A DNA stretch of 64,000 bases, from assembly GCF_030384885.1 (NCBI RefSeq), contig NZ_CP128613.1; one strand, written 5' to 3'. The translations under genes were made by a program, and so were the position numbers. The stretch is from Escherichia coli. Its GTDB lineage: Bacteria; Pseudomonadota; Gammaproteobacteria; Enterobacterales; Enterobacteriaceae. Positions 1 to 64,000 of this stretch are shown here, piece by piece. The notes beneath the pieces are model-generated. The model searched no databases. It saw only the letters and a program-made list of their open reading frames with translations, and was not told the origin of the DNA. Numbering within the stretch: position 1 is the stretch's first letter; every line of letters starts with the position of its first letter.

Positions 1-230
1 GCCTGGCGCATGAGTTGGCGTAGCATTAAACCGCTCTCATCAACCATGGTCAGACCCAGTTCGTCTACGTCGCGGAAATGCCGATAAAAAGAGGTGGGAG
101 CAATGCCCGCTTCACGCGCCACTTCACGCAAACTCAGGCTGGCGAAGCTGCGTTCAGCACTTAATTGGCTAAATGCGGCTTCCACCAACGAACGGCGGGT
201 TTTTTCTTTTTGTTGCGCTCTTACGCCCAT
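1..230 (-). CDS. fabR: FabR (TetR-family repressor of unsaturated fatty acid synthesis), N-terminal part only; gene runs off the window start
   Basis: Minus-strand translation from ATG at 228-230 reads [23 protein letters not shown]..., the FabR N-terminus; divergent from sthA. Confidence 0.8.
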
Positions 231-564
231 CACGATGTCTGAATCCTTGCCAAAAGTACTGCTGGCACTATACCAGAGAATGAACATACTGGATTGCTCC
301 AGTGTTGTGAATGAACCGTAACGCAATAAAACATATTTACTGCAATTCTTTGGCTGGTTCTTTTACGAACATCGGAAACCTGCCGCTTAAACGGTGAGTA
401 TTGGCGATAAAAATCCAATAAAACGTTCAAGGCAAAAGTAAGAAACAGACAAAGCAAAGGCCGCTCACGATATAGCCAGATAAATGACGGGGATCAATTG
501 GCTTACCCGCGATAAAATGTTACCATTCTGTTGCTTTTATGTATAAGAACAGGTAAGCCCTACC

Positions 565-1965
565 ATGCCACATTCCTACGATTACGATGCCATAGTAATA
601 GGTTCCGGCCCCGGCGGCGAAGGCGCTGCAATGGGCCTGGTTAAGCAAGGTGCGCGCGTCGCAGTTATCGAGCGTTATCAAAATGTTGGCGGCGGTTGCA
701 CCCACTGGGGCACCATCCCGTCGAAAGCTCTCCGTCACGCCGTCAGCCGCATTATAGAATTTAATCAAAACCCACTTTACAGCGACCATTCCCGACTGCT
801 CCGCTCTTCTTTTGCCGATATCCTTAACCATGCCGATAACGTGATTAATCAACAAACACGTATGCGTCAGGGATTTTACGAACGTAATCACTGTGAAATA
901 TTGCAGGGGAACGCTCGCTTTGTTGACGAGCATACGTTGGCGCTGGATTGCCCGGACGGCAGCGTCGAAACACTAACCGCTGAAAAATTTGTTATTGCCT
1001 GTGGTTCTCGCCCTTATCATCCAACAGATGTTGATTTCACCCATCCACGCATTTACGACAGCGACTCAATTCTTAGCATGCACCACGAACCGCGCCATGT
1101 ACTTATCTATGGTGCTGGAGTGATCGGCTGTGAATATGCGTCGATCTTCCGCGGTATGGATGTAAAAGTAGATCTGATCAATACCCGCGATCGCCTGCTG
1201 GCATTTCTCGATCAAGAGATGTCAGATTCTCTCTCCTATCACTTCTGGAACAGTGGTGTAGTGATTCGTCACAACGAAGAGTACGAGAAAATCGAAGGCT
1301 GTGACGACGGTGTGATCATGCATCTGAAGTCGGGTAAAAAACTGAAAGCTGACTGTCTGCTCTATGCCAACGGTCGCACCGGTAATACCGATTCGCTAGC
1401 GTTACAGAACATTGGGCTGGAAACTGACAGCCGCGGACAACTTAAAGTCAACAGCATGTACCAGACCGCACAGCCGCACGTTTACGCGGTGGGCGACGTG
1501 ATTGGTTATCCGAGCCTGGCGTCGGCGGCCTATGACCAGGGGCGCATTGCCGCGCAGGCGCTGGTGAAAGGCGAAGCCACCGCACATCTGATTGAAGATA
1601 TCCCTACCGGTATTTACACCATCCCGGAAATCAGCTCTGTGGGCAAAACCGAACAGCAGCTGACCGCGATGAAAGTGCCATATGAAGTGGGCCGCGCCCA
1701 GTTCAAACATCTGGCACGCGCACAAATCGTCGGCATGAACGTGGGCACGCTGAAAATTTTGTTCCATCGGGAAACAAAAGAGATTCTGGGCATTCACTGC
1801 TTTGGCGAGCGCGCTGCCGAAATTATTCATATCGGTCAGGCGATTATGGAACAGAAAGGTGGCGGCAACACTATTGAGTACTTCGTCAACACCACCTTTA
1901 ACTACCCGACGATGGCGGAAGCCTATCGGGTAGCCGCGTTAAACGGTTTAAACCGCCTGTTTTAA
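565..1965 (+). CDS. sthA: Soluble pyridine nucleotide transhydrogenase
   Basis: 466 aa ORF; FAD/NAD Rossmann motif IVIGSGPGG near N-terminus; matches SthA/UdhA as recalled. Confidence 0.95.
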
Positions 1966-2865
1966 CACTTTATCGAAATGGCCATCCATTCTTGCGCGGA
2001 TGGCCTCTGCCAGCTGCTCATAGCGGCTGCGCAGCGGTGAGCCCGGACGATAAACCAGGCCAATAGTGCGGCGTGGTTCCGGCTTAATACACGGCAAATA
2101 AACAACCCCATCGCGTTTGCGCTCCGGCGGCACAGCCAGTGCAGGCAGTAAAGTGATCCCGCTACCTGCCGCCACCATGTTGCGCAGAGTTTCCAGGCTG
2201 GTCGCGCGGAAGTGTGTATCTTCATCCGCCCCGGCTTCAAAGCAGAAACCCATTGCCTGATCGCGCAAACAGTGACCATCTTCCAGCATCAGCAGTTTTT
2301 CCCCTGCCAGATCGGCCATTGGTACGCATTCGCGGTTCGCCCACGGGTGATCTTCATAGATAGCCAGCAACATTGGCTCATCAAACAACGGCACTTCAAT
2401 GAATGCTTCGCTCTCTTTCACCAACGCGAGGATCACGCAATCGAGTTTGCCACTGTCCAGTTGCGCCAGTAACTGGTGGGTCTGTGCTTCATGCAGATAC
2501 ATTTCCAGCTTTGGAAAGGTCTGGTGCAGCATCGGGATAATATGTGGTAGCAGGTACGGTCCGACCGTGGGAATCAAACCAATATGCAGCGGCCCGGACA
2601 TTGTCTCGCCCTGCTGGCTTGCCATCTCTTTAAGGACTTTCACCTCACGCAGCACGGTACGCGCCTGATCCACCAGCAGCATTCCCGCCTGGGTGAATAA
2701 CACTTTACGGCTGGTCCGCTCCAGCAACATCACGCCCAGCTCATCTTCCAGCTTACGAATTTGCCCGCTAAGCGTCGGCTGGCTAACGTGGCAGGAATCT
2801 GCCGCACGCCGAAAATGACGGTGTTCAGCCAATGCCACCAGGTACTCAAGATCACGAATATTCAT
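1948..2865 (-). CDS. oxyR: LysR-type oxidative stress regulator OxyR
   Basis: ORF translation from internal Met reads [44 protein letters not shown] (305 aa form); 3' end overlaps sthA convergently. Confidence 0.95.
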
Positions 2866-2960
2866 TATCCATCCTCCATCGCCACGATAGTTCATGGCGA
2901 TAGGTAGAATAGCAATGAACGATTATCCCTATCAAGCATTCTGACTGATAATTGCTCACA
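2866..2960. promoter_or_regulatory. oxyR-oxyS divergent promoter region with expected OxyR operator
   Basis: Position between oxyR start codon and oxyS 5' end; operator not delineated base by base. Confidence 0.5.
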
Positions 2961-3078
2961 GAAACGGAGCGGCACCTCTTTTAACCCTTGAAGTCACTGC
3001 CCGTTTCGAGAGTTTCTCAACTCGAATAACTAAAGCCAACGTGAACTTTTGCGGATCTCCAGGATCCGCTTTTTTTTA
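2961..3078 (+). ncRNA. oxyS: OxyS small regulatory RNA
   Basis: Sequence GAAACGGAGCGGCACCTCTTTTAACCCTTGAAGTCACTGCCCGTTTCGAGAGTTTCTCAACTCG... ending in hairpin GCGGATCTCCAGGATCCGC plus T8 matches OxyS as recalled. Confidence 0.85.
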
Positions 3079-3116
3079 TTCTACAGGCCCACAGCAAGAG
3101 AGCCTGATAGTAACAG

Positions 3117-4400
3117 TTACTCAATCCGATCTTTGACAATAAAGAAGTAACACAGCGCCCCGGTGAACGTCACACAGGCCGCGATAACCAGCGCCAGATT
3201 AAACGAGTGCGTGGTATCCACTACCCAACCGGTTACGATCGGAGCAAAGGAAGCAAAAACAAAACTGCCAAAGTTTTGAATCCCGGCGATGGAAGCCACT
3301 TTTGTTTCTGACACCATCACCTGCACCAGTCCCCATGCAGATGTTCCCGCGAAATGCACGCAGAACAGCGCCATTGAGATAAACGCTACAGCCTGGGCTG
3401 GCGAGGAGGATTGCACTACCAGCAACGTGCCTAATGCCGACATCATCAAACCGCAGACAATAGCCGTTTTACGCGTCTTCGCCAGGTCGTAGCCTTTTTT
3501 CGCCAGCCGATCGACAACAATACCGTTAACCCACATCCCGACCGCCGCCGCGAGGAAAGGAATCGCCGCCACCCAACCGGTTTTCGCCAGACTGAAGCCT
3601 TGCTCGGCTTGTAAATAACCGGGTAACCACGCGATGTAGAGCCAACCGGTATAATTGACGCCAGAGAAACCTAAAATCATCCCCCAGGTTGTCCGATGCT
3701 TAAACAGCGCCAGCCACTCGCTAAATTGTAATTGTGGACGCGGTTTAACCGGCGCGGAGAGATAGGTCCGTTCTTCGTCGGTCAGGACAAACTGCGCCCG
3801 GTTGCGATACCACGCGTACCAACAGATCCCAACCAGAATCCCCGCCACGCCGATGATGACGAACATTGCCCGCCAGCCCCATGCCAGCTGCATCAATACA
3901 AGAGCAGGAGGCGCAATAGCCTGACCGATAACGGTAGATGAGTTAAAAATCCCCAGCGCCGTGCCGCGTTCTTTTTGCGCATACCAGTCGGTGATCGACT
4001 TTACTCCCGCAGGCATAAATGGCGCTTCGCCAATACCCAGACCGATACGCATTAAAATAAAGTGGCTAAAAGAATTAACCATTCCTGTTAATGCCTGCAT
4101 TAATGACCAGAATATTAAGCCTGCGCCTAAAACTATTCGTGGGCCAAAGCGGTCTAGCAAAATACCGGAAGGGAGTTGTGAAAAACCATAAGACAGAGAA
4201 AATGCAGAAAGCAAAACGCCAAATTCTGTCGCCGATAATCCTAACTCGCCACGAATCGCTTCGCCTGCCACGCTCAATGACGAACGGTCGAGGAAATTAA
4301 CGATCCCCGCCATAAATAATAAAACCAGCGTTACTGTCTGAATACGACGAATCCGTTGCGGTTTATTACCCGCAACACTGGTTGACACATCAACGTCCAT
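3117..4400 (-). CDS. MFS transporter, anion:cation symporter-like (sugar-acid/hexuronate transporter type)
   Basis: 427 aa, multiple hydrophobic helices, MFS-type motifs; sits 66 bp downstream of the dehydratase gene on the same strand. Confidence 0.8.
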   Translation of the reverse strand: MDVDVSTSVAGNKPQRIRRIQTVTLVLLFMAGIVNFLDRSSLSVAGEAIRGELGLSATEFGVLLSAFSLSYGFSQLPSGILLDRFGPRIVLGAGLIFWSLMQALTGMVNSFSHFILMRIGLGIGEAPFMPAGVKSITDWYAQKERGTALGIFNSSTVIGQAIAPPALVLMQLAWGWRAMFVIIGVAGILVGICWYAWYRNRAQFVLTDEERTYLSAPVKPRPQLQFSEWLALFKHRTTWGMILGFSGVNYTGWLYIAWLPGYLQAEQGFSLAKTGWVAAIPFLAAAVGMWVNGIVVDRLAKKGYDLAKTRKTAIVCGLMMSALGTLLVVQSSSPAQAVAFISMALFCVHFAGTSAWGLVQVMVSETKVASIAGIQNFGSFVFASFAPIVTGWVVDTTHSFNLALVIAACVTFTGALCYFFIVKDRIE

Positions 4401-4466
4401 TTTTAGCTCCTTGAGCGGAATTAATCGATTTGCTGACTATTCAGAAAATAATTAAGCGAACCGTTA

Positions 4467-5681
4467 TTACCAGTTCCACAATGTGCCATCTTCCAGTCGT
4501 GCGACGGGGAGATACGCCGGGTCATACGGATATTTCGCCGCCAGTTTCTCATCGAAAGAAATACCCAGCCCCGGTTCATCGCCTGGGTGCATATAACCTT
4601 CATCGAAGCGCCAGCTGTGCGGGAAGACTTCAAGCATTTGTTCGGAATAGCCCATGTACTCCTGAACACCAAAGTTTGGCACCCAGAGGTCAAAATGCAG
4701 CGCCGCCGCATGACAAACAGGCGATAAATCTGAAGGGCCATGCGAACCGGTACGTACCTGATAAAGCGATGCAAAATCGGCAATCCGTCGCATCCCGGTA
4801 ATGCCGCCTGCATGGGTAATCGTCGTGCGAATATAGTCAATCAGCTGCTCTTCGATTAACTGCTTGCAGTCCCAGATACTGTTAAACACTTCACCGACCG
4901 CAATCGGCGTCACAGTATGCTGGCGAATCAGACGAAAACATTCCTGGTTCTCGGCAGGCGTCGGATCTTCCATCCAGAACAGGCGGTAATCCTCTATGCT
5001 CTTCCCAAAGCGTGCCGCTTCGATAGGAGTCAGGCGATGGTGCATGTCATGCAACAGATGTTCGTTAAAACCGAACTTATTACGCACCGCTTCAAATAAC
5101 TTCGGTGTAAAATCGAGATACTTTTCTGAAGACCACAAATGCTCTTCCGGCCACAGGCCTTTGGTTGCCGGTTCATACGCCAGTCCTTTGCCCTTCGCCA
5201 GGCCATAAGTGGTTTGCATACCCGGTACACCGCACTGCACACGAATCGCCTTAAAGCCCATCTGCTGGTGCTTTGCATAGTCTTCAAGGACTTCATCAAT
5301 CGTGCGCCCGGTGGTGTGGCAATAAACCATCACGCCTTCACGAGAAGCCCCACCAAGCAGTTGATACAATGGCATATTTGCCGCTTTGGCTTTGATATCC
5401 CACAACGCCATATCAATGGCAGAAATGGCCGACATCGTGACGGGGCCACGTCGCCAGTAAGCACCTTTATAAAAGAATTGCCAGATATCTTCAATACGGC
5501 TGGCATCGCGGCCAATTAATTGTGGACAAAGATGATCTTTCAGATAAGAAGCGACCGACAATTCGCGACCATTTAATGTGGCATCTCCCAATCCACAAAG
5601 TCCGCTTGCAGTGGTTATTTTAAGCGTAACGAAATTACGTCCTGGGCAAGTAACAAAAACATCTGCAGCAATAATTTTCAT
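4467..5681 (-). CDS. Enolase-superfamily sugar-acid dehydratase (mannonate dehydratase / RspA-like)
   Basis: Translation [59 protein letters not shown]...; start set at ATG 5679-5681 preceded by AGGAGA; the track ORF extends upstream to 5741. Confidence 0.85.
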
Positions 5682-5805
5682 TATTGCAATCTCCTGTGTT
5701 GTAAATAGACGCTTCAAACTTAATTTTACGCCTACTACCATACAAGAGAGAAAGAGCGATTATTCAACCGTGATCACATTAAAAATAAAAATTTCCGCCG
5801 AGGAG

Positions 5806-5815
5806 CCCCCCCCCC
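5806..5815. repeat. Homopolymeric C10 (G10 on coding strand) tract ~125 nt upstream of the dehydratase start
   Basis: Ten consecutive C read directly at 5806-5815. Confidence 0.9.
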
Positions 5816-6165
5816 TCAAAAACCACCTGAATAATTAACCATCATCGTTAAAACAACACGTTAAATAATCACATAACAAACTCCATTAATCATTAAAAAT
5901 GAGCGCAGCAATAGAAATGAATTATATTCAATTAATTAAAATATGTATTGATTGATGTATTGAAAATATGATTTTCATGGGGAGAGTGAAGGTAAAGAAG
6001 ACGCAAGAATAAAAAGGAATATGACAAATAATAGTTCTGGTTGGGCGTTAAATTTAAGGTCACCAGAATGCTGACAAATTTCTGCCTGAGGCAGTCCGCC
6101 TACGTAGTGTCGCTACTTTATAGGCGTGGTAAGCTCCCCATTTTCAGGGGAGCAATATAAACCAA

Positions 6166-7539
6166 TTACCCCAACCGCGCCTGCGCAAAAGCAATCGCCT
6201 GCGCCACCTGCTGCGGTGAGACGCCGCCTTTTGCCGCACGCTTGTCGAGGCACGATTGCAGCGACAGAATCGGATAGACATCTTCGCCAATCACCTGACT
6301 GAATTTCTGCAACTCACTGAGCGGCAGTTCTTCCAGCGGTTTGCCCTGACGAATGGCTTCCACCACCGCTTCACCCACAATATGATGCGCCTCGCGGAAA
6401 GGTACGCCTTTCGCCACCAGGTAATCCGCCAGTTCAGTGGCGTTGGCGTAACCCTGCTGAGCCGCTTCCTGGCAACGCGGACGTTTCACCTGAATCCCGT
6501 CCAGCACCAGCGCCGCCATATGCAGGCAGTCCAGCCAGGTATCGAGCGCGTCGAACAGACCTTCTTTATCTTCCTGCATATCTTTGTTATAGGCCAGCGG
6601 CAGACCTTTCAGCGTCATCATCATGCCGGTCAACGCGCCCTGAACACGACCGCATTTACCCCGAATCAGCTCCAGCGCATCCGGGTTTTTCTTCTGCGGC
6701 ATTAATGATGAACCGGAAGTAACACGATCAGAAAGCTCCACAAAACCCGCTTCGCCGGTGTTAAAGAAAATCAGATCTTCGGCAAAACGCGACAAATGCA
6801 CCATACCGATAGCGGCGGCAGAAAGCAGTTCCAGCACGTGGTCGCGGTCAGAAACGCTGTCGAGACTGTTACGGGTCGCCGAGGCAAAGCCCAGCCAGCC
6901 TGCTAACTGTTCACGGTCGATTTCATAGGCCGTTCCCGCCAGTGCGCCACAGCCTAACGGGCTGACATCCAGACGCTTAAGCGCATCCTGCAAACGGCTT
7001 TCATCACGCGCCAGCATCTCAACATAGGCCAGGCACCAGTGCGCAAACGTCACCGGCTGGGCGCGTTGCAGGTGAGTGTAACCAGGCATTACCGCGTCCT
7101 GATTATTCTGCGCGGTCTCGACCAGAGCGGATTGTAACTGTCGGTTAGCCGTCAGCAACTCGCTAACGGTATCCTTGCACCACAGTTTCAGGTCAGTCGC
7201 TACCTGATCATTACGGCTACGCCCGGTATGCAATTTTTTGCCTAACTGGCCCACTTTGTCGATCAGTTTGCCTTCCACCCAGCTATGGATATCTTCGGCG
7301 TCGCTTTCAAGAATTTGTTGTGGCCTGGCGCGAACATCTTCCAGCAGCACATTGAGCGCCTCTTCCAGTTGCACCTGTTCTTCTGCGGTTAACACGCCTA
7401 CCGTTACCAGCGCTTTGGACCAGGCCACAGAGCCAACAATATCCTGCTCCGCCAGACGGTAATCAAAGCGCAGTGAGTCGTTGAATTGTTTAAACCGTTG
7501 ATCTGCTGCCTGGGTAAAACGCCCGCCCCAAAGTGCCAT
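6166..7539 (-). CDS. argH: Argininosuccinate lyase
   Basis: 457 aa, [37 protein letters not shown]...; lyase signature [12 protein letters not shown]. Confidence 0.95.
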
Positions 7540-7599
7540 AACTCTGTTTCCTTATTTTGAAATTCAATGCCAGAAAGCTACGTCTCCGGCCAACAAAAC

Positions 7600-8376
7600 T
7601 TAAGCTAAAATCCGCGTACCCATCGGCATACCGTTAAACAGTGCCGGAAGCTGTTCCGCATGACGCCAGGAGGCAATATCTACCGGGCGACCCAGCGTGC
7701 GCGCAGCGTCCAGCGCCGCGTTCACTTTCACTATCATGCCGTCAGTAATAATGCCCTGCTCAATCAGTTGTTCTGCTTTCGCTGCGGTCATTTCGGCAAT
7801 ACGTTGCCCTTTGCCGTCGAGAATACCGCTGACATCAGAGAGCAAAATCAGATCCGCGCCCAGCGTTGCCGCCAGCGCCGTCGCCGCCTGGTCAGCATTG
7901 ACGTTCATCAGTTGCCCTTCGTCCGTTACGCCAATGGAGCTGACCACTGGTAGATAACCGTTTTCCAGCAACGTGTTGATAAGCTTAGGCGAACCTGGCT
8001 GCGCCAGTCCAACATGGCCTAACTCTTCATCGAGCTGGGTCACTTTTACGCTGTCGCCGTCACCGAGAAACAAACCTACGGCTGCAATCTGATGTTTCTT
8101 CGCCCATGCCAGCAGGGTTTTATTTGCCGTTCCCGCCAGCGCTCCGGTGATAATGTCTATCTGATCCGCAGGCGTCACCCGCAGGCCGTTTTTCTTTTTC
8201 ACCGGCAGATTCAGTCCTTTCATCAGCTCATCCACCACGCAGCCGCCGCCGTGGACAATCACCAGCGGACGCTGATGTGACTCGCGATAATTCACCAGGG
8301 CGCTAAACAGACGTTCCAGCGCCTCTTCACTATCCAGCAGTACGCCGCCCAGTTTGATAATTAATGGATTCATCAT
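7600..8376 (-). CDS. argB: N-acetylglutamate kinase
   Basis: [14 protein letters not shown]... amino-acid kinase family; start set at internal Met giving 258 aa. Confidence 0.9.
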
Positions 8377-8383
8377 TGCACCC

Positions 8384-9388
8384 CTAAATAAGAGACTGCG
8401 TTTCCGCATAGCCGAAACGAATATTGGCGCACTGTACCGCTTGTGCTGCCGCGCCTTTCAATAAGTTGTCTTCGGTCGCCACAATAATCAGATGTTCCCC
8501 CTGAACGGCAAAACCGATATCGCAGAACGGCAGCCCGACGACATTTTTCAGCGCCGGAACGCCTTTGTCATACAACCGTACCAGCGGTTTATGGGCATAC
8601 GCCTGCTGTAACGCTTGCGCGACTTGCGCCTGGTTCACGCCAGGCTTCAGGCGGCAGGTAATGGTTTCGAGAATGCCGCGCGGGAAATTGCCCAGATGCG
8701 GGGTAAAAATAACGTCAGCACCGAGATGCGTGGCGATCTCCGGCTGGTGGCGATGGGTAAAGACACCATACGGTTGCAGGCTAACTTCACAAAAACTATT
8801 TGAAATCGCTGCCTTACGTCCTGCTCCGCTCACACCACTGGTGGCGTTGATAACCGGCCACTGATTGAGGTCAAGAAGATCGGCATCAATCAACGGTTTC
8901 AGCGCCAATTGCGCCGCCGTCGGATAACAGCCAGGCACCGCAATTAAGTTCGCTTCTTTTAATTTATGACCGCACCACTCCGCCAGACCGTAAGCTGCCT
9001 GTTCCAACAGTTCCGGGTATTGATGGCTAAAGCCGTAATATTTTTCATAGAAGGTGGCGTCGTTAACACGAAACGCGCCGGAAAGGTCGAACACCACACA
9101 GCCCGCTTCAAGAAATTGTGGCGCTAAATCGTGACTAACTTCATGGGCAGTAGCAAGAAACACCACGTCCACCCCTGGGCTAAACTCACTGATATCCGAC
9201 ATCGGCTGCAACGGCAGATCAACGATGCCTTTTAGCTGCGGATGCAAATCGGAGATTAACTTTCCCGCATCATTGCTTTGCGCTGAAACAGTCAAAGCGG
9301 TTATGTTCATATGCGGATGGCGATTTACATAGGTCACTAGCTCTGCGCCAGCGTAACCGCTGGCACCCACAATCAGCGTATTCAACAT
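8384..9388 (-). CDS. argC: N-acetyl-gamma-glutamyl-phosphate reductase
   Basis: 334 aa, [43 protein letters not shown]... Confidence 0.95.
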
Positions 9389-9541
9389 CGGGGCTATTCA
9401 CCTTCTTATGTCTGGTTGCCTGGTTAAACGTAAAACATTCACCTTACGGCTGGTGGGTTTTATTACGCTCAACGTTAGTGTATTTTTATTCACAAATACT
9501 GCATGAATATTGATACTATCATGACCAGAGGTGTGTCAACA
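9389..9541. promoter_or_regulatory. argE / argCBH divergent control region with ARG-box-like repeats
   Basis: AT-rich imperfect palindromes (tgtatttttattcacaaatactgcatgaatattgatact) between the divergent argC and argE starts. Confidence 0.6.
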
Positions 9542-10693
9542 ATGAAAAACAAATTACCGCCATTTATCGAGATTTACCGTGCTCTGATTGCCACACCTTC
9601 AATAAGCGCCACGGAAGAGGCACTCGATCAAAGCAATGCAGATTTAATCACTCTGCTGGCGGACTGGTTTAAAGATTTGGGCTTCAATGTGGAAGTGCAG
9701 CCCGTGCCGGGAACTCGCAACAAATTTAATATGCTGGCAAGTACCGGACAGGGAGCTGGCGGTTTGCTGCTGGCGGGGCATACCGATACGGTGCCATTTG
9801 ATGACGGCCGCTGGACGCGCGATCCGTTTACGCTGACGGAGCATGACGGCAAGCTTTACGGCTTAGGCACCGCCGACATGAAAGGCTTTTTTGCGTTTAT
9901 CCTCGATGCACTACGCGATGTCGACGTCACGAAACTGAAAAAACCGCTCTACATTCTGGCGACTGCCGATGAAGAGACCAGTATGGCAGGAGCGCGTTAT
10001 TTTGCCGAAACTACCGCCCTGCGCCCGGATTGCGCCATCATTGGCGAACCGACGTCGCTGCAACCGGTACGCGCGCATAAAGGCCATATCTCGAACGCCA
10101 TCCGTATTCAGGGCCAGTCGGGGCACTCCAGCGATCCAGCACGCGGAGTTAACGCGATCGAATTGATGCACGACGCCATCGGGCATATTTTGCAATTGCG
10201 CGATAATCTGAAAGAACGTTATCACTACGAAGCATTTACCGTGCCATACCCTACGCTCAACCTCGGGCATATTCACGGTGGCGATGCATCTAACCGTATT
10301 TGCGCTTGCTGTGAGTTGCATATGGATATTCGTCCGTTGCCAGGCATGACACTCAATGAACTTAATGGTTTGCTCAACGATGCATTGGCTCCGGTGAGCG
10401 AACGCTGGCCGGGTCGTCTGACGGTCGACGAGCTGCATCCACCGATCCCTGGCTATGAATGCCCACCGAATCATCAACTGGTTGAAGTGGTTGAGAAATT
10501 GCTCGGAGCAAAGACCGAAGTAGTGAACTACTGTACCGAAGCGCCGTTTATTCAGACGTTATGCCCGACGCTGGTGCTGGGACCTGGCTCAATTAATCAG
10601 GCTCATCAGCCTGATGAATACCTGGAGACACGGTTTATCAAGCCCACCCGCGAACTGATCACCCAGGTGATTCACCATTTCTGCTGGCATTAA
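9542..10693 (+). CDS. argE: Acetylornithine deacetylase
   Basis: [23 protein letters not shown]... M20 peptidase family; start at ATG 9542 giving 383 aa. Confidence 0.9.
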
Positions 10694-10695
10694 AA

Positions 10696-10796
10696 CGTAG
10701 TCCGGATAAGGCGCTCGCGCCGCATCCGGCACTGTTGCCAAACTCCAGCACCGCAATAATGTCGGATGCGATGCTTGCGCATCTTATCCGACCTAC
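10696..10796. repeat. REP/BIME-type palindromic units (two, inverted)
   Basis: gtagtccggataaggcgctcgcgccgcatccggca and gtcggatgcgatgcttgcgcatcttatccgacctac. Confidence 0.6.
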
Positions 10797-11044
10797 ACCT
10801 TTGGTGTTACTCAAGGCGATTTTTTAACATTTCCATAAGTTACGCTTATTTAAAGCGTCGTGAATTTAATGGCGTAAATTCCTGCTATTTATTCGTTTGC
10901 TGAAGCGATTTCGCAGCATTTGACGTCATCGCTTTTACGTGGCTTTATAAAAGACGACGAAAAGCAAAGCCCGAGCATATTCGCGCCAATGCGACGTGAA
11001 GGATACAGGGCTATCAAACGATAAGATGGGGTGTCTGGGGTAAT

Positions 11045-13696
11045 ATGAACGAACAATATTCCGCATTGCGTAGTAATGTCAGTATGCTCGGCAAAGTGCT
11101 GGGGGAAACCATCAAGGATGCGTTGGGAGAACACATTCTTGAACGCGTAGAAACTATCCGTAAGTTGTCCAAATCTTCACGCGCTGGCAATGATGCTAAC
11201 CGCCAGGAGTTGCTCACCACTTTACAAAATTTGTCGAACGACGAGCTGCTGCCCGTTGCGCGTGCGTTTAGTCAGTTCCTGAACCTGGCCAACACCGCTG
11301 AGCAATACCACAGCATTTCGCCGAAAGGCGAAGCTGCCAGCAACCCGGAAGTGATCGCCCGCACCCTGCGTAAACTGAAAAACCAGCCGGAACTGAGCGA
11401 AGACACCATCAAAAAAGCAGTTGAATCGCTGTCGCTGGAACTGGTCCTCACGGCTCACCCAACCGAAATTACCCGTCGTACGCTGATCCACAAAATGGTG
11501 GAAGTGAACGCCTGCTTAAAACAGCTCGACAACAAAGATATCGCCGACTACGAACATAACCAGCTGATGCGCCGCCTGCGCCAGTTGATCGCCCAGTCAT
11601 GGCATACCGATGAAATCCGTAAGCTGCGCCCAAGCCCGGTAGATGAGGCCAAATGGGGCTTTGCCGTAGTAGAAAACAGCCTGTGGCAAGGCGTACCGAA
11701 TTACCTGCGCGAACTGAACGAACAACTGGAAGAGAACCTCGGCTACAAACTACCCGTCGAATTTGTTCCGGTGCGTTTTACCTCGTGGATGGGCGGCGAC
11801 CGCGACGGAAACCCGAACGTCACTGCCGATATCACCCGCCACGTCCTGCTGCTCAGCCGCTGGAAAGCCACCGATCTGTTCCTGAAAGATATTCAAGTTC
11901 TGGTTTCTGAACTGTCGATGGTTGAAGCAACTCCGGAACTGCTGGCGCTGGTCGGCGAAGAAGGTGCCGCAGAACCGTATCGCTATCTGATGAAAAACCT
12001 GCGTTCCCGCTTGATGGCGACACAGGCATGGCTGGAAGCGCGCCTGAAAGGTGAAGAAGTACCAAAACCAGAGGGTCTGCTGACGCAGAACGAAGAACTG
12101 TGGGAGCCGCTCTACGCTTGCTACCAGTCCCTTCAGGCGTGTGGCATGGGTATTATTGCCAACGGCGATCTGCTCGACACCCTGCGCCGCGTGAAATGTT
12201 TCGGTGTACCGCTGGTCCGTATTGATATCCGTCAGGAGAGCACCCGTCATACCGAAGCGCTGGGCGAACTGACCCGCTACCTCGGCATCGGCGACTACGA
12301 AAGCTGGTCAGAGGCCGACAAACAGGCGTTCCTGATCCGCGAACTGAACTCCAAACGCCCTCTTCTGCCGCGTAACTGGCAACCGAGCGCCGAAACGCGC
12401 GAAGTACTTGATACCTGTCAGGTAATTGCTGAAGCACCGCAAGGTTCCATTGCCGCCTACGTGATCTCGATGGCAAAAACGCCGTCCGACGTCCTGGCTG
12501 TACACCTGCTGCTGAAAGAAGCGGGTATTGGATTTGCGATGCCGGTTGCACCGCTGTTTGAAACCCTTGATGACCTGAACAACGCCAACGATGTCATGAC
12601 CCAGTTGCTCAATATCGACTGGTATCGCGGCCTGATTCAGGGCAAACAGATGGTGATGATTGGCTATTCCGACTCAGCAAAAGATGCGGGGGTGATGGCG
12701 GCTTCCTGGGCGCAATATCAGGCACAGGATGCATTAATCAAAACCTGCGAAAAAGCGGGTATTGAACTGACGCTGTTCCACGGCCGCGGCGGTTCCATTG
12801 GTCGCGGCGGCGCACCTGCCCATGCGGCGCTGCTGTCACAACCGCCAGGAAGCCTGAAAGGCGGCCTTCGCGTGACCGAACAGGGCGAGATGATCCGCTT
12901 TAAATATGGTCTGCCAGAAATCACTGTTAGCAGCCTGTCGCTGTACACCGGGGCAATTCTGGAAGCCAACCTGCTGCCACCGCCGGAGCCGAAAGAGAGC
13001 TGGCGTCGCATTATGGATGAACTGTCAGTCATCTCCTGCGATCTCTACCGTGGCTACGTACGTGAAAACAAAGATTTTGTGCCGTACTTCCGCTCCGCTA
13101 CGCCGGAACAAGAGCTGGGCAAACTGCCGTTGGGTTCACGTCCGGCGAAACGTCGCCCGACCGGCGGCGTCGAGTCACTGCGCGCCATTCCGTGGATTTT
13201 TGCCTGGACACAAAACCGCCTGATGCTCCCCGCCTGGCTGGGTGCAGGTACGGCGCTGCAAAAAGTGGTCGAAGATGGCAAGCAGAGCGAACTGGAAGCC
13301 ATGTGCCGCGACTGGCCATTCTTCTCGACGCGTCTCGGCATGCTGGAGATGGTCTTCGCCAAAGCAGACCTGTGGCTGGCGGAATACTATGATCAACGTC
13401 TGGTAGACAAAGCATTGTGGCCGTTAGGTAAAGAGTTACGTAATCTGCAAGAAGAAGACATCAAAGTGGTGCTGGCGATTGCCAACGATTCTCACCTGAT
13501 GGCCGATCTGCCGTGGATTGCGGAGTCTATTCAGCTGCGAAATATTTACACCGACCCACTGAACGTATTGCAGGCCGAGTTGCTGCACCGCTCCCGCCAG
13601 GCAGAAAAAGAAGGCCAGGAACCGGATCCTCGCGTCGAGCAAGCGTTAATGGTTACTATTGCCGGGATTGCGGCAGGTATGCGTAATACCGGCTAA
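11045..13696 (+). CDS. ppc: Phosphoenolpyruvate carboxylase
   Basis: 883 aa, [36 protein letters not shown]...; C-terminal ...GMRNTG. Confidence 0.97.
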
Positions 13697-13712
13697 TCTT
13701 CCCCTCCTGCAA

Positions 13713-13742
13713 ACCCTCGTGCTTTTGCGCGAGGGTTTTCTG
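13713..13742 (+). terminator. Rho-independent terminator downstream of ppc
   Basis: Hairpin ccctcgtgc-tttt-gcgcgaggg followed by ttttc. Confidence 0.5.
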
Positions 13743-13877
13743 AAATACTTCTGTTCTAACACCCTCGTTTTCAATATATTTCTGTCTGCATTTTATTCAA
13801 ATTCTGGATATCCCTTCAGATATCCTTAAGGAATTGTCGTTACATTCGGCGATATTTTTTCAAGACAGGTTCTTACT

Positions 13878-15611
13878 ATGCATTCCACAGAAGTCCAGGC
13901 TAAACCTCTTTTTAGCTGGAAAGCCCTGGGTTGGGCACTGCTCTACTTTTGGTTTTTCTCTACTCTGCTACAGGCCATTATTTACATCAGTGGTTATAGT
14001 GGCACTAACGGCATTCGCGACTCGCTGTTATTCAGTTCGCTGTGGTTGATCCCGGTATTCCTCTTTCCGAAGCGGATTAAAATTATTGCCGCAGTAATCG
14101 GCGTGGTGCTATGGGCGGCCTCTCTGGCGGCGCTGTGCTACTACGTCATCTACGGTCAGGAGTTCTCGCAGAGCGTTCTGTTTGTGATGTTCGAAACCAA
14201 CACCAACGAAGCCAGCGAGTATTTAAGCCAGTATTTCAGCCTGAAAATTGTGCTTATCGCGCTGGCCTATACGGCAGTGGCAGTTCTGCTGTGGACACGC
14301 CTGCGCCCGGTCTATATTCCAAAGCCGTGGCGTTATGTTGTCTCTTTTGCCCTGCTTTATGGCTTGATTCTGCATCCGATCGCCATGAATACGTTTATCA
14401 AAAACAAGCCGTTTGAGAAAACGTTGGATAACCTGGCATCGCGTATGGAGCCTGCCGCACCGTGGCAATTCCTGACCGGCTATTATCAGTATCGTCAGCA
14501 ACTAAACTCGCTAACAAAGCTACTGAATGAAAATAATGCCTTGCCGCCGCTGGCTAATTTCAAAGATGAATCGGGTAACGAACCGCGCACCTTAGTGCTG
14601 GTGATTGGCGAGTCGACCCAGCGTGGACGCATGAGTCTGTACGGTTATCCGCGTGAAACCACGCCGGAGCTGGATGCGCTGCATAAAACCGATCCGAATC
14701 TGACCGTGTTTAATAACGTGGTGACGTCTCGTCCGTACACCATTGAAATCCTGCAACAGGCGCTGACTTTTGCCAATGAAAAGAACCCGGATCTGTATCT
14801 GACGCAGCCGTCGCTGATGAACATGATGAAACAGGCGGGTTATAAAACCTTCTGGATCACCAACCAGCAGACGATGACCGCCCGCAATACCATGCTGACG
14901 GTATTTTCGCGCCAGACCGACAAGCAGTACTACATGAACCAGCAACGTACGCAGAGTGCGCGTGAATACGACACCAACGTGCTGAAGCCGTTCCAGGAAG
15001 TACTGAATGACCCTGCGCCGAAGAAACTGATCATCGTTCATCTGCTGGGTACGCATATCAAATACAAATACCGCTACCCGGAAAATCAGGGCAAGTTTGA
15101 TGGCAATACCGATCATGTTCCGCCGGGACTAAGCGCAGAAGAGCTGGAGTCATATAACGATTATGATAACGCTAACCTGTATAACGATCATGTGGTTGCC
15201 AGCCTGATTAAAGACTTTAAAGCAGCAGACCCGAACGGTTTCCTGGTTTACTTCTCTGACCACGGTGAAGAGGTTTACGACACGCCGCCGCACAAAACTC
15301 AGGGGCGTAATGAGGACAACCCGACGCGTCATATGTACACCATTCCGTTCCTGCTGTGGACGTCAGAAAAATGGCAAGCGACTCATCCGCGTGATTTCTC
15401 GCAGGATGTTGATCGTAAATACAGCCTGGCGGAACTGATCCACACTTGGTCAGATTTGGCGGGCTTATCTTACGACGGTTACGATCCAACCCGTTCAGTG
15501 GTGAATCCGCAGTTCAAAGAAACTACCCGCTGGATTGGTAACCCGTACAAGAAAAACGCGCTGATCGATTACGACACTCTGCCGTATGGCGATCAGGTGG
15601 GTAATCAGTAA
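13878..15611 (+). CDS. eptC: Phosphoethanolamine transferase (sulfatase-fold inner-membrane enzyme)
   Basis: 577 aa; N-terminal transmembrane helices plus periplasmic sulfatase-like domain; matches YijP/EptC as recalled. Confidence 0.9.
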   Translation: MHSTEVQAKPLFSWKALGWALLYFWFFSTLLQAIIYISGYSGTNGIRDSLLFSSLWLIPVFLFPKRIKIIAAVIGVVLWAASLAALCYYVIYGQEFSQSVLFVMFETNTNEASEYLSQYFSLKIVLIALAYTAVAVLLWTRLRPVYIPKPWRYVVSFALLYGLILHPIAMNTFIKNKPFEKTLDNLASRMEPAAPWQFLTGYYQYRQQLNSLTKLLNENNALPPLANFKDESGNEPRTLVLVIGESTQRGRMSLYGYPRETTPELDALHKTDPNLTVFNNVVTSRPYTIEILQQALTFANEKNPDLYLTQPSLMNMMKQAGYKTFWITNQQTMTARNTMLTVFSRQTDKQYYMNQQRTQSAREYDTNVLKPFQEVLNDPAPKKLIIVHLLGTHIKYKYRYPENQGKFDGNTDHVPPGLSAEELESYNDYDNANLYNDHVVASLIKDFKAADPNGFLVYFSDHGEEVYDTPPHKTQGRNEDNPTRHMYTIPFLLWTSEKWQATHPRDFSQDVDRKYSLAELIHTWSDLAGLSYDGYDPTRSVVNPQFKETTRWIGNPYKKNALIDYDTLPYGDQVGNQ

Positions 15612-15685
15612 ATGACCGTTGTATCGCGTCTGGCGCTATTTGCCGGATGCGATACTGGCACAATGTTTACATCGCACTCCCATCA

Positions 15686-15712
15686 GGCCACACTTTTCAG
15701 GTGGCCTTTTTT
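15686..15712 (+). terminator. Terminator-like hairpin after eptC
   Basis: aggccacac-ttttc-aggtggcc followed by ttttttaat. Confidence 0.5.
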
Positions 15713-15759
15713 AATAATGCCAGTTACTGTTTTCCCGACTACCTACCTAAGGGAATAAC

Positions 15760-16611
15760 ATGTATCACGACGTCAGCTATCTGCTCTCCCGCCTGATAAA
15801 CGGCCCACTGTCGCTGCGCCAGATTTACTTTGCCAGCAGCAACGGCCCGGTGCCCGATCTTGCGTATCAGGTCGATTTTCCACGGCTGGAAATTGTGCTG
15901 GAAGGTGAGTTTGTTGATACCGGCGCTGGAGCAACGTTAGTTCCCGGCGATGTGCTGTACGTTCCCGCTGGTGGCTGGAATTTTCCACAATGGCAAGCCC
16001 CCGCCACTACCTTTAGCGTGCTGTTTGGCAAACAGCAACTCGGCTTCAGCGTCGTGCAATGGGATGGCAAACAATATCAAAATCTGGCGAAGCAACACGT
16101 CGCCCGACGCGGCCCGCGCATTGGTTCTTTTCTGCTACAAACGCTCAATGAAATGCAAATGCAGTCGCAAGAGCAGCAAACGGCAAGGCTTATCGTCGCC
16201 AGCCTGCTTAGCCACTGCCGCGATTTGCTTGGCAGCCAAATCCAGACCGCCTCACGCAGCCAGGCACTGTTCGAAGCTATTCGTGATTATATCGACGAAC
16301 GCTATGCCTCCGCGCTTACCCGCGAATCTGTCGCACAGGCATTCTATATTTCGCCAAATTACCTCTCGCACCTGTTTCAAAAAACGGGGGCCATTGGTTT
16401 TAACGAATACCTGAATCACACGCGACTGGAGCACGCTAAGACGTTATTGAAAGGCTATGACCTGAAGGTAAAAGAAGTGGCGCACGCCTGCGGCTTTGTC
16501 GACAGCAACTACTTCTGCCGTCTGTTTCGTAAAAACACCGAACGCTCGCCGTCGGAATATCGCCGGCAGTACCACAGCCAACTGACAGAAAAACCGACTA
16601 CTCCAGAATAA
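15760..16611 (+). CDS. yijO: AraC/XylS-family transcriptional regulator
   Basis: 283 aa, C-terminal AraC-type HTH (…YLSHLFQKTGAIGFNEYLNHTRLEHAKTLL…). Confidence 0.85.
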   Translation: MYHDVSYLLSRLINGPLSLRQIYFASSNGPVPDLAYQVDFPRLEIVLEGEFVDTGAGATLVPGDVLYVPAGGWNFPQWQAPATTFSVLFGKQQLGFSVVQWDGKQYQNLAKQHVARRGPRIGSFLLQTLNEMQMQSQEQQTARLIVASLLSHCRDLLGSQIQTASRSQALFEAIRDYIDERYASALTRESVAQAFYISPNYLSHLFQKTGAIGFNEYLNHTRLEHAKTLLKGYDLKVKEVAHACGFVDSNYFCRLFRKNTERSPSEYRRQYHSQLTEKPTTPE

Positions 16612-16939
16612 GATGGGTTTGCTGCGGCGCAGAAAGCACTTTGCGCACCGCGCTCATTACCCGCTGCGGCTCACGCAGGAATGCGTAGATGCTGCATTGC
16701 ACATAGCGGCAATGTTCAAATCGCTCGGCACCGGCAAGCTCGATATCCGTAATCAACAGCGCAACATCCGCCCGACGGATATCCTCGTCCGCTAAACGAT
16801 TCTCCGTCCCCAGCGCGCCCTGAGTTTCAATGCTGACGCCCCACTTCTCTAACTGGCACAACTTTTCCAGCCGTTCCGCCGCCATATAAGTATGCGCCAC
16901 GCCACTGACGCAGGCGGTTACTGCCACCAGGTATGCCAT
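16598..16939 (-). CDS. frwD: PTS fructose-like EIIB component
   Basis: MAYLVAVTACVSGVAHTYMAAERLEK...; start at ATG 16937-16939 after AGG RBS; 113 aa. Confidence 0.85.
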   Translation of the reverse strand: MAYLVAVTACVSGVAHTYMAAERLEKLCQLEKWGVSIETQGALGTENRLADEDIRRADVALLITDIELAGAERFEHCRYVQCSIYAFLREPQRVMSAVRKVLSAPQQTHLILE

Positions 16940-16940
16940 T

Positions 16941-17819
16941 TTAACCTCCCACGGTAACCTGAAATCCGGCCCGTTCTGCCATTTCGCGCATCGTTGCCAC
17001 ATCGGCTGACGACGGCGCTGGCACCTCTTTCATCGACCATGTTTTCCCCAGCAGACGGTATTTTGGTTCGCCGTACTGATGAAACGGTAACAGATGGATC
17101 TGCCTGATATTCAGCGGGATCAGCACGTCCAGCGCCTGCTGCATATTCTCCCGGCTGAGTGTGAAACCAGGGATCAGCGGTAAACGCGGGGTCACGTTGA
17201 CACCCTCACTCACCAGCAAACGCAAGTTCTCCAGCACGCGTGGCAAGTTCATCTTCACCACATCCCGCGCCTGAGTCACGTCCATAATTTTTAAATCGAA
17301 CAACACTTCATCGCACAATTTCGCCAGCGGTAACAACTTGCTGGTCGGCGCGTCTCCGGCAGTTTCGATAGCGCATGACACGCCCCACAGACGAAGTCGC
17401 TGTAAAAAACGGGTAGCAAACTCCGCCTGCATTAACACTTCGCCGCCAGAAAGCGTGACGCCGCCGCCGGACGCGCGAAAGAAAATGTCATCTTTCATCA
17501 CTTCCCGCTCCAGCGCGTCAAGGCTGATATCGCGACCAATCCGTTCAAACGCACCGGAAGGGCATTCATCCGCATCACGCAAACATTTCGCGCAGTGCAG
17601 GCATTTCGCCTCTCTGCGTACCGTCTGGATTTTGCCGGAGATCGACTCCGGATTAGCACACCACGGGCAAAGATGCGGGCAGCCTTTAAAAAAGACCACC
17701 GTACGAATGCCCTCGCCGTCATTCAGTGAATAACGCTGAATGTTGAAAATGCGCGCCACATCATTGCGGCGCGTTTCCACAACGTTACAGCTGATGCGCT
17801 GTCCGGCGGATGATGTCAT
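16941..17819 (-). CDS. pflC: Pyruvate formate-lyase 2 activating enzyme (radical SAM)
   Basis: CPHLCPWC radical-SAM cysteine motif; start set at internal Met (MTSSAGQRIS..., 292 aa). Confidence 0.85.
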   Translation of the reverse strand: MTSSAGQRISCNVVETRRNDVARIFNIQRYSLNDGEGIRTVVFFKGCPHLCPWCANPESISGKIQTVRREAKCLHCAKCLRDADECPSGAFERIGRDISLDALEREVMKDDIFFRASGGGVTLSGGEVLMQAEFATRFLQRLRLWGVSCAIETAGDAPTSKLLPLAKLCDEVLFDLKIMDVTQARDVVKMNLPRVLENLRLLVSEGVNVTPRLPLIPGFTLSRENMQQALDVLIPLNIRQIHLLPFHQYGEPKYRLLGKTWSMKEVPAPSSADVATMREMAERAGFQVTVGG

Positions 17820-20082
17820 CCTGGATCTCCTTCGACAATTCAACAAAGAAGGCGCTGTATCCGGCTACGCGCACCACCAGCCCGGCATAGTCCTGTGGGC
17901 GCTGTTGGGCTTCCCGCAACGTGTCAGCGTTCACCACGTTAAACTGAATATGCTGCAACTTAAGCTGGGTAAATGCCCGTAAGAAGTCGGCTAGTTTGCG
18001 TAATCCCGCTTCACCTTCCAGGGTCGCCGGAGTGAATTTCACGTTCAGCAACGTACCGTTAGAAAGCAGCGTGTTATCGAGCTTGCTGACTGATTTCAGT
18101 ACCGCCGTTGGTCCTTGTGCATCCTGGCCCAGCATGGGAGACAAACCACCGTCTGCCAGTTGTTCCCCGGCAAAACGGCCGTCTGGCGTCGCACCAACCA
18201 CCGATCCCAACGGGACGTGAGCAGAAACGGTATACGATCCCGGCGTGAAGTAGCCGCCGCGCGGGTTCTGGTATTTTTCCACTTCTTTGCAGTAATGACG
18301 CAGGAGTTCGGCGCTAATGTTATCCACCTCGTCGATATCGTTACCGTATTTCTCAAAGCGGTTAATTAAGCGAGCGCGGACTTTTTCGCCTTCTGGCGTT
18401 GCGAAGTTGGCTTTTAATACCGACAGCAATTCGTCAAAACTTAAACGCTGTTGCTCAAAAACCATCCCTTTCAACGCATGGAGAGAATCGCTCAGGTTGG
18501 CGATACCGATCCCCTGTACGCCGGAGAAGTTATAACGCGCGCCGCCATCGGTAATATCGCGGCCTTTTTCCAGACAATCGCTGATAAACGACGAGAGCAG
18601 CGGTACAGGGGCCCAGTCACGGTGACCGATATCACAAATATTGCTGCCTTCAACCATCAGGGTGATGTAGTGGCTGATCTTGGCGCGGATCTGTTCCAGC
18701 AAACCTTCATAACTCAGCGTGGCATTACCTTCATTTTCATGCAGGCAGATTTCCATCACTTTCAGCAGGTTAAACATCGCGATGTCATGCAGACCATAGG
18801 TTCTGCCAGGAATAGATAACTCCACGCAACCCACTACGGAATAATCGCGCGCATCTTCCAGCGAAACGCCACGATTGAGGAACGCTGGCACCACCACTTC
18901 ATCGTTGAAGATTTGCGGAATACCCGTGCCGAGGCGAATGGTTTCTGCGGTTATCATCAGGAACGGCGTGTCGATCAAGGCGTTAGTGCGCACACCCAGG
19001 TTCGGTTGTGGTAATTGCACGCTTTGATAGGCATCGAGGCAAAGGAACGAAAGCACGTTCACCGCGCTACGTCCGTTTTCGGTTAACCCACCGAGCAGGG
19101 CGGTATAGCCGGTCGGGAAACCTGCGAAATAGCGCGCGCTGCTGGTGGAGCGCAACAGCACGATGTCGTTGCATTTCACCCATAAAGATTCGAGCAGTTC
19201 TTTCAGGAACGCCGGATCTTCGCCCTGGGTTAATGATGCCTGATAGAATGGCAACATATACTGGTCGAAGCGCCCTAAAGACAGCGAGCTGGCGTTGGAT
19301 TCGTATTGCAGAATGATGTTCATGTACCAGAACAACTGGCACGCTTGCCAGAACGTCTGCGGCTTATGTTCGGCGTTATGGCGGGAGATCTCCGCGATAG
19401 TCAGCAGTTCTTCGCGACGCTGGGCATCGGTGCAGTTTGCCGCCATCGTTTCCGCCAGTTCGGCGTAACGCAAAATGTGTTTCTGCGAGGCTTCGAGCAA
19501 TAACAGCGCAGCCTGATAAAAGTGATTCTCCGGCTGTTGCTGGCAATGTTGCTGCATCTGCGCCACCAGCTCACCCAGCCCGTGATTCAGCAGGCGCGGG
19601 TAATCAATAATGATGTGCCCCTGGCCTTTATCTGTCTGGTTGATACTGAAAATCTGCGTGCTGGTCGCGGCTTTTACTTCATCCGTCATCTGCCCGTTAA
19701 TGAAATCTTTCATCGAGCGTTTTTCCCAGTATGGGAACAGCTCTTCGCGGTAGATACGTTTATCTTCTTCACTAATGGCGAAGCGGTCCTGCGGTCGCGT
19801 CGGAAATTGATCCAGCTCTTTCAGCAGCCAGTAAGGGTCCATTTCCGGCGACATAATCCCGGCGCGCGGTTTTACGGTACGGTTACCAGCAATCAGTTCT
19901 TCATCACGAATCGAAATTTCAACATGTTCAAGGATATACGCTGTTGCTTTCGCCCGGCGCAATATCACTGGTTCGCCTTCGGTTTGCCGATGGCTGGCGG
20001 TATAAAGCAGCGCCCGCTCCAGCGAGATTTCACGGGTATTAGCAAACAGTGCAGTTTTAAGGCGAGAGATACGATTCGTCAT
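17785..20082 (-). CDS. pflD: Formate acetyltransferase 2 (glycyl-radical enzyme)
   Basis: 765 aa; C-terminal glycyl radical motif region ...VVRVAGYSAFF... Confidence 0.95.
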   Translation of the reverse strand: MTNRISRLKTALFANTREISLERALLYTASHRQTEGEPVILRRAKATAYILEHVEISIRDEELIAGNRTVKPRAGIMSPEMDPYWLLKELDQFPTRPQDRFAISEEDKRIYREELFPYWEKRSMKDFINGQMTDEVKAATSTQIFSINQTDKGQGHIIIDYPRLLNHGLGELVAQMQQHCQQQPENHFYQAALLLLEASQKHILRYAELAETMAANCTDAQRREELLTIAEISRHNAEHKPQTFWQACQLFWYMNIILQYESNASSLSLGRFDQYMLPFYQASLTQGEDPAFLKELLESLWVKCNDIVLLRSTSSARYFAGFPTGYTALLGGLTENGRSAVNVLSFLCLDAYQSVQLPQPNLGVRTNALIDTPFLMITAETIRLGTGIPQIFNDEVVVPAFLNRGVSLEDARDYSVVGCVELSIPGRTYGLHDIAMFNLLKVMEICLHENEGNATLSYEGLLEQIRAKISHYITLMVEGSNICDIGHRDWAPVPLLSSFISDCLEKGRDITDGGARYNFSGVQGIGIANLSDSLHALKGMVFEQQRLSFDELLSVLKANFATPEGEKVRARLINRFEKYGNDIDEVDNISAELLRHYCKEVEKYQNPRGGYFTPGSYTVSAHVPLGSVVGATPDGRFAGEQLADGGLSPMLGQDAQGPTAVLKSVSKLDNTLLSNGTLLNVKFTPATLEGEAGLRKLADFLRAFTQLKLQHIQFNVVNADTLREAQQRPQDYAGLVVRVAGYSAFFVELSKEIQDDIIRRTAHQL

Positions 20083-20132
20083 GAGGAACTCCTGTGGGGA
20101 AGCGAACCCGCCCTTGCGAGCGGGATAAGGAC

Positions 20133-20453
20133 TTAAGCGGTTTGTGCCAGGTGAGCTTCAATTTTGCTCATAATGGCGTCAGCGCGTTTTACCGCGTCGC
20201 TGATGTTGACGCGCACAATGGTCTTGCCAGCAAAACGCTCTTCAAACTTGATGCCGATATCTTTGGTCAGAATCACCATATCGGCGCTCGCCACGTCTTC
20301 CGCAGTCAGTTCATTTTCCAGACCAATCGAGCCCTGAGTTTCTACTTTCACTTCCCAACCTTTCGCTTTCGCAGCGCTTTCAAGCGCCTCTGCCGCCATA
20401 TAAGTATGGGCAACACCAGATGGACATGCGGTTACTGCAATAATTTTCGTCAT
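20133..20453 (-). CDS. frwB: PTS fructose-like EIIB component
   Basis: 106 aa, MTKIIAVTACPSGVAHTYMAAEALE... Confidence 0.9.
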   Translation of the reverse strand: MTKIIAVTACPSGVAHTYMAAEALESAAKAKGWEVKVETQGSIGLENELTAEDVASADMVILTKDIGIKFEERFAGKTIVRVNISDAVKRADAIMSKIEAHLAQTA

Positions 20454-20467
20454 GGCTCGTTCCTCAA

Positions 20468-21547
20468 TTAATTAATTTCAAAATCCAGATCCAGGTCGTC
20501 TTCCTTCTCATCAGTCGAAGGCCCATTTTTACGCGCCAGACTTTTCAGCACGTTCACACAAACTGCTGTCACTACTGCCCCGACAGCCACTGCGGCGATA
20601 TAACCCAGCTTGCCTTCAACCACAGGCAGCACAATCAGACCACCCCAGCCTGCATAGCACTGCGCACCGACCAGCGCCGCAGTCACTGCACCACAAACTG
20701 AACCGACCATGATGGAAGGAATGACACGCAGCGGATCGGCAGCGGCGAAAGGAATCGCCCCTTCAGTAACCCCAACACACCCCATCACCAACGCCGCTTT
20801 GCCGGTTTCGCGCTCTTCTGCAGAGAAATTTTTACGACCAATCAGCGTCGCCAGCCCCATGCCCAACGGTGGAACACAAATCCCCACGGCAGCAATGGCC
20901 ACCACGGTATAAACGCCCTGAGCCACACAGATCAGCATGAAGGCATAGGCCACTTTGTTAACCGGGCCGCCCATATCAAAGGCCAGCATCAATCCCATGA
21001 TCACCGCCAGCATCACTACGCTGCCTTGTTGCATGCCCTGAAGCCACTGGGTCAGGCTGTTGGTCAACGCCCCCACCGGCTCGCCCAGTCCCCACATCAT
21101 GACACCAGCGGTAATCAGTGTGCCGACGATCGGAATGATGAAGATTGGCATCACCGAGCGCAGAACTTTATGCACCGGAATTTTCTTCAGGTAATGCACC
21201 ACGATGCCGCCGATAATCCCGGCGATCAGCGCGCCAAAGAAGCCCGCACCAAAGCTGTTACCAACCCAGGCACCGATAGCGCACGGAGCCAGCGCAGAAC
21301 GTTCTGCAATGGAATAACCGATGTACGCTGCGAGGAAAGGCACCATCAGCGTCAACCCCGCAACGCCGATATCAAACAGTTTTTTTAGATTCGGATCGGC
21401 TACGGCATCCGGCACTGCGCCTTTGCCATACAACATGACGGAAACCGCCAGCAAAATACCGCCCGATACCACGAAGGGAATCATATGTGAAACGCCCGTC
21501 ATTAAATGCTGACGGGTATTTTTCAGGATCTGCACCAACTCATTCAT
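20468..21547 (-). CDS. frwC: PTS fructose-like EIIC permease
   Basis: Polytopic membrane protein; start set at internal Met (MNELVQILKNTRQ...). Confidence 0.85.
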   Translation of the reverse strand: MNELVQILKNTRQHLMTGVSHMIPFVVSGGILLAVSVMLYGKGAVPDAVADPNLKKLFDIGVAGLTLMVPFLAAYIGYSIAERSALAPCAIGAWVGNSFGAGFFGALIAGIIGGIVVHYLKKIPVHKVLRSVMPIFIIPIVGTLITAGVMMWGLGEPVGALTNSLTQWLQGMQQGSVVMLAVIMGLMLAFDMGGPVNKVAYAFMLICVAQGVYTVVAIAAVGICVPPLGMGLATLIGRKNFSAEERETGKAALVMGCVGVTEGAIPFAAADPLRVIPSIMVGSVCGAVTAALVGAQCYAGWGGLIVLPVVEGKLGYIAAVAVGAVVTAVCVNVLKSLARKNGPSTDEKEDDLDLDFEIN

Positions 21548-21855
21548 AAGCTGCTCCCGGGCTTGCAAAAGCCCATGTCCATATTTTTGATGGAGGAAAC
21601 AATAGGCAATCGCAGGCGGAGCAAACAGTGGATAAAAAGGCCATTTACTGGACTTTTGTAATATCAGTACAAAAATGCGATCCGCCTCATAACTTGCGAT
21701 AACCCGGAAGCATGCCGCAGAACGGCGTCTTGTGAGACGCGTCGCAAATTGACGGTTACATTACATTTGTCCAGCTTTTGGCAGATTTGTCACATGGCAG
21801 GCCGTTGCCGTGCGCTCTTATCCTGTAAACAGAAAACCGTACCGGGAGAGAGGCA

Positions 21856-24357
21856 ATGGCCCTGATTGTGGAATTTATTTGTGAGCTACCTAACGGCGTA
21901 CATGCGCGTCCGGCAAGCCACGTTGAAACGCTGTGTAATACTTTTTCATCACAAATTGAGTGGCATAACCTGCGCACTGACCGCAAGGGCAACGCCAAAA
22001 GCGCCCTTGCGCTGATTGGCACCGATACGCTGGTGGGCGATAACTGCCAGTTACTGATTTCCGGGGCCGACGAGCAGGAAGCGCACCAGCGTTTAAGCCA
22101 ATGGCTGCGCGATGAATTCCCCCACTGCGACGCACCGCTGGCAGAAGTAAAATCTGACGAACTGGAGCCGCTGCCGGTTTCACTGACCAACCTGAATCCG
22201 CGAATTATCCGCGCCCGCACCGTGTGCAGCAGTAGCGCAGGCGGCATTCTGACGCCGATCTCTTCTTTAGATCTCAATGCGCTGGGTAATCTTCCCGCTG
22301 CCAAAGGCGTTGACGCCGAGCAATCCGCGCTGGAAAACGGCCTGACGCTGGTACTGAAAAACATTGAGTTTCGTCTGCTGGATAGCGACGGTGCTACCAG
22401 CGCGATTCTGGAAGCGCACCGATCCCTGGCTGGCGATACTTCCCTGCGCGAACATTTACTGGCAGGCGTCTGCGCCGGATTAAGCTGCGCCGAAGCAATT
22501 GTTACCAGTGCGAATCACTTTTGCGAAGAGTTTTCCCGTTCCAGCAGCAGCTACCTGCAAGAACGCGCGCTGGATGTGCGCGATGTCTGCTTCCAGTTAC
22601 TCCAGCAAATCTACGGCGAGAAACGCTTTCCGGCACCGGGCAAGCTGACGCAGCCCGCCATTTGTATGGCTGATGAACTGACCCCTAGCCAGTTCCTCGA
22701 ACTGGATAAAAATCACCTCAAAGGATTGTTGCTCAAAAGTGGCGGCACTACCTCACACACGGTGATCCTTGCCCGTTCGTTCAACATTCCGACGCTGGTT
22801 GGTGTGGATATTGATGCCCTTACTCCGTGGCAGCATCAAACGATTTATATCGACGGCAACGCTGGGGCGATTGTGGTTGATCCTGGAGAAGCCGTAGCCC
22901 GTTATTATCAGCAAGAAGCCCGCGTACAGAACGCCCTTCGTGAGCAACAGCGTGTCTGGCTGACCCAACAAGCCCGTACCGCTGACGGTATCCGCATTGA
23001 AATTGCCGCTAACATCGCTCACTCCGTCGAAGCGCAGGCCGCATTCGGCAATGGTGCGGAAGGCGTTGGTTTGTTCCGCACTGAAATGCTCTATATGGAT
23101 CGCACCAGTGCACCGGGCGAAAGCGAGCTGTACAACATTTTTTGTCAGGCGCTGGAGTCCGCCAACGGACGCAGCATTATTGTGCGCACTATGGATATTG
23201 GCGGTGACAAACCCGTTGATTATCTGAATATTCCCGCAGAGGCAAACCCGTTCCTCGGTTATCGCGCCGTGCGTATTTATGAAGAGTACGCGTCGTTATT
23301 TACCACGCAGCTACGATCGATCCTGCGCGCCTCCGCTCATGGTAGCCTGAAAATCATGATCCCGATGATCTCTTCAATGGAAGAGATCTTATGGGTGAAA
23401 GAAAAACTGGCAGAAGCTAAACAGCAGCTGCGTAACGAACACATTCCGTTTGATGAGAAGATCCAGCTCGGTATCATGCTTGAAGTGCCGTCAGTAATGT
23501 TCATCATCGATCAATGCTGTGAGGAGATTGATTTCTTTAGTATTGGTAGTAATGACCTGACGCAATATCTGCTGGCAGTGGATCGCGATAACGCTAAGGT
23601 AACTCGTCACTACAACAGCCTGAATCCGGCATTCTTACGAGCGCTTGATTACGCCGTGCAGGCAGTGCATCGCCAGGGCAAATGGATTGGTCTGTGCGGT
23701 GAACTGGGGGCGAAAGGTTCCGTGCTGCCGTTGCTGGTCGGTTTAGGGCTGGATGAGTTGAGCATGAGTGCACCGTCAATTCCGGCGGCGAAAGCGCGAA
23801 TGGCGCAACTTGATAGCCGCGAATGCCGCCAGTTACTCAACCAGGCAATGGCCTGCCGTACTTCGCTGGAAGTGGAACACCTGCTGGCACAATTCCGCAT
23901 GACGCAACAGGATGCACCACTGGTCACCGCCGAGTGCATCACGCTGGAAAGCGACTGGCGCAGCAAAGAAGAAGTGCTCAAAGGCATGACCGATAACCTG
24001 CTGCTGGCGGGCCGCTGCCGCTATCCGCGTAAACTGGAAGCCGACTTGTGGGCGCGCGAGGCCGTTTTCTCTACCGGTCTGGGCTTTAGTTTTGCCATTC
24101 CACACAGCAAATCAGAACACATTGAGCAGTCCACCATCAGCGTGGCGCGTCTGCAAGCGCCAGTGCGCTGGGGCGATGATGAAGCACAATTCATCATTAT
24201 GTTAACCCTTAACAAACACGCTGCCGGCGATCAGCATATGCGCATTTTCTCGCGCCTCGCTCGCCGCATCATGCACGAAGAATTCCGTAACGCGCTGGTT
24301 AACGCCGCCTCTGCCGACGCTATCGCCAGCCTGCTGCAACATGAACTGGAACTGTAA
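21856..24357 (+). CDS. ptsA: Multiphosphoryl transfer protein (HPr-like, enzyme I-like and EIIA-like domains)
   Basis: 833 aa; enzyme I PEP-utilizing motifs and C-terminal EIIA(Fru)-like domain. Confidence 0.9.
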
Positions 24358-24368
24358 AAGGAAACATC

Positions 24369-25031
24369 ATGGAACTGTATCTGGACACCGCTAACGTCGC
24401 AGAAGTCGAACGTCTGGCACGCATATTCCCGATTGCCGGGGTAACAACTAACCCGAGCATTATCGCGGCCAGCAAGGAGTCCATCTGGGAAGTACTGCCG
24501 CGTTTGCAAAAAGCGATTGGTGATGAGGGTATTTTGTTTGCTCAGACCATGAGTCGTGACGCACAGGGGATGGTGGAAGAAGCGAAGCGCCTGCGCGACG
24601 CCATTCCGGGCATCGTGGTGAAAATCCCGGTGACTTCCGAAGGTCTGGCCGCCATTAAGATGCTGAAAAAAGAGGGTATTACTACACTTGGCACCGCTGT
24701 ATATAGCGCCGCACAAGGATTATTAGCCGCGCTGGCAGGGGCAAAATATGTTGCTCCGTATGTTAACCGCGTCGACGCCCAGGGCGGTGACGGCATTCGT
24801 ACGGTTCAGGAGCTGCAAGCGCTGTTGGAAATGCACGCGCCAGAAAGCATGGTGCTGGCTGCCAGTTTTAAAACACCGCGTCAGGCGCTGGATTGTTTGC
24901 TGGCAGGATGTGAGTCCATCACCCTACCCTTAGATGTAGCGCAACAAATGCTCAACACTCCTGCGGTAGAGTCGGCTATAGAGAAGTTTGAGCACGACTG
25001 GAATGCCGCATTTGGCACTACTCATCTCTAA
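24369..25031 (+). CDS. fsaB: Fructose-6-phosphate aldolase 2
   Basis: 220 aa, [35 protein letters not shown]... transaldolase-like. Confidence 0.9.
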
Positions 25032-25041
25032 AGGAGCAATT

Positions 25042-26145
25042 ATGGACCGCATTATTCAATCACCGGGTAAATACATCCAGGGCGCAGATGTCATTAATCG
25101 TCTGGGCGAGTACCTGAAGCCGCTGGCAGAACGCTGGTTAGTGGTGGGTGACAAATTTGTTTTAGGTTTTGCTCAATCCACTGTCGAGAAAAGCTTTAAA
25201 GATGCTGGACTGGTAGTAGAAATTGCGCCGTTTGGCGGTGAATGTTCGCAAAATGAGATCGACCGTCTGCGTGGCATCGCGGAGACTGCGCAGTGTGGCG
25301 CAATTCTCGGTATCGGCGGCGGTAAAACCCTCGATACAGCCAAAGCACTGGCACATTTCATGGGTGTTCCGGTCGCCATTGCCCCGACCATTGCTTCAAC
25401 CGACGCGCCTTGTAGCGCTCTTTCCGTTATCTACACTGACGAAGGTGAATTTGACCGCTATCTGCTGTTGCCAAATAACCCGAATATGGTCATTGTCGAC
25501 ACCAAAATCGTCGCGGGCGCACCTGCACGTCTGTTAGCGGCGGGTATCGGCGATGCGCTGGCGACCTGGTTTGAAGCGCGTGCTTGCTCTCGTAGCGGTG
25601 CGACCACAATGGCGGGCGGTAAGTGTACTCAGGCAGCGCTGGCGCTGGCTGAACTGTGCTACAACACGCTGCTGGAAGAAGGCGAAAAAGCGATGCTTGC
25701 CGCCGAACAGCATGTAGTAACTCCAGCACTGGAACGCGTGATTGAAGCGAACACCTATTTGAGCGGCGTTGGCTTTGAAAGCGGTGGGCTGGCTGCGGCG
25801 CACGCGGTGCATAACGGCCTGACTGCAATACCTGATGCCCATCACTATTATCATGGTGAAAAAGTGGCATTCGGTACGCTGACGCAGCTGGTTCTGGAAA
25901 ATGCGCCGGTGGAAGAAATCGAAACCGTAGCTGCACTTAGCCATGCGGTAGGTTTGCCAATAACCCTCGCTCAACTGGATATTAAAGAAGATGTCCCGGC
26001 GAAAATGCGGATTGTGGCAGAAGCGGCATGTGCAGAAGGTGAAACCATCCACAACATGCCTGGCGGCGCGACGCCAGATCAGGTTTACGCCGCACTGCTG
26101 GTAGCCGACCAGTACGGTCAGCGTTTCCTGCAAGAGTGGGAATAA
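25042..26145 (+). CDS. gldA: Glycerol dehydrogenase
   Basis: [24 protein letters not shown]...; AAGGAG RBS at 25031-25036; 367 aa. Confidence 0.92.
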
Positions 26146-26152
26146 TCTATGC

Positions 26153-26289
26153 CAAACTCCCGGCTTGTCCGGGAGTTTGAACGCAAAATTGCCTGATGCG
26201 CTACGCTTATCAGGCCTACGAAATATCTGCAACGCATTGAATTTACGTGTTTTTTATGTCTGACAAGGCGTTCACGCCGCATCCGGCAC
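26153..26289. repeat. Stem-loop plus REP-type palindromic units downstream of gldA
   Basis: Perfect 10-bp stem aaactcccgg/ccgggagttt; REP-like gcctgatgcgctacgcttatcaggcctac and gacaaggcgttcacgccgcatccggcact. Confidence 0.55.
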
Positions 26290-26416
26290 TCTGTGCCATT
26301 AATCTGATACTCCCACGTTGTTCGGGAGTTTTTATCCGCTTCTGGACATTTTCTCCACAGAACAATCGTTAGCCCGGAAGGTCGAATCTGTGAATATTTT
26401 TTCACGGACGAAACAG

Positions 26417-27034
26417 ATGAAAGCTTCACTGGCGTTGTTCAGTCTTCTGACGGTATTTACCAGTTACTCCTTAAAATCTCCCGCTGTTCCACCAACCGTG
26501 GTACAAATCCAGGCCAACACCAATCTTGCCATCGCAGACGGTGCCAGACAGCAAATTGGCAGCACGCTATTTTACGATCCGGCGTATGTGCAGCTTACTT
26601 ATCCTGGCGGTGATGTCCCGCAAGAACGCGGCGTATGTTCCGATGTGGTAATCCGTGCATTGCGCAGCCAGAAGGTCGATTTGCAGAAACTGGTGCACGA
26701 AGATATGGCGAAGAATTTTGCTGCGTACCCGCAAAAATGGCAGTTAAAGCGCCCGGACAGCAACATCGATCACCGTCGGGTGCCTAATCTGGAAACCTGG
26801 TTTACCCGCCACGATAAAACACGCCCCACCAGCAAAAACGCCAGTGACTACCAAGCGGGCGATATTGTCTCCTGGCGATTAGATAATGGGCTGGCACATA
26901 TTGGGGTGGTTTCAGATGGCTTCGCCCGCGACGGTACGCCGCTGGTGATACATAACATTGGCGCAGGCGCGCAGGAAGAAGACGTGCTGTTTAGCTGGCG
27001 GATGGTGGGGCATTATCGGTATTTTGCTAAATGA
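26417..27034 (+). CDS. yijF: DUF1287-family secreted protein
   Basis: Start at ATG 26417 (MKASLALFSLLTVFTSYS signal-like N-terminus), 205 aa. Confidence 0.8.
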   Translation: MKASLALFSLLTVFTSYSLKSPAVPPTVVQIQANTNLAIADGARQQIGSTLFYDPAYVQLTYPGGDVPQERGVCSDVVIRALRSQKVDLQKLVHEDMAKNFAAYPQKWQLKRPDSNIDHRRVPNLETWFTRHDKTRPTSKNASDYQAGDIVSWRLDNGLAHIGVVSDGFARDGTPLVIHNIGAGAQEEDVLFSWRMVGHYRYFAK

Positions 27035-27058
27035 GCGCTCGCCCCACCTGTAAAAAAT

Positions 27059-27964
27059 TCAGATCCTTTTTACGCTGACGGCTTCTTTTTTCTTACGGCT
27101 CACCAGCGCCAGTGCCAGCACAATCAGCACAATGCCGCTACCTTCAACGGTCCCCGGATTTTCACCGAGCAGCCACCAGGAAAAGAGTACGCCGCAAACA
27201 GGAACTGCTAACGTGCTTAGGCTGGCGATACTGGCGGGTAAGTTTTTCAATACAAACAGCCATAAGCTCCAGGCCAGCGCTGTCGCCAGAATCGCACTGT
27301 AGGCCAGCGCCCAGAACACGGTGGGCTGCCAGTCAATTTCACGTTGCGGCACCAGCCAAGCGACCACGCTCATCACCAGCGCCGCATAAAGCATCTGCCA
27401 GGATGTTAACGACAATAAATCCACGCGTGGATGGCGGGCGTATAGGCGTTTCGCGACAATCGCGCTCGCCCCCCAACTAACACCGGAGAGGATCGCCAGC
27501 ATGGCGCTTTTCATCGAAGAGAAATCGAGTTGCCACGGCTGCAACACCAAAAATAAGCCGAAAGCGGCAATCAGAATCGCCAAATATTGCCCGCGTCGCA
27601 GGCGTTCACCGAGAAACAACGCGGCGAAAATCACCACCCAGAATGGCATGGTATAGCTCAGGATTGCCACCTTCCCTGCTCCGCCGCTCACCAGCGCCCA
27701 CTGCGCCAGGCCAACCATCCCGCAGGTTTGTAACAGGGCAATGGCTAAGGTGTATTTAAACGGCGTCGGGCGCATTCCGCGACCACGTAATAAAAGGACG
27801 ATGAATAAAACGAGAGCGCCGAAAATGCAGCGTAAAGCGGTAAAGTCGAAGGCACCGATGTAGCTGGTGACTTGCTTCATGAAAATCCAGCTATAACTCC
27901 AGATAAGTGTGAGCACAACCAGGCCACTGATTGCCAGTGGGTTGCTCTTTCCTGCGGCAGACAT
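27059..27964 (-). CDS. yijE: EamA/DMT-family inner membrane transporter
   Basis: Ten-helix hydrophobic profile; start chosen at internal Met, start uncertain. Confidence 0.8.
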
Positions 27965-28057
27965 GAGAGATCCAGTGTGTAGTTTTCCTGTGGACACTAT
28001 ACGCTGGTAAAGAAACTTCAGCGACTGCCAGACAGACAGTCGCTGAAGAAGGTTAGA

Positions 28058-30292
<2,235 letters not shown>

Positions 30293-30565
30293 TTATAATT
30301 GAATTAATCCACGGATGCGATAGTTGAGATCTTACATATTGTTGGTTAAAGAGATGTAGATCAAATTGATCGTAATTAAGACTTTTTGATTATGTCCGAT
30401 TTCGGACAAATGCTTTATAAAAAAGGTTTTAGCTTCGTAAGCTTCAAGAAATGAGGGAGAAAACAAGGCTGACTACCTTATTTTCTCACTCGCATTTCGA
30501 GGCAGCATTTTGTGCTCTGTTTAAAATTTGTGATCACAGTGTGATTTTCACAAAAGGCGCACTAT

Positions 30566-31459
<894 letters not shown>

Positions 31460-31510
31460 TTACCTCATCAATCGCTTGTAGTTATATGTTGTGTTGTGCA
31501 CATCTATCCG

Positions 31511-31535
31511 TTTAGACGTCCAGATGTAAAGATGA
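31511..31535. promoter_or_regulatory. MetJ operator (met-box repeats) upstream of metF
   Basis: Tandem 8-bp AGACGTCT-like repeats ttagacgtccagatgtaaagatg just upstream of the metF start. Confidence 0.5.
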
Positions 31536-31808
31536 AGGAAAAGCTGAAGGGCGTCAACCGAAAAATGACCAATGATGGTGAGGAAAAATCAGGGAAGATG
31601 AAAAAAATTCAGGATAAAGGCCAAAGTTCCTCGTACCTGAACATGTGGAATATACCTCATTTAAGATGATATTTATTTGTTTAATTATTTTTTCTATTAA
31701 CCGGTGCAACGAGTGTTAAAGCGTGTAATTTTAGGATTATATCAATAGTCACGGTTATACAAACAGTGATAATTTATGAAATAATTTTATTTACCAGAGG
31801 AATAGCGC

Positions 31809-32783
31809 ATGTATCTTAATACTCAAGTTCAATATAATAAGTTAAATAAAGATGAAAAAAAGATCCTGTTGTTACAAAAGCTAGCCCATTTAACTGATTT
31901 TACTTTTGACAGAATAGAGACATTTTCAGCATTTGGACAATCTACTGAAACAGGTGTTTTTAAATATAAAGATGGCAATGAATTTGTTGTTGTCCCCGGG
32001 GATACAGTAATATTAGGGTGGGATGCCAGTCTCAATAATATGGATGGTCCGACAAAACAAGAATTTGAAGAGATGTTGGAACCAGAAGGTTTAGATTTGA
32101 ATAATTATCTCACCGACTCTTGCACACCTGTCAGGAAGGTTACAATTTCCCCGATGCTGGTTGAAAGAAACGTTCACGCCGAACCAAGTTGGAAGGAAGT
32201 ATCTCTTACGGACCCCCGCATCACAGAGAACAGCATGCTGCAAAAATTTCTGTCTGATTATATGGAAAAAATTAATCCTGGAGTTCACGAATTAAACGCA
32301 AGATTGAGATTACAATATATAGATGGGGATTTATTTGCACAAATATATGAATCAATTAGCTATGATGAGTTACTTCAAAATATCCAAAGCAATAGTTTTG
32401 ATCTTCCGAGCGAAGATGAATGGGAATATTTATGTGGCGGTGGTTCCAGGACACTCTGGCGCTGGGGGAATAATTTCGACTATCAAATGAAAATCCCATT
32501 TATTACTTCAGAAGAACCAACAACCTGGGATATAGAATGGCCTAATCAGTTTGGGTTGCAGATTGCATTTGATCCCTATCTTCAGGAAATTATTAATGAT
32601 AAAGATATTCTTCTGAAAGGTGGCGATGGTGGGTGCAATCTCTGCGGAGGTGCTAATGTTGTATTAGGATTCTTGCCTGTGGCAACTTATTACAAAGGAT
32701 ATAATAAACATACGGACGAATTAGAATATATGGATGACATTGGAGACAATTATACTTCTTATCGCAGAATAATTCGTTTATGA
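31809..32783 (+). CDS. Hypothetical protein, AT-rich gene; weak FGE-sulfatase (SUMF1)-like motif
   Basis: 324 aa ORF with AGAGGA RBS; motif LPSEDEWEYLCGGGSRTLWRWGNNFD resembles the FGE-domain EWEY...GG core; no other FGE signatures recognised. Confidence 0.6.
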   Translation: MYLNTQVQYNKLNKDEKKILLLQKLAHLTDFTFDRIETFSAFGQSTETGVFKYKDGNEFVVVPGDTVILGWDASLNNMDGPTKQEFEEMLEPEGLDLNNYLTDSCTPVRKVTISPMLVERNVHAEPSWKEVSLTDPRITENSMLQKFLSDYMEKINPGVHELNARLRLQYIDGDLFAQIYESISYDELLQNIQSNSFDLPSEDEWEYLCGGGSRTLWRWGNNFDYQMKIPFITSEEPTTWDIEWPNQFGLQIAFDPYLQEIINDKDILLKGGDGGCNLCGGANVVLGFLPVATYYKGYNKHTDELEYMDDIGDNYTSYRRIIRL

Positions 32784-32864
32784 GTAAAAATTATATTTCA
32801 GGACAAGAAGTTATGCTCGAGTCAAGCTAATGAATTGCTTAACGCAAGGAATAAAAACGTATTG

Positions 32865-34346
32865 ATGAACACTGGGAATTTCGAGTCGATACAAATCATG
32901 ATCGCCGCGCAAGAGTGGCGTAGCCTGCCGCTGCATCTGCGTTTGTATCAGGCTTTTCGTCAGTTGGTGATTTCTGGCGCGTTGTCTGATGGCGCAAAAC
33001 TGCCGTCCGCTCGCGCACTGGCCCAGCAACTGCACCTTTCCAGAGATACCATCGAAAATGCCTATTCCCAGCTCCACCGCGACGGTTTTATGGCTCGCAG
33101 GCAGGGGGCCGGGAGTTTCGCCAGCCGCCAGGGGATACCGCATATTCAGGGCCAGCATGCGCAACCACCCTCGCCCGGACAAGTACCGGCTTTAAGCGCT
33201 CGCTGGCAGCCAATTGCCGATCGCGCAGTCTCTTTCGATGCCCGCCAGATGCAGACCTTTACGCTTGGCCTGCCGGAAACGCGAAACTTCCCGCTAAACA
33301 TTTGGCAGAACTTTTCCCGCCAGATCCAACGTGAGCAGGCGCATACGCTGATGTTAAATAGCGATCCGCAGGGCGAGCCACAGCTGCGCCAGCAAATTGC
33401 GCATTACCTTAATTTTGAACGCGGCGCGAAGGTAGATGCCGGGCAGATTGTGATTGTCAGCGGCGCACGGCAGGCGTTCTGGCTGTGCGGGCAACTGCTG
33501 GCAGAGGCCGGACAGTCGGTGGCGATGGAAAATCCGGGCTATCCCGGCGCGCGTCAGGCGTTTTCTGCCGCACAGCTTAATCTTCTTCCCGTTGAAGTGG
33601 ATGACGCCGGGATCCGGGTGGATAAACTGCCGCCCGCGCCGCTGGTTTACGTCACGCCCTCGCACCAGTTTCCTTCCGGTCATTTGCTCACGCTGGCGCG
33701 GCGTCATGCCCTGATTGCCTGGGCGCAGGCGCACAATGCATGGATTATCGAAGACGACTACGACAGCGAATTTCACTACACCAGCGCGCCCGTCGCCTGT
33801 CTGCAAGGGTTAGACTGCGAGCAACGCACCCTGTATGTCGGCACTTTCAGCAAAACGCTCTATCCCGGCCTGCGCATCGGTTATCTGGTGGTGCCGACGT
33901 CGCTGGCTGCGCACTTTGCCGCCGCGCGTAATTTGCTTGATGGCGCAACGCCTGCGTTATCCCAACTAACGCTGGCGCGATTTATCGAGTCCGGTCATTT
34001 TGCCGCCCATATTCGCAACATGCGCAGTATGTACGCAGTGCGACAGGCGAGCCTGGCAGAGGCTATTCATCAACACTTAAGTGAATGGGTCACGCCAGTG
34101 GTGACATCCGGTGGGTTACAAATGCCCTGCTGGCTGCATGAAGGTATTGATGAGCAACAGACGCTAAATGCCGCGCGCCGCGCCGGGTTAAACATCGCCG
34201 GAATGCGCCAGTTCTGGCTGACGCACCCCGCGCCCGCGGGCTGGCTGCTGGGATTTGCCGCCTTTACCCCCTACGAGATTGAACAGGGCGTCAAGCGTCT
34301 GCGGGCTGCATTATGCACTGAAAACGTGCGCCCAGCCGGGTCATAA
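32865..34346 (+). CDS. MocR/GntR-family regulator with fused PLP aminotransferase-like domain
   Basis: N-terminal GntR HTH (…LPSARALAQQLHLSRDTIENAYSQLHRDGFMARRQGAGSFAS…) and large C-terminal fold-type-I-like domain; start ambiguous (TTG 32835, ATG 32865 or 32898). Confidence 0.8.
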   Translation: MNTGNFESIQIMIAAQEWRSLPLHLRLYQAFRQLVISGALSDGAKLPSARALAQQLHLSRDTIENAYSQLHRDGFMARRQGAGSFASRQGIPHIQGQHAQPPSPGQVPALSARWQPIADRAVSFDARQMQTFTLGLPETRNFPLNIWQNFSRQIQREQAHTLMLNSDPQGEPQLRQQIAHYLNFERGAKVDAGQIVIVSGARQAFWLCGQLLAEAGQSVAMENPGYPGARQAFSAAQLNLLPVEVDDAGIRVDKLPPAPLVYVTPSHQFPSGHLLTLARRHALIAWAQAHNAWIIEDDYDSEFHYTSAPVACLQGLDCEQRTLYVGTFSKTLYPGLRIGYLVVPTSLAAHFAAARNLLDGATPALSQLTLARFIESGHFAAHIRNMRSMYAVRQASLAEAIHQHLSEWVTPVVTSGGLQMPCWLHEGIDEQQTLNAARRAGLNIAGMRQFWLTHPAPAGWLLGFAAFTPYEIEQGVKRLRAALCTENVRPAGS

Positions 34347-35397
34347 TCTCATACGGGATGGTGTTGCAGGCAGCGGCAACCTGTTCCAGCGTCTGGCCTG
34401 CGCCAATAAATTCCACCTTATCGCCCGCTGTCGGCGTGACGGCGCTGGCATCGACCATAAAGCTGTCCATACAAACCCGCCCCAATACCGGTAACCGCAC
34501 GCCGCGCCAGCATACGCCCGCCGGAGGACGCATATTTCGCGGAACGCCATCCGCGTAACCCGCGGATATCGTAGCGATACGCAGCGGACGCGTGGCGGTA
34601 ATCGTACTGCCATAGCCAACTGGCGTTCCCGCCGGGACATCCTGCACGCGCAGAATAGTTAGCGTCAGCGTAAAAGCCGGTTTTAGCGGCCTGGAAAACC
34701 ACGGCTGGGCGACGCCAAACAGCGCAATCCCCGGACGGCAGAGATCTTCCCGCCAACCTGGTTGCAAAAACATTCCGCAGGAGTTCGCCAGCGAAAATCG
34801 GCTGCTGGGGAAAACCGTTTTTGCCTGCTGGAATAGCGCGTGTTGCGCCACATTTAACGCATGATCCGGCCTGTCGGCGTTCGCCAGATGGCTGATGATA
34901 TAGTCCGGCGCAGGCCAGTTACGCTCACGAAATATCGCCGCCAGACGCATCAGTTGTTGCGGCATCACGCCCAGCCGCGACATACCGGAATCGAGCTGGA
35001 TCATCACCGCACGCCGCTGCTGGCGCGTTTCCAGTAACGTAAGCCACGCCATCACCTGGTCAATGGAATTGAGCAATGGCGTGATCTGCTGCGCGTAACA
35101 ATACGCCATCGCCTCCGGCATAACCCCATTAAGCACTACCACCATCGCATCAGTGGGCAGGATTTTACGCAGCGCCACGCCCTCCGAAAGCTGTGCCACA
35201 AAAAAGATCCGGCAGTTCGCCGCATACAGGGCGGGCGCAATCGCCTCCGCCCCCAGACCATAGGCATTGGCTTTCAACACCGCGCCACATTGCGCAGGGG
35301 CAACATGGCGCGCCAGCGTGCGATAATTATCGACGATGGCGGCGAGATTGACGCACATAACGCCGCACGCCGCCTGGATTTCAGTAGAAGTCATCAT
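34291..35397 (-). CDS. Alanine racemase-family PLP enzyme (fold type III)
   Basis: PLP-lysine motif AVLKANAYGLGA and C-terminal GRVCMDSFMVD motif; start ATG overlaps the stop of the upstream SHMT-like gene (ATGA). Confidence 0.85.
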   Translation of the reverse strand: MMTSTEIQAACGVMCVNLAAIVDNYRTLARHVAPAQCGAVLKANAYGLGAEAIAPALYAANCRIFFVAQLSEGVALRKILPTDAMVVVLNGVMPEAMAYCYAQQITPLLNSIDQVMAWLTLLETRQQRRAVMIQLDSGMSRLGVMPQQLMRLAAIFRERNWPAPDYIISHLANADRPDHALNVAQHALFQQAKTVFPSSRFSLANSCGMFLQPGWREDLCRPGIALFGVAQPWFSRPLKPAFTLTLTILRVQDVPAGTPVGYGSTITATRPLRIATISAGYADGVPRNMRPPAGVCWRGVRLPVLGRVCMDSFMVDASAVTPTAGDKVEFIGAGQTLEQVAAACNTIPYEIMTRLGARFQCIMQPADA

Positions 35398-36632
35398 TGA
35401 TAAGACAACGGGTAGCGGTTGGTTAGTTGTATTACTTTTTGCTCAATATCGGCGCAAATGCCTGCGATATCTGACGAGTTGATGGCGAAAATGATTTCAC
35501 TTATCCAGTCAGCAATAAGCACAAAATCATCCGCCTTCATCCCACGCGTGGTGCAGGCCGCGCTGCCAATACGGACCCCGGAGGTAATCGACGGCGGCTG
35601 CGGATCGCCCGGCAGGGTGTTTTTATTGACCGTGATCCCCGCCAGTTCGAGAAAGTACTCCACCTGTGCGCCGGTTAACCCCTGCGGGCGCAGGTCGATA
35701 ATCCCCAGATGGCAGTCGGTGCCGCCCGTTAACAGCGTCAGACCGCGCTGCGCCAGTTGCTGGCACATCGCCTGCGCATTGTCGATAACCTACCCGGCGT
35801 AACGTTTAAATTCTGGTTGTAATGCCTCGCCAAGCGCCACCGCTTTCGCCGCGATAACGTGCATCAACGGCCCGCCCTGCAAACCGGGAAAGATGGCGCT
35901 GTCGATTTTTTTCGCAAGCCTGGCGTCATTGGTGAGGATCATGCCGCCGCGCGGCCCGCGCAACGTTTTATGCGTGGTGGTGGTGACCACATCAGCATAC
36001 GCCAGCGGCGAAGGAAAACAGCCGCCCGCCACCAGCCCGGCAAAGTGCGCCATATCCACCAGCAAAATGGCATCAACGGCATCGGCAATGCGGCGAAAAC
36101 GGGCAAAATCATAGTGGCGTGGATAAGCCGATCCTCCGGCAATAATTAACCGTGGGCGCTCGCGTAGCGCGATCATCTCGACCTCATCCATATCAATCAG
36201 GCCACTATGGGCATCGACGCCATAGTGAAAGGCGTTAAACCATTTGCCGGATTGATTGACCGGAGAACCGTGCGTGAGATGCCCGCCGCATTGCAGGCTC
36301 ATGCCAAGAATTTTGTCGCCGGGCTTCAGCAACGCCAGATAGACCGCCTGATTCGCCTGGCTGCCGGAGTGAGGCTGCACATTGACGTAACGCGCGCCAA
36401 AGAGCTGCTGCGCGCGGGTTATCGCCAGCATCTCAACCTCATCAATAAACTTACAGCCGCCGTAATAGCGATGCTGGTAATAACCTTCGGCGTATTTATT
36501 GGTTAACACCGACCCCTGCGCCGCGAGAACGGCGGGGCTTACGAAATTCTCCGAGGCAATCAGTTCCAGCGACTGCTGCTGGCGCTGTTGCTCCTGGTTA
36601 ATCAATGCAAAAAGTGGATCGTTATTTATCAT
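35394..36632 (-). pseudogene. Serine hydroxymethyltransferase (GlyA)-like gene interrupted by an in-frame TAG at 35790-35792
   Basis: N-terminal ORF (…[31 protein letters not shown]…[14 protein letters not shown]…PEFKRYAG*) and C-terminal ORF (VIDNAQAM…TSGVRIGSAA…) are in the same frame, separated only by TAG where GlyA has Gln. Confidence 0.75.
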
Positions 36633-36864
36633 GCGCTTCCCCCGCAAATTCATCATGCGATGATTTTCGCAGGGAAAACCTCGTCCGCACCCTGCCACTT
36701 TTTAGACTGAGCGCAGACCACCTATGTCGTTTTACTTAAAAGAAGAGGGAAGAAGGCTCCAGGCATCTCCATATGCGATTCTGGTTGGTAATACATCATA
36801 TTCCAGCTGCTCTTATCCGCCTACGTTATTGCATATACGGATAAGGCAGCCTCAATACGTACTT

Positions 36865-38430
36865 TTACTTGATATCTTTCACGCGCATACCGTTGATCTG
36901 TTCATCCGTGATGGTATTACCCGCTTTAAAGTAATCAACCACCGCGTGATAAACGTAATAACCGCCCGTCGTATTGCGCGCTTTACCCTCGGTAAACGCG
37001 GTAAAACCATCTCCACCATCAGCAAGGAAACTCTGAGTGGCAATGTGGTAAACCGTCGCATCTTCAATCGGTTCGCCATTCAGAGTCAGCGAGATAACCC
37101 GCTGACCAACCGGCTTGCTGCTGTCGTACTTCATTTCCAGGCCTTTCGATACCTGTAAAACGCCATTACTTAAACTTGCGCCGTGTTCCATCAAACTGCG
37201 TAATTGTTTACCCGTGAGTTCCATCGTCACCAGTTCGTTGGGGAACGGGAAGGTACTGATGACGCCACCCATCGTAATTGCACCCGCCGGGATCTCATTG
37301 CGGATACCGCCAGAGTTGGTTAACGCCAACTGGGTATTTTTACCCGCCGCTGCCAGCAAAGCGTCCGCCGCCAGATTCCCGAGAGAAGCCGATTCACCAT
37401 AGGCACGTTTCAATTCAACTGGCGATTGCGCCACCGTTTGCTGCACGACTTCATCCAGCTTTTTATTCCAACTATCAATCACCTGTTTTGTTTGCGGATC
37501 GGGCTTCCACTCGTCGGCGTAAAGGGTTTTAAGCTCGAAGTTTTTCACCGTAAAAGTGTGCGGCTTCTCTTTGTAGTCTAGAACCAGTTTACCCACATCA
37601 ATCCCGCCGCTGTCAGTGGAGAGGATTAACGTATTGCCGACTTTAATCGGTTCCGGCGTACCCACATGTGCATGCCCGGTGATCAAAATATCCAGCCCTT
37701 TCACCTGACTTGCCGTCTGAATATCTTTATCCAGTGCGCGGCGCACATCTGTGCCCCCCATACTGGACTGGCGGGCCGGAACACCTTCGTGAATCAGCGC
37801 AACGGTCAAATCAACCTTGCCTTTGAGTTCATCGATATAACGTTGTAGCCATTTAATTTCATCACGCGCCTCAATACCCACTCGCGTTGCCGCAGATACC
37901 GTATCATTAAAGGCAAATACACCGTGCAAACCAATCACGCCAATTTTCACGCCGTCTTTTTCAATGATGGTATAGGGCTTATCCCAGAATGATTTACTGC
38001 TGTTCTGATAAAAAACATTACCCTGCACAATCGGGAATTTTGCCTGACTCAACTGTAATAACGTATTGTCCCAGCCGTGATCAAATTCATGATTACCTAT
38101 AGTGGCCGCATCGAACGGCATGGTATTCATAATATCGATAATCGCCTTGCCTTTAGTCAGGCTGCTAATATACGGCCCGGTAAAATAGTCACCCGCATCA
38201 AAAAACCAGGTCGCTTTGTTTTTAGCTTTTTCTTGTTTAACAAGCGTAGTGATATTTGCCCAGCCGCCAATATCTCGTTTACCGTCAGCAATCCACGGCA
38301 CTTTATAAGGCTCTACATGTGCATGGAGGTCGTTGGTATAAATGATGGTGACATCTTTGGCGCAAGCCCAAAACGGCAGTGTTAATGCGATACCCGCAGC
38401 AAGCATTTTAATTTTCATAAACAATCCCAT
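36865..38430 (-). CDS. UshA/CpdB-family periplasmic nucleotidase (paralog A)
   Basis: Signal peptide [20 protein letters not shown]; metallophosphatase motifs [26 protein letters not shown]; C-terminal 5'-nucleotidase-type domain (…[13 protein letters not shown]…). Confidence 0.85.
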
Positions 38431-38550
38431 CCAGTGAGATAAAGGATTGCTACATTACGTTCTGAAAGGCTTTTTTATGTGAGAATACTCACATCCAGAG
38501 GCGATAACTGTAGGACAAAATCAACGACCTTATGAAATCGTTGGTGATAT

Positions 38551-39678
38551 ATGTCAAATCTGTTTGCGATTAATGTCTGTAAAACGTTCGGTTGTCGAAA
38601 TTTGGGATTGGCCTCATCGGAAGATTACAGTTGGCCAGACTATAAACTGGGTTTTCCGGCACTGCACTGCCAGGCATGCGGAAGTTACCCCCCTTTGTTT
38701 GATGAACAACAATTTCGTGACTGGTTGTCAGTTCACATGACTGCGTGTGCCATAGAAACAGGGCATTTTTGTCCATCATGCTATTGTAAAGAAAAGATTT
38801 TTTATGGCCACAACCCGCAGGGAACACAACGCGTTCAATGCCGTTCATGCAAAAAAGTCTGGACTCCGAAACAGCAGCCAGCAAGAGAAATTACGTATCC
38901 CCAGTCCATTGAAACCGTTCAACTGTTCATGCCCTTTCAAGGAGCCAGCGCAGTACAAAAGCTCTATGTTTTAGTCAGTCTTGACGCCACTCGTGGCAAC
39001 ATCCTTCATCTCTCCACGAATTATACGCAACATCAGACAGGAGACAGTCTGCGGTACAGTTACAGAGGCAATACAGAACCAACTGAGCACCATAGCGATA
39101 TTGCGCAGAGGGTAGATATGCGTGAAGCACAATTCTTGCGCCGGAGCCAGTTCGATGAAATTCAGTATGGCAGTGCTGTGCTCAAGCGCAACGGCAAGGG
39201 AGCCATACTACGCCCGGTTATCACGGCACACGGGCATTTCAGAATACTGAAAATCCGCTTTCCACATGTCAAAACGCATATCATTTCACACGAATGTTTT
39301 CTGAGAGGCGCAATTATTACAGCCTGGGCAGATCAGTTCCGCCAACAACAAGGCGAACTTTGGTTCGTAGAGGAAGAAATCAGCGACCGTAATGCTGATA
39401 TTCCCTGGCATTTTCAGGGAACGACATACCATGGTTGGTGGCAAAATCAGTGGCAACGCTGGGGGCAGGGGAATAACAGCAAGATGGTCTGCCTGCTCAC
39501 AGGAGTCTCCTTAGAAAGGGGCGCAAATGTTTCTCTGGCAACCAGTCGTTGCTTTATCACATGGCTGACAGACCAACACGACTTTACCCAAAGCGCGTTA
39601 TTATCCGCAGGTCGCGTAACGAAAATGCTGACCTCACTGGCGTTAAAATACAATGAATCGCTCACTCCATCTTGTTAG
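38551..39678 (+). CDS. Hypothetical cysteine-rich protein with N-terminal zinc-ribbon motifs (transposase-like zinc ribbon?)
   Basis: 375 aa; C-x4-C, C-x2-C, C-x2-C…C-x2-C spacing including FYGHNPQGTQRVQCRSCKKVW, resembling IS1 InsA / IS1595-type ribbons; remainder unassigned. Confidence 0.6.
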   Translation: MSNLFAINVCKTFGCRNLGLASSEDYSWPDYKLGFPALHCQACGSYPPLFDEQQFRDWLSVHMTACAIETGHFCPSCYCKEKIFYGHNPQGTQRVQCRSCKKVWTPKQQPAREITYPQSIETVQLFMPFQGASAVQKLYVLVSLDATRGNILHLSTNYTQHQTGDSLRYSYRGNTEPTEHHSDIAQRVDMREAQFLRRSQFDEIQYGSAVLKRNGKGAILRPVITAHGHFRILKIRFPHVKTHIISHECFLRGAIITAWADQFRQQQGELWFVEEEISDRNADIPWHFQGTTYHGWWQNQWQRWGQGNNSKMVCLLTGVSLERGANVSLATSRCFITWLTDQHDFTQSALLSAGRVTKMLTSLALKYNESLTPSC

Positions 39679-39907
39679 TCAATACACTCGACAAACGACC
39701 ATAAATTAATGGGATCACTATTTCTCATTTAATTAAATATATGAATGTATGACTGAAAAATATAATCACAGTCAATGTTTAATTAATAACATTATTTGTT
39801 ACTAAGATCACATAATACTTTCCTGACCTATGTTTACATAAAAATAAGACACGGTGTTCCTTTTATTTAAATAATTCAACCAATGTAACAACCCCTATCA
39901 AGGAGGG

Positions 39908-41461
39908 ATGATGAGAACTGTATTTACGACTTTATCAGTCATATTCAGCGTGATGTTTTCTCACAGTATACTAGCTCAGGACGTTACTATTTATTATACG
40001 AATGATATTCACGCACATGTCAATCCGGCAAAAATTCCCGCTGTTGATAAGAACAGACTTGTAGGTGGTATGGCTAATATTGCAGGCATCGTTAATGAAG
40101 CGAAGAAAAAAAACAAAGATGTCTTTTTCTTTGATGCAGGCGACTATTTTACCGGTCCGTATATCAGTACCCTGACCAAAGGTGAAGCTATTATTGATAT
40201 CATGAACACCATGCCCTTTGATGCGGTGTCCGTTGGTAATCACGAGTTCGATCACGGCGTGCCCAATATGGTATCTCAGTTATCAAAAGCAAAATTCCCC
40301 ATTCTGCTGGGAAATATTTACTACACCGATACAAATAAACCAGTTTGGGATCATCCGTGGACCATTATCGAAAAAGATGGTTTAAAGATTGGTGTGATTG
40401 GATTGCATGGTGCATTCGCTTTCTATGATACAGTCGCGGCAAAAGCACGTGAAGGCGTAGAAGCCAGAGACGAAATTAAATATTTAAATAAAGCACTTGC
40501 AGAATTAAAAGGTAAAGTCGACATTACCGTTTTGCTAATTCACGAAGGTGTTCCGGCGCGTCAATCAAGCTTTGGTAGTAAAGATGTGGAGCGGCTACTA
40601 CAGGCAGATATTGAGACAGCTAAAAAAGTGAATGGTGTTGATGTCTTAATTACCGGTCACGCACATGTCGGAACACCGCAACCAATAAAAGTTAATAACA
40701 CATTAATTGTATCTACCGATGCATACGGCACCGACATCGGAAAACTTGTGCTTGATTACAATCCGAAAACAAAGAAAATTGATAGTTATAATGGTGAGTT
40801 AATCACCATCTTTGCAGATCAATTTAAACCTGACACCATCGTTCAAAATACTATCGATAAATGGAGCATAAAGCTTAACAAAATAACACAGGAAGTTGTC
40901 GGCCATTCTCCCGTAGTTTTAACACGTGAGTATGGCAGTTCTTCTTCTACCGGTAACCTTATTCTAGATGCAATGATGGAAAAAACACCTGATGCCATTG
41001 CCGGATTTCAAAATAGCGGTGGGATGCGAGCTGATTTTCCTAAAGGTGATATCACACTGGGAGATGTTATTAGCACATTCCCCTTTAATAATGACCTCAT
41101 CGAGATGGATTTGACGGGCCGCGATCTCAAATCATTGATGACGCATGCAACCAATCTAACTAACGGTGTGTTACAGGTTTCAAAAAGCGTTGCGGTTGTC
41201 TATGACAGCAAAAAACCACTCAACCAACGGTTAATCTCTTTCACCATTAACGGCAAACCCGTGGAAGATAATCAAACATATCGTATTGCCACGCACTCCT
41301 TTTGTGCCAGTGGTGGTGACGGTTTTGAAGCATTTTTGAATGGAAAAAATGTGAAGACGATACCGGGAACAACCTCGGCGGAATCTATCATCGATTATTT
41401 CAAAAATCATAAACCTGTCACCCCAGACTTAACTAAACGAGTCATGGACGTCGCCAAATAA
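39908..41461 (+). CDS. UshA/CpdB-family periplasmic nucleotidase (paralog B, most divergent)
   Basis: Signal peptide, same metallophosphatase motif set ([26 protein letters not shown]); AGGAGG RBS at 39901. Confidence 0.85.
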   Translation: MMRTVFTTLSVIFSVMFSHSILAQDVTIYYTNDIHAHVNPAKIPAVDKNRLVGGMANIAGIVNEAKKKNKDVFFFDAGDYFTGPYISTLTKGEAIIDIMNTMPFDAVSVGNHEFDHGVPNMVSQLSKAKFPILLGNIYYTDTNKPVWDHPWTIIEKDGLKIGVIGLHGAFAFYDTVAAKAREGVEARDEIKYLNKALAELKGKVDITVLLIHEGVPARQSSFGSKDVERLLQADIETAKKVNGVDVLITGHAHVGTPQPIKVNNTLIVSTDAYGTDIGKLVLDYNPKTKKIDSYNGELITIFADQFKPDTIVQNTIDKWSIKLNKITQEVVGHSPVVLTREYGSSSSTGNLILDAMMEKTPDAIAGFQNSGGMRADFPKGDITLGDVISTFPFNNDLIEMDLTGRDLKSLMTHATNLTNGVLQVSKSVAVVYDSKKPLNQRLISFTINGKPVEDNQTYRIATHSFCASGGDGFEAFLNGKNVKTIPGTTSAESIIDYFKNHKPVTPDLTKRVMDVAK

Positions 41462-41495
41462 AATATCATTTATCAGTCTATTTATTTAACAAGGA

Positions 41496-43121
41496 ATGCG
41501 AATGAAAACAGTGCAGCGTACTTTACTTGCCGCAACATTGCTGACTATTTTTTCGGTCTCGGTCATGGCGCAGGATGTCACGATTATTTATACAAATGAT
41601 CTTCACGCTCATGTGGATTCTTATAAAGTGCCGTATATCGCAGACGGAAAACGCGACATTGGCGGCTTTGCCAATATATCTACTTTAGTAAAACAAGAGA
41701 AAGCGAAAAATAAAGCCACCTTTTATTTTGATGCTGGAGACTATTTCACCGGCCCTTATATCAGCAGTCTGACAAAGGGCGAAGCAATAATTGACATTAT
41801 GAATACCATGCCTTTTGACGCAGTATCAATCGGTAATCATGAGTTTGACCATGGCTGGGATAATGCCCTGCGACAATTAAGCAAAGCGAATTTTCCTGTT
41901 TTATTGGGCAATGTTTATCATAAAGAGAGTGAAAAACCCTTCTGGAACAAGCCCTACACCATCCTGGAAAAAGATGGCATCAAGATTGGTATTATTGGGC
42001 TACACGGCGTATTTGCATTTAATGATACGGTCTCGGAGCTCTCTCTCCAGGGACTCGATAATGACAATAATAACCGCTTTGATAAATCTTCCGAGACCCT
42101 TAAGAATCAGGGGATTGAAGCACGTGATGAAGTGAAGTATTTGCAGCATTATATCGACGAGTTACGTGATAAGGTTGACCTCACTGTGGCGCTGGTTCAT
42201 GAAGGCGTTCCGGCGCGTCAGTCCAGCATTGGCAATACAGATGTTAGACGCGCTCTTGATAAAGATATTCAAACCGCTAGCAAGGTGAAAGGATTGGATA
42301 TTCTGATTACCGGGCATGCCCACGTCGGAACGCCAGAACCAATCAAAGTCGGCAACACCTTAATCCTTTCGACTGATAGTGGCGGTATCGATATTGGTAA
42401 ATTAGTCCTTGATGTCAACCCTACAGCTCGTACCCATAAAATGAAGAGCTTTGAGCTGAAAACAGTTTATGCCGATGAATGGATACCCGATCCAACGACA
42501 CAAAAAGTTATCAATGGCTGGAATAAAAAACTGGCGGATATTGTACGCCAACCAGTGGGTGAATCATCGATTGCATTAACTCGCGCCTATGGTGAGTCAT
42601 CGCAACTAGGCAACCTGTTTACCGATGCAATGCTTGTCGCTGCTCCGACTGCACAGATTGCATTGATAAACTCCGGCAGCTTACGTGCGGATATAAATGC
42701 AGGCACGATTACCTTTGGCGACATTACCAGTACATTCCCCTTCAAGAATGAACTTACTGAAATGGATCTCAGCGGTAAGGATCTGCGTAACCTACTGGAA
42801 CACGGGGCATCGCTTACCAATGGCATCCTGCAAATGTCAAAAGGCGCAGAAATGCGCTATACCCCGCAGAAACCAGTAGGTCAGCGCATAGTATCTTTTA
42901 AAATTAATGGTGAAGAGATCGTTGATACGAATATTTACCATGTTGCAACAACGACTTTCCTTGCACTGGGGGGCGATGGTTTTCTGGCATTCAAAGAAGG
43001 GAAAAATGTTCAGGTCCGCGCCGGAAAAAACATGTCCGATGTCGTGATCGATTATTTGAAGAAAGGCCACAAGATTACGCCTGCACAGGTAAATGAAATG
43101 CGGGTGGACGTTAGCAAATAA
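41496..43121 (+). CDS. UshA/CpdB-family periplasmic nucleotidase (paralog C, with ~27 aa Asn/Asp-rich insert)
   Basis: Signal peptide; same motif set; insert ELSLQGLDNDNNNRFDKSSETLKNQG absent from paralogs A and B; real start probably ATG 41502. Confidence 0.85.
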   Translation: MRMKTVQRTLLAATLLTIFSVSVMAQDVTIIYTNDLHAHVDSYKVPYIADGKRDIGGFANISTLVKQEKAKNKATFYFDAGDYFTGPYISSLTKGEAIIDIMNTMPFDAVSIGNHEFDHGWDNALRQLSKANFPVLLGNVYHKESEKPFWNKPYTILEKDGIKIGIIGLHGVFAFNDTVSELSLQGLDNDNNNRFDKSSETLKNQGIEARDEVKYLQHYIDELRDKVDLTVALVHEGVPARQSSIGNTDVRRALDKDIQTASKVKGLDILITGHAHVGTPEPIKVGNTLILSTDSGGIDIGKLVLDVNPTARTHKMKSFELKTVYADEWIPDPTTQKVINGWNKKLADIVRQPVGESSIALTRAYGESSQLGNLFTDAMLVAAPTAQIALINSGSLRADINAGTITFGDITSTFPFKNELTEMDLSGKDLRNLLEHGASLTNGILQMSKGAEMRYTPQKPVGQRIVSFKINGEEIVDTNIYHVATTTFLALGGDGFLAFKEGKNVQVRAGKNMSDVVIDYLKKGHKITPAQVNEMRVDVSK

Positions 43122-43133
43122 TAAAAAAATTAT

Positions 43134-43165
43134 AATGCCATTCATTCACTGAATGGCATTATTTT
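43134..43165 (+). terminator. Terminator-like hairpin after nucleotidase paralog C
   Basis: atgccattca-ttcac-tgaatggcat followed by T-rich tract. Confidence 0.5.
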
Positions 43166-43198
43166 CTCTAAATCAACAATAGATAATGAGATATATTT

Positions 43199-44059
43199 AT
43201 GTGTATAAAAAAGCACGGGATAGCTTTATCGATTCTATTAATACCTTGCATTGGAAACGCTCAGAAAATTAAAAGTGAGGAAGGCTGGTTACATCAAAGC
43301 TTGAATGTCATTGGTCGCACAGACTCTCGCTTTGGCCCAAGGCTGACTAACGACCTCTACCCTGAATATACTGTAGCAGGAAGAAAAGACTGGTTTGATT
43401 TTTATGGTTATGTTGATCTACCAAAATTCTTTGGCGTCGGCAGTCACTATGATGTTGGGATCTGGGATGAGGGCTCACCACTATTTACGGAAATAGAACC
43501 TCGGTTTTCCATTGACAAATTGACCGGATTAAATCTTGCGTTCGGCCCTTTTAAAGAATGGTTCATTGCAAACAACTATGTCTATGATATGGGTGACAAC
43601 CAGTCATCCCGGCAAAGTACATGGTATATGGGGCTTGGTACAGATATCGACACGGGTCTACCAATTAAGCTTTCTGCCAATATATACGCCAAGTATCAGT
43701 GGCAAAACTATGGTGCCGCTAATGAAAATGAATGGGACGGATATCGATTCAAAATAAAATATAGCATTCCTCTTACCCATTTATTCGGAGGGCGATTGGT
43801 ATACAATAGTTTTACTAACTTTGATTTTGGATCCGATCTTGCGGACAAATCACACAATAATAAACGAACCAGTAATGCTATTGCTTCAAGCCATATCCTT
43901 TCCCTGCTATATGAACACTGGAAATTTGCATTTACACTACGTTATTTTCACAACGGTGGACAATGGAATGCTGGGGAGAAAGTTAACTTCGGAGATGGTC
44001 CATTTGAATTAAAAAACACAGGATGGGGAACCTATACTACTATTGGTTATCAATTTTAA
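43199..44059 (+). CDS. Tsx-family nucleoside-specific outer-membrane channel paralog
   Basis: Signal peptide, C-terminal Phe; long colinear blocks matching Tsx as recalled (…KDWFDFYGY…[12 protein letters not shown]…[14 protein letters not shown]…[26 protein letters not shown]…). Confidence 0.85.
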
Positions 44060-44275
44060 ATCAGGTGATGTTTTAGATATTTTTACTTAATGCCATTTTG
44101 TAATTGTCATAAATAACTTCACCATTCACACTGTGAATTCATCGCTCAACACAAAAGCCCCCTTATTACCGGGGCACTGACCAAAGGCAAAATGACAATC
44201 AATCACCACCTCCGCAGGAGGTGGTTTAGAGGTGACAACAAAAGCTGGCAACTGCCAGCTTTTGTTCAATAATCA

Positions 44276-46708
44276 CTACAACAACTGCGCCAGACGGTTA
44301 ATATCCGACTGAATCGCCCCGGCGGTGACGTCGCGCCCTGCGCCTGGCCCACGGATCACCAGCGGGTTGTCGCGATACCAGCGGCTTTCGATGGCAAAGA
44401 CGTTATCGCACGGTAGTAGTGATGCCAGCGGATGGTCTTCTCGCACCGCTTCCACGCCTACTCGCGCTTTGCCGTTAGCATCGAAACGCGCCACGTAGCG
44501 CAACACCAGCCCCATTTCACGGGCCGCTTCCAACCGTTGTACCATCTGCTCATTAAGTTCATCGCCATTTTCAAAGAAATGGTCGATGCTGCCACCTTCG
44601 CAATGGGTTGGCACCAGTGATTCAACACGCACCTGGTCCGGTTCAATGTTGTAACCCGCTTCACGCGCCAGAATCACCAGCTTGCGCATCACATCTTTGC
44701 CGGAGAGGTCATCACGCGGGTCAGGTTCAGTTAAGCCCTGCTGCCACGCCTGATCCACCAGCTCAGTAAACGGCACGCTACCGTCGAATTGCAGGAACAG
44801 CCAGGAGAGCGTGCCGGAGAAGATCCCGCTGATCGACAAAATAGTGTCGCCGCTGTCGATCAGATCGCGCACGGTATGGTTGATCGGCAAACCTGCGCCG
44901 ACGGTGGCGTTGTATAGCCAGTGACGCCCGGTTTTTTCGAACGCGTCGTGGATCTGTCGATATTTATTGCTGTCGCTGGCTCCCGCCAGTTTGTTGGCAC
45001 TGATGACGTGGAAACCGTGGCTGGCGAAATCGAGATACTGATCAGCAAGCTGCTGGCTGGCAGTAACGTCCAGCACCACTAAATCATCATACGGATGGGC
45101 ACGCATCCACAGGAACAGCGACTCTTCATCCTGTTCGACGGCTTCATCATTAAAGAAGGCTAGCGCACGGCTGGCGTCCAGCCCGTCATAGCTCAACAGG
45201 CTGCGACGGCTGTCCACCACGCCTGCCAGCACAAATTCAAAGCCGGTGCGCGCCGAGAGCGTGCTCTGCTCACGGGCGAACAGTTCCAGCCAGCGGGAAC
45301 CGATATTGCCCTTACCGAACAATACCAGGCCGATGCGTTTTTCTGCGCGGAAGACGGACTGATGCAGCCCCTGAATCAGGCTTTCGGTAGGTCCGGTACG
45401 CAGTACTGCCACCAGGCTGATGCCGTCATCGGACTGCCAGGTAAATTCGACCGGCTGGCCTTTCAGTTGCTGCCAGAAGCGGTGGCAATGCAGCGGGTTA
45501 CGGGTGACGCCTGCACCAACCATCGCCACCAGCGCCAGCCCCTGACGCAGGCGCAGTTCGCCAGGTAATCCTGCTTCGTCGAGGATTTTCAGCGCACTAT
45601 CGGCCACTTCCGAGGTGTAGCAAAATTGCAGCAACTGGCGATCGTTATGCACGCCAACCGCCAGTGGGCGCACCTGAGCACGTTTCAGGATTTGGTCGAT
45701 CTCTTTATGCGCCAGTTTGAAATCCTGACTGGCGGGCACCTGAAACTCAATCAAACAGACATCATCGTGGCTGGTGACAATACGCGCGCCAGTACCGGAA
45801 GCCAGCACGCGTTCAATGCGCGTGGAACCTTGATCCGGCGTGTAGCTACAGCGCAGCTGCAGGTCGATTTCACTGCCAGAAACTGGCTGTAAAGTACGGG
45901 CGTGAAGAACGGGGGCCGCCAGACGCGCCAGTTCACTGGCTTCATCAAGACGCAGCAATGGCAGCAGGCAGGCATCTTTCACTTTACGCGGGTCAGCGCT
46001 GTATACCCCGGCGACGTCGCTCCAGATGGTTACGCGGGAAACTCCCGCCAGCGCACCGATTTGTGTCGCGGAATAGTCGGAACCGTTACGCCCCAGCAGC
46101 ACCGTTTCACCGGCGTTGTTACGGCTGATAAACCCGGTCACCACCAGACGTTTGCCCGGATGTTGTACCAGTAGCTGTTGCAGCAACGGGTAAGAAAGCC
46201 CTTCATCAACCTGCGGCTGCGCGGCGCGTTCAGCGCGTAAAAACTCGCGGGCATCAAGCCAGGCCGCAGGCAATCCTTGTTGATTAAGTACCGCAGACAT
46301 CAGGCGCGCCGACCACACTTCACCGTGGCCCACCACTTCCGCATACACCGCATCGTTAATACCGCTGTCGAGCAGCGCCGCCAGGCGTTCCAGATCGCTG
46401 ACAAAAGCGCTAATGAGGCTATCGGCTTCTTCGGCGGGTAGCAGGCCGCTAATCAGATCGCACTGATAGCGACGCAGCGTTTGTTGAACCTGATGCGCAG
46501 AGAGACGATCGGTCTGGCTTAGTTTCAACCAGTTAATCAACTGGTTAGTGGTGCTACCGGCGGCGGAAACCACCATCATATCGTCAGGCTGAGAGTACTC
46601 CGCCATAATGCCCGCGACACGCAAATAACACTTCACATCAGCCAGACTACTGCCACCAAATTTATGCAGTTGACGACCTTTCGCCCCTGCCTGCGCAATC
46701 ACACTCAT
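44276..46708 (-). CDS. metL: Bifunctional aspartokinase II / homoserine dehydrogenase II
   Basis: 810 aa, MSVIAQAGAKGRQLHKFGGSSLADVKCYLRVAGIMAEY... Confidence 0.95.
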   Translation of the reverse strand: MSVIAQAGAKGRQLHKFGGSSLADVKCYLRVAGIMAEYSQPDDMMVVSAAGSTTNQLINWLKLSQTDRLSAHQVQQTLRRYQCDLISGLLPAEEADSLISAFVSDLERLAALLDSGINDAVYAEVVGHGEVWSARLMSAVLNQQGLPAAWLDAREFLRAERAAQPQVDEGLSYPLLQQLLVQHPGKRLVVTGFISRNNAGETVLLGRNGSDYSATQIGALAGVSRVTIWSDVAGVYSADPRKVKDACLLPLLRLDEASELARLAAPVLHARTLQPVSGSEIDLQLRCSYTPDQGSTRIERVLASGTGARIVTSHDDVCLIEFQVPASQDFKLAHKEIDQILKRAQVRPLAVGVHNDRQLLQFCYTSEVADSALKILDEAGLPGELRLRQGLALVAMVGAGVTRNPLHCHRFWQQLKGQPVEFTWQSDDGISLVAVLRTGPTESLIQGLHQSVFRAEKRIGLVLFGKGNIGSRWLELFAREQSTLSARTGFEFVLAGVVDSRRSLLSYDGLDASRALAFFNDEAVEQDEESLFLWMRAHPYDDLVVLDVTASQQLADQYLDFASHGFHVISANKLAGASDSNKYRQIHDAFEKTGRHWLYNATVGAGLPINHTVRDLIDSGDTILSISGIFSGTLSWLFLQFDGSVPFTELVDQAWQQGLTEPDPRDDLSGKDVMRKLVILAREAGYNIEPDQVRVESLVPTHCEGGSIDHFFENGDELNEQMVQRLEAAREMGLVLRYVARFDANGKARVGVEAVREDHPLASLLPCDNVFAIESRWYRDNPLVIRGPGAGRDVTAGAIQSDINRLAQLL

Positions 46709-46710
46709 TT

Positions 46711-47871
46711 TTACCCCTTGTTTGCAGCCCGGAAGCCATTTTCCAGGTCGGCAATTAAATCTTCGCCATCTTCAATACCGGTGGAGATACGCAGCAGCGT
46801 CTCGGAGATCCCGGCGGCAGCACGCGCTTCTGGTGCCATGCCTGCATGTGTCATGGTTGCGGCGTGAGAGATTAAACTTTCCACTCCCCCTAATGATTCC
46901 GCCAGCGTAAACAACGACAACCCGCCCAGGAAACGACGCAGCGTCTGCTCATCGCCATCCAGTTCAAAACTCAACATTGCGCCAAAGCCTTTTTGCTGGC
47001 GCGCGGCAATTTCATGCCCCTGATTTTCCGGCAGCGACGGGTGATACAGTTTTTTCACTAACGGCTGGGTTTGCAGATATTTCACTATCGCCTGCGCGTT
47101 GCGCTGCGCCAGCTCCATACGCGGCACCAGCGTTCGCAAACCGCGCAGCAACAAATAACTGTCAAACGCGCCGCCCGTCACGCCAATATTGTTTGCCCAC
47201 CAGGCCAGTTCGGTGACAACGTCCGGGTCTTTAGCAATCACCACGCCAGCCACTACATCTGAGTGACCGTTCAGATATTTCGTGCATGAATGCAACACCA
47301 GATCGGCACCTAATGCCAGTGGATTTTGTAATGCCGGGCTTAAGAAGGTGTTATCCACCACGCTCACCGCCCCGACTTCCCTTGCCAGATGGCAGATTTT
47401 CGCAATATCCACGACGCGTAACAATGGATTACTTGGGCTTTCTACCAGTACTAGTTTGGGTTTTTCTGCCAGTGCAGCCTGCAATGCCTGCTCATCTCCT
47501 TGATCAACAAACAGCACGCGATAACAGCCGCGTTTCGCCAGGCTGTCGAACAGGCGATAGCTGCCGCCGTAGCAGTCGTGCGGCGCAACCAGCAAATCGC
47601 CAGGTTTCAAAAAGACGGTCGTTACCAGGTGGATGGCAGACATGCCGGTATTAGTCAGCACTGCACCAGCACCGCCTTCCAGTTCAGCCAGCGCACGCTG
47701 AACCACATCGCGCGTTGGGTTGCCGCGACGCGAGTAATCATGCGCGCGCGGTTCATTAAATCCGGTAAAGTTATAGGTGCTGGAAAGATGGATGGGAGGG
47801 ACAACGCAACCATACTGTTCGTCGTCATTTAACCCGCTACGCACTGCAATGGTGGCCTGTTTACGCGTCAT
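46711..47871 (-). CDS. metB: Cystathionine gamma-synthase
   Basis: MTRKQATIAVRSGLNDDEQYGCVVPPIHLSSTYNF...; start at internal Met giving 386 aa. Confidence 0.95.
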   Translation of the reverse strand: MTRKQATIAVRSGLNDDEQYGCVVPPIHLSSTYNFTGFNEPRAHDYSRRGNPTRDVVQRALAELEGGAGAVLTNTGMSAIHLVTTVFLKPGDLLVAPHDCYGGSYRLFDSLAKRGCYRVLFVDQGDEQALQAALAEKPKLVLVESPSNPLLRVVDIAKICHLAREVGAVSVVDNTFLSPALQNPLALGADLVLHSCTKYLNGHSDVVAGVVIAKDPDVVTELAWWANNIGVTGGAFDSYLLLRGLRTLVPRMELAQRNAQAIVKYLQTQPLVKKLYHPSLPENQGHEIAARQQKGFGAMLSFELDGDEQTLRRFLGGLSLFTLAESLGGVESLISHAATMTHAGMAPEARAAAGISETLLRISTGIEDGEDLIADLENGFRAANKG

Positions 47872-48147
47872 GTGATGAAGTTCCCTGGGCTTGGTCGGTG
47901 AAATGTCAGGCACCAGAGTAAACATTGTGTTAATGGACGTCAATACATCTGGACATCTAAACTTCTTTGCGTATAGATTGAGCAAATCCCAAATAGCCGT
48001 TAAAATTATATGCATTATCACGCCGACAGGTGCATTACACGATGTCACGGTAACGCCTGTACGGTAAACTATGCGGGTTTACGGTCAGTACCCACATAAA
48101 TTGTGTGGTCTGATCTCAATTTATTGACGAAGAGGATTAAGTATCTC
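47872..48147. promoter_or_regulatory. metB / metJ divergent promoter region with met-box-like repeats
   Basis: acatctggacatctaaac contains AGATGT repeats typical of MetJ boxes; between divergent metB and metJ. Confidence 0.45.
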
Positions 48148-48465
48148 ATGGCTGAATGGAGCGGCGAATATATCAGCCCATACGCTGAGCACGGCAAGAA
48201 GAGTGAACAAGTCAAAAAGATTACGGTTTCCATTCCTCTTAAGGTGTTAAAAATCCTCACCGATGAACGCACGCGTCGTCAGGTGAACAACCTGCGTCAC
48301 GCTACCAACAGCGAGCTGCTGTGCGAAGCGTTTCTGCATGCCTTTACCGGGCAACCTCTGCCGGATGATGCCGACCTGCGTAAAGAGCGCAGCGACGAAA
48401 TCCCGGAAGCGGCAAAAGAGATCATGCGTGAGATGGGGATTAACCCGGAAACGTGGGAATACTAA
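48148..48465 (+). CDS. metJ: Methionine repressor MetJ
   Basis: [66 protein letters not shown]..., 105 aa. Confidence 0.95.
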
Positions 48466-48524
48466 AGCGGAAAAGAGCGGCGCGGAGTTAACCAGCCGCT
48501 TTTTTCATACATGGACGTTTAACT

Positions 48525-49133
48525 ATGAAATACAGGCTACTGATCCTCAACCTGCTGGTTTCTGTGCCTGCCTTTGCCTGGCAGCCGCAAACTGGCGACA
48601 TCATCTTTCAAATCTCTCGCTCATCGCAAAGTAAAGCGATCCAACTGGCGACCCATTCCGATTACAGCCACACCGGTATGCTGGTGATGCGTAACAAAAA
48701 GCCCTACGTTTTTGAAGCGGTCGGCCCGGTGAAATACACCCCGCTCAAGCAGTGGATCGCCCATGGTGAAAAGGGTAAATACGTTGTTCGCCGCGTTGAA
48801 GGCGGACTGAGTGTTGAACAACAGCAAAAACTGGCGCAAACGGCAAAACGTTATCTCGGAAAACCGTACGATTTCAGCTTCTCATGGAGCGACGATCGCC
48901 AGTACTGTTCGGAAGTGGTGTGGAAGGTTTACCAGAATGCGCTGGGGATGCGCGTGGGTGAACAGCAAAAACTGAAAGAGTTCGATCTCAGCAACCCGCT
49001 GGTTCAGGCGAAGCTCAAAGAACGTTACGGGAAAAATATTCCGCTTGAGGAAACGGTGGTCTCGCCACAAGCCGTTTTCGATGCGCCACAACTCACCACA
49101 GTCGCCAAAGAATGGCCGCTGTTTTCGTGGTAA
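48525..49133 (+). CDS. yiiX: YiiX-family secreted protein (permuted papain-like fold)
   Basis: 202 aa with signal peptide MKYRLLILNLLVSVPAFA. Confidence 0.85.
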   Translation: MKYRLLILNLLVSVPAFAWQPQTGDIIFQISRSSQSKAIQLATHSDYSHTGMLVMRNKKPYVFEAVGPVKYTPLKQWIAHGEKGKYVVRRVEGGLSVEQQQKLAQTAKRYLGKPYDFSFSWSDDRQYCSEVVWKVYQNALGMRVGEQQKLKEFDLSNPLVQAKLKERYGKNIPLEETVVSPQAVFDAPQLTTVAKEWPLFSW

Positions 49134-49136
49134 TGG

Positions 49137-49225
49137 ATGATGAAAAAAATAATTCCCGCCGTAGTCTGTTTGTTGCTTTGTAGTTGCACGACCTTTCCGC
49201 AAGCTGTCGCTCCGGCAGGGAAAGA
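49137..49225 (+). pseudogene. Lipoprotein gene start, apparently truncated by the adjacent H-repeat element
   Basis: MMKKIIPAVVCLLLCSCTT has a signal peptide with lipobox LLCSC; the reading frame then runs antisense into the transposase gene. Confidence 0.3.
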
Positions 49226-50362
49226 TTACGAAAGCCCGCTCCCAGCAAGGACTGACGCCAGATACTTTCTGTCCATGGCTGCTTTTCGCATCTTACGTCT
49301 TAACCCTGCCTTGAATACCTTATCATTCGTTAAAATATTAATAGCGATGTGCCGTATCCCTGAAAATAATTCTGCGGCGTTTCCTCTTCGTATTTTGCAG
49401 TCGTCTTCATTCATTACCACGTCCAGACGCCAGTGCAGCTTATTCTCCACGTGCCAGTGGTTTCGGATTGCTGTGGCGAACTTTTCTGCGGTTAAATCAG
49501 CAGAACTGATATAATATCTGACCGTCATTTCTGGCTCTTTCTTTTGTTCTGCTATTATTGACCGAAAGGAGAATGCCACGCATAATTTCTTCAGTCCTTT
49601 CCATTCAAACGTGAAATCAATAAGTTCATCACGGACATCGCAAACAATATGAAGACGGATTTCTTCTCTGCCGTGACTCTTTTCACTCATTGCGTAACTG
49701 TCATGCTCTGGATTATTTAATTCTTTCAGCGGAAATTTTTCCTCGAAGGCTTTATTTAGCCGCCCCTGGTTTCCTTTTACAGCGAATACATAATCACCGC
49801 CCTGTTTTTGTATCTTCTCTGCAATATCTTTCTGGCAACCCATCGCATCAGTTGTGATGATTTTTCCTTTAATATCCAGCATGTTAAGAAGTTCAGGGAT
49901 AGCTGTAATTTCATTGGATTTCTCATCCGTCCTGATCTGTCCGATGACCAGACTGTGCATTGTTGAGAATGCACTAATGACATGAATCGCTCCCCTGCGG
50001 CGACTCTTGTCATAAGAATGCCGGAGTGTTTTTCCATCAATTGCGATGACGTCTTTATCATCTGAAGTATGGCAATCTCGCATCCAGTTAATAAAGCACT
50101 CGTGAAATTTTGAAGGACTGATACAGGATACAACTCTGGCGATGGTATCGTGAACAGGAATACCATTTTCAAAATCACCATATTGTTTTAAAAAATCGCG
50201 ATGTGCTTCCCCAAAATCCTCTATATGTTCCCAGCCTTCTGCACCAGAAATAACGGCGCAAATAGTCAACAGTAGAATATCCGATAATTTATGTTCCACT
50301 TTCCAGGTTTGTCTGTAATCGGGGATAATAGAAATATGTTCCATCAATTTTTTAAGTTCCAT
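49226..50362 (-). mobile_element. H-repeat-associated (ISAs1-family) transposase gene, intact ORF
   Basis: 378 aa, [59 protein letters not shown]... matches Rhs-associated H-rpt proteins as recalled; element ends not mapped. Confidence 0.8.
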
Positions 50363-50469
50363 TCTTTTCTCCTTAATTATGTAAGGAGTATTTGATCATG
50401 TATAAGCAATAAAAAAACAGCTTCAGGCAATGAGGAATATCTCAATTTTTAAACATAAAATGCGAATTG

Positions 50470-50905
50470 TTTAGTACAAAAAAGCAGCGTTAAGTGAGTA
50501 GGCCACCGGAACCTCCCCGACAGCCTCTCGCAGAACCGTACGTGAAACTCTCGCTTCATACGGCTCCCGTCAGGCAAACGCGCTTCCTGGTCCTGCTTTC
50601 CAGTGGGCAAACAACTCCGGCTTCTCTTTTGACAGCCTTTCCATTAGCTGACACGCCTTCGTCTTTCTATACCGCAGGGTTTTATATTTCTTTCTCGCCC
50701 ACGCAATCAGCGTCAGATTAATATATCTGCATACTTTCTTCATCGCTGATTTGTGGTATCTCGCGTAATAATTCAGCCACCCCAATATTATCGGATTCAG
50801 CCACTTCGCAATATCTTCGAGACTCATCTCCACCCTGCGTCTGATCCACAGTTTCCTGAGTTTTCCAATCATGCCTTCGGGTTTACTCATCTCACTGTAT
50901 CTCAC
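50470..50905 (-). mobile_element. Group II intron 3' remnant: maturase C-terminal fragment plus domain V
   Basis: ORF fragment has maturase motif WLNPIILGWLNYYARY; just downstream, minus-strand 50566-50533 reads GAGCCGTATGAAGCGAGAGTTTCACGTACGGTTC, a 34-nt domain-V-type hairpin. Confidence 0.6.
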
Positions 50906-51111
50906 ATAGGATCAGATCTCGTCTGATCGTTCCCCCTGCGCTCACTACCATGGCTCTTTACCACAGCAGCCGGGGTTGTTTGGGACCGACTTCCGACAGC
51001 AGATCCCGGTGGGCCTGCCACCATCTCTTCACAAGCTTATGCTTATTACATGCAAAACGTCCCGTTTTGCATCTTTGTGCCTACGGCACACCGTGATCTT
51101 TCCCTGTCGGC

Positions 51112-51330
51112 ATGTTGACCACTGACGAATGGGGTAGTTACGCTAGAGAGTTACCAAAGGAGAAGCATCTGACTGGTAAGATTTTTACTCAGCATATTGA
51201 GCGTAACAATCTGACCCTGAGAACCCGAATCAAACGTCTGGCCCGCAGAACCATCTGTTTCTCGCGTTCTGTAGAACTTCATGAAAAAGTCATCGGTGCT
51301 TTTATCGAAAATATATGTTCTACTAATTGG
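51112..51330 (+). pseudogene. IS1-family InsB transposase C-terminal fragment
   Basis: …DEWGSYARELPKEKHLTGKIFTQHIERNNLTLRTRIKRLARRTICFSRSVELHEKVIG… parallels the InsB C-terminus (…[37 protein letters not shown]…); no N-terminal part present. Confidence 0.6.
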
Positions 51331-51395
51331 AGTCATCACCCTTCTGATGAGCTTTCCTTGGATGATTACCAGACTGAATACATAGCCAAAGATTT

Positions 51396-51755
51396 TTACC
51401 TCATTCTGCTTTTTTTTCTCAAATGACATATATTATATTTTACATCATATTCATAGGCATATGACATTCCCCCGCCCCCCATTATGTCATTGTGGGTTGA
51501 TGTTGGGCTTTCATAAAAAAATACATCTTTTTTTGAACTAGCATTAATTATATTTACTTTATATATTAAAATATTTTCTCCATCTGGAAATATTTTAGCC
51601 ACACAATATAAAGCAGCCAAATCCGAATTACTTAAAAATATATTGTCATCACTCATAACTCCAGCCATTAAATGACTGGAGACTAAAGCAAGGAAATAAC
51701 AACATTGTATTGCCTTCATTTTAATTACTCCCTTGCCTGATAATTGTAACTCCAT
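51396..51755 (-). CDS. Putative Rhs-toxin immunity protein (secreted/membrane-anchored); 3' end may be truncated by the IS1 fragment
   Basis: ORF directly downstream of and overlapping the Rhs C-terminal tip; internal start [21 protein letters not shown] looks like a signal peptide; AT-rich. Confidence 0.45.
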
Positions 51756-52275
51756 TCCCTTTAGCTTTGGGATTATATTTTAGATAGGTGTTATTTGGTG
51801 TTCCCAAGTAACTACTGTATTCTTTTTTTCCCATTCCATTCATATAAGAATTCGTTAAATCTTTGCTTGAAAAATTTAGACTATCATAAACATCATTTTC
51901 TTTTGTTACTTTATTTCCTTTATCGTCAGAGTAAAAACCGTGAGTGTGATAATCGCCTACTCTCTCTGAACCTTCAGGGCATTTTATATTTCGCAAGTCT
52001 ACACTATCATTATCATTTGAACTTATCGGATTCATGGGGAAATATTCACCTTGCTTCTTACATATTAGTCCACCATATTCTTTATTCTCGTTAATTGATT
52101 CTCCATTACACATTGCCAATGCAAATATTCCAATATCATCTATATTTTTTGATTTAAATTCATATAATCCTAATGGATCCATGCCATTCACCGGGCTCAG
52201 CGGATATGTATACAGGTTCCATCCCCCCTTCAGCCCAATCGGATCCTGAGTGATATACCGCCCCTGTAACCGTCC
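51721..52275 (-). pseudogene. Rhs core-end plus C-terminal toxin tip (RhsA-CT-like), detached from any intact rhs core
   Basis: Open frame reads [36 protein letters not shown]…; tip contains [16 protein letters not shown], resembling the K-12 RhsA C-terminal region as recalled. Confidence 0.6.
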
Positions 52276-52664
52276 TCACCGGGAAACAGGTGCTCAAAAT
52301 ACAGGCTTCTGCCGCCGTTATCACTGAGTATCAGAGTGTTATCGCGCAGCTGCAAGCGGATATCCGCAGGCATTTTCCAGCCGGGGCCGAGGCTCCCCAC
52401 CGGCGCGGGCGTTTTTGTCCGGTAACTGCTGTAGGTGCGGGAGAGGATGAACGGCAGCGGGCCGGGCAGGGCAAGGTCGGTTTCGCCGGGAAGGACCTTC
52501 GCACCGAGCAGCGGATTGACCGGATGGCCGGACGTCACCCCGCCGGGGCACACCGAACAGGCCACGCCGGTGGGGGCACCAATACGTACCCCGGCAGAAC
52601 CCTGGACAATGGGGCCACCATACTGCGTCATGTCGCCCTGACGCGCCGCCGGTTTTCCGCTCAT
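52230..52664 (-). pseudogene. Rhs N-terminal fragment (PAAR-like region), 144 codons then stop
   Basis: MSGKPAARQGDMTQYGGPIVQGSAGVRIGAPTGVACSVCPGG… matches Rhs N-termini; frame differs from the downstream core-end/CT frame. Confidence 0.7.
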
Positions 52665-52783
52665 CGTAAAATCCTTTTAAAATAAATAAGAACCAGAAGC
52701 CTAGCGCCAGTCAACAACAGGAAATGATAATGAGTTAACACCCCGGAATGTTTCAGAATTTATAAAAGGCAAATTACAGGCAC

Positions 52784-52811
52784 AAAAAAAGCGCCGTGCG
52801 GCGCTTTTTTC
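52784..52811 (-). terminator. rpmE rho-independent terminator
   Basis: aaaaaaagcgccg-tgc-ggcgcttttttc; on the minus strand the hairpin is followed by a T-run. Confidence 0.6.
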
Positions 52812-52823
52812 GGAAATCCGGTC

Positions 52824-53075
<252 letters not shown>

Positions 53076-53079
53076 CTAA

Positions 53080-55437
<2,358 letters not shown>

Positions 55438-55592
55438 TGCGCAAACGATGCGAGGCGGATCGAAAAATTCAATATTCATCACACTTTTCATGAAAATTCT
55501 GTAACCGTTTTCACGCGCTATCTGCTAAAAATGTTGCCGATGTGAAGTAAACATGGAAGTAGTACGCCTGCCGTGCCGGGCGAGGAGTGAGT

Positions 55593-56618
55593 GTGAAAGC
55601 GAAGAAGCAGGAAACTGCCGCGACCATGAAAGACGTTGCCCTGAAGGCAAAAGTCTCTACAGCGACCGTCTCCCGAGCATTAATGAATCCCGATAAAGTC
55701 TCCCAGGCCACCCGTAATCGGGTTGAAAAAGCGGCCCGGGAAGTAGGTTATTTGCCGCAGCCTATGGGGCGCAACGTCAAACGTAATGAATCCCGCACCA
55801 TTCTGGTGATTGTCCCGGATATCTGCGATCCCTTCTTTAGCGAAATTATTCGCGGTATCGAAGTTACGGCGGCAAATCACGGATATCTGGTGCTGATTGG
55901 CGACTGTGCGCATCAAAATCAGCAGGAAAAAACCTTTATCGATTTGATTATCACCAAGCAAATTGATGGCATGTTGCTGCTGGGTTCAAGGCTGCCGTTT
56001 GATGCCAGCATTGAGGAACAGCGTAATCTGCCGCCGATGGTGATGGCGAACGAATTTGCGCCGGAACTGGAGCTGCCTACAGTTCATATCGACAATCTGA
56101 CCGCCGCATTTGATGCAGTAAATTATTTATATGAGCAAGGTCATAAACGGATTGGCTGTATAGCCGGTCCCGAAGAGATGCCGCTGTGTCACTACCGCCT
56201 GCAAGGCTACGTTCAGGCGCTGCGTCGCTGCGGCATTATGGTTGATCCGCAATACATCGCCCGGGGCGACTTCTCCTTTGAAGCCGGAAGCAAAGCGATG
56301 CAACAGCTGCTTGCTCTTCCGCAACCGCCTACTGCTGTCTTCTGCCATAGCGATGTAATGGCGCTCGGCGCACTTTCTCAGGCAAAACGCCAGGGGCTGA
56401 AAGTCCCGGAAGACCTTTCCATAATCGGTTTTGATAACATCGACCTGACGCAATTTTGTGATCCGCCGCTGACAACCATCGCGCAGCCGCGTTACGAAAT
56501 CGGTCGGGAAGCTATGCTGTTATTGCTTGATCAAATGCAGGGGCAACACGTTGGCAGTGGCTCTCGTTTAATGGACTGCGAACTTATCATCCGGGGATCA
56601 ACGCGCGCGTTACCTTAA
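55593..56618 (+). CDS. cytR: LacI-family transcriptional repressor CytR
   Basis: GTG start after GAGGAG RBS; VKAKKQETAATMKDVALKAKVSTATVSRAL… HTH. Confidence 0.92.
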   Translation: MKAKKQETAATMKDVALKAKVSTATVSRALMNPDKVSQATRNRVEKAAREVGYLPQPMGRNVKRNESRTILVIVPDICDPFFSEIIRGIEVTAANHGYLVLIGDCAHQNQQEKTFIDLIITKQIDGMLLLGSRLPFDASIEEQRNLPPMVMANEFAPELELPTVHIDNLTAAFDAVNYLYEQGHKRIGCIAGPEEMPLCHYRLQGYVQALRRCGIMVDPQYIARGDFSFEAGSKAMQQLLALPQPPTAVFCHSDVMALGALSQAKRQGLKVPEDLSIIGFDNIDLTQFCDPPLTTIAQPRYEIGREAMLLLLDQMQGQHVGSGSRLMDCELIIRGSTRALP

Positions 56619-56709
56619 AGTAAACCTTTAAGACTGCCGTGACTGGTCAAAGGCCCGCCGCTTAAGTAACATGGCGGGCTGACGAACGAATAAATACAGC
56701 GAAACGATA

Positions 56710-57657
56710 GTGGCACAACGAGATTATGTACGCCGCAGCCAACCGGCACCTTCGCGGCGAAAAAAAAGCACCTCACGGAAAAAGCAACGAAATCTGCCTG
56801 CGGTTTCTCCCGCAATGGTCGCTATTGCTGCCGCCGTTCTTGTGACCTTTATCGGTGGTCTGTACTTCATTACGCATCACAAGAAAGAAGAGTCCGAGAC
56901 ACTGCAAAGCCAGAAAGTGACCGGAAACGGATTACCACCGAAACCAGAAGAACGCTGGCGCTACATTAAAGAGCTGGAAAGTCGCCAGCCGGGTGTGCGT
57001 GCACCAACAGAACCTTCTGCCGGTGGTGAAGTGAAAACGCCGGAGCAACTGACACCAGAACAACGTCAGCTTCTTGAACAAATGCAGGCTGATATGCGCC
57101 AGCAACCAACGCAACTGGTTGAAGTCCCATGGAATGAACAGACGCCGGAACAGCGTCAGCAAACGCTTCAACGTCAGGCACAACAGCGTCAGATTCAGGC
57201 GGCTCAACAGCAGCAGCGTCAGGCTGAGCAGGCATATCAACAACCGCGTACCGCGCAAGCGCAGCAACCACCGCGCCAGACGCAGCAGACTCGCCAGGCG
57301 GCTCAGCAGCCGTACCAGGATCTCCTGCAAACGCCAGCACACACTGCCGCGGCGCAGCCGAAGTCACAGCAAGTCGCGCCTGTTAGCCGGGCCGCTGACG
57401 CGCCAAAACAGACGGCGGAGAAAAAAGACGAGCGGCGCTGGATGGTACAGTGCGGTTCGTTCCGAGGCGCGGAACAGGCAGAGACGGTACGTGCTCAGCT
57501 GGCGTTCGAAGGCTTTGACTCGAAAATTACCACCAACAATGGCTGGAATCGTGTGGTGATTGGCCCGATTAAAGGGAAAGAAAATGCCGACGGCACCCTG
57601 AATCGCCTGAAGATGGCGGGTCATACAAACTGTATTCGACTCGCTACCGGGGGTTGA
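56710..57657 (+). CDS. ftsN: Cell division protein FtsN (Gln-rich linker, C-terminal SPOR domain)
   Basis: GTG start; …QRDYVRRSQPAPSRRKKSTSRKKQRNLPAVSPAMVAIAAAVLVTFIGGLYF…; Q-rich periplasmic region. Confidence 0.92.
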   Translation: MAQRDYVRRSQPAPSRRKKSTSRKKQRNLPAVSPAMVAIAAAVLVTFIGGLYFITHHKKEESETLQSQKVTGNGLPPKPEERWRYIKELESRQPGVRAPTEPSAGGEVKTPEQLTPEQRQLLEQMQADMRQQPTQLVEVPWNEQTPEQRQQTLQRQAQQRQIQAAQQQQRQAEQAYQQPRTAQAQQPPRQTQQTRQAAQQPYQDLLQTPAHTAAAQPKSQQVAPVSRAADAPKQTAEKKDERRWMVQCGSFRGAEQAETVRAQLAFEGFDSKITTNNGWNRVVIGPIKGKENADGTLNRLKMAGHTNCIRLATGG

Positions 57658-57749
57658 AACCCTCAAAATCCCCCCCATCTATAATTGCATTATGCCCCGT
57701 ACTTTTGTACGGGGTTTGTACTCTGTATTCGTAACCAAGGGGTCAGCTC

Positions 57750-58280
57750 GTGACAACTATAGTAAGCGTACGCCGTAACGGCCATGTGGTCATCGCTGGT
57801 GATGGTCAGGCCACGTTGGGCAATACCGTAATGAAAGGTAACGTGAAAAAGGTCCGCCGTCTGTACAACGACAAAGTCATCGCGGGCTTTGCGGGCGGTA
57901 CTGCGGATGCTTTTACGCTGTTCGAACTGTTTGAACGTAAACTGGAAATGCATCAGGGCCATCTGGTCAAAGCCGCCGTTGAGCTGGCAAAAGACTGGCG
58001 TACCGATCGCATGTTACGCAAACTTGAAGCACTGCTGGCAGTCGCGGATGAAACCGCTTCACTGATCATCACCGGTAACGGTGACGTGGTGCAGCCAGAA
58101 AACGATCTTATTGCTATCGGCTCCGGCGGCCCTTACGCCCAGGCTGCGGCGCGCGCGCTGTTAGAAAACACTGAACTAAGCGCCCGTGAAATTGCTGAAA
58201 AGGCGTTGGATATTGCAGGCGACATTTGCATCTATACCAACCATTTCCACACCATCGAAGAATTAAGCTACAAAGCGTAA
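57750..58280 (+). CDS. hslV: ATP-dependent protease subunit HslV
   Basis: 176 aa, [38 protein letters not shown]…. Confidence 0.95.
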
Positions 58281-58289
58281 GGATCTCCC

Positions 58290-59621
58290 ATGTCTGAAAT
58301 GACCCCACGCGAAATCGTCAGCGAACTGGATAAGCACATCATCGGCCAGGACAACGCCAAGCGTTCCGTGGCGATTGCACTGCGTAACCGCTGGCGTCGC
58401 ATGCAGCTTAACGAAGAGCTGCGCCATGAAGTGACCCCGAAAAATATCCTGATGATCGGCCCGACCGGTGTCGGTAAAACTGAAATCGCTCGTCGTCTGG
58501 CTAAGCTGGCGAATGCGCCGTTCATTAAAGTTGAAGCGACCAAATTCACCGAAGTGGGCTATGTAGGTAAGGAAGTGGATTCTATTATCCGCGATCTGAC
58601 CGATGCCGCCGTGAAAATGGTACGCGTCCAGGCTATTGAGAAAAACCGTTATCGCGCTGAAGAACTGGCAGAAGAACGTATTCTCGACGTGCTGATCCCA
58701 CCGGCTAAAAACAACTGGGGACAGACCGAACAACAGCAGGAACCGTCCGCTGCTCGTCAGGCATTCCGCAAAAAACTGCGTGAAGGCCAGCTCGATGACA
58801 AAGAAATCGAGATCGATCTTGCCGCAGCACCGATGGGCGTTGAAATTATGGCGCCTCCGGGAATGGAAGAGATGACCAGCCAGCTGCAGTCCATGTTCCA
58901 GAACCTGGGTGGTCAGAAACAAAAAGCGCGTAAGCTGAAAATCAAAGACGCCATGAAGCTGCTGATTGAAGAAGAAGCGGCGAAACTGGTGAATCCGGAA
59001 GAGCTGAAGCAAGACGCTATCGACGCCGTTGAACAGCACGGGATCGTGTTTATTGACGAAATCGACAAAATCTGTAAGCGCGGCGAGTCTTCCGGTCCGG
59101 ATGTTTCTCGTGAAGGTGTTCAGCGTGACCTGCTGCCGCTGGTAGAAGGTTGCACCGTTTCCACCAAACACGGGATGGTCAAAACTGACCACATTCTGTT
59201 TATCGCTTCTGGCGCGTTCCAGATTGCGAAACCGTCTGACCTGATCCCGGAACTGCAAGGTCGTCTGCCAATCCGCGTTGAACTGCAGGCACTGACCACC
59301 AGCGACTTCGAGCGTATTCTGACCGAGCCGAATGCCTCTATCACCGTGCAGTACAAAGCACTGATGGCGACTGAAGGCGTAAATATCGAGTTCACCGACT
59401 CCGGTATTAAGCGGATCGCGGAAGCAGCATGGCAGGTGAACGAATCTACCGAAAACATCGGTGCTCGTCGTTTACATACTGTTCTGGAGCGTTTAATGGA
59501 AGAGATTTCCTACGACGCCAGCGATTTAAGCGGTCAAACCATCACTATTGACGCAGATTATGTGAGCAAACATCTGGATGCGTTGGTGGCAGATGAAGAT
59601 CTGAGCCGTTTTATCCTATAA
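58290..59621 (+). CDS. hslU: ATP-dependent protease ATPase subunit HslU
   Basis: 443 aa, [39 protein letters not shown]…; Walker A GPTGVGKT. Confidence 0.97.
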
Positions 59622-59687
59622 TCGCGTTCAATCATTTTCATCATTGTTTGATGGGGCTGAAAGGCCCCATTTTTATTGGCGCGTATT

Positions 59688-60614
59688 ATGACTGAACAAC
59701 AAATTAGCCGAACTCAGGCGTGGCTGGAAAGTTTACGACCTAAAACCCTCCCCCTCGCCTTTGCTGCAATTATCGTCGGGACGGCGCTGGCATGGTGGCA
59801 AGGTCACTTCGATCCGCTGGTCGCCCTGCTGGCACTGATTACCGCCGGACTGCTTCAAATTCTCTCTAACCTCGCTAATGATTACGGCGATGCAGTAAAA
59901 GGCAGCGATAAACCTGACCGCATTGGCCCGCTACGTGGCATGCAAAAAGGGGTCATTACCCAGCAAGAGATGAAACGGGCGCTCATTATTACCGTCGTGC
60001 TCATCTGTCTCTCCGGGCTGGCACTGGTTGCAGTGGCGTGCCATACGCTGGCCGATTTTGTCGGTTTCCTGATTCTTGGCGGGTTGTCGATCATTGCCGC
60101 TATCACCTACACCGTGGGCAATCGTCCTTATGGTTATATCGGTTTGGGTGATATTTCCGTACTGGTTTTCTTTGGCTGGTTAAGCGTCATGGGCAGCTGG
60201 TATTTACAGGCTCATACATTGATTCCGGCACTGATCCTTCCGGCGACCGCATGCGGCCTGCTGGCAACGGCAGTACTGAACATTAATAACCTGCGTGATA
60301 TCAATAGCGACCGCGAAAATGGCAAAAACACGCTGGTAGTGCGCTTAGGTGAAGTGAACGCGCGTCGTTATCATGCCTGCCTGCTGATGGGCTCTCTGGT
60401 GTGTCTGGCGCTGTTTAATCTCTTTTCACTGCATAGCCTGTGGGGCTGGCTGTTCCTGCTGGCGGCACCATTACTGGTGAAGCAAGCCCGTTATGTGATG
60501 CGGGAAATGGACCCGGTGGCGATGCGACCGATGCTGGAACGCACTGTCAAGGGAGCGTTACTGACTAACGTGCTGTTTGTTTTAGGGATATTCCTAAGCC
60601 AGTGGGCAGCATAA
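59688..60614 (+). CDS. menA: 1,4-dihydroxy-2-naphthoate octaprenyltransferase
   Basis: MTEQQISRTQAWLESLRPKTLPLAF…; polytopic UbiA-family; start at internal Met of the track ORF. Confidence 0.9.
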   Translation: MTEQQISRTQAWLESLRPKTLPLAFAAIIVGTALAWWQGHFDPLVALLALITAGLLQILSNLANDYGDAVKGSDKPDRIGPLRGMQKGVITQQEMKRALIITVVLICLSGLALVAVACHTLADFVGFLILGGLSIIAAITYTVGNRPYGYIGLGDISVLVFFGWLSVMGSWYLQAHTLIPALILPATACGLLATAVLNINNLRDINSDRENGKNTLVVRLGEVNARRYHACLLMGSLVCLALFNLFSLHSLWGWLFLLAAPLLVKQARYVMREMDPVAMRPMLERTVKGALLTNVLFVLGIFLSQWAA

Positions 60615-60706
60615 CTGACAAATATCAATTAACAATTGATGATTTTGCCAACAGCCCACATAGCGCGATATACTGAAAATTCTCGCAGCAACTGAATGTT
60701 AAGCCT

Positions 60707-61192
60707 ATGAAATACGATACTTCCGAGCTTTGTGACATCTATCAAGAAGATGTTAACGTCGTGGAACCGCTGTTCTCCAACTTTGGCGGACGGGCGTCGT
60801 TTGGCGGACAAATAATCACGGTAAAATGTTTCGAGGACAACGGGTTGCTGTACGATCTGCTCGAACAGAATGGCCGTGGTCGTGTTCTCGTCGTTGATGG
60901 CGGTGGTTCTGTTCGTCGCGCACTGGTCGATGCTGAGCTGGCGCGTCTGGCAGTACAAAATGAATGGGAAGGCCTGGTCATTTACGGCGCGGTGCGTCAG
61001 GTAGATGACCTGGAAGAGCTGGATATCGGCATCCAGGCGATGGCAGCAATTCCAGTCGGTGCCGCTGGCGAAGGCATTGGCGAAAGCGATGTCCGCGTTA
61101 ATTTTGGCGGCGTCACCTTCTTCTCCGGTGACCATCTTTATGCCGACAATACCGGAATTATTCTTTCAGAAGATCCGCTGGATATTGAATAA
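60707..61192 (+). CDS. rraA: Regulator of ribonuclease activity A
   Basis: 161 aa, [47 protein letters not shown]…. Confidence 0.92.
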
Positions 61193-61209
61193 GTACCTGC
61201 CATGCGTTA

Positions 61210-61236
61210 AAAGGGGAATTAAATTCCCCTTTTTTA
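61210..61236 (+). terminator. rraA terminator
   Basis: aaggggaatt-aaattcccc followed by ttttttat. Confidence 0.55.
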
Positions 61237-61450
61237 TATGCAAAATATTCATAAAGACTATCATTTGTTTTTATTTAATTCATTTTAAATATCAATAGTT
61301 CACATCTGACAATATAAATTAATTATCGATAAATCATTTCATAAAAATATGCAGCATTAAAAATTAATGCTATATGGTAAATTAACTATTCTGGGAATAG
61401 GGATATGAATCATCGTTAGTAGCGAACGTATTATATAATAAGGGATTGAT

Positions 61451-62167
61451 ATGAGATACGTTATCTTATTAATACTATGGATAATAACTACTTTTCTTAG
61501 TCATCTTCAGCACAGCAACCTACTGTCTGGAGATCCTGGCATGGTTGGCGAGTATATCGGTTCAGTATTTCTGGGGCCGTTGTTACTTCCCGTGCTTGTG
61601 TCAGGTATTCTGTGCGCATTTATTAAAAAAAAACGTAACTTCGCCAGTTTTACTCGCGGGTGCTGTTGGGTATTGGGAATCCTGCTTTTATCCAAAGTCG
61701 GCAATACGTTTCGTATGTTTACCCCGTGGCAATATACCTTTGAGAATGCTGCGATAACCGTGACTATCCCGAACCGACACTGGAATACGGTTTCCATTAG
61801 TACTAATAAAACCATTGATATAAGAAGTGAGGATAATAGCGTCTTCATTTCTGCTTTCCGCCTGCCCGCAGGACGTAGCGCCGATGACCCGCTGGAAGCG
61901 TTAAAGAAGAAGCAGCGAGACAATCTCAAGGATCAATACAATGAGGAAGCCTTCCAGTTTCATGATTGTAATGCCAAACATTTCACCTGTAAGTATCAGG
62001 ATGTGTTGATAAATTTTGATGGTCAGCAGAAAAGAACCATCAGTGTTTATCTTGAAGACACCCCCAGGGCTGTGGGGATCATTGCATTAATGGCGCCAGA
62101 TACGGCAGATAAATATCGCCAACAGGCGATGGAGATTATGCTTTCCGCTAAAAATGCAGTGAAGTAA
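61451..62167 (+). CDS. Hypothetical membrane protein (orphan, AT-rich gene)
   Basis: 238 aa; two to three N-terminal hydrophobic helices (MRYVILLILWIITTFLSHL; SVFLGPLLLPVLVSGILCAFI; CCWVLGILLLS) then soluble domain; no family recognised. Confidence 0.6.
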   Translation: MRYVILLILWIITTFLSHLQHSNLLSGDPGMVGEYIGSVFLGPLLLPVLVSGILCAFIKKKRNFASFTRGCCWVLGILLLSKVGNTFRMFTPWQYTFENAAITVTIPNRHWNTVSISTNKTIDIRSEDNSVFISAFRLPAGRSADDPLEALKKKQRDNLKDQYNEEAFQFHDCNAKHFTCKYQDVLINFDGQQKRTISVYLEDTPRAVGIIALMAPDTADKYRQQAMEIMLSAKNAVK

Positions 62168-62169
62168 AA

Positions 62170-62192
62170 AATAAGGCGCCTTGCGGCGCCTC
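62170..62192. terminator. Terminator-like hairpin between the orphan gene and zapB (convergent)
   Basis: aggcgcc-ttgc-ggcgcct flanked by A-run on one side. Confidence 0.45.
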
Positions 62193-62205
62193 TGCGTGGA
62201 AGAGA

Positions 62206-62514
<309 letters not shown>

Positions 62515-62876
62515 TTAATAAATACGAGCGCACTTTAGTTAGCTCCGATTGTATGAAGCCGCGCCATCGCTGTCCAGCGGCACGCCTTGCAGATTACGGT
62601 TTGCCACACTTTTCATCCTTCTCCTGGAGACATAATCCACGCAAATCGAAAATGTTAATAAATTTGTTGCGCGAATGATCTAACAAACATGCATCATGTA
62701 CAATCAGATGGAATAAATGGCGCGATAACGCTCATTTTATGACGAAGCACACACATTTTAAGTTCGATATTTCTCGTTTTTGCTCGTTAACGATAAGTTT
62801 ACAGCATGCCTACAAGCATCGTGGAGGTCCGTGACTTTCACGCATACAACAAACATTAACTCTTCAGGATCCGATT

Positions 62877-63722
62877 ATGAGTCAAACATCAACCTTGAAA
62901 GGCCAGTGCATTGCTGAATTCCTCGGTACCGGGTTGTTGATTTTTTTCGGTGTGGGTTGCGTTGCAGCACTAAAAGTCGCTGGTGCGTCTTTTGGTCAGT
63001 GGGAAATCAGTGTCATTTGGGGACTGGGGGTGGCAATGGCCATCTACCTGACCGCAGGGGTTTCCGGCGCGCATCTTAATCCCGCTGTTACCATTGCATT
63101 GTGGCTGTTTGCCTGTTTCGACAAGCGCAAAGTTATTCCTTTTATCGTTTCACAAGTTGCCGGCGCTTTCTGTGCTGCGGCTTTAGTTTACGGGCTTTAC
63201 TACAATTTATTTTTCGACTTCGAGCAGACTCATCACATTGTTCGCGGCAGCGTTGAAAGTGTTGATCTGGCTGGTACTTTCTCTACTTACCCGAATCCTC
63301 ATATCAATTTTGTGCAGGCTTTCGCAGTTGAGATGGTGATTACCGCTATTCTGATGGGGCTGATCCTGGCGTTAACGGACGATGGCAACGGTGTACCACG
63401 CGGCCCTTTGGCTCCCTTGCTGATTGGTCTACTGATTGCGGTCATTGGCGCATCTATGGGCCCATTGACGGGCTTTGCCATGAACCCAGCGCGTGACTTC
63501 GGTCCGAAAGTCTTTGCCTGGCTGGCGGGCTGGGGCAATGTCGCCTTTACCGGCGGCAGAGACATTCCTTACTTCCTGGTGCCGCTTTTTGGCCCTATCG
63601 TTGGCGCGATTGTAGGTGCATTTGCCTATCGCAAACTGATTGGTCGCCATTTGCCTTGCGATATCTGTGTTGTGGAAGAAAAGGAGACCACAACTCCTTC
63701 AGAACAAAAAGCTTCGCTGTAA
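62877..63722 (+). CDS. glpF: Glycerol uptake facilitator (aquaglyceroporin)
   Basis: 281 aa with two NPA motifs (HLNPAVT and MNPARD). Confidence 0.95.
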
Positions 63723-63744
63723 TATGACTACGGGACAATTAAAC

Positions 63745-64000
63745 ATGACTGAAAAAAAATATATCGTTGCGCTCGACCAGGGCACCACCAGCTCCCGCGC
63801 GGTCGTAATGGATCACGATGCCAATATCATTAGCGTGTCACAGCGCGAATTTGAGCAAATCTACCCAAAACCAGGCTGGGTAGAACACGACCCAATGGAA
63901 ATCTGGGCCACCCAAAGCTCCACGCTGGTAGAAGTGCTGGCGAAAGCCGATATCAGTTCCGATCAAATTGCAGCTATCGGTATTACGAATCAACGTGAAA
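63745..64000 (+). CDS. glpK: Glycerol kinase, N-terminal part only (runs off window end)
   Basis: [54 protein letters not shown]…. Confidence 0.9.

Follow-up and report, generated by a model that had tools for sequence, protein, structure and literature searches.

A rare accessory PLP enzyme module with a convergent MocR-type regulator gene and an interrupted SHMT gene in Escherichia coli 2013C-4282

Organization of the locus

In E. coli strain 2013C-4282, the gap between metL and metF is occupied by accessory DNA that includes a PLP module of ~3.9 kb. Its three genes, here referred to as mocR, alr3 and glyA2, represent an accessory version, rare in E. coli, of a vitamin-B6 (PLP) enzyme module that is known from Salmonella. 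The features of the module are listed below, with coordinates in the 64-kb window, by which we mean the whole stretch of DNA that was analysed.

32865..34346, plus strand: mocR, encoding an intact MocR/PdxR-type transcription factor of 493 aa (ORF; RefSeq CDS)
34291..34346: overlap of 56 nt between the convergent 3′ ends of mocR and alr3
34291..35397, minus strand: alr3, encoding an intact predicted third alanine racemase of 368 aa (ORF; TIGR00492)
35394..35397, minus strand: ATGA, where the glyA2 stop overlaps the alr3 start (translational coupling)
35394..35768, minus strand: 124-codon ORF for a C-terminal SHMT fragment, starting 21 nt past the TAG
35394..36632, minus strand: glyA2, an SHMT paralogue of 412 codons, pseudogene in strain 2013C-4282 (homology; RefSeq)
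35790..35792, minus strand: in-frame TAG at glyA2 codon 281, the inactivating lesion; CAG (Gln) in relatives
36636..36643, minus strand: Shine-Dalgarno-like GGGGGAAG before the glyA2 ATG at 36632
36663..36668, minus strand: putative −10 hexamer GAAAAT, 24 nt downstream of the second operator box
36693..36721, minus strand: putative MocR operator GTGGTCTGC-N14-GTGGCA

The preliminary description of this DNA had reported an ATGA overlap, a VLKANAYGLG motif and a convergent MocR gene, and all three are indeed present where they had been placed. It had also presented the SHMT-like and racemase-like genes as a translationally coupled pair. While this holds for the two genes and their overlap, it does not hold for an intact SHMT, since the in-frame TAG at codon 281 had been overlooked. 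The annotation picture is thereby corrected, glyA2 being a pseudogene in 2013C-4282 and not part of an active coupled pair. Specifically, the glyA2 frame, which runs from the ATG at 36632 to the TGA at 35394 (alternative in-frame upstream ATGs lie at 36653 and 36656), is interrupted by a TAG that replaces the Gln codon of all relatives, and RefSeq marks the gene as a pseudogene with an ‘internal stop’. The truncated product of 280 residues is the representative of a cluster (P0021) that comprises 60 protein sequences, which suggests that the TAG is real and not an assembly error. Translation in 2013C-4282 thus ends ~400 nt short of the alr3 start, barring re-initiation at the ATG at 35768. Such re-initiation might, speculatively, keep ribosomes arriving at the alr3 start, but the expression of alr3 in this strain is probably reduced by the lost coupling and by polarity.

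The arrangement of the module is conserved. The glyA2/alr3 overlap of 4 nt or 1 nt is kept in the loci from Salmonella, from contigs that NCBI lists under E. fergusonii (hereafter E. fergusonii-type) and in L005, an enteric locus beside ICE-like genes, and the Shine-Dalgarno-like element is kept as CGGGGGAA or CGGGGAAA in orthologous loci. A 3′-end overlap of mocR and alr3 similar to that in 2013C-4282 is found in loci L005 and L094. In 2013C-4282, no terminator was detected between these two genes. The module ends ~90 nt upstream of glyA2 on one side and ~25 nt upstream of mocR on the other, and the flanks outside these limits are unrelated. The neighbourhood in 2013C-4282 includes three 5′-nucleotidase genes and a Tsx-like porin gene.

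Identity of the encoded proteins

When its stop codon was translated as Gln, glyA2 scored 610.9 bits against the SHMT model NF000586 (GlyA family, PF00464; cut-off 335), and solved SHMTs matched its product at 470–520 bits. In an alignment with E. coli GlyA, to which the product is 55% identical, all canonical SHMT residues were kept, namely S35, Y55, E57, Y64/Y65, H126, R363 and the GGPLMH loop (E. coli numbering), with K222 within TTTTHK as the PLP lysine. Few substitutions are private to the glyA2 clade. Chief among them is the replacement of EGYPGK by EGYYQH (P60Y) near the site, where P60 is invariant in 99 of the 99 other relatives. Judged from these alignments, the ancestral glyA2 is best read as encoding a conventional tetrahydrofolate-dependent SHMT.

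The alr3 product carries VLKANAYGLG at residues 40–49 (window positions 35251–35280), with K42 as the PLP lysine. In addition, its residues K42, R142, H170, R221, Y262, M310/D311 and Y349 align with catalytic residues of solved racemases, so that the two catalytic bases, the Lys of KANAYG and the Tyr of GYG, are present along with their R, H and M-D partners, and it scored 234.1 bits against the alanine racemase model TIGR00492 (PF01168 and PF00842; cut-off 168). Its best solved relative is the alpha-proteobacterial Alr of Bartonella (3kw3; 293.8 bits), while the Alr and DadX structure entries from E. coli and Pseudomonas scored ~126–162 bits. That the two enzymes are accessory paralogues outside the core glyA/alr/dadX set, as had been proposed, is supported by this relationship and by the distance of the SHMT from GlyA. 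Three other assignments for alr3 were rejected: a catabolic DadX (156.6 bits, model cut-off 600), a VanT serine racemase (182.8 against 460 bits and 108.4 against 900 bits) and a periplasmic broad-spectrum racemase, structures of which scored only 69–79 bits.

An orthologue of alr3 that is 84% identical and of equal length, SEN3897 from S. Enteritidis (‘Alr3’, ROD34 region), racemises L- and D-alanine in vitro (Ray et al. 2018, PMC6040060). The Salmonella orthologue is thus a true D/L-alanine enzyme, in support of the earlier description of the gene as alanine-racemase-like. In the same study, SEN3897 expression in LB was too low for rescue of an alr dadX mutant, and deletion of SEN3897 in Salmonella resulted in invasion and virulence phenotypes; the paper covers the racemase alone, the SHMT and the regulator being absent from it (PMC6040060). 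The best reading of alr3 is therefore a genuine alanine racemase, with the activity measured in the Salmonella orthologue and assigned to the E. coli protein by homology.

The mocR product combines a GntR winged-helix domain with a fold-type-I aminotransferase-like PLP domain (full-length match over residues 22–479), and the Pfam domains GntR and Aminotran_1_2 match its 98%-identical orthologue. The putative PLP lysine is K330 in TFSK. Although the protein scored 428.7 bits against NF052282 (MocR/PdxR; cut-off 320), the NCBIfam label ‘PdxR’ is not discriminating, because the rhizopine MocR model scored almost equally (424.9 bits, below its cut-off of 650). No pdx genes adjoined the trio in any of the genomic contexts seen.

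Operator, relatives and distribution of the module

The GTGG boxes of the putative operator are direct repeats with a 23-bp register and have their centres near −61 and −40, and the 64-kb window contains a single copy, in front of glyA2. These boxes do not vary, in sequence or in register, across eight loci, including benE-glyA operons from Bordetella and a metagenome. Likewise, the distance from the boxes to the ‘−10’ is conserved from E. coli to Bordetella, with TAGAAT in Bordetella and TAGACT in locus L100 at equal spacing. In Mesorhizobium, the same GGTCTGC box is present as a perfect inverted repeat. A sigma-70 consensus scan of the glyA2 upstream region returned no promoter and no recognisable −35, and the glyA2 promoter would accordingly appear to be of the activator-dependent kind; the case for activation rather than repression consists of the operator position and the missing −35. 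For mocR itself, no conserved promoter was found.

All three of the top non-enteric SHMT matches that were checked (P0023, P0025 and P0026; 64–65% identical), which come from Bordetella, Mesorhizobium and one metagenome contig, adjoin a homologous MocR gene, and in two of these loci the layout is convergent. The regulators from Bordetella, Mesorhizobium and L100 are 46–48% identical to the mocR product. In a neighbour-joining tree built from a small sample, the enteric SHMT clade was sister to this proteobacterial group in 195 of 200 bootstraps, a placement limited by an identity to a Firmicute-type GlyA group that is no lower, at 63%. In the rows of the ‘PdxR (Proteobacteria)’ regulog available to us, GlyA is listed together with BenE, PdxK, COG325, ArgD and BioF, and the regulog spans Bordetella bronchiseptica and a member of the Enterobacterales (Suvorova & Rodionov 2016, PMC5320631). 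The enteric module matches this regulog in having an orthologous regulator beside a GlyA-family gene, and it shares gene layout and operator boxes in register with the Bordetella, Mesorhizobium and L100 loci.

Among 5426 complete E. coli genomes the trio was found in three, each with a different nonsense lesion. It occurs in four genomic contexts (E. coli, Salmonella, the E. fergusonii-type contigs and L005), in all of which orientation and overlaps are retained, and the Salmonella and E. fergusonii-type orthologues occupy the same metL-metF site. This co-occurrence, together with an operator before the SHMT gene that is conserved as far as Bordetella, supports the functional tie between MocR and both enzymes that had been suggested. 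Independent nonsense or frameshift lesions were observed in glyA2 of two E. coli, in alr3 of one E. coli and one E. fergusonii-type contig, and in mocR of two Salmonella lineages, which indicates that the function of the module is often dispensable. Intact trios are present in S. Enteritidis-type and E. fergusonii-type contigs. Across E. coli, Salmonella, the E. fergusonii-type contigs and L005, dN/dS was 0.07–0.09 for the SHMT, 0.17–0.31 for Alr and 0.08–0.15 for MocR, pointing to long-term purifying selection on all three genes in the past.

Interpretation and comparison with known systems

We consider that there is about an even chance that the module is an operon under activation by MocR which provides two essential PLP enzymes in spare copies, and which is now decaying in E. 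coli. According to this model, a MocR protein of the ‘PdxR (Proteobacteria)’ group would bind the direct-repeat operator, which would overlap the −35 position of a promoter without a −35 hexamer of its own, and the bound regulator would most likely activate the bicistronic, translationally coupled glyA2-alr3. The signal may be sensed in the aminotransferase-like PLP domain, either as PLP status or as a PLP-amine aldimine. The spare SHMT would supply C1 units and glycine and the spare racemase D-alanine for the cell wall, a role as spare enzymes under PLP limitation that we infer. In 2013C-4282, the change of Gln281 to TAG knocks out glyA2, and no more than the regulator and racemase can still be functional. 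The low expression of SEN3897 in LB fits an uninduced, activator-dependent operon, and this suggests a reason for the failure of Alr3 to rescue D-alanine auxotrophy in Salmonella.

Alternatively, the module could be an inert evolutionary relic in E. coli, with the intact racemase and regulator as unexpressed or useless passengers that there has been too little time to remove. The rarity of the trio in complete E. coli genomes, where every copy has its own premature stop, speaks for this idea, as do the further independent lesions in Salmonella and the E. fergusonii-type contigs, the expectation that the glyA2 nonsense codon also lowers the coupled alr3, and the inability of the Salmonella racemase to sustain growth without alr and dadX (PMC6040060). 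However, the low dN/dS of all three genes, the 493- and 368-codon frames that are still open in 2013C-4282, the intact trios in S. Enteritidis-type and E. fergusonii-type contigs and the phenotypes of the Salmonella deletion (PMC6040060) argue against it, and we regard a mere relic as rather unlikely. Since this idea concerns the present status of the module, it is compatible with an activated operon in the ancestor. A catabolic pair for an unusual amino acid is also conceivable, in which the SHMT would cleave an alpha-alkylserine (alpha-methylserine type) or act on D-alanine or D-serine, the racemase would turn the D-amino-acid product into the L form, and MocR would sense the substrate as a PLP aldimine. 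Detection of amines in aldimine form is established for MocR proteins such as GabR and would suit such a pair, as would the substitutions private to the glyA2 clade, chiefly EGYYQH. The chemistry is plausible and has a precedent, in that methylserine hydroxymethyltransferases give D-amino acids and cluster with D-amino-acid enzymes (PMC10848231). Yet glyA2 scores far above the cut-off of the model for canonical SHMT (610.9 against 335), and its product is only 51% identical to the mSHMT of the TRIS plasmid (Teo1). With Teo1, the one reference in this comparison and an mSHMT by its authors’ prediction, it shares none of the replacements Y55T, Y64F/Y65H, H228T, GGPLMH to GSAHLA and TSG to WKG. 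Moreover, no transporter, dehydratase or folate-recycling gene accompanies the trio in any context, and the Salmonella racemase acts as an ordinary alanine racemase (PMC6040060). We therefore judge the catabolic pair improbable, and for the conversion of beta-hydroxy-amino acids or D-amino acids that the preliminary description had put forward, no evidence favours such catabolism.

Slightly more improbable still, in our view, is a replacement set that responds to damage or antimetabolites, in which the PLP domain would report poisoned PLP enzymes and switch on a fresh, possibly less sensitive SHMT and racemase. If true, this would explain the coupling of an SHMT and a racemase, enzymes without a common pathway. 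Candidate poisons that hit both SHMT and alanine racemase are 2-aminoacrylate stress and compounds of the D-cycloserine, haloalanine and O-carbamoyl-D-serine type. D-cycloserine and D-fluoroalanine inactivate SHMT as well. The support for a replacement set is circumstantial, in that the documented in vivo targets of 2-aminoacrylate in Salmonella include GlyA, Alr and DadX (PMC12172467). Finally, it is most improbable that the SHMT-like protein is a transaldolase acting on a nucleoside-derived aldehyde together with the neighbouring 5′-nucleotidases, an idea that had been raised for this locus. Only the proximity of the three nucleotidase genes and the Tsx-like porin gene in 2013C-4282 favours it. 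It is contradicted by the retention of all folate- and serine-site residues of SHMT and by a score of 153.5 bits against the fluorothreonine transaldolase model TIGR04506 (cut-off 650), of which only positions 8–385 of 609 were covered and the C-terminal domain was unmatched. Furthermore, trio and nucleotidases are not constant neighbours: in L005 the trio stands alone, with no nucleotidase genes, and in ~705 complete E. coli genomes the query finds its neighbouring nucleotidase gene only, the trio being absent (the order is metF-nucleotidase-metL at the one locus inspected). The two blocks also differ sharply in GC content, which is 58% for the trio and 43% for the nucleotidase block.

Together these findings connect the published third alanine racemase of Salmonella with SHMT and MocR partners that had gone unnoticed and define a candidate 29-bp operator and promoter for glyA2-alr3. 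They are relevant to D-alanine-auxotrophic strains of Salmonella and E. fergusonii, meant for vaccines or containment, in which the trio is still intact. In strains of this kind, the role of GlyA paralogues in PdxR-type regulons and the coupling to a racemase can be tested directly.

GabR and PdxR of Firmicutes and Actinobacteria are characterised MocR activators whose operators are built from two short repeats, spaced by about two helical turns, and overlap the −35 of the target. The mocR product resembles them in domain architecture, PLP lysine motif and the arrangement of its putative operator. It differs in its putative targets, which are PLP-dependent enzymes. Known MocR targets are, however, usually divergent neighbours, as are the targets gabTD and pdxST of GabR and PdxR, whereas mocR is convergent with its putative target operon and overlaps it at the 3′ end. 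Of the control over pdx genes (pdxST, pdxK, transport) that would be expected of a PdxR, there was no sign among the genes beside the trio in any context or among operator matches in the 64-kb window. The housekeeping GlyA, Alr and DadX of E. coli share folds, catalytic residues and predicted reactions with the module enzymes, but the module differs in being accessory, in its GC content of 58%, in having its own MocR and in a racemase that is nearest to alpha-proteobacterial Alr. The TRIS-degrading plasmid cluster (PMC10848231) likewise pairs an SHMT paralogue with a D-amino-acid enzyme, in that case D-serine dehydratase, but its partners folD, purU and dsdX are absent from the trio, and its mSHMT signature substitutions from glyA2. 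Compared with benE-glyA and the convergent MocR gene of Bordetella bronchiseptica, the enteric module has the same operator boxes, GTGGTCTGC and GTGGCA, in the same register and at the same −10 distance. It lacks the BenE transporter, PdxK and COG325 of the regulog and carries an alanine racemase gene downstream of the SHMT gene, Alr (COG787) not being among the regulog rows available to us (PMC5320631). An orthologous counterpart is the SEN3897 locus of S. Enteritidis, which has the same metL-metF site, an upstream SHMT gene and a convergent MocR gene; the S. Enteritidis-type contigs hold an intact trio, in contrast to the stop codon in the SHMT gene of 2013C-4282.

Anatomy of the locus and identity of its products

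The window matches the chromosome of E. coli 2013C-4282, a strain that originated from human stool, at 100% identity. In the gap between metL and metF it contains three genes with the following positions.

32865-34346, plus strand: MocR-family regulator gene (mocR), from the open reading frame and annotation
34291-35397, minus strand: alanine racemase gene (alr3), from the open reading frame and annotation
ATG at 36632 to TGA at 35394, minus strand: SHMT-homologous frame (glyA2), from reading of the open reading frame

The preliminary description had reported translationally coupled SHMT-like and racemase-like genes, convergent with a MocR-type regulator gene. Indeed, the SHMT stop and the racemase start share an ATGA overlap at 35394-35397, the regulator and racemase genes converge with an overlap of 56 nt, and the racemase contains the VLKANAYGLG motif with K42. 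The translationally coupled pair, however, is broken in 2013C-4282, because codon 281 of the SHMT frame, where every relative has Gln, is an in-frame TAG (35790-35792) that the preliminary description had overlooked. In RefSeq, glyA2 is marked as 'pseudo, internal stop'. The 280-residue truncated SHMT is the representative of a 60-member protein cluster (P0021), which suggests that the stop is real and not an assembly error.

With TAG281 read as Gln for the model scores, the SHMT reached 610.9 bits against the canonical SHMT model (cut-off 335). Solved SHMTs matched the glyA2 product at 470-520 bits, and its identity to E. coli GlyA is 55%. In the alignment, the PLP lysine K222, S35, Y55, E57, Y64/Y65, R363 and the GGPLMH loop are all retained. 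The clade has few substitutions of its own at positions conserved elsewhere, chiefly P60Y (EGYPGK to EGYYQH). The racemase passed the alanine racemase model (234.1; cut-off 168) and failed the DadX and VanT models; all its catalytic residues align, and its closest solved relative is the Bartonella Alr 3kw3 (293.8 bits, others at most 162). The regulator passed the NCBIfam 'PdxR' model (428.7; cut-off 320). Since the rhizopine MocR model scored nearly the same (424.9; cut-off 650), the name 'PdxR' carries little weight.

The conserved 5′ region and the predicted regulon

Approximately 90 nt upstream of the SHMT start are conserved in E. coli, Salmonella, E. fergusonii-type contigs and L005, a fourth enteric context without nucleotidases. 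As the sequences farther upstream are unrelated, this point was taken as the boundary of the module. Upstream of mocR, conservation is limited to ∼25 nt. An Rfam scan of 32500-37200 at E≤1 gave zero matches, leaving the conserved 5′ region without a riboswitch or leader RNA family to account for it, and a consensus scan found neither a sigma-70 consensus promoter before glyA2 nor a terminator at the convergent mocR/alr3 junction. Two putative regulatory elements were assigned upstream of glyA2.

36693-36721, minus strand: putative MocR operator, GTGGTCTGC-N14-GTGGCA, inside the conserved block and the sole copy in the window
36663-36668, minus strand: putative -10-like element GAAAAT, 24 nt downstream of the operator, with no recognisable -35

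Because the operator boxes lie at about -61 and -40 and the -35 is missing, MocR would be predicted to act as a class II-type activator. If the proposed -10 element holds, transcription would start at ∼36656, the A of a conserved ATGATG. This ATGATG is in frame and located 21-24 nt upstream of the SD-preceded ATG at 36632, and a leaderless SHMT isoform of 419/420 residues is conceivable. RefSeq places the SHMT start at ATG 36653 in 2013C-4282 and uses the shorter form elsewhere.

Three non-enteric SHMTs among the top matches were checked (Bordetella bronchiseptica, a Mesorhizobium and a metagenome contig). Each is encoded next to a MocR gene whose product is 46-48% identical to the window regulator, and in two of these loci a benE-SHMT operon is convergent with the MocR gene. 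Both operator boxes are present in the same register in those benE promoters, which also have a TAGAAT or TAGACT at an equal spacing; in the Mesorhizobium, the GGTCTGC box is a perfect inverted repeat. On L100, the metagenome contig with a benE-SHMT operon, a second copy of the operator core is located at 8607-8632, in the interval that separates the MocR start from a divergent Aminotran_5 gene, which suggests that the L100 regulon includes a further PLP enzyme.

Distribution, decay and origin of the module

The trio is carried by 3 of 5426 complete E. coli genomes. Another ∼705 matched the query solely at the neighbouring 5′-nucleotidase gene, and the single nucleotidase-only genome inspected had the order metF, nucleotidase, hypothetical gene, metL. 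The same metL-metF site holds orthologues in Salmonella enterica (SHMT 93-94% and racemase 83-84% identical) and in contigs whose SHMT is listed by NCBI under E. fergusonii, while L005 has an 87%-identical copy at another site, adjoining ICE-like genes and without nucleotidases. No plasmid copy of the module above 64% identity was found by tblastn against PLSDB. The lesion differs in each of the three E. coli copies, and further lesions were present in other copies.

Lesions in copies of the module
E. coli 2013C-4282: SHMT stop, codon 281
E. coli GF4-3: SHMT stop, codon 20
E. coli RMDEC465: racemase stop, codon 349
Salmonella locus L004: mocR frameshift
Salmonella locus L093, obtained via an SHMT variant recorded on 275 contigs: mocR stop, codon 89
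E. fergusonii-type contig L095: racemase stop, codon 114

The trio is intact in S. Enteritidis-type contigs, E. fergusonii-type contigs and L005. Pairwise dN/dS ratios were 0.07-0.09 (SHMT), 0.17-0.31 (racemase) and 0.08-0.15 (regulator); the trio genes were therefore under purifying selection during most of their history, the stops being recent.

The metL-metF gap (31600-44250), which in K-12-like strains is only a short intergenic region, is mosaic, with three blocks that differ in composition: a 44-50% GC stretch with a 324-aa hypothetical gene; the trio, at 58% GC; and a 43% GC block, which looks like a nucleotide-scavenging set, with three paralogous 5′-nucleotidase genes as well as genes for a 375-aa 'cytoplasmic protein' and a Tsx-like nucleoside porin.

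31809-32783, plus strand: 324-aa hypothetical protein, directly upstream of mocR
38551-39678, plus strand: 375-aa 'cytoplasmic protein', between nucleotidase genes

The 324-aa protein belongs to no NCBIfam family and has a weak, partial FGE-sulfatase match (PF03781; residues 184-226, i-Evalue 6e-4). Its gene is present alongside the trio in two of the E. coli genomes and the E. fergusonii-type contigs and is absent in GF4-3, Salmonella and L005, which places it outside the module. The 375-aa protein bears just a marginal likeness to InsA/IS1-type zinc ribbons (NCBIfam E 4e-4; Pfam E 0.04), and in E. coli, Salmonella and E. fergusonii-type contigs its gene is conserved beside the first nucleotidase gene.

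Phylogenetic placement, proposed in the preliminary description for both enzymes, was carried out for the SHMT by simple NJ. In the first tree, the enteric SHMTs grouped with a 418-aa Firmicute-type group because of the metagenome contig L102, the source of the '72% identical' SHMT match P0020. This low-coverage contig of 2531 nt looks chimeric: its 5′ part is a Firmicute-like rpiB-glyA, to which the 3′ end of an enteric glyA2 and an alr3 of 97% identity are joined. With L102 removed, the enteric clade was sister to a proteobacterial group (Bordetella, Mesorhizobium, metagenome contig) in 195 of 200 NJ bootstraps.

The 50%-identical nearest non-enteric racemases had no SHMT or MocR neighbour in the contexts inspected, and the SHMT-racemase pairing thus appears confined to the enteric clade. 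A scan of genome contigs with racemase peptide patterns returned one 50%-identical Enterobacteriaceae match and distant Clostridia racemases, the exact patterns being too strict and uninformative on species distribution. The nearest non-enteric relative, from Enterobacteriaceae bacterium B14 (L009 7276-9122; 50% identical), is encoded by a gene that overlaps an upstream RimL-type acetyltransferase gene by 4 nt, with no MocR gene within 8 kb; the RimL-type family recurs in published PdxR/PdxW regulons.

The 87% nucleotide identity of the trio to Salmonella suggested vertical inheritance. This was weakened by the dS between E. coli and Salmonella L093 (32865-36632), which was 0.43-0.52 for the trio and 1.16 for adjacent metF. 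Since the trio value is less than half that of metF, the module was apparently transferred between E. coli and Salmonella after the genera split, the same locus notwithstanding. The core flanks (yijF-katG-metF and metL; 26394-36747 and 44277-48951) are 97.4-98.3% identical to L094-type contigs, Logan contigs with a putative species label whose SHMT2 is listed under E. fergusonii. Against two other E. coli genomes, their identity is just 95.6-96.4%. An exchange of the whole region between E. coli and E. fergusonii-type lineages may have taken place.

Proposed function of the module and relation to known systems

The best-supported reading is that the trio is a self-contained PLP module, in which a PLP-domain regulator would control a bicistronic operon encoding an SHMT of the conventional type and a genuine alanine racemase, the two serving as spare copies of essential PLP enzymes. 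PLP status is suggested as the signal by the regulog context, in which genes for B6 salvage, transport and homeostasis occur together with other essential PLP enzymes. On a different and far less likely reading, the module would be a replacement set that is induced upon poisoning of PLP enzymes; documented 2-aminoacrylate targets in Salmonella include GlyA, Alr and DadX (PMC12172467).

Conceivably, the enzymes could instead form a catabolic pair, in which alpha-alkylserine cleavage yields a D-amino acid that is then converted by the racemase. This is disfavoured, as alignment with the TRIS-plasmid alpha-methylserine hydroxymethyltransferase showed that its signature substitutions are missing from the SHMT, for which membership of that group was rejected, and as neither a transporter nor a downstream enzyme accompanies the trio. 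The earlier idea of an SHMT-like transaldolase acting on a nucleoside-derived aldehyde is contradicted by the fluorothreonine transaldolase model, against which the SHMT scored 153.5 bits, below the cut-off of 650, and by the nucleotidase neighbourhood, which is not conserved. As to present-day function in 2013C-4282, a decaying relic is a serious alternative to a working PLP module. The initial observation is partly confirmed, and its interpretation finds partial support.

In E. coli, this locus is a rare and pseudogenised representative of a module; the racemase of that module has already been characterised in Salmonella. S. Enteritidis SEN3897 ('Alr3', region ROD34), the third alanine racemase, acts on L- and D-alanine in vitro, is expressed too weakly in LB for rescue of an alr dadX double mutant, and upon deletion gives invasion and virulence phenotypes; its best template is 3KW3, and SHMT and regulator are unmentioned (PMC6040060). 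The window protein shares 84% identity with the third racemase that S. Enteritidis carries at this locus, and as 3KW3 is also the closest solved relative of the former, SEN3897 is indirectly linked to the window racemase. In E. coli HS, the name 'third alanine racemase' refers to metC and not to alr3, and nothing useful was found in the literature on STM4102-4104 and on Salmonella 'alanine racemase 3'.

New here are the view of the three genes as a single unit, its putative operator and promoter, its recurrent decay, and the alanine racemase as a predicted additional member of a PdxR-type regulon. Earlier comparative genomics had predicted the regulator to be linked to a GlyA paralogue: the 'PdxR (Proteobacteria)' regulog, which includes Bordetella bronchiseptica, lists GlyA-family SHMTs with BenE, PdxK, COG325, ArgD and BioF, and the arrangement that the enteric trio shares with the non-enteric MocR-SHMT loci matches this published regulog (PMC5320631).

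Follow-up and report, generated by a model that had tools for sequence, protein, structure and literature searches.

The 64,000-nucleotide stretch of Escherichia coli DNA analysed here (the window) includes a serine hydroxymethyltransferase-like gene, here SHMT2, that is divided by an in-frame amber codon. The question this raises is whether the stop is an error in the sequence, a codon that is still decoded as sense, or a mutation that has inactivated the gene. We conclude that SHMT2 is very probably a nonsense pseudogene in an accessory operon, created by one C to T change, fixed in its lineage by clonal inheritance, and tolerated. The window matches the chromosome of strain 2013C-4282 (NZ_CP027579.1) with 100% identity, and the pseudogene state is already known in that the public RefSeq annotation of this chromosome carries the flag, marking SHMT2 as 'serine hydroxymethyltransferase', a pseudogene with an 'internal stop'. 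One published study includes strain 2013C-4282 in its set of Escherichia cryptic clade I strains and reports it to be stx1-positive (PMC10100065).

Translation of the minus strand from 36632 to 35394 gives a single frame of 280 codons, TAG, 131 codons and TGA (Table 1). The earlier note held that the two SHMT-like open reading frames are not frameshifted, and this stands, because the segment 35394..35792 is 399 nt, or 133 codons, and they share a frame. Around the stop the minus strand reads CCA GAA TTT AAA CGT TAC GCC GGG TAG GTT ATC GAC AAT GCG CAG GCG ATG, which agrees letter for letter with the PEFKRYAG-stop-VIDNAQAM quoted previously, and TAG at codon 281 is the only interruption of the 412-codon SHMT-family frame. 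The interruption is a real single codon in a strongly conserved frame, and not a chance pattern of open reading frames.

Table 1. Features of the SHMT2 operon and the adjoining regulator gene, in coordinates of the window.
Feature	Coordinates	Strand	Remarks
SHMT2 (second, accessory serine hydroxymethyltransferase gene; pseudogene)	35394..36632	-	412 codons; NCBIfam NF000586; RefSeq flag
SHMT2 as drawn by RefSeq	35394-36653	-	Start ATG 7 codons farther upstream
Amber codon TAG, codon 281 of SHMT2 (plus-strand CTA)	35790..35792	-	Ancestral CAG (Gln)
SHMT2 N-terminal remnant, 280 aa, with TTTTHK PLP-lysine motif (K222)	35793..36632	-	Translated part; identical protein P0122
SHMT2 C-terminal remnant, 131 codons and TGA, with Arg354 (= E. 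coli SHMT Arg363)	35394..35789	-	3' of TAG
Internal ATG of SHMT2 C-terminal remnant	35766-35768	-	Opens 124-aa ORF; reported separately by gene callers
A7 homopolymer in SHMT2 (GCG AAA AAA ATC)	35906..35912	-	Intact here; -1 frameshift site in some Salmonella copies
Alanine-racemase paralogue ('alanine racemase 3' in some records), 368 aa, intact here	34291..35397	-	TIGR00492, 234 bits (cutoff 168)
MocR/PdxR-like PLP-dependent transcription factor	32865..34346	+	NF052282, 429 bits (cutoff 320)

When codon 281 is repaired, the 412-aa protein is placed in the SHMT family (Pfam PF00464 / NCBIfam NF000586) by an NF000586 score of 611 bits (cutoff 335) over profile positions 4-403 of 404, and SHMTs account for all of its best PDB matches. 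Both of the diagnostic residues, the lysine in T-T-T-T-H-K and the R363 equivalent, are in the SHMT2 reading frame, although R354 is encoded 3' of the stop and is absent from the translated product; what SHMT2 lacks as a family member is an uninterrupted coding sequence. SHMT2 and E. coli GlyA are 54.5% identical over 407 aligned positions; the GlyA sequence used is identical to PDB 1DFO chain A and reads PEFKTYQQQV. The two have in common their family, length class, PLP-lysine motif and Arg363 equivalent, as well as the local motif PEFK-x-Y-x-x-Q-V, but SHMT2 differs in being an accessory second copy that shares its operon with racemase and MocR regulator genes, and in being interrupted by TAG. 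SHMT2 has higher identity to the SHMTs of alpha- and beta-proteobacteria (63-66%) than to the GlyA of enterobacteria. The stop had been described as falling at a Gln that is conserved in GlyA, and this is indeed so: the TAG column aligns with GlyA Q290 and is Gln in 86 of the 116 aligned family members.

The four orthologous loci compared (E. coli GF4-3, E. coli RMDEC465, Salmonella enterica L013 and E. fergusonii L014) all have CAG at codon 281, and each of them is at the same metL–metF site; the E. fergusonii locus is in record CU928158.2, which we take to be strain ATCC 35469. This comparison of orthologous islands, suggested in the earlier note, bears out its proposal of a single CAG to TAG change, and the stop is not common to the orthologues. 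The E. fergusonii 'Serine hydroxymethyltransferase 2' (B7LUQ7/CAQ91260.1) and the Salmonella 412-aa SHMT (e.g. Typhi CT18) are part of the same module and, unlike SHMT2 here, are full length. Identity to the window protein after repair is 99% for P0001, which represents the cluster containing the E. fergusonii protein, and 93-94% for the Salmonella SHMT2 proteins. Pairwise dN/dS among five SHMT2 alleles is 0.07-0.12, and the stop is thus at a codon that is sense in the orthologues and in a conserved frame, as in a nonsense pseudogene. The step is the same as in the classical amber mutations of CAG codons (lacI/K-12 genetics), in which a Gln suppressor would restore the wild type; the present case differs in that 2013C-4282 has no suppressor tRNA-Gln (see below) and codon 281 is outside a Dcm site. 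The 5-methylcytosine in Dcm CCWGG sites is a classical mutation hotspot, and we considered it as the origin of the change, but the context of codon 281, GGGCAGGTT, contains no such site.

The complete genome is one assembly and single-base errors happen, which is the only ground for supposing, as one option in the earlier note did, that the true base is C (CAG) and SHMT2 is intact. The sequence TAC GCC GGG TAG GTT ATC GAC is, however, present in all seven independent assemblies read (L004-L010; Logan, ENA and NCBI), three of which have private SNPs elsewhere in the operon. The exact 280-aa product is found on 271 contigs (NCBI, ENA, Logan and JGI) and in 409 index blocks, and the 124-aa downstream ORF on 307 contigs, counts that pool several sources and may include one isolate repeatedly. 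The split annotation also recurs in TW10509, which we take to be the clade I reference strain, where the same truncation is annotated as a 302-aa product whose start is called at a GTG farther upstream (EGB69355.1), and the numbers directly following belong to the 124-aa ORF (EGB69356.1) and the racemase (EGB69357.1). Exact look-ups in a 15-billion-protein collection gave no match to the repaired protein or to any of three inferred ancestors of it (Q281, with or without G391D and S410P), and the allele is known solely in its TAG form. The seven assemblies, the 271 contigs and TW10509 together show that the stop is real and heritable, and an error common to all of these isolates is exceedingly improbable. 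Programmed recoding, with the in-frame stop as a conserved and functional element, has virtually no chance of being the explanation. It would be expected to leave a stop that is conserved in orthologues with constraint downstream, whereas the stop is lacking in every orthologue outside the lineage; a scan of the window with Rfam found no Rfam family or recoding signal near the stop, and we know of no decoding of UAG as a sense codon in E. coli.

An amber-suppressor tRNA, of the supE/glnV44 type or other, could restore full-length SHMT2 efficiently, and because TAG replaces a Gln codon the insertion of Gln would give the wild-type protein; moreover, TAG is the lesion in each of the three complete E. 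coli genomes that have the operon (see below). From these codons, however, CAG to TAG and TAT to TAG are the single-step changes that most commonly give a stop, and the four tRNA-Gln genes of the metT-leuW-glnU-glnW-metU-glnV-glnX operon, found by synteny and read with ARAGORN, have the wild-type anticodons TTG, TTG, CTG and CTG, with no CUA anticodon among them. There is no tRNA gene within the window. The search for a glnV44-type allele proposed in the earlier note therefore gives none in glnU-glnW-glnV-glnX; the tRNA check as a whole covered the window and the tRNA-Gln operon. Suppression would also require a suppressor that is fixed throughout a natural lineage, a rare situation, and we regard suppression as highly improbable. 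With CAG in the orthologues, TAG in seven assemblies and wild-type tRNA-Gln anticodons, the nonsense mutation is the one of the options offered previously that holds. A different possibility is that function is leaky or split, either through natural UAG readthrough at a low level, which in suppressor-free E. coli mainly inserts Gln and would give a trickle of wild-type enzyme, or through re-initiation at the internal ATG to give a complementing 124-aa fragment, with the racemase still coupled. The ATG is 21 nt past the stop, the frame stays open from there as far as the native stop with its ATGA overlap, and the private changes in the racemase of the window allele are 4 synonymous versus 0 non-synonymous, all of which would be consistent with such an arrangement. 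Re-initiation could occur at this ATG, eight codons past the stop, although it would do so without a usable Shine-Dalgarno sequence (GCGCAGGCG-ATG has an AGG merely 2 nt away), the pair of fragments would be missing residues 281-288, and the remaining private amino-acid changes are both in the downstream fragment. Sister lineages are broken elsewhere (at codon 20, and at racemase codon 349), unlike what would be expected of a designed split, and we consider this reading very unlikely. The decay is shallow, since the frame downstream of the stop is open and the racemase has no private non-synonymous changes, and some residual function may be left.

We therefore return to a nonsense pseudogene, and to its age. 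The dN/dS values show that SHMT2 has been under purifying selection for nearly its whole history, including the branch to the window allele, and that constraint persisted until recently. The window allele of SHMT2 has 7 synonymous and 3 non-synonymous changes of its own (Q281*, D391G and P410S), and the position of D391G and P410S, both 3' of the stop, is a small hint of relaxed constraint there. By this measure Q281* is young relative to the divergence of the alleles, yet it is fixed in the sampled lineage. The mutation had been called recent, and this is correct with respect to allele divergence, but not within the lineage, where it is fixed and shared with TW10509 and where no intact copy was found.

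The racemase ATG overlaps the SHMT2 TGA as ATGA at 35394-35397, as the earlier note pointed out, and the same 4-nt overlap is present in GF4-3, Salmonella L013 and L015/L016. The 30 nt 5' of the racemase ATG contain no purine-rich Shine-Dalgarno-like motif, and a promoter/terminator scan of 34000-37000, in which total counts were at the level of shuffled sequence, gave no minus-strand promoter-like site inside SHMT2 that could drive the racemase. Translation of the racemase is probably dependent on ribosomes completing SHMT2 at the overlap. Because the racemase has no Shine-Dalgarno-like motif of its own and ribosomes would halt 393 nt upstream of its ATG, its output is probably reduced, and the polar effect of the TAG that was predicted previously is plausible. 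The 280-aa product of SHMT2 itself keeps the PLP lysine and lacks everything after residue 280. R363 of E. coli SHMT binds the substrate carboxylate, and with the loss of this region, including the R363 equivalent, the product should be catalytically dead. In the B. stearothermophilus SHMT the C-terminal domain begins near residue 280, and codon 281 presumably lies close to the start of this domain by the same structure. According to PMC5396068, which cites Bhatt et al. 2004 on this point, the SHMT C-terminal domain stabilises quaternary structure; the numbering in PMC5396068 is based on alignment only.

A simple course of events would account for the locus. An accessory operon between metF and metL, consisting of SHMT2 and then the coupled alanine racemase, with a convergent MocR/PdxR-like regulator, occupies a site at which a few Escherichia lineages, E. 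fergusonii and Salmonella enterica likewise have it, with nearly all E. coli being without the operon. A single C to T transition in the clade I lineage of 2013C-4282 would then have changed Gln codon 281 from CAG to amber TAG, such that translation ends after 280 residues; the PLP-lysine region would be kept and the rest lost, and catalysis with it, and racemase output would fall through the halting of ribosomes ahead of the ATGA start. Housekeeping glyA supplies the essential function, and the loss of SHMT2 would therefore be tolerated and passed on clonally.

DNA of the SHMT2 operon is present in only 3 of 5426 complete E. coli genomes, and each of the three has its own amber lesion: Q281* (CAG to TAG) in SHMT2 of 2013C-4282, Q20* (CAG to TAG) in SHMT2 of GF4-3, and Y349* (TAT to TAG) in the racemase of RMDEC465. 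The three-gene SHMT-racemase-MocR/PdxR-like module is conserved in L013-L016; it is found in Salmonella, in E. fergusonii and, at 87% identity, in another organism in which it adjoins ParA/DnaB/DUF2857 genes. A parallel is the accumulation of pseudogenes in host-restricted Salmonella (Paratyphi A, Sendai and Typhi), where the same gene has been inactivated independently by frameshifts, truncation and deletion, lesions that differ from the one amber substitution seen here in an Escherichia clade I lineage. One example is a frameshift in SHMT2 of Salmonella Paratyphi A/Sendai that is present on at least 1000 contigs. Salmonella variants of 255 aa (P0123 and P0135) leave the frame after ...ARLAKK and continue in the -1 frame through a slip in the A7 tract, and a 322-aa Salmonella form ends directly before Gln323, presumably because of a stop at codon 323, judging from the end of the protein alone. 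There is one further frameshift in Salmonella SHMT2, and a 30-aa in-frame deletion. The SHMT2 operon is a dispensable accessory operon in routine decay, and SHMT2 adds to the cases in which an essential enzyme has a dispensable paralogue that decays recurrently.

The repeated knock-outs could alternatively be the outcome not of neutral decay but of selection, acting in gut Escherichia and Salmonella against an uncharacterised pathway of PLP enzymes, given three ambers in three E. coli genomes, at least four further lesions in Salmonella, and absence of the operon from nearly all E. coli. Counted over both genes in the three E. coli genomes, the private changes that alter an amino acid are 3 nonsense versus about 11 missense, which against a neutral nonsense:missense ratio of ~1:18 (a rough estimate and not a computed one) gives a binomial P of about 0.03, uncorrected for the non-random choice of genomes. 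The nonsense-to-missense ratio is only marginally high, and because of this and the non-random sample we consider selection for loss unlikely and favour routine decay.

The main value of the locus is in its correct annotation, and it has little importance beyond this, although the TAG allele can be used as a lineage marker for part of Escherichia cryptic clade I. A search of the literature gave no description of the intact SHMT2-racemase-MocR module of Salmonella and E. fergusonii, and the papers that it gave on methylserine hydroxymethyltransferase concern other organisms only. One possibility for the substrate of the module is that SHMT2 catalyses a reaction like that of 2-methylserine hydroxymethyltransferase, which would yield D-alanine for the racemase. 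The operon is within a ~12.8-kb stretch between metF and metL, in which we also note three metallophosphatase/5'-nucleotidase paralogues, a Tsx-like porin and two unnamed proteins. The MocR/PdxR-like gene is convergent with the racemase gene, with a 56-nt overlap of their 3' ends, and at one Salmonella locus the regulator gene is split.

Synonymous divergence in the accessory module differs markedly from that in the core genes on either side of it. Between the window and Salmonella, dS is 0.37 for the accessory serine hydroxymethyltransferase gene (SHMT2) and 0.52 for the alanine racemase gene (module genes at 34291–36632), compared with 1.16 for metF (30566–31456) and 0.96 for metL (44276–46708). 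Because the two module values fall so far below those of metF and metL, they suggest either that the module was exchanged between Salmonella and Escherichia at a later time, or that its synonymous sites are under unusual constraint. The metF and metL genes of this strain themselves have dS values of 0.09–0.10 with E. fergusonii and 0.23–0.24 with E. coli GF4-3, and this region may be recombinant or may reflect the clade I ancestry of the strain.

Other E. coli copies of the module carry lesions of their own. In GF4-3 the orthologous SHMT2 has a CAG to TAG amber change at codon 20 (L002, the GF4-3 locus, 6226), which is an independent mutation; codon 281 is CAG in this copy, and RefSeq labels it ‘internal stop’. 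In RMDEC465 SHMT2 is intact, and the racemase reading frame ends early at a TAG (TAT to TAG, Y349*; L003, the locus of this strain, about 8399), which corresponds to L001 8450 (window about 34351) and removes the last 19 residues; RefSeq reports a shortened, ‘intact’ alr (7392–8399) with no pseudogene call. In some Salmonella assemblies, a few Typhi among them, a -1 frameshift at the A7 run of SHMT2 (see table) yields 255-aa products; these frameshifts may be either real mutations by slippage or errors in sequencing the homopolymer.

The racemase gene and the MocR-like regulator gene, which are convergent, share 56 nt at the 3′ end of each (34291–34346). GF4-3, Salmonella (L013), E. fergusonii (L014) and the module copies of another organism (L015 and L016) all show this overlap as well. 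In the intergenic region upstream of SHMT2, RMDEC465 carries an inserted segment of 45 nt that both the window and GF4-3 lack, at window about 36748 (L001 6053).

The metF–metL island looks mosaic in base composition, since GC is 0.40–0.48 across 36865–44059 and 0.56–0.59 in the SHMT2–racemase–MocR module. The 36865–44059 segment contains three paralogous bifunctional metallophosphatase/5′-nucleotidase genes, a Tsx-like nucleoside channel gene and a gene for a 375-aa ‘cytoplasmic protein’, whose sole match is a weak one, IS1-transposase N-terminal (E = 4e-4). The hypothetical protein WP_000281214.1 has no match among NCBIfam profiles and is identical in 2013C-4282 and RMDEC465; E. fergusonii has a 324-aa gene at this position, which in GF4-3 is taken instead by malI and a PTS gene. 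A cluster of mobile elements adjoins yiiX.

Features of the window by position
Feature	Position	Strand	Remark
WP_000281214.1, hypothetical protein	31809–32783	+	324 aa; GC 0.37
A7 run in SHMT2	35906–35912	-	
Mobile-element cluster	49300–57200		adjoins yiiX
ISAs1 transposase	within 49300–57200		
Group II intron with ltrA	within 49300–57200		Rfam RF01999 and RF00029 at 50493–51022
IS1 fragment	within 49300–57200		
RHS element	within 49300–57200

Follow-up and report, generated by a model that had tools for sequence, protein, structure and literature searches.

What a REP-like palindrome might do just past the stop codon of a 5'-nucleotidase gene in Escherichia coli, and whether it sets that gene apart from the two PLP-enzyme genes that follow, is the question raised by the locus described here. 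The window, by which is meant the whole stretch of 64,000 nucleotides that was analysed, was found to be 100% identical to the chromosome of E. coli 2013C-4282, and the genes of interest lie in the region between metF and metL (Table 1). Every gene flanking the spacer, encoding the nucleotidase, an SHMT-like protein and an alanine-racemase-like protein, is carried on the minus strand. Metallophos and 5_nucleotid_C domains are assigned to the nucleotidase by Pfam, on its orthologues. RefSeq starts the SHMT-like gene at another in-frame ATG (36651-36653), upstream of the start listed in Table 1. The plus-strand MocR-like gene and the minus-strand alanine-racemase-like gene share 56 bp where their 3' ends meet (34291-34346), and an identical 56-bp overlap is called in Salmonella loci, e.g. 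at 6287-6342 of contig L085. In the window the SHMT-like gene carries a CAG-to-TAG nonsense codon (35790-35792, minus strand), which divides it into 280 amino acids and a 124-amino-acid remainder. A different internal stop, near codon 20, was found in E. coli GF4-3 (contig L004), and in some Salmonella contigs (L091-L094) the gene is split at residue 322; it is intact in E. coli RMDEC465 and in most Salmonella copies. As the lesions differ from strain to strain, the gene appears to have been inactivated independently, several times.

Table 1. Position, strand and basis of the features of the nucleotidase/SHMT-like region (window coordinates).
Feature	Position	Strand	Basis or remark
5'-nucleotidase ("nucleotidase A", periplasmic-type) CDS	36865-38418	minus	translation; RefSeq annotation of identical record NZ_CP027579.1
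TAA stop of 5'-nucleotidase	36865-36867	minus	
Nucleotidase/SHMT-like spacer, 232 bp	36633-36864	minus	
14 nt 3' of the stop, AAGUACGUAUUGAG	36851-36864	minus	shared with the common E. coli haplotype; partly in outer helix
Full predicted structure	36797-36859	minus	adds outer 6-bp helix CGUAUU/AAUAUG
Core REP-like stem-loop	36805-36851	minus	folds and inverted repeat; 5' arm GGCUGCCUUAUCCGU (36837-36851)
Core stem-loop, 3' arm	36805-36820	minus	GCGGAUAAG-A-GCAGCU
Palindrome of the initial annotation, cttatccgcctacgttattgcatatacggataagg	36812-36846		in spacer
REP-head-like motif GTAGGCGGATAAGAGCAGC	36806-36824	minus	motif search; comparison with REPs of the window
Hairpin written as a pattern			CTTATYCNGCCTA-N(8-12)-TAGGCNGATAAG
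Non-conserved linker with pyrimidine tract (CCUUCUUCCCUCUUCUUUU)	36725-36804	minus	poorly structured
Conserved 91-nt block	36633-36724	minus	adjoins SHMT start; sequence comparison in three contexts
Direct repeat GGTGGTC...(23-nt offset)...AAGTGGC	36694-36722	minus	upstream edge of the block
Conserved 45-nt hairpin	36635-36679	minus	pairs UUUUCCCUGCG with UGCGGGGGAA
SHMT-like gene, probable ATG start	36630-36632	minus	
Alanine-racemase-like gene	34291-35397	minus	
MocR/PdxR-like regulator	32865-34346	plus	convergent with alanine-racemase-like gene
Rare 5.24-kb segment	31611-36850		hypothetical protein, MocR/PdxR-like regulator, alanine racemase-like, SHMT-like

The initial annotation had described an imperfect palindrome with REP-like ends in the 232-bp spacer, just past the nucleotidase stop codon. 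The string and the limits of the spacer proved to be exact, and the position past the stop is right given that the genes lie on the minus strand: from the TAA it is 13 nt to the core stem and 5 nt to the outer helix. The palindrome is indeed imperfect, but its extent is larger than had been described, since the quoted string covers only part of the core and of the full structure. A repeat search returned perfect 8-nt arms (36812-36819 and 36838-36845) separated by 18 nt, and these lengthen with one bulge to GCTGC(T)CTTATCCG and CGGATAAGGCAGC (36805-36851). In the predicted fold the core has 15 + 4 pairs, interrupted by a single bulged A and a 1x1 internal loop and capped by the apical loop CAAUAA, and on the transcribed strand it reads GGCUGCCUUAUCCGU-A-UAUG-CAAUAA-CGUA-G-GCGGAUAAG-A-GCAGCU.

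Secondary-structure prediction of the spacer, which had been suggested as a check, returned a stable fold. The 70-nt sense RNA gave -32.5 kcal/mol against -13.7 +/- 2.7 for its shuffles (z = -7.0; none of the 200 equalled it), and the 51-nt core gave -26.5 kcal/mol (z = -6.0). When 51-nt sliding folds were computed along the whole window on both strands, the hairpin ranked as the 11th most stable locus, within the top 0.05% of 42,634 folded segments, despite a G+C content of only about 50%. Folding was better on the sense strand (-32.5 kcal/mol versus -21.2 for the antisense), as it also was for the corresponding hairpin of GF4-3 (-35.4 versus -26.4 kcal/mol), because several of the pairs are G-U on the transcribed strand only. 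The sequence downstream of the stem is UGGAAUAUGAUG, without a U-run, and the apical stem is AU-rich. No Rho-independent terminator was returned by a terminator scan of both strands of 36300-37200 (0 sites), and a permissive cmscan of the same interval against Rfam 15 gave four chance-level matches (E of at least 2.3, scores far below gathering), none of which overlaps the hairpin or the conserved leader discussed below. An integron attC site was also considered and was rejected on inspection, because neither end of the palindrome bears an RYYYAAC/GTTRRRY core site and its surroundings lack an integrase.

The relationship of the hairpin to REPs was examined by motif searches and by comparison with the canonical REPs that the window itself contains. 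The latter are a two-REP BIME at 10697-10796 (10697-10731 and 10761-10796, GTAGTCCGGATAAGGCG... / ...CATCTTATCCGACCTAC) and a single z-type REP at 26191-26219 (TGCCTGATGCGCTACGCTTATCAGGCCTAC), both of which serve as internal comparators. The motif GTAGGC-N(1-2)-GATAAG has two matches in 64 kb, one in the z-type REP (26206-26219) and one in the hairpin, where 0.00 would be expected, and its confinement to these two places argues that the resemblance is not accidental; the REP-like ends of the initial annotation are thereby borne out. The shorter CGGATAAG by itself occurs 4 times in the window against 1.8 expected, which is not a significant enrichment, and a search with CTTATCCGGCCTAC allowing up to 2 mismatches gave no match at the hairpin owing to a 1-nt deletion. 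On the transcribed strand the hairpin can be read as an inverted REP represented by its 3' half (..GCCTTATCCG), followed after a short linker by a REP represented by its 5' head (GTAGGC-GGATAAGAG..), and it is between these halves that the pairing takes place. The GTAG (36821-36824, minus strand) consequently lies between the arms and faces the loop, with its pairing partner upstream rather than downstream, and the arm 3' of it is paired to the upstream CCUUAUCCG. The same arrangement is seen in GF4-3, where the element is CTTATTCTGCCTA-TGCAATAACG-TAGGCAGATAAG, that is, inverted-REP tail, linker and REP head.

A full BIME is absent. Of the two REPs only the inner halves can be made out (CTTATYCYGCCTA - linker - TAGGCRGATAAG in GF4-3); the outer halves of the hairpin show no similarity to the REP y/z consensus, and neither of the flanks, AAGTACGTATTGAG and TGGAATATGATG, is complementary to the two inner REP halves. 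The palindrome spans 47 nt, is bulged and has its arms 18 nt apart, the length of a REP being given as 20-40 nt (PMC3333891). By sensitive blastn the 61-nt element was found in three of 5,426 complete E. coli genomes, at one place in each; it was not found in the plasmid collection, and a metagenome scan yielded one contig, identical to the window, and no new variants. Its topology being non-canonical and its occurrence non-repetitive, the hairpin is, as judged from its sequence, a REP-derived solitary palindrome that is lineage-specific and stands outside the REP family proper.

The distribution of the surrounding DNA defines two haplotypes. The SHMT-alr-MocR segment is carried by three of the 5,426 complete genomes (2013C-4282, RMDEC465 and GF4-3), and a further 1,840 E. 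coli genomes have the nucleotidase and lack the segment. In 1,840 out of 1,840 of these the homology to the window starts at 36851/36852, which is the outer base of the stem, and this junction holds even for nucleotidase alleles that are only 88-94% identical. In place of 31611-36850 the common allele has an unrelated 214 bp, for which no homology was found to anything at the long allele or at the Salmonella loci. SHMT-like orthologues were gathered by way of the protein database and the contigs that encode them; when GTDB species genomes were queried with the SHMT-like protein, the matches listed included housekeeping glyA (best identity 62-63%) and no orthologue. Salmonella enterica shares the gene order metL, several genes, nucleotidase, SHMT, alr, MocR, metF, and its SHMT has 92-93% protein identity to that of E. 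coli. This shared order suggests that the long E. coli haplotype is probably the ancestral one and the short haplotype derived. The only direct repeat shared by the ends of the 5.24-kb segment is the REP-core-like GGATAA(A)GGC, in direct orientation (31612-31622 and 36839-36848), which is too short for significance. The left boundary of the segment is also the end of the metF upstream sequence conserved in Salmonella, and for that reason it probably reflects selection and not mechanism. The GF4-3 locus has further peculiarities: the MocR side of its module (L004, 1-1542) is flanked by a PTS EIIC gene and malI, not by the hypothetical protein and metF, and two additional nucleotidase genes and a tsx-like gene are missing between the "cytoplasmic protein" gene and metL.

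The site past the nucleotidase stop is occupied differently in the other alleles. In Salmonella the 264-nt spacer is not homologous to the E. coli hairpin and carries strong palindromes of its own after the stop, e.g. a 14-bp stem GAUCCAGGCCGGAC...GUCUGGCCUGGAUC. The common E. coli allele also has a non-homologous palindrome of its own, ATTCGGCCTAC..GCAGGCCGAAT, about 60 nt from the stop. The stability of this last palindrome is unremarkable (z = +0.3), so the argument that each allele needs a hairpin at the site loses force. Being absent from Salmonella and from the 1,840 nucleotidase-bearing E. coli genomes, the hairpin must be considered dispensable.

The comparison of the window with GF4-3 bears on whether the fold is maintained where the hairpin does occur. 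The two loci are 94% identical; the hairpins differ by 4 substitutions and 1 indel and the remaining spacer by about 2%, so that the hairpin sequence has diverged about five times faster than the spacer around it. The fold in GF4-3 was nevertheless kept and lengthened (-35.4 kcal/mol), with a C-G pair replaced by U-A and with new GCC/GGC pairs. Among random mutation sets of equal size (5,000 trials) stability was kept in 0.2-1.2% of those that started from the window and in 3.6% of those that started from GF4-3. These observations suggest that the pairing has been under constraint across two Escherichia lineages. A caveat that applies to this comparison is that there were only two hairpin variants in everything searched, so that the case for constraint consists of one compensatory pair together with the simulation. 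Arm-to-arm correction of a DNA palindrome, with no function in RNA, could alternatively explain why the pairing was kept.

The part of the spacer next to the SHMT-like gene has a quite separate history. Conservation starts abruptly at 36724 (RGTGGTCTGC) and continues to the SHMT ATG, and the 91-nt block so defined is near-invariant in E. coli, in Salmonella and in a third context represented by ParA/DnaB contigs, in which the SHMT is 86% identical and there is no nucleotidase upstream. The hairpin and the remainder of the spacer are conserved in neither the Salmonella nor the ParA/DnaB contexts. As the block accompanies the module into these other contexts, the SHMT-alr-MocR module appears to carry its own control region, and the comparison supports the view that this region is independent of the nucleotidase and of the REP-like hairpin. 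The initial annotation had taken the hairpin to imply that the PLP-enzyme pair is transcribed or regulated separately from the nucleotidase. Separate regulation is supported by the 91-nt block, and we infer that the pair would also be transcribed separately, but the hairpin is not the evidence for it; judged by its conservation, the hairpin is not part of the SHMT-like/alanine-racemase control region.

Two features of the block may be related to control. The direct repeat at its upstream edge is a candidate operator of the adjacent MocR/PdxR-like regulator, MocR-type factors usually binding direct repeats and having regulons that include GlyA-family SHMT (PMC5320631). A loose form of the direct-repeat pattern is unspecific, with 4 matches per 64-kb window, and no GTGG-box repeats were found upstream of the MocR gene in a test for autoregulation. 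Close to the start codon the conserved 45-nt hairpin (-25.8 kcal/mol, the 17th most stable locus of the window) is predicted, by the pairing of UUUUCCCUGCG with UGCGGGGGAA, to sequester what is likely to be the Shine-Dalgarno of the SHMT-like gene. In 8 aligned sequences 99% of the cells of this hairpin are paired and there is one compensatory pair, an alignment that has no statistical power. All the aligned sequences would also allow a 6-bp helix, GCAGGG/CCCUGC, in its place, again with no statistical power. The conserved leader was not matched in the plasmid collection, and a simple consensus scan of both strands of 36300-37200 gave no sigma-70-like promoter.

Two more adventurous readings of the locus can be built on these data, and we consider the proposal that they make up to be rather unlikely. 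One is that the 91-nt block is an undescribed cis-regulatory leader belonging to an accessory SHMT-alanine-racemase operon, in which the 5' arm CCCUGC of the 45-nt hairpin would pair instead with the upstream GCAGGG to form a translational switch, possibly acting alongside the adjacent MocR-type PLP-dependent regulator. The other is that the REP-like palindrome is the fixed right-hand breakpoint of an ancient 5.2-kb deletion or replacement, a palindrome-directed rearrangement having perhaps produced the common E. coli haplotype.

With regard to the hairpin itself, the initial annotation had offered termination or stabilisation of the upstream transcript. Stabilisation is plausible for a structure that is stable, REP-like and located in a 3' UTR, and a classical terminator is not, there being no U-run and 0 scan sites. 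The reading we prefer, to which we would give a probability of roughly 0.55, is that the hairpin acts as a protective barrier at the 3' end that stabilises the nucleotidase mRNA, with Rho-aided termination downstream, and that it does so apart from SHMT control. The 3' UTR of the nucleotidase transcript would fold into a stem-loop of about 25 bp without a U-tract. This stem-loop would passively block 3'-to-5' exonucleases, as REP hairpins generally do, and would in that way fix and stabilise the 3' end of the mRNA. Incomplete termination, probably assisted by Rho, would follow within the unstructured and relatively C-rich 80 nt past the hairpin. The C/G ratio of this linker rises to 1.45 just past the hairpin versus 0.76 in the CDS, a rut-like composition that is weak. 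In RMDEC465 the linker has a 41-nt indel, the extra nucleotides lying between 36747 and 36748 (about 5540-5580 of contig L003), and these are flanked by a direct repeat CTCTTC, a pattern that slippage, or a deletion between short repeats, could produce. Both the function in RNA and the mode of termination are ones that we infer, the former from the behaviour of REPs in mRNA (PMC3333891, PMC3733652, PMC12320835), mRNAs that contain REPs being targets of RNase R and PNPase (PMC12320835).

Against this protective role must be set the possibility that the hairpin has no function and is what remains of a REP pair after decay, folding by accident and tolerated in a non-essential spacer. Such an origin would account for an element that is single-copy and rare (3/5,426 genomes), is lacking from 1,840 genomes, is not conserved in Salmonella, has a non-canonical topology without the outer REP halves and adjoins an SHMT-like gene that is itself decaying, as its nonsense codon attests. 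It is harder to reconcile with a fold that was kept and extended in a lineage where the hairpin changed about 5x faster than the spacer, or with the markedly better folding on the transcribed strand, and we consider it a doubtful explanation, if one that deserves to be taken seriously. The hairpin might instead, as a stable structure within about 15 nt of the stop codon, lower translation of the nucleotidase by hindering the terminating ribosome, with stalling and trans-translation as the outcome. REPs near stop codons are reportedly associated with these effects, in work attributed to Liang, Rudd and Deutscher in 2015, and with the core stem 13 nt and the outer helix 5 nt past the stop a ribosome at the stop codon would have to unwind the stem. 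The palindrome of the common allele is, on the other hand, about 60 nt from its stop, so proximity to the stop is not conserved at the site, and an effect on translation seems improbable.

The three other explanations are effectively excluded. A Rho-independent terminator dividing the nucleotidase transcript from the SHMT-alr transcript is brought to mind by a strong stem immediately past a stop codon, but neither strand has a U-run after the stem, the terminator scan of 36300-37200 gave 0 sites, and the AU-rich apical region is atypical of such a structure. The hairpin does lie in the spacer upstream of the SHMT-like/alanine-racemase pair, and its structure is conserved within Escherichia, as an operator, riboswitch or leader structure regulating that pair might be; against this, the module occurs without the hairpin in Salmonella and in the ParA/DnaB context, conservation begins only at 36724 and there is no Rfam match. 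Least probable of all is a chance palindrome with no relation to REPs. Its perfect arms are merely 8 nt and CGGATAAG is not significantly enriched (4 versus 1.8 expected), but a z of -7 in the top 0.05% of the window, an expectation of 0.00 for the 13-nt REP-head motif and the form CTTATTCTGCCTA-linker-TAGGCAGATAAG in GF4-3, which amounts to two REP ends face to face, all speak against it.

The hairpin adds one more REP-derived sequence to those surviving as solitary, structure-preserving 3'-UTR elements, and its importance is limited. It is an ordinary REP-related 3'-UTR feature, and the haplotype breakpoint and the leader alone might repay more work. The palindrome coincides to the base with the boundary of two E. 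coli haplotypes, the short (1,840 genomes) and the long (3 genomes). The dissection of the spacer is the more useful outcome, as it shows that the SHMT-like/alanine-racemase/MocR module, rare in E. coli and found at the same place in Salmonella, has its own compact conserved control region, which could be tested for operator or RNA-switch activity.

Compared with known systems, the hairpin has much in common with REPs and BIMEs. It lies outside genes, its palindrome is imperfect through a bulge or mismatch, and it occupies the typical position of a REP, a 3' UTR between co-oriented genes. Its GTAGGC-GGATAAG matches the REP head (GTAGGCCGGATAAGG / GTAGGCCTGATAAG), its CCTTATCCG matches the tail of an inverted REP, and in GF4-3 the halves resemble the inner junction of a BIME (inverted REP, linker, REP) without either outer half. 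In a REP the GTAG is located 5' of the hairpin and outside it, and binding by TnpA(REP)/RAYT requires a complete REP with both the 5' GTAG and the stem mismatch (PMC3333891). Here, by contrast, the GTAG is on the loop side of the stem, the outer halves are missing and neither half of the hairpin is a complete REP for recognition by TnpA(REP). Unlike the REPs of the y, z1 and z2 classes, of which there are roughly 600 copies in E. coli, the hairpin is single-copy; one base of the REP consensus is deleted (GGC-GG versus GGCCGG), and its stem, at about 19-25 bp, exceeds theirs in length and in AU content.

With intrinsic terminators the hairpin shares its location directly downstream of a stop codon, and it differs from them in the AU-rich apical stem, the lack of any match in the terminator scan and the absence of a U-tract, for which last reason it is not regarded as an intrinsic terminator. 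Another parallel is offered by the stem-loops without U-tracts that Dar and Sorek are said to have described in 2018, at which the trimming of Rho-dependent transcripts by exonucleases reportedly stops and so sets their mature 3' ends. The C/G bias here is modest, but like those stem-loops the hairpin is stable, has no U-run, lies near the stop codon and is followed by an unstructured, relatively C-rich and G-poor stretch.

Follow-up and report, generated by a model that had tools for sequence, protein, structure and literature searches.

ORF375 is encoded on the plus strand at positions 38551 to 39678 of the window, the 64-kb stretch (64,000 nucleotides) of Escherichia coli DNA analysed in this study, where the open reading frames give an ATG start and a product of 375 amino acids. 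The RefSeq coding sequence WP_074501000.1 of E. coli 2013C-4282, annotated as 'cytoplasmic protein', corresponds to it; the window as a whole matches the chromosome of that strain at 100% identity. The gene is part of a variable island located between metF and metL. It is oriented divergently from nucleotidase A (minus strand), while on its 3' side a spacer of 229 nt (27.9% GC) separates it from nucleotidase B. This arrangement, with divergent paralog A and an AT-rich spacer before paralog B, is as described in a first-pass annotation of the window. The features of the locus are the following.

32835 to 34346, plus strand: MocR-type PLP-dependent regulator
34291 to 35397, minus strand: alanine racemase
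35394 to 36698, minus strand: serine hydroxymethyltransferase pseudogene with an internal stop
36865 to 38418 (alternative in-frame start at 38430), minus strand: nucleotidase A, an UshA-type bifunctional metallophosphatase/5'-nucleotidase, the invariant partner of ORF375
38419 to 38550, no strand assigned: intergenic region between nucleotidase A and ORF375, 132 nt
38478 to 38493, no strand assigned: perfect CRP-core palindrome TGTGAgaatacTCACA, read from the sequence
38551 to 39678, plus strand: ORF375 (WP_074501000.1), very probably a domesticated IS1-type transposase derivative, single-copy
38572 to 38694, plus strand: zinc ribbon 1 of ORF375 (residues 8-48; C10, C15, C40 and C43; invariant N8, K11, N17 and Y26), from alignment and model
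38770 to 38862, plus strand: zinc ribbon 2 (residues 74-104; C74, C77, C97 and C100), of the IS1 InsA / IS1-IS1595 N-terminal type, from profiles and hhalign
38905 to 39342, plus strand: RNase H-like (DDE transposase/integrase) core (residues 119-264), from model and family conservation
39343 to 39675, plus strand: four-stranded β-sheet (GWWxxxW motif) and helical bundle with a conserved YN motif at the end (residues 265-375), from alignment and model
39797 to 39812, no strand assigned: CRP-like site TGTTActaagaTCACA with one mismatch, in the AT-rich spacer before nucleotidase B
39911 to 41461, plus strand: nucleotidase B
41502 to 43121, plus strand: nucleotidase C
43199 to 44059, plus strand: Tsx-type nucleoside channel

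The minimal form of the island, found in ST131-type E. coli and in C. freundii, consists of a nucleotidase and ORF375 only; the downstream module of nucleotidase B, nucleotidase C and Tsx (39911 to 44059) is optional and absent from this form. In ST131-type E. coli, the 3' end of ORF375 overlaps the 3' end of metL by 37 bp. The island of strain Nissle 1917 comprises a nucleotidase, ORF375, two further nucleotidases and Tsx. The metF-metL site of E. coli is thus polymorphic, with three forms, the longest being found in the variant of the window, and nucleotide differences between the ORF alleles reach about 23%. The additional module to the left of nucleotidase A (32835 to 36698) is present only in this island variant and has a GC content of about 59%, compared to 40-48% in the neighbouring nucleotidase genes. 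In record NZ_CP027579.1, an ISAs1 transposase, a group II intron reverse transcriptase, an IS1 fragment and an RHS element (24427 to 31301) are located past metJ and yiiX; these are unrelated.

The four Cys pairs previously reported for the cysteine-rich protein are present at residues 10/15, 40/43, 74/77 (with an additional Cys at 79) and 97/100. All eight paired cysteines are conserved in the family alignment, which covers 55 of the 137 representatives of the family: C74 is found in 46 of the 55 members and each of the other seven in at least 51. Zinc ribbon 1 did not match any Pfam model and is specific to the ORF375 family. For zinc ribbon 2, which includes the segment FYGHNPQGTQRVQCRSCKKVW (residues 84-104), a resemblance to the ribbon of InsA had been claimed. 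Judged by profile searches, this similarity is below threshold for ORF375 alone and significant for the family. ORF375 alone gave an i-E-value of 0.043 with Pfam Zn_ribbon_InsA, which is below threshold, and with the NCBIfam IS1 model NF033558 it reached 20 bits against a cut-off of 100 (E 4e-4), matching in the ribbon region only, where the domain E-value of this single-sequence search was 0.026. Within the family, 7 of 55 members matched Zn_ribbon_InsA at E≤1e-3 (best value 1.4e-7), several passed the cut-off of IS1_IS1595_Zn, and hhalign of the 55-member family with IS1 InsAB' gave a probability of 97% (E 1e-10). A diverse IS1 profile could not be built from the InsAB'-seeded protein search, which yielded near-identical IS1 copies only. 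Matches to C2H2 zinc fingers in a sequence search of solved structures were discarded as Cys-biased and compositional.

The hhalign match spans zinc ribbon 2 and the helix-turn-helix (HTH) after it, corresponding to InsA residues 4-88. In ORF375 and its enterobacterial orthologues, the InsA-type HTH is deleted. The deletion is seen as an alignment gap between residues 113 and 114, exactly at the place taken in the wider family by the counterpart of InsA residues about 45-88, and the model of ORF375 contains only coil at residues 101-118, where the HTH would follow ribbon 2. All other subfamilies (400-570 aa) have retained the HTH. Its absence from ORF375 had escaped the first-pass annotation. 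InsA is a DNA-binding repressor, for which specific binding to the ends of IS1 needs both the zinc finger and the HTH (PMC12428005).

An AlphaFold model based on the diverse 55-member alignment was obtained with a pLDDT of 94.6 and a pTM of 0.93; a structure prediction from only 16 close homologues had a pLDDT of 35. The predicted core follows the order β1-β2-β3-α1-β4-α2-β5-α (β1 119-129, β2 136-145, β3 151-156, α1 184-197, β4 218-220, α2 222-236, β5 242-246, helix from 249) and is superposable on known RNase H-like members such as DDE transposases and retroviral integrases. No Pfam DDE domain, PF03400 included, was matched by any of the 55 members, and no hhalign signal linked the core to IS1 InsB, whether one sequence, a profile of eight sequences or the isolated core was used. 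Of the two profile-level homologies envisaged at first pass, the zinc ribbon was therefore recovered for the family and the DDE domain was not. The kinship of the core to DDE transposases is solely structural, as read from the predicted fold.

Mapped by predicted secondary structure rather than by superposition, the first two canonical carboxylates seem to have been lost across the whole family. Strand β1 has no conserved acid, the expected position of the first aspartate (D1) being occupied by T122 (Thr or Ser in 50 of 55 members), and R221-P222 directly follows β4 at the expected position of the second (D2), with P222 kept in 50 of 55. Without an acid on β1 or after β4, canonical DDE chemistry would be gone. 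The canonical glutamate position, at the start of the helix after β5, is held by E248 (acidic in 54 of 55 members). The conserved acids of the family are restricted to positions 145, 202/203, 246/248 and 299; among these, D202 lies in the α1-β4 loop (acidic in 46 of 55) and could, together with E248, form a metal site. D145 (40 of 55) ends β2. The segment LYVLVSLDATRGN (residues 138-150, including 'LYVLVSLD'), formerly proposed as the first DDE-aspartate region, is actually β2 and the turn to β3. Further conserved residues are R198 (55 of 55), H229 (54 of 55) and H247 (46 of 55).

Among 5426 complete E. coli genomes searched, ORF375 is carried by a third, including Nissle 1917 and ST131 strains, and in each of these 1841 genomes it is present in exactly one copy. 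The alleles fall into three classes with at least 99%, about 91% and about 77% nucleotide identity. No second copy is located in the window, and no IS-type terminal inverted repeats were found flanking the gene, as had been noted before; the flank search returned inverted repeats which were rejected as IS ends, both being CRP-type sites. The metF-metL position is orthologous in E. coli, C. freundii and Salmonella. Pairwise dN/dS values of 0.10-0.23 were obtained with an intact ORF, while synonymous sites are saturated between lineages. Supposed plasmid copies of the gene were rejected, since the PLSDB entries are misassigned pieces of chromosomes with katG-metF-metL or dnaK-dnaJ-nhaA. None of the PADLOC defence models was matched.

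The InsA-type zinc ribbon and the RNase H-like DDE transposase fold argue for a transposase origin of ORF375, and the loss of the catalytic acids, the single copy without terminal repeats, the purifying selection and the conserved linkage argue for its domestication. ORF375 is thus very probably a domesticated, catalytically dead derivative of an IS1-type transposase. In E. coli EC17CM2, a genuine IS1 with programmed frameshift is inserted in nucleotidase B of the same island (L012, 4447-5144), so that the real element and the domesticated relative are found side by side.

An exhaustive profile search of 1.84 billion representatives retrieved only 137 representatives of the ORF375 family, all of them from Gammaproteobacteria. 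Almost every family member examined adjoins a 5'-nucleotidase gene. This is the case in all enteric loci (E. coli, C. freundii, E. hormaechei and Salmonella), although in E. hormaechei the divergent nucleotidase/ORF pair is located at a different chromosomal site. Among the relatives with 22-42% identity, which include the vibrio-type loci, a metagenomic member and the one from Proteus terrae are each divergent from a nucleotidase as well. The genome scan for related loci, which covered the vibrio-type subfamily, provided 23 loci from Vibrio, Photobacterium, Aliivibrio, Enterovibrio, Thaumasiovibrio and Psychromonas. In 21 of these, the gene is preceded on its own strand by that of a 5'-nucleotidase with signal peptide, which ends 20-98 nt upstream; of the other two loci, one is on a truncated contig and one is a partial match. 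ORF375 and the periplasmic UshA-type 5'-nucleotidase are an ancient gene pair, the linkage of which is conserved from Enterobacteriaceae to Vibrionaceae.

The question raised at first pass, whether homologues are always linked to nucleotidase genes, is answered positively for the enteric and Proteus loci and for 21 of 23 vibrio-type loci, and negatively for subfamilies near deo or sulfatase genes. One subfamily is divergent from deoB-deoD-nupG, another is located between deoD-tal-deoB-nupC and tsx-add, another after deoD, and another after a Tsx-like channel, a sulfatase and its maturase. Paralogous members of 414-420 aa (about 24% identity, HTH kept) are encoded after a Tsx-like channel and a sulfatase (L039, 5004-6248; L008, 7001-8263); the corresponding cluster of Atlantibacter additionally includes a radical-SAM maturase, and in some E. 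coli the sulfatase-linked cluster is found between mokC and nhaA. With these channel/sulfatase-linked paralogues, the family is not restricted to nucleoside genes. In all these loci, the ORF375-type protein is the sole cytoplasmic product to which neither an enzymatic function nor transport can readily be ascribed. Public names of the members include 'cytoplasmic protein', 'hypothetical protein', 'IS1 family transposase', 'Transposase and inactivated derivatives' and even 'Lactate dehydrogenase'.

The intergenic region between nucleotidase A and ORF375 is conserved to 86% across five enterobacterial loci, far above the saturated synonymous sites of the ORF. The palindrome at 38478 to 38493 is the only perfect TGTGA-N6-TCACA in the window. 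On each side of the CRP site, about 32 bp from its centre, a hexamer resembling a -10 element can be read, TAATGT for the minus strand (plus-strand positions 38450-38455) and CAAAAT at 38515-38520; with this spacing, a single CRP dimer could serve class II promoters in both directions. Apart from the CRP site, the search yielded no operator, the conserved intergenic blocks have no other copies in the window, and the CRP sites are the only repeated motif shared by the two intergenic regions flanking ORF375. Elements of the -10, 5'UTR and Shine-Dalgarno type could account for these blocks. A dyad, CAACGAcc-N5-aaaTCGTTG (38523-38544), is located immediately before the Shine-Dalgarno sequence of ORF375, with arms that are invariant in four of five enteric loci and carry one uncompensated change in E. 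hormaechei. It may represent promoter sequence, 5'UTR sequence or an operator; as an RNA hairpin, this start-codon-proximal dyad was not significant (z -0.75). In the vibrio nucleotidase-ORF operons (L013-L035), for which about 300 nt upstream of the nucleotidase genes were scanned, most loci have a CRP-like site 75-97 nt upstream of the start codon of the nucleotidase, and several of these promoters additionally contain a palindrome of the LacI-family type, GCAAACGTTTGC. The two kinds of site suggest that the vibrio operons may be under CRP and CytR/PurR-like control.

For the function of ORF375, we consider it somewhat probable that the domesticated transposase acts as a locus-specific regulatory partner of nucleotide and nucleoside scavenging genes. 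That it does so as a transcriptional regulator, by a mechanism that we infer, is given an even chance. A regulatory role is the most likely one on account of the DNA-binding, InsA-type ancestry, the regulator-like position (where divergent, the ORF375-type gene is found in the place usual for a regulator) and the pathway-specific linkage. According to this proposal, a CRP dimer at the central, perfectly conserved site would co-activate both divergent promoters, so that under carbon limitation ORF375 would be made together with nucleotidase A, as in the operon layout of the vibrios. ORF375 would then tune the expression of the nucleotidase and Tsx genes, with its zinc ribbons binding nucleic acid, and the HTH-bearing relatives would use the InsA-type HTH in addition. 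The remodelled former active site, in which E248 and an invariant set of His, Arg, Trp, Asn and Tyr residues remain, might serve in oligomerisation or as an effector pocket for nucleosides or nucleotides. The regulator reading is weakened by the loss of the HTH from the ORF375 subfamily, considering that InsA of IS1 depends on its HTH for specific DNA binding, and by the lack of an operator other than the CRP site. Moreover, the vibrio gene lies downstream in the nucleotidase operon, behind promoters with CRP-like and LacI-type sites, which a co-expressed partner would fit equally well.

A different view of the same history, which we regard as unlikely, is that an IS1-type transposase was domesticated before the split of Vibrionales and Enterobacterales into a dedicated cytoplasmic partner of the scavenging locus that is not a conventional HTH regulator. 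The dead pocket (T122, R198, R221, H229, H247, E248 and R252) would sense nucleosides or nucleotides, or the protein would be an inhibitor or holding factor of the cognate nucleotidase. Either role would make the HTH dispensable in enterics while everything else is conserved.

As a rival reading, ORF375 would be a cytoplasmic partner of the adjacent periplasmic 5'-nucleotidase and not a DNA-binding regulator, for instance an inhibitor or holding factor guarding cytoplasmic nucleotides from the enzyme before its export. A one-to-one pairing of nucleotidase and ORF in all enteric and in 21 of 23 Vibrionaceae-type loci (in the latter within the same operon, with gaps of 20-98 nt) is in line with such a partner, as are the common CRP-centred bidirectional promoter of the enteric pair and the disappearance of the HTH with linkage and other conserved motifs kept. 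However, some members lack a nucleotidase in the surrounding 7 kb or so; they are linked to genes for cytoplasmic deo enzymes and transporters or for a Tsx-like channel plus a sulfatase. The nucleotidase-linked members of vibrios and Proteus keep the InsA-type HTH, which would be superfluous in an inhibitor, and the island of the window contains three nucleotidase paralogues compared to one ORF. E. coli K-12, the source of the classical UshA inhibitor, presumably lacks the ORF375 island altogether. That inhibitor provides a precedent for the proposal, since UshA is described in PMC8475336 as being inhibited by a cytoplasmic protein thought to protect nucleotides before export of the enzyme (Glaser 1967; Innes 2001). 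The deo- and sulfatase-linked relatives and the HTH of the vibrio and Proteus members make inhibition unlikely as the general function of the family, and for ORF375 itself we hold this explanation to be decidedly unlikely.

It is very improbable that ORF375 works as an enzyme, using a non-canonical site (D202, E248, H229 and H247) of its RNase H-like fold to act on nucleic acids or nucleotides in cytoplasmic salvage. The fold would suit such an activity, E248 is acidic at the canonical position in 54 of 55 members, H229, H247, D202 and R198 are conserved, and a nucleic-acid substrate could be bound by the zinc ribbons. Against it, β1 carries T122 instead of a conserved acid, R221-P222 follows β4, and no nuclease family was matched in Pfam or NCBIfam, nor by the 55 members in Pfam. 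As far as is known, nearly all nucleases with an RNase H-like fold carry the β1 carboxylate.

An active or recently decayed insertion sequence of the IS1/IS1595 type, to which the IS1-type zinc ribbon, the transposase fold and the name 'IS1 family transposase' of some relatives in public records would point, is effectively refuted by the single copy in every genome without terminal repeats, the orthologous metF-metL position in E. coli, Citrobacter and Salmonella, a dN/dS of 0.1-0.2 with the ORF intact despite saturated synonymous sites, the lack of canonical D1 and D2 in the whole family, the score of 20 bits against the IS1 cut-off of 100, and one ORF without insA/insB frameshift. The first-pass alternative of a domesticated transposase-derived regulator or a decayed IS is hence decided in favour of domestication, with decay discarded and the regulator retained as an even possibility.

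Only few DDE transposases have, to our knowledge, been shown to be repurposed as ordinary bacterial host genes, and full-text literature searches returned no paper on the ORF375 family or its accession numbers. The family is well delimited, with 137 gammaproteobacterial representatives, a high-confidence structural model and metabolic neighbours of a consistent kind, and its presence in a third of the complete E. coli genomes allows direct genetic testing. If ORF375 regulates or chaperones periplasmic nucleotidases, it would be a new component of nucleotide and extracellular-DNA scavenging. Recognition of the family would further set right the numbers of IS elements counted in vibrio and enteric genomes, where the name 'IS1 family transposase' is wrong.

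Several known systems can be compared with ORF375. The classical UshA inhibitor and ORF375 are both cytoplasmic and both tied to a periplasmic UshA-type 5'-nucleotidase, in the case of ORF375 by gene linkage alone. In E. coli, nucleoside catabolism and tsx are known to be regulated by CytR and DeoR together with CRP. ORF375 shares the niche of these regulators, with CRP-site promoters before nucleotidase, deo, nup and tsx genes, but its fold of zinc ribbons and RNase H-like core is unrelated to theirs (LacI or DeoR family), and no operator was found for ORF375.

By descent, the closest known entity is InsA/InsAB' of IS1, with which ORF375 has the N-terminal InsA-type four-Cys zinc ribbon in common. 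Unlike InsAB', ORF375 has one more zinc ribbon at its N-terminus and extends about 110 residues further at its C-terminus. It has lost the HTH and carries no acid at the first or second catalytic position, and its core is without profile-level similarity to InsB. It further differs from IS1 in having no insA/insB -1 frameshift, no terminal repeats and a single copy, and in scoring far below the family cut-off. Four of five features defining IS1 (HTH; triad and score; ends and copy number; frameshift) are therefore lacking, and ORF375 is not a member.

Host proteins derived from mobile elements are known from plants, where FHY3/FAR1 are Mutator-derived transcription factors. In bacteria, the TldR proteins are TnpB-derived, RNA-guided transcription factors (bioRxiv 10.1101/2023.11.30.569447). 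The ancestor of ORF375 differs from both, being an IS1-type DDE transposase and not a TnpB or MULE protein; no guide RNA is evident, the genes concerned are those of nucleotide and nucleoside scavenging, and regulation is a role that we infer. Like FHY3/FAR1 and TldR, ORF375 is a single-copy host gene derived from the enzyme of a mobile element, which has kept the fold and a nucleic-acid-binding module, has lost the catalytic residues and adjoins the genes that it presumably serves.

Follow-up and report, generated by a model that had tools for sequence, protein, structure and literature searches.

The 64-kb window of Escherichia coli DNA analysed here contains a 12.7-kb island between metF and metL (31616..44275; breakpoints placed by blastn against K-12, with a GC profile and annotation alongside). 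The island replaces the K-12 metF-metL intergenic region and has a GC content of ~41–51%, compared with 52–56% in its flanks. Its core module comprises three 5'-nucleotidase paralogues (nt1, nt2 and nt3), a 375-aa Cys-rich protein and, as the last gene of this low-GC island, a second Tsx-family outer-membrane channel gene, here termed tsx2 (43199..44059, plus strand). tsx2 is adjoined by metL on one side and by a nucleotidase gene on the other. The same five-gene module lies at the same metF-metL site in CFT073, where tsx2 corresponds to c4894 (C_RS23130), and in Citrobacter enshiensis. Both gene and island are already known: RefSeq annotates tsx2 as Tsx, and the island, with the same tsx gene, has been described as GR31 (metL..metF) of APEC BEN2908 and B2 ExPEC/AIEC strains, equivalent to c4894–c4898 of CFT073, in a 2026 paper (PMC12928451). 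Compared with GR31, this strain carries an extra 5 kb between metF and nt1 (31616-36860), encoding a GntR/aminotransferase-type regulator, an alanine racemase, an SHMT pseudogene and a hypothetical protein. This left segment is a rare add-on, occurring in 2/5426 genomes.

tsx2 encodes a genuine, intact Tsx-family protein. The ATG-to-stop ORF specifies a 286-aa precursor and PGAP calls an identical CDS in NZ_CP027579.1, a 100%-identical genome. The product matched Pfam PF03502 (Channel_Tsx; E 4.9e-70, 236.5 bits against a cut-off of 27.2, profile positions 4–244/244) and NCBIfam NF011686 (Tsx; 492.3 bits against a cut-off of 311, positions 6–289/289), with no other match in the NCBIfam profile search, and the PDB Tsx chains 1TLW/1TLY/1TLZ were matched at E 1e-114. 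In BLASTP, 262 residues aligned colinearly with K-12 Tsx (b0411) at 65% identity, interrupted by two indels of 1 aa and 5 aa. These results bear out the initial annotation, made from the DNA alone, which had reported a match to Tsx over long colinear blocks together with a signal peptide and a terminal Phe; both of the latter were again recognised by eye. The predicted Sec signal peptide (43199..43261, plus strand; residues 1–21, cleavage before Gln22) combines a basic n-region and a hydrophobic core of 13 residues with G/A at −3/−1. Residues 1–26 had an AF2 pLDDT below 50, the alignment with mature Tsx begins at residue 28–30 and the mature N-terminus is 4–5 residues shorter than that of K-12 Tsx. 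The C-terminal end is TIGYQF in tsx2 and GYNF in Tsx, with the terminal Phe common to both. A predicted cleavable signal peptide and a C-terminal aromatic beta-signal are thus both present, pointing to the outer membrane. Vibrio OmpK, the Tsx-family receptor of phage KVP40, shares the Channel_Tsx Pfam family, but tsx2 scores as a member of the enterobacterial Tsx subfamily (NF011686) and, judged by this profile score, stands much nearer to Tsx than OmpK does.

The AF2 model of tsx2 (pLDDT 86.4, pTM 0.82) contained 12 long strands, and a Foldseek search returned 1tlw_A/1tlw_B as top matches (E 5e-34, TM (target) 0.92, rmsd 1.6 Å), the next matches having TM ≤0.6. The protein is therefore predicted to adopt the monomeric 12-stranded Tsx fold, and the alignment with Tsx remains colinear with its barrel features kept. 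A disrupted barrel or pseudogene was ruled out by the intact ORF, the 12 predicted strands, the TM of 0.92 and the purifying selection described below. Mutation of Phe27, Gly28, Ser217, Gly239 or Gly240 abolishes nucleoside transport by Tsx (PMC6499177), and all five residues are identical in tsx2, the CFT073 copy and the C. enshiensis copy. Conservation extended to 131/150 positions that are ≥90% conserved among 101 canonical-type Tsx sequences, and to nearly all lumen-assigned strand positions, leaving the aromatic and polar core unchanged. At sites invariant in canonical Tsx, tsx2 carries L37P, E40T, H228K and V232T. Glu40 and His228, invariant in 100 and 101 of the 101 canonical sequences, respectively, are replaced by net-positive combinations in three paralogue sub-lineages (T40/K228; R40/N or S228; T or V40/K or R228). 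When lumen-facing positions were assigned by a hydrophobicity-parity proxy, which is crude and does not draw on coordinates, their net charge was −2 in canonical Tsx, +2 in tsx2 and +1 in a related paralogue lineage (type B, described below). This more positive lumen may point to an altered substrate, perhaps an anionic one. The whole-protein net charge of tsx2 (−6) was inside the canonical range (−8.1 ± 2.7).

The canonical tsx is also present in the same strain, between yajI and yajD. Among complete E. coli genomes, this stand-alone K-12-type gene occurred in 5424/5426 (>99.9%), whereas tsx2, lying in the metF-metL island inside a putative nucleotidase operon, is accessory and occurred in 660/5426 (~12%, about one in eight), being full length in 658 of these 660. 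The canonical gene also matched 663 extra places, close to the number of paralogue-carrying genomes. tsx2 had neither the yajI-tsx-yajD position nor near-identity to K-12 tsx; its 65% identity, its metL-side locus and the canonical tsx elsewhere in the same genome rule out a relocated housekeeping copy. The tsx2 product is 97.6% identical to the CFT073 copy. Its dN/dS was 0.13 within E. coli and 0.05 relative to C. enshiensis, demonstrating strong purifying selection even over a distance at which synonymous sites are saturated (dS 1.6, dN/dS 0.05). Synonymous divergence from C. enshiensis (dS 1.0–1.6) was close to the value for the flanking metL (1.0). A plasmid search gave no copy above 68% identity, and the CFT073 island had no bounding terminal inverted or direct repeats, its long inverted repeats being the nucleotidase paralogues only. 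A plasmid-borne or recently mobile tsx2 was rejected on these grounds. The missing repeats and the metL-like dS fit old residence at metF-metL, with the gene since lost from most E. coli, and not a recent import.

The three nucleotidase genes lie on the 5' side of tsx2 along the island. nt1 (36865..38418, minus strand) encodes a protein ~98% identical to the 'Nucleotidase' PDB 3IVD/3IVE (1111 bits), so that the structure of this neighbour is already known (3IVD); a literature search on 3IVD/c4898 returned nothing useful. nt2 (39908..41461, plus strand; PGAP start 39911) opens the putative nt2-nt3-tsx2 operon, and nt3 (41496..43121, plus strand; PGAP start 41502) encodes a further 5'-nucleotidase/metallophosphatase paralogue (Pfam Metallophos and 5_nucleotid_C). 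All three products carry PF00149, PF02872 and a signal peptide, as does the UshA-type family, and nt3 is 69% identical to nt1 and 56% identical to nt2. Their UshA equivalog scores were 152–165 bits against a cut-off of 600, they fell below every NCBIfam equivalog cut-off and they were ~27% identical to YfkN. By these profile scores they are 5'-nucleotidase family members of a distinct subfamily, not UshA orthologues.

All three nucleotidases have Sec-type signal peptides, for which cleavage by signal peptidase I is predicted (A↓QD; ACA↓KD in nt1, the arrow marking cleavage); the nt3 signal peptide, read from the sequence, ends SVSVMA↓QD. The crystallised 3IVD chain begins two residues before the predicted nt1 site. 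No clear lipobox was found in the three proteins. Lipoprotein or surface-anchored nucleotidases, which would have made uptake of their products plausible again, were considered and rejected, the FWAC motif of nt1 being non-canonical and its alignment with nt2/nt3 placing an AXA site after ACA. Given these Sec signal peptides, signal-peptidase I sites and the lack of a clear lipobox, nt1–nt3 are most likely periplasmic, like UshA. The initial annotation had proposed that the channel takes up the products of the neighbouring nucleotidases. This part of it is topologically weak, since nucleosides made in the periplasm would already be inside the outer membrane and would need no channel there to reach the cell.

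Its description of a diverged, intact Tsx paralogue adjoining exported 5'-nucleotidase-family genes, three in number, was upheld, and the linkage recurs in C. enshiensis and beyond. Modules of this kind in Enterobacter asburiae and hormaechei, Citrobacter freundii, Citrobacter sp., E. albertii and an Escherichia isolate contain a second paralogue lineage (type B; 293 aa, 57–59% identical to tsx2). A neighbour-joining tree grouped tsx2 and type B in a single clade, separate from canonical Tsx. At canonical-invariant sites the two linked lineages share derived states (L37P, E40T/R, H228K/N/S, V232T and V267T), type B also having L37P, V232T and V267T and lacking E40 and H228, but type B has diverged more from the canonical protein at functional positions (S217T, N249F, W149G and I31K). 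Both modules have a divergent zinc-ribbon protein (371–391 aa in type B) followed by 5'-nucleotidase paralogues; the type-B gene sits between nucleotidase genes at other chromosomal sites, whereas tsx2 is the last gene of its module. With this second lineage in a comparable module in Enterobacter, Citrobacter and E. albertii, the Tsx-nucleotidase linkage is conserved, not accidental.

The 375-aa protein (38551..39678, plus strand), the divergent partner of nt1, has an InsA-type zinc ribbon and is a candidate regulator. It contains four Cys pairs that are invariant or almost so, and PF03811 was detected in 11/19 homologues (best E 4e-8). A Foldseek search of the PDB returned weak RNase H-like matches (TM 0.2–0.3), none with E ≤0.001. 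At >25 loci in many genera, a gene of this type sat next to an nt1-type gene and was transcribed divergently from it. The nt1–375-aa pair also occurs in many genera with no Tsx gene, making the channel an optional add-on. Outside the Enterobacteriaceae, no Tsx gene lay beside this nucleotidase subfamily in the SAR86, Bacteroidota, Acidobacteriota, Paenibacillus, Vibrio and Cetobacterium loci.

The divergent promoter region of nt1 and the 375-aa gene contains a perfect CRP core site, TGTGAGAATACTCACA (38478..38493). This was the one exact TGTGA-N6-TCACA in the 64-kb window, against 0.07 expected, and it is kept in place, exactly or with 1–2 bases changed, in Citrobacter, Enterobacter and other Escherichia loci. 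Just 5' of the 375-aa gene, an inverted repeat (CAACGA-N10-TCGTTG, 38522..38543), a candidate operator or 5'-UTR hairpin, was kept in all seven genus-level comparisons listed. A further promoter block lies 5' of nt2 (39774..39813, plus strand), consisting of the palindrome AATGTT-N8-AACATT and then a CRP-like TGTTA-N6-TCACA. This ~45-bp block has hardly changed between E. coli and C. enshiensis although the rest of the spacer has diverged, and the palindrome occurred nowhere else in 1.4 Mb of compared loci. No Pho box was seen by eye 5' of nt2, where CRP-type sites stand instead, so that phosphate-starvation control of nt2 was not supported.

The gaps within the putative nt2-nt3-tsx2 operon are 34 bp (nt2-nt3) and 77 bp (nt3-tsx2). 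The latter holds a hairpin with a 13-bp stem (43132..43162, plus strand), accompanied by a short T-run and scored as terminator-like in a scan, which may act as a partial terminator or a transcript stabiliser. Its stem is preserved in both CFT073 and C. enshiensis, 2 of the pairs being altered on both sides, in a comparison of only 3 sequences. TosR is a PapB-family regulator. Its overexpression in CFT073 raised c4894 (log2 fold-change 3.3, RNA-seq), which appears in the top-25 TosR table without c4895 or c4896 (PMC5956150); c4894 is tied to the metL-adjacent gene by its locus tag, and its response was already on record. The same study yielded nothing useful on the other island genes (PMC5956150). 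With a conserved hairpin in place, and with c4894 but neither c4895 nor c4896 in that table, co-transcription of nt2, nt3 and tsx2 stays putative, and their expression as one unit is what we infer.

On balance, tsx2 is probably a functional Tsx-type diffusion channel in a CRP-controlled nucleoside/nucleotide-scavenging module with two parallel routes. It would be an accessory, 12-stranded, substrate-specific outer-membrane diffusion channel from an old Enterobacteriaceae Tsx paralogue lineage that travels with Sec-exported 5'-nucleotidases and the 375-aa zinc-ribbon protein. cAMP-CRP probably switches the module on, i.e. under carbon limitation, and the module would raise the periplasmic nucleoside pool: free nucleosides would enter through tsx2, and nucleotides would enter via porins (or tsx2) and be dephosphorylated by nt1–nt3, with the nucleosides from both routes taken up by housekeeping inner-membrane transporters. 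We infer the nucleoside specificity of the channel and this physiological role of the module. Pathways combining an outer-membrane channel with a periplasmic nucleotidase are known from UshA in E. coli and from NadN and a porin in Haemophilus influenzae. In these, exported 5'-nucleotidase-family enzymes likewise turn impermeant nucleotides into nucleosides for inner-membrane carriers, but channel and enzyme are encoded apart, whereas the tsx2 island couples three paralogous enzymes to a dedicated Tsx-type channel. The same functional role has been proposed independently for island GR31 (PMC12928451).

Parallel routes explain the tight, conserved linkage only loosely, as the channel is not a step of the periplasmic nucleotidase pathway. 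A reading that we regard as unlikely, but that would account for a channel gene embedded among nucleotidase genes in two independent architectures, is that tsx2 and its sister lineage were retuned to admit the phosphorylated substrates of the nucleotidases across the outer membrane, candidates being nucleoside monophosphates, dinucleotides and NAD- or UDP-sugar-like compounds. Its logic is that of the porin feeding NadN in Haemophilus, and it would solve the topology problem posed by Sec-exported enzymes and by a 3IVD chain starting two residues before the cleavage site. The net-positive Glu40/His228 replacements in three sub-lineages and the shift in lumen charge in both lineages, as given by the parity proxy, also point this way. 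However, that charge estimate derives from hydrophobicity parity rather than coordinates, the whole-protein charge is within the canonical range, and the unchanged aromatic/polar core and five transport-critical residues argue for a nucleoside-sized substrate; moreover, nucleotides can already cross the outer membrane through general porins. Somewhat less likely again is a broader proposal in which tsx2 and type B form a distinct 'Tsx-II' class that, through the net-positive Glu40/His228 replacement and other lumen changes, conducts phosphorylated nucleosides or another anionic nucleotide-like nutrient to a dedicated set of periplasmic nucleotidases, the whole being controlled by cAMP-CRP and a transposase-derived (InsA zinc-ribbon) regulator. 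If true, this unit would form a self-contained system, enriched in ExPEC, for nucleotide utilisation from outer membrane to periplasm. That tsx2 merely duplicates the job of Tsx, is normally silenced in its AT-rich island and owes its linkage to shared island inheritance appears distinctly improbable. The low GC (41–43%) is typical of H-NS-silenced DNA, the sole expression datum is induction by TosR overexpression, the gene is missing from 88% of complete E. coli genomes and the nucleotidase–375-aa pair is widespread without Tsx. Set against this are the strong purifying selection at dS 1.6, the linkage kept in a second gene arrangement elsewhere on the chromosome, the lineage-specific changes at canonical-invariant Tsx sites and the conserved regulatory motifs.

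A surface-receptor role, which the initial annotation had also raised as altered phage or colicin susceptibility, seems very improbable, whether as a decoy or as an alternative replacing Tsx lost under phage pressure. Tsx from other genera still binds colicin K, and tsx2 may retain this binding. T6-like phages, colicin K and albicidin all use Tsx as their receptor, resistance usually arising through tsx loss (PMC8245764), and the T6 determinants are loop residues 198–207, Asn249 and Asn254 (PMC6499177) and Arg32 (PMC8245764). In tsx2, 5/10 residues of the loop are deleted and most of the rest are substituted, depending on the alignment; N254P and R32T are further changes, and only Asn249 is kept. 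T6 receptor function, judged from these residues, is therefore doubtful. Keeping its channel residues while differing in the T6 determinants, tsx2 could sustain nucleoside uptake in a tsx-null cell that has become phage-resistant. However, diversifying selection was not seen (dN/dS 0.13 within E. coli), the state of the 198–207 loop is the commonest in the family (a gap in ~64/101 canonical-type sequences), and the conserved nucleotidase linkage would be left unexplained. A literature search for a Tsx paralogue as phage receptor returned nothing useful.

If the scavenging module is active, ~12% of E. coli would gain carbon-limitation-induced feeding on extracellular nucleotides and nucleosides. 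Inflamed or necrotic tissue, urine and gut mucus are rich in such nutrients. Among the carriers are the B2 ExPEC/APEC/AIEC strains compared previously (PMC12928451). In tsx2 carriers, tsx-loss mutants arising under selection by Tsx-dependent phages or albicidin could retain nucleoside uptake via tsx2, and could also remain albicidin-sensitive or be open to other phages. Should these consequences hold, phage-therapy and albicidin-resistance predictions based on K-12 would be affected.

The second Tsx-family gene (tsx2) is a 286-aa ORF that runs from ATG to stop at exactly 43199-44059 (+), where PGAP calls an identical CDS. The family assignment made in the initial annotation was borne out, as Pfam PF03502 (Channel_Tsx) covers the protein end to end (E = 4.9e-70), the NCBIfam Tsx model scores it at 492 bits against a curated cut-off of 311, crystallised E. 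coli Tsx matches at E = 1e-114 and BLASTP against K-12 Tsx gave 65% identity across 262 colinear residues, interrupted only by a single-residue insertion and a deletion of 5 aa. The signal peptide and terminal Phe noted there were also found: the N-terminus, read from the sequence, resembles a Sec signal peptide with predicted cleavage before QK, and the C-terminal residue is Phe. Disruption of the barrel was excluded by an AlphaFold2 model (47 homologs, pLDDT 86.4) with twelve long strands and disorder at residues 1-26 only, whose top PDB matches were 1tlw_A and 1tlw_B (target-normalised TM 0.92, rmsd 1.6 A). Relocation of the housekeeping gene was rejected, since canonical tsx sits between yajI and yajD in the same genome. 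Canonical tsx was detected in 5424/5426 complete genomes and had 663 further, weaker places, a number that agrees with the 660 genomes carrying tsx2, which was always chromosomal and single-copy and was full length in 658. Over the gene, E. coli 2013C-4282 (NZ_CP027579.1) is 100% identical.

tsx2 is the final gene of a low-GC island (31616-44275) that stands where K-12 has ~190 bp of metL-metF spacer, with a GC content of ~41-43% across its nucleotidase-tsx2 part versus 52-56% in the flanks. The island core comprises nt1 (36865-38418, -), a gene for a 375-aa Cys-rich protein (38551-39678, +), nt2 (39908-41461, +), nt3 (41496-43121, +) and tsx2 (+), an order identical in CFT073 and, at the same metF-metL site, in Citrobacter enshiensis. 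The products of nt1-nt3 are paralogs (56-69% identical), each with a metallophosphatase domain and a 5'-nucleotidase C-domain. All score under every NCBIfam equivalog cut-off and therefore represent a separate subfamily, not UshA, CpdB or NadN. Each of the three has a Sec-type signal peptide with an AXA-like site and none has a convincing lipobox, so they are most likely periplasmic. The solved 'Nucleotidase' 3IVD/3IVE, a structural-genomics structure of CFT073 c4898 containing bound uridine or cytidine, is ~98% identical to nt1, and its chain starts two residues ahead of the predicted cleavage site. Relatives with 41-55% identity, much nearer to nt1-nt3 than E. coli UshA is, were found in SAR86, Bacteroidota/Saprospiraceae, Acidobacteriota (Pyrinomonadaceae), Vibrio and Cetobacterium (comparison loci L031-L069); none of these loci had a Tsx gene beside the nucleotidase.

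The 375-aa protein, annotated merely as 'cytoplasmic protein', has four Cys pairs that are invariant or nearly so. Of 19 homologs, 11 matched PF03811, a zinc ribbon of the InsA (IS1) type (best E = 4e-8), and the conserved C-terminal part gave weak, RNase H-like (EndoV/PIWI) fold matches (TM 0.2-0.3). Across many Enterobacteriaceae genera its gene is always divergent to an nt1-type 5'-nucleotidase gene, and the protein may be a transposase-derived regulator. Between metF and nt1 lies an extra 5-kb segment (31616-36860), present at at least 80% coverage in just 2 of the 5426 complete E. coli genomes. Besides a 324-aa hypothetical protein with a weak FGE-sulfatase match, it encodes an alanine racemase and a MocR-type regulator (GntR plus aminotransferase), and its serine hydroxymethyltransferase gene is a pseudogene interrupted by an internal stop. 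Mobile or selfish elements are clustered downstream of yiiX (~49226-57200; 20028-27995 of comparison locus L001), a position at which CFT073 has no counterpart. They comprise genes for an ISAs1 transposase and for the reverse transcriptase/maturase of a group II intron (ltrA), a fragment of IS1, and the gene of an RHS element core protein with a small ORF downstream of it.

The proximity of a diverged Tsx paralog to predicted exported nucleotidases, proposed from the sequence, recurs beyond this island. One genome per species (GTDB) was scanned with an alignment of nt1-nt3, and the 77 resulting loci were searched for the other module genes. In this survey, the divergent 375-aa protein/nt1-type pair was widespread, occurring without Tsx in Citrobacter, Kluyvera, Phytobacter, Kosakonia, Pluralibacter, Rahnella, Pseudocitrobacter, Superficieibacter, E. 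whittamii and Enterobacter cloacae. The gene order described here (type A) was seen only in E. coli and C. enshiensis. In a second architecture (type B), the 375-aa homolog (-) is followed by nt1, nt2-like genes (one or two), a Tsx of 293 aa and nt3; it was present in Enterobacter asburiae, E. albertii, a Citrobacter sp. and an 'E. coli' species representative. Look-ups starting from Tsx added Enterobacter hormaechei and Citrobacter freundii, with type B again at other chromosomal sites. A neighbour-joining tree (120 Tsx sequences, no bootstrap) joined the tsx2 and type-B clades with a third, small group lacking nucleotidase linkage (P0004/P0013) in one clade apart from canonical Enterobacterales Tsx. 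Its members share L37P, loss of E40, loss of H228, V232T and V267T, at sites that are 92-100% invariant among 101 canonical-type Tsx. Outside E. coli, the nearest relative of tsx2 is the C. enshiensis protein (85%), all others being at or below 69%. Judged from these sequence comparisons, linkage between the Tsx paralog and the nucleotidase module is old and has been kept repeatedly, which supports functional coupling beyond adjacency. Multiple Tsx copies are common in Enterobacteriaceae and largely unstudied: a 282-aa paralog between sprT/endA and an MFS transporter/metK (L004 10001-10849) is 68% identical to tsx2 and lacks nucleotidase linkage, E. coli also has a 285-aa form (P0117; 55% identity), and Salmonella enterica has several (P0110, P0086).

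A perfect CRP core, TGTGAGAATACTCACA (TGTGA-N6-TCACA), lies at 38478-38493 in the divergent spacer between nt1 and the 375-aa protein gene. It is the only exact core in the 64-kb window (0.07 expected), and loci of Citrobacter, Enterobacter and other Escherichia have the CRP-type site conserved at the corresponding position. The spacer also carries an inverted repeat conserved across genera (CAACGA-N10-TCGTTG, to 38543), which abuts the 375-aa protein gene. Upstream of nt2, a ~45-bp block (39774-39813), which hardly differs between E. coli and C. enshiensis, contains the palindrome AATGTT-TAATTAAT-AACATT (8-nt spacer) followed by a CRP-like TGTTA-N6-TCACA; a CytR-like protein or the 375-aa protein are guesses at its binder. 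By-eye inspection of the sequence upstream of nt2 revealed no Pho box. CytR represses the nucleoside-catabolism regulon, canonical tsx included, and in CFT073 cytR (L086 13125-14150) is only ~8 kb from the island (cytR-priA-rpmE-yiiX-metJ-metB-metL-island), the orthologous region lying near the right end of the window; this closeness is probably coincidence. The nt3-tsx2 gap carries a 13-bp hairpin with a short T-run after it. Among only three sequences, the hairpin is conserved and shows compensatory changes at two pairs, so transcription may continue into tsx2 in a fixed proportion, or tsx2 may be under some independent control. In CFT073, c4894, equated in that study with C_RS23130, annotated as the metL-adjacent gene, was among the 25 genes most induced by tosR overexpression (log2 fold-change 3.3), a list from which its island neighbours were absent (PMC5956150).

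Like K-12 Tsx, tsx2 has all five residues (F27, G28, S217, G239, G240) at which mutation abolishes nucleoside transport (PMC6499177), and it keeps 131/150 strongly conserved family positions. When lumen-facing positions were assigned from model strands and a hydrophobicity-parity rule, a crude proxy not derived from coordinates, the aromatic and polar lining was almost entirely identical to that of canonical Tsx, which argues for a nucleoside-shaped substrate in the modelled channel. On balance, tsx2 is probably a working Tsx-type nucleoside channel, co-regulated by cAMP-CRP with the periplasmic nucleotidases as a scavenging module. The suggestion that it takes up the nucleotidases' product does not fit the predicted topology, which would place that product inside the outer membrane already; channel and nucleotidases would instead supply the periplasmic nucleoside pool by parallel routes. 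Differences from canonical Tsx cluster at S22R, H24D, E40T, S138K, N180R, H228K, V232T and V267T, and by the same crude parity proxy the net charge of lumen-assigned strand positions shifts from -2 in the canonical consensus to +2 in the tsx2 clade and +1 in type B. This more positive lumen raises the unlikely alternative that tsx2 admits phosphorylated substrate to feed the nucleotidases.

Unlike the transport residues, most T6 determinants differ from those of K-12 Tsx: five of the ten residues at 198-207 are missing and most others altered, N254 is Pro, R32 is Thr and N249 is kept. An R32P mutant of Tsx is resistant to T6, U115 and albicidin (PMC8245764). The alignment thus indicates that the phage T6 determinants are mostly lost, although most Tsx orthologues lack the 198-207 loop or vary in it; that tsx2 derives its value from variation of a phage or colicin receptor seems very improbable. 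There is also little reason to expect a largely redundant or silenced paralog; dN/dS of tsx2 was 0.13 between the window and CFT073, and 0.05 between the window and C. enshiensis (dS about 1.6). Between E. coli and C. enshiensis, dS was 1.0-1.6 for the nucleotidases and tsx2 versus 1.0 for flanking metL, no terminal repeats were found at the island ends and no close plasmid copy of tsx2 was found. Despite the low GC, this fits an island long resident at metF-metL and lost from most E. coli lineages.

As RefSeq annotates tsx2 as 'nucleoside-specific channel-forming protein Tsx' and its island is GR31 (metL..metF) of a previous study (PMC12928451), both the object and the hypothesis were already known. 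To these we add a paralog lineage with shared synapomorphies and a second conserved architecture, conserved CRP-type and operator-like sites, a conserved zinc-ribbon partner protein, a topological caveat on product uptake and the predicted loss of T6 determinants.

Follow-up and report, generated by a model that had tools for sequence, protein, structure and literature searches.

The accessory DNA between yiiX and rpmE (positions 49134-52775 of the 64,000-nt window, by which the whole stretch of DNA analysed is meant) is very probably a lineage-specific, decayed allele of a known E. coli rhs locus, produced by nested insertions and then by deletions. Five components had been named here in the initial annotation, namely an H-repeat, a group II intron, an IS1 element, an Rhs remnant and a lipoprotein ORF; all five are present at the positions given for them, with homology too strong for chance, and profile and Rfam matches bear out their strands, minus for all but the IS1 fragment (Table 1). 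The proposal that they form one decayed Rhs locus with mobile elements also stands. Its corollary that the fragments arose by successive insertions does not, because rhs and the intron are fragmentary through two internal microhomology deletions.

Table 1. Features of the yiiX-rpmE interval and its flanks
Feature	Position	Strand	Basis
yiiX, left backbone flank	48525-49133	+	NF007458, E 5e-107; same annotation in identical NZ_CP027579.1 (H1) sequence
TIGR02117/DUF2459-family lipoprotein-like gene stub	49134-49215	+	collinear with intact gene of PI24
H-repeat (ISAs1-family IS), including intron remnant	49216-51106	-	inverted repeats; alignment to uninterrupted H-repeats in comparison loci L002 and L005
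ISAs1-family transposase ORF, intact, 378 aa	49226-50362	-	NF033564
E.c.I9-type group II intron remnant, ~599 nt	50493-51091	-	Rfam matches; alignment to full copy in L001
LtrA C-terminal remnant, maturase/X domain, 100 aa	50570-50872	-	TIGR04416 positions 289-353
IS1H-like IS1, right-hand 234 bp	51107-51340	+	alignment to full IS1H of L002 and L008
dsORF-f3, presumed immunity gene, 107 aa	51396-51719	-	RefSeq name in NZ_CP027579.1 and others
rhs 3' remnant	51721-52266	-	translation; Pfam DUF4329, E 2e-16; composition
rhs 5' remnant	52230-52664	-	NF041261; PF20148; junction mapped against L001
rhs upstream leader and right end of accessory segment	52665-52775	-	comparison with K-12 and PI24
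rpmE, right backbone flank	52824-53036 (whole flank 52824-53095)	-	L31 leader 53043-53095

A documented rhs site

The interval from yiiX to rpmE/priA is a documented rhs site, and the yiiX-priA interval has been tabulated among rhs loci (PMC2935791; PMC3032704, Table 6). Jackson et al. 2009 (PMC2935791) number it locus 11 and Archer et al. 2011 (PMC3032704) locus 10 (b3936-b3937); in O157:H7 EDL933 it is Z5488 (PMC7216683). K-12 has a 60-bp spacer between yiiX and rpmE, and comparison with K-12 and PI24 places the restart of the backbone at CAGGCAC, in the rpmE terminator region. The window shares with the known locus its site, the Rhs N-terminus, the DPLGL motif, the DUF4329 tip and the dsORF-f3 partner, but differs in that the 3.2-kb YD-repeat shell is deleted with the frame broken and the flanking IS1H is cut by the H-repeat. 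The locus is ordinary because each part falls in a described family; this kind of locus is already known, and the window holds a strain-specific, partly deleted copy of it.

Strain 2013C-4282 is the sole near-identical complete genome; it retains the complete intron (1,887 nt) and an intact rhs gene of 4,185 bp. Its sequence, NZ_CP027579.1, is 100% identical to the window across 25 kb, the sole differences at the locus being two gaps, one of 1,288 bp (TT) and one of 3,241 bp (CTG); its rhs gene measures 4,185 bp and its ltrA 1,323 bp. Allele frequencies given below were counted over 5,426 complete genomes.

Rhs remnants, toxin tip and dsORF-f3

In the 5' remnant of rhs, 133 native codons encode a PAAR-like/DUF6531 N-terminus, after which 11 codons are read out of frame up to a stop. 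The native codons match positions 1-139 of the NF041261 RHS_core profile (E 5e-85), the conserved N-terminal region of Rhs elements. The 3' remnant retains the last 27 core codons, at whose end stands the ten-residue PxxxxDPxGL motif that divides core from variable tip, and then a 153-aa DUF4329/Tox-JAB-2 tip with an HTH motif; DUF4329 is the same as Tox-JAB-2 (PMC3482391). GC content is 28-33% in the tip versus 57-69% in the core remnant. Between the two remnants the YD-repeat core, present in 2013C-4282, is missing: relative to L001, 3,241 bp are deleted with a CTG microhomology at the junction (52264-52266), a deletion also carried by L004 and L010. With its shell deleted and its frame broken, rhs survives in the window as a pseudogene and an orphan tip.

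The start of dsORF-f3 lies 1 nt past the toxin stop codon, and its RefSeq name is 'RHS element protein dsORF-f3'. The Rhs remnant and toxin tip of the initial annotation are confirmed by NF041261 and DUF4329, while the immunity function assigned to dsORF-f3 is presumed. This protein gave no match in Pfam, NCBIfam or PDB; for the toxin tip, a PDB sequence search returned nothing significant, and NCBIfam returned nothing for the tip or for a 125-aa plus-strand ORF. Tip and dsORF-f3 occur together in 2164 of the 5426 genomes. The name dsORF-f3 may point to a link with Hill's 'RhsF' element, on which a literature term search yielded nothing useful. The EHEC 'RhsF/RhsFI' of PMC7618764 was ruled out as the same locus, being ECs0604 in S-loop 44, and offers a mechanistic analogy only.

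Nested mobile elements

The H-repeat is delimited by terminal inverted repeats at 49216-49230 (CAGGGAAAGATTACG) and 51092-51106 (the reverse complement of CAGGGAAAGATCACG), which bracket the intron and recur as the ends of the H-repeats in L002 and L005. Its transposase gene was rightly called intact: NF033564 is matched over its whole length (positions 1-314 of 314; 415.6 bits, the cutoff being 70; E 1e-124), PGAP calls the identical sequence in NZ_CP027579.1 intact, and the identical gene in L010 carries PF13808 and PF01609. The element resembles H-repeat/ISEc1-type members of the ISAs1 family in having a 378-aa transposase and terminal inverted repeats of 15 nt and in being associated with Rhs. 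It differs from them in its rare position, the lack of a target duplication, a 535-bp adjacent deletion and a length of 1,891 bp rather than ~1,292 bp, the last because the intron remnant lies inside it. A target-site duplication is absent: the flanks, GCTCCGG and TCGGCATG, show no repeat, and in the ancestral allele 535 bp separate them. Since no such duplication proves transposition, it is possible that the H-repeat originated by recombination instead.

The IS1 fragment comprises the C-terminal 45 codons of InsB (plus strand, from 51112), matching positions 155-199 of 199 in NF033558 as the initial annotation had proposed, and the right inverted repeat GGTGATGACTCC, read at 51340 on the minus strand. 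The fragment lacks the left 530 bp of the element and has neither a complete InsAB' transposase nor both inverted repeats. In O26 11368 and ECOR29, a full IS1 occupies the identical position beside an intact rhs.

The intron begins with 5' GUGUG (GTGTG in the DNA) at 51091. A piece of domain I matches RF01999 (50905-51022, minus strand, 93.1 bits) and domains V/VI match RF00029 (50493-50568, minus strand, 62.8 bits), so that the group II assignment holds; the conserved 5' GUGYG and a domain V/VI with bulged A are both found. Compared with L001, whose copy has all 1,887 nt, an internal deletion of 1,288 bp with TT microhomology (junction 50876/50877) has removed nt 217-1504, and therefore neither a complete ribozyme (domains I-VI) nor a full RT/maturase is present. 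The remaining LtrA segment lacks the deleted reverse transcriptase domain, and an identical product in L010 matches PF08388 GIIM. The 3' splice boundary is placed to within 1 nt, an ambiguity that reflects a difference between the empty-site alleles (CACGTAACG in L002 versus CACTTAACG in EC42405). Aligned with the single intron of ATCC 8739, the intron is 96.2% identical over 1,887 nt, and the two occupy the identical H-repeat site, 15 bp inside the element end and in transposase orientation. The name E.c.I9 is applied here through this match, as Table 2 of PMC3522654 gives it to the ATCC 8739 intron; the Rhs IS is the homing target of both E.c.I2 and E.c.I9 (Leclercq & Cordaux 2012, PMC3522654). 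The window copy agrees with E.c.I9 in identity, insertion point and orientation, but appears to be a dead remnant, in which the two splice-site ends, domains V/VI and the C-terminal part of the maturase survive.

Taken literally, the initial annotation would make the H-repeat an original downstream component of the Rhs element, and the intron fragment, IS1 fragment and H-repeat separate insertions lying side by side in an already decayed Rhs remnant. The pieces are indeed contiguous and mostly co-oriented, and H-repeats sit inside Rhs elements at this same locus elsewhere, between orphan tips in L002 and L006. The arrangement itself argues otherwise. The intron lies between the left inverted repeat of the H-repeat and its transposase gene and is therefore nested in the H-repeat. 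The H-repeat in turn lies within an older IS1H, which it cuts short, the IS1 piece being what is left of the full IS1H that O26 and ECOR29 have at the identical position. The H-repeat copy is 95.6% identical to that of L002, and its junction is shared by only 2 of the 5426 complete genomes, the usual allele being a full IS1H; it is thus not, at this site, a classical downstream part of Rhs received by descent. Finally, intermediate alleles contradict such a history, with rhs intact both in EC42405, which has the H-repeat without the intron, and in 2013C-4282, which has the intron. Side-by-side insertion is accordingly very unlikely, and nesting is the preferred reading.

The lipoprotein gene stub

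The ORF starting at 49137 or 49140 (about 26 codons, MKKIIPAVVCLLLCSCTTFPQAVAP) is the genuine 5' end of a TIGR02117-family gene, of which other strains have an intact copy; in one of them, PI24, the 624-bp gene (L007 4007-4630) occurs without rhs. The gene body is intact in 289/5426 complete genomes, and the 82-bp stub is found in 2381/5426. A full-length TIGR02117/DUF2459 protein (~207 aa) is absent from the window, where codons of the signal-peptide region alone are left. The suggestion that a lipoprotein gene is truncated and adjoins the H-repeat is correct, but the H-repeat was not the main cutter: the IS1H/rhs element had left 87 bp, of which the H-repeat took 5 bp.

Authenticity of the two deletions

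The segments missing from rhs and the intron are both multicopy, the intron occurring in 4 places in NZ_CP027579.1 and the rhs core in a median of 9 places per genome (6-kb query). Because they are repeated in the genome, they might have been collapsed or skipped in assembly, in which case the fragments would be artefacts and the real locus would be the 10.5-kb version of 2013C-4282; moreover, the window arrangement is absent in one piece from the complete RefSeq genomes of the collection. Against this stands the draft GCA_025467095.1, which is collinear with and 100% identical to window positions 44570-56872 over 12,303 bp, both junctions included. Since this independent draft matches the window exactly over 12.3 kb, both deletions are taken to be real. 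A second draft, GCA_904842275.1, has the same rhs junction, together with a different, nested intron deletion of 814 bp with 7-bp microhomology. Furthermore, a 106-aa product spanning the intron junction has been deposited from a 4.74-Mb chromosome (WJS55427.1 / WP_289787403.1); an exact-product lookup found no contig for it, whereas the 100-aa variant did yield one. The overlap at the junctions, just 2-3 bp, is also unlike repeat collapse. With the junctions reproduced in two independent drafts and a deposited protein, an assembly artefact is scarcely credible and was rejected.

Order of events

Comparison of the interval across strains recovered intermediate alleles and alleles intact for rhs (2013C-4282, EC42405, O26 11368 and ECOR29), from which we infer an order of insertion; steps two to four follow by parsimony over a handful of genomes rather than from a phylogeny. 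The ancestral backbone would have carried the TIGR02117-family lipoprotein gene, which an IS1H-flanked rhs element with the DUF4329/Tox-JAB-2 tip and dsORF-f3 would then have replaced past nt 87. Subsequently the H-repeat would have arrived, and an IS-associated deletion would have shortened the stub by 5 bp and stripped IS1H of its left 530 bp. An E.c.I9-type intron probably then retrohomed, in the orientation of the transposase, to the site it normally uses, 15 bp in from the end of the H-repeat. Last, two deletions by illegitimate recombination would have occurred in the window lineage: one of 3,241 bp, from codon 134 to about codon 1213, which removed the entire YD-repeat shell and shifted the frame, and one of 1,288 bp, through which the intron lost domains II-III, the greater part of domain I and the stretch of ltrA that encodes the reverse transcriptase. 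Decay of rhs is placed last because rhs is intact alongside the H-repeat in EC42405 and alongside the intron in 2013C-4282. The intron that underwent the 1,288-bp deletion may have been either complete or already in its 814-bp-deleted form.

Judged from sequence, the locus could presumably no longer yield a deliverable Rhs toxin, and the intron has probably lost both ribozyme and reverse transcriptase activity. The H-repeat keeps an intact transposase ORF and both inverted repeats, and the toxin tip and dsORF-f3 are intact, though only as an orphan module.

Possible retention of the toxin-immunity module

One reading considered is that the rhs deletion was not neutral but turned what had been a secreted effector into a pair kept inside the cell, with a toxin-immunity or regulatory role. 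In that case the rhs promoter, now close by, would drive the tip and dsORF-f3; translation might, for instance, restart at the GTG or ATG codon (52191 and 52182), 39-48 nt downstream of the frameshift stop at 52230. The deletion takes almost exactly the shell and leaves no mutation in the DPLGL motif, in dsORF-f3 or anywhere in the DUF4329 tip, and comparable modules have been described. Rhs tips expressed internally or as orphans together with their immunity genes, in a TA-like or regulatory capacity, have been reported from Salmonella (PMC7043789) and from EHEC (RhsFint-RhsFI; PMC7618764), the orphan modules of both being expressed from internal promoters. The window module likewise combines a tip and a downstream partner without a delivery domain, but it belongs to another locus and another toxin family. 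A promoter and terminator scan found 9 sites versus 7.9 +/- 3.3 in shuffled sequence, which is the chance level; the module is 100% identical to its parent, as a very recent neutral deletion predicts; and the nearby intron is eroding through two different deletions, which suggests general decay. A non-neutral deletion therefore seems unlikely, and the narrower proposal that the shell-removing deletion, found in several isolates of the clone, was selected to yield an intracellular Tox-JAB-2/dsORF-f3 pair with a TA-like or RNA-regulatory role appears slightly less likely still. Were it true, the pair would parallel EHEC RhsFint-RhsFI and the Salmonella orphan Rhs modules.

Significance for annotation

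Read as a decayed allele, the interval is of small importance outside annotation. It offers a worked example of how an Rhs site gathers IS1, then an H-repeat, then a group II intron, and then erodes through short microhomologies within one clone, with intact, intermediate and decayed alleles all at hand for comparison. Two known points are supported: the H-repeat acts as a genuine insertion sequence, with a new junction and an adjacent deletion, and E.c.I9-type introns tend toward inactivation over proliferation. In genome annotation, what is called a 144-aa 'YD repeat protein' or a 100-106-aa 'maturase' at this locus is a product of the deletions and not a gene.

The site and its limits

Every part of the yiiX-rpmE interval belongs to a described family or is left over from one. 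The site itself has been catalogued for rhs, as yiiX-priA (PMC2935791) and as b3936-b3937 (PMC3032704). Loci of this kind are already known; the sole new detail is an allele series within one clone. All of the components listed in the initial annotation were found by profile, Rfam and RefSeq-name matches (see table). GC content is 28-33% across the DUF4329 tip and dsORF-f3 versus 57-69% across the rhs 5' remnant. An AT-rich tip beside a GC-rich 5' part is the usual Rhs pattern.

Features of the yiiX-rpmE interval and RNA elements expected in the window
Feature	Position	Strand	Evidence or remark
ISAs1-family transposase, full-length, 378 aa	49226-50362	-	NF033564, 415.6 bits
Group II intron domains V/VI	50493-50568	-	Rfam
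LtrA remnant ORF	between the two Rfam matches		C-terminal maturase part only; TIGR04416 positions 289-353; GIIM
Group II intron domain I segment	50905-51022	-	Rfam
IS1 transposase fragment	ORF from 51112	+	only last 45 profile positions matched
RHS element protein dsORF-f3, 107 aa	51719-51396	-
rhs 3' remnant	52266-51721	-	last 27 core residues, with a 10-letter protein string at their end, then DUF4329 tip
rhs 5' remnant	52664-52267	-	first 133 residues of RHS core protein; NF041261 positions 1-139
OxyS sRNA	2961-3070		expected, present
L31 (rpmE) leader	53043-53095		expected, present
ClpQY (hslVU) promoter element	57695-57752		expected, present

Compared with K-12 and strain PI24, the window loses the backbone directly after the yiiX stop (49134) and regains it at CAGGCAC, ~52776, in the rpmE terminator. 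The spacer is only 60 bp in K-12, and in PI24 it holds an intact TIGR02117-family gene of 624 bp. Because window 49137-49215 corresponds to the first ~26 codons of that gene (MKKIIPAVVCLLLCSC..), the lipoprotein signal noted after yiiX is what remains of a real gene. This stub was counted in 2381 of 5426 complete genomes, against 289 for the gene body and 2164 for the DUF4329 plus dsORF-f3 module; on the stub and module counts, an rhs element occupies this site in ~40% of the complete E. coli genomes.

The K-12 'empty' spacer (5227-5286 of the K-12 locus, TAATACGACCAAAATTCAGGCAC), compared with the rhs-upstream end of the element (window 52760-52782, GGCAAATTACAGGCAC), is closer to that end than to the 3' end of the TIGR02117 gene, so the K-12 state may be a secondary loss and not ancestral. 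Alleles at loci of two other strains (L002 4366-12880 and L006 3366-10035) are longer: the main rhs gene has another tip (Sel1-repeat partner), an H-repeat lies inside the locus together with ybfB, and the DUF4329/dsORF-f3 unit sits downstream as an orphan. In the window-type allele, DUF4329 is fused to the main rhs gene, apparently through C-terminal displacement.

Nested elements

In O26:H11 11368, ECOR29 and TUM14771, the stub is 5 bp longer (GTAAAC); next to it come the left inverted repeat and the rest of a complete IS1H, the older IS1 at the locus, and then dsORF-f3 and rhs. The window stub stops at 49215, with CAGGGAAAGATTACG as the next bases, and 51092-51106, the reverse complement of CAGGGAAAGATCACG, directly adjoins IS1 position ~531. 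Comparison with uninterrupted copies at two other loci (L002 and L005) identifies CAGGGAAAGATTACG and CAGGGAAAGATCACG as the H-repeat termini, which places the H-repeat at 49216-51106, where it has taken the place of 5 bp of the stub and 530 bp of IS1H. No target duplication was found at these flanks, and flank loss of this kind points either to an insertion that also deleted neighbouring DNA or to two copies having recombined. Among 5426 genomes, this junction was found only in 2013C-4282 and EC42405, and the common allele has a full IS1H in its place; the H-repeat is thus not the classical downstream component inherited with an Rhs element. Both ends and the transposase ORF are intact in the window; the copies of EC42405 and TUM14771 are frameshifted.

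The intron site within the H-repeat is empty in EC42405 (...GATCAC/TTAACG...) and filled in the window (GGTGTGCC...CCTACTCAC), where the intron opens with GUGUG at 51091; it lies 15 bp in from the end of the H-repeat and is oriented like the transposase. In 2013C-4282 the intron is complete (1,887 nt) and shares 96.2% identity with the only intron of ATCC 8739, located in the RhsE region at this same H-repeat position. As ATCC 8739 has exactly one full-length intron, E.c.I9, and the Rhs IS is the target of E.c.I2 and E.c.I9 (PMC3522654), the window intron can be assigned to the E.c.I9 type. It would be unable to splice or move, because most of domain I, domains II-III and the reverse transcriptase are absent. 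The initial reading of one decayed Rhs locus struck by successive insertions holds in outline, but the intron is nested in the H-repeat and the H-repeat in IS1H. The lipoprotein-type stub does adjoin the H-repeat said to truncate it, but the gene would first have been cut when IS1H and rhs came in, leaving 87 bp, and the H-repeat event took only 5 bp more.

The initial 159-193 nt of the intron (2013C-4282 locus 6188-6380; window 50899-51091) survive as relics of 99-100% identity in ~2,500 of the 5,426 complete E. coli genomes; at least 80% of the E.c.I9-type intron is present in only 83. The widespread relics are consistent with the old, fixed intron fragments described earlier (PMC3522654).

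Two deletions within one clone

Window 24000-48999 matches 2013C-4282 (NZ_CP027579.1) in one piece at 100.0% identity, the second-best genome reaching 98.4%, and coverage of at least 80% was seen in only 2 of 5426 complete genomes. Across 48000-54000, the two align in three blocks (99.9-100% identity), between which the window has two gaps. The first (1,288 bp) removes intron nt 217-1504, with TT shared at the junction 50876/50877; the second (3,241 bp) removes rhs codons 134 to ~1213, with CTG shared at 52264-52266 and, being 3n+1, shifts the rhs frame. The rhs and intron pieces are products of these deletions and not of insertions: 2013C-4282 has both elements whole (rhs 4,185 bp, ltrA 1,323 bp).

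The draft GCA_904842275.1 has an rhs junction identical to that of the window, with the 144-aa frameshift product, and a different intron deletion of 814 bp at a 7-bp CTCTGCC repeat (2013C-4282 locus 5109-5922). Since this deletion is nested in the 1,288-bp one and the rhs deletion is the same, one intron copy has been eroded twice in one clone, independently or stepwise. A second draft, GCA_025467095.1, is collinear with window 44570-56872 at 100% identity, and a 106-aa product across the intron junction has been deposited from a 4.74-Mb chromosome. Assembly errors are ruled out as the source, because the junctions recur in both drafts and in this deposit; both deletions are genuine and recent, and isolates of a single clone differ in them.

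The remaining tip and partner

After these losses, the window rhs would provide neither a shell nor a deliverable toxin, probably leaving the DUF4329 tip and dsORF-f3 as an orphan pair. The HTH motif of the tip is intact, and the family corresponds to Tox-JAB-2, with predicted nuclease or peptidase function (Zhang et al., PMC3482391). A promoter scan of the locus was at chance level. Rhs tips and their partners are reported to be expressed internally in Salmonella (PMC7043789) and EHEC (PMC7618764), so a retained function of the pair is conceivable but unlikely.

Surrounding gene order

Genes in the window run in the order fabR-sthA-oxyR ... metF-(island)-metL-metB-metJ-yiiX-[locus]-rpmE-priA-cytR. 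The ~12-kb accessory island (31809-44059) separates metF from metL, which adjoin in K-12, and encodes a hypothetical gene, a PdxR-like PLP-aminotransferase regulator, alanine racemase, a serine hydroxymethyltransferase pseudogene with an internal stop, three 5'-nucleotidase paralogues, a 'cytoplasmic protein' and a Tsx-like porin. Between oxyR and argH, a small accessory insert absent from the K-12 gene order (3119-5683) carries an MFS transporter gene and manD (D-mannonate dehydratase).
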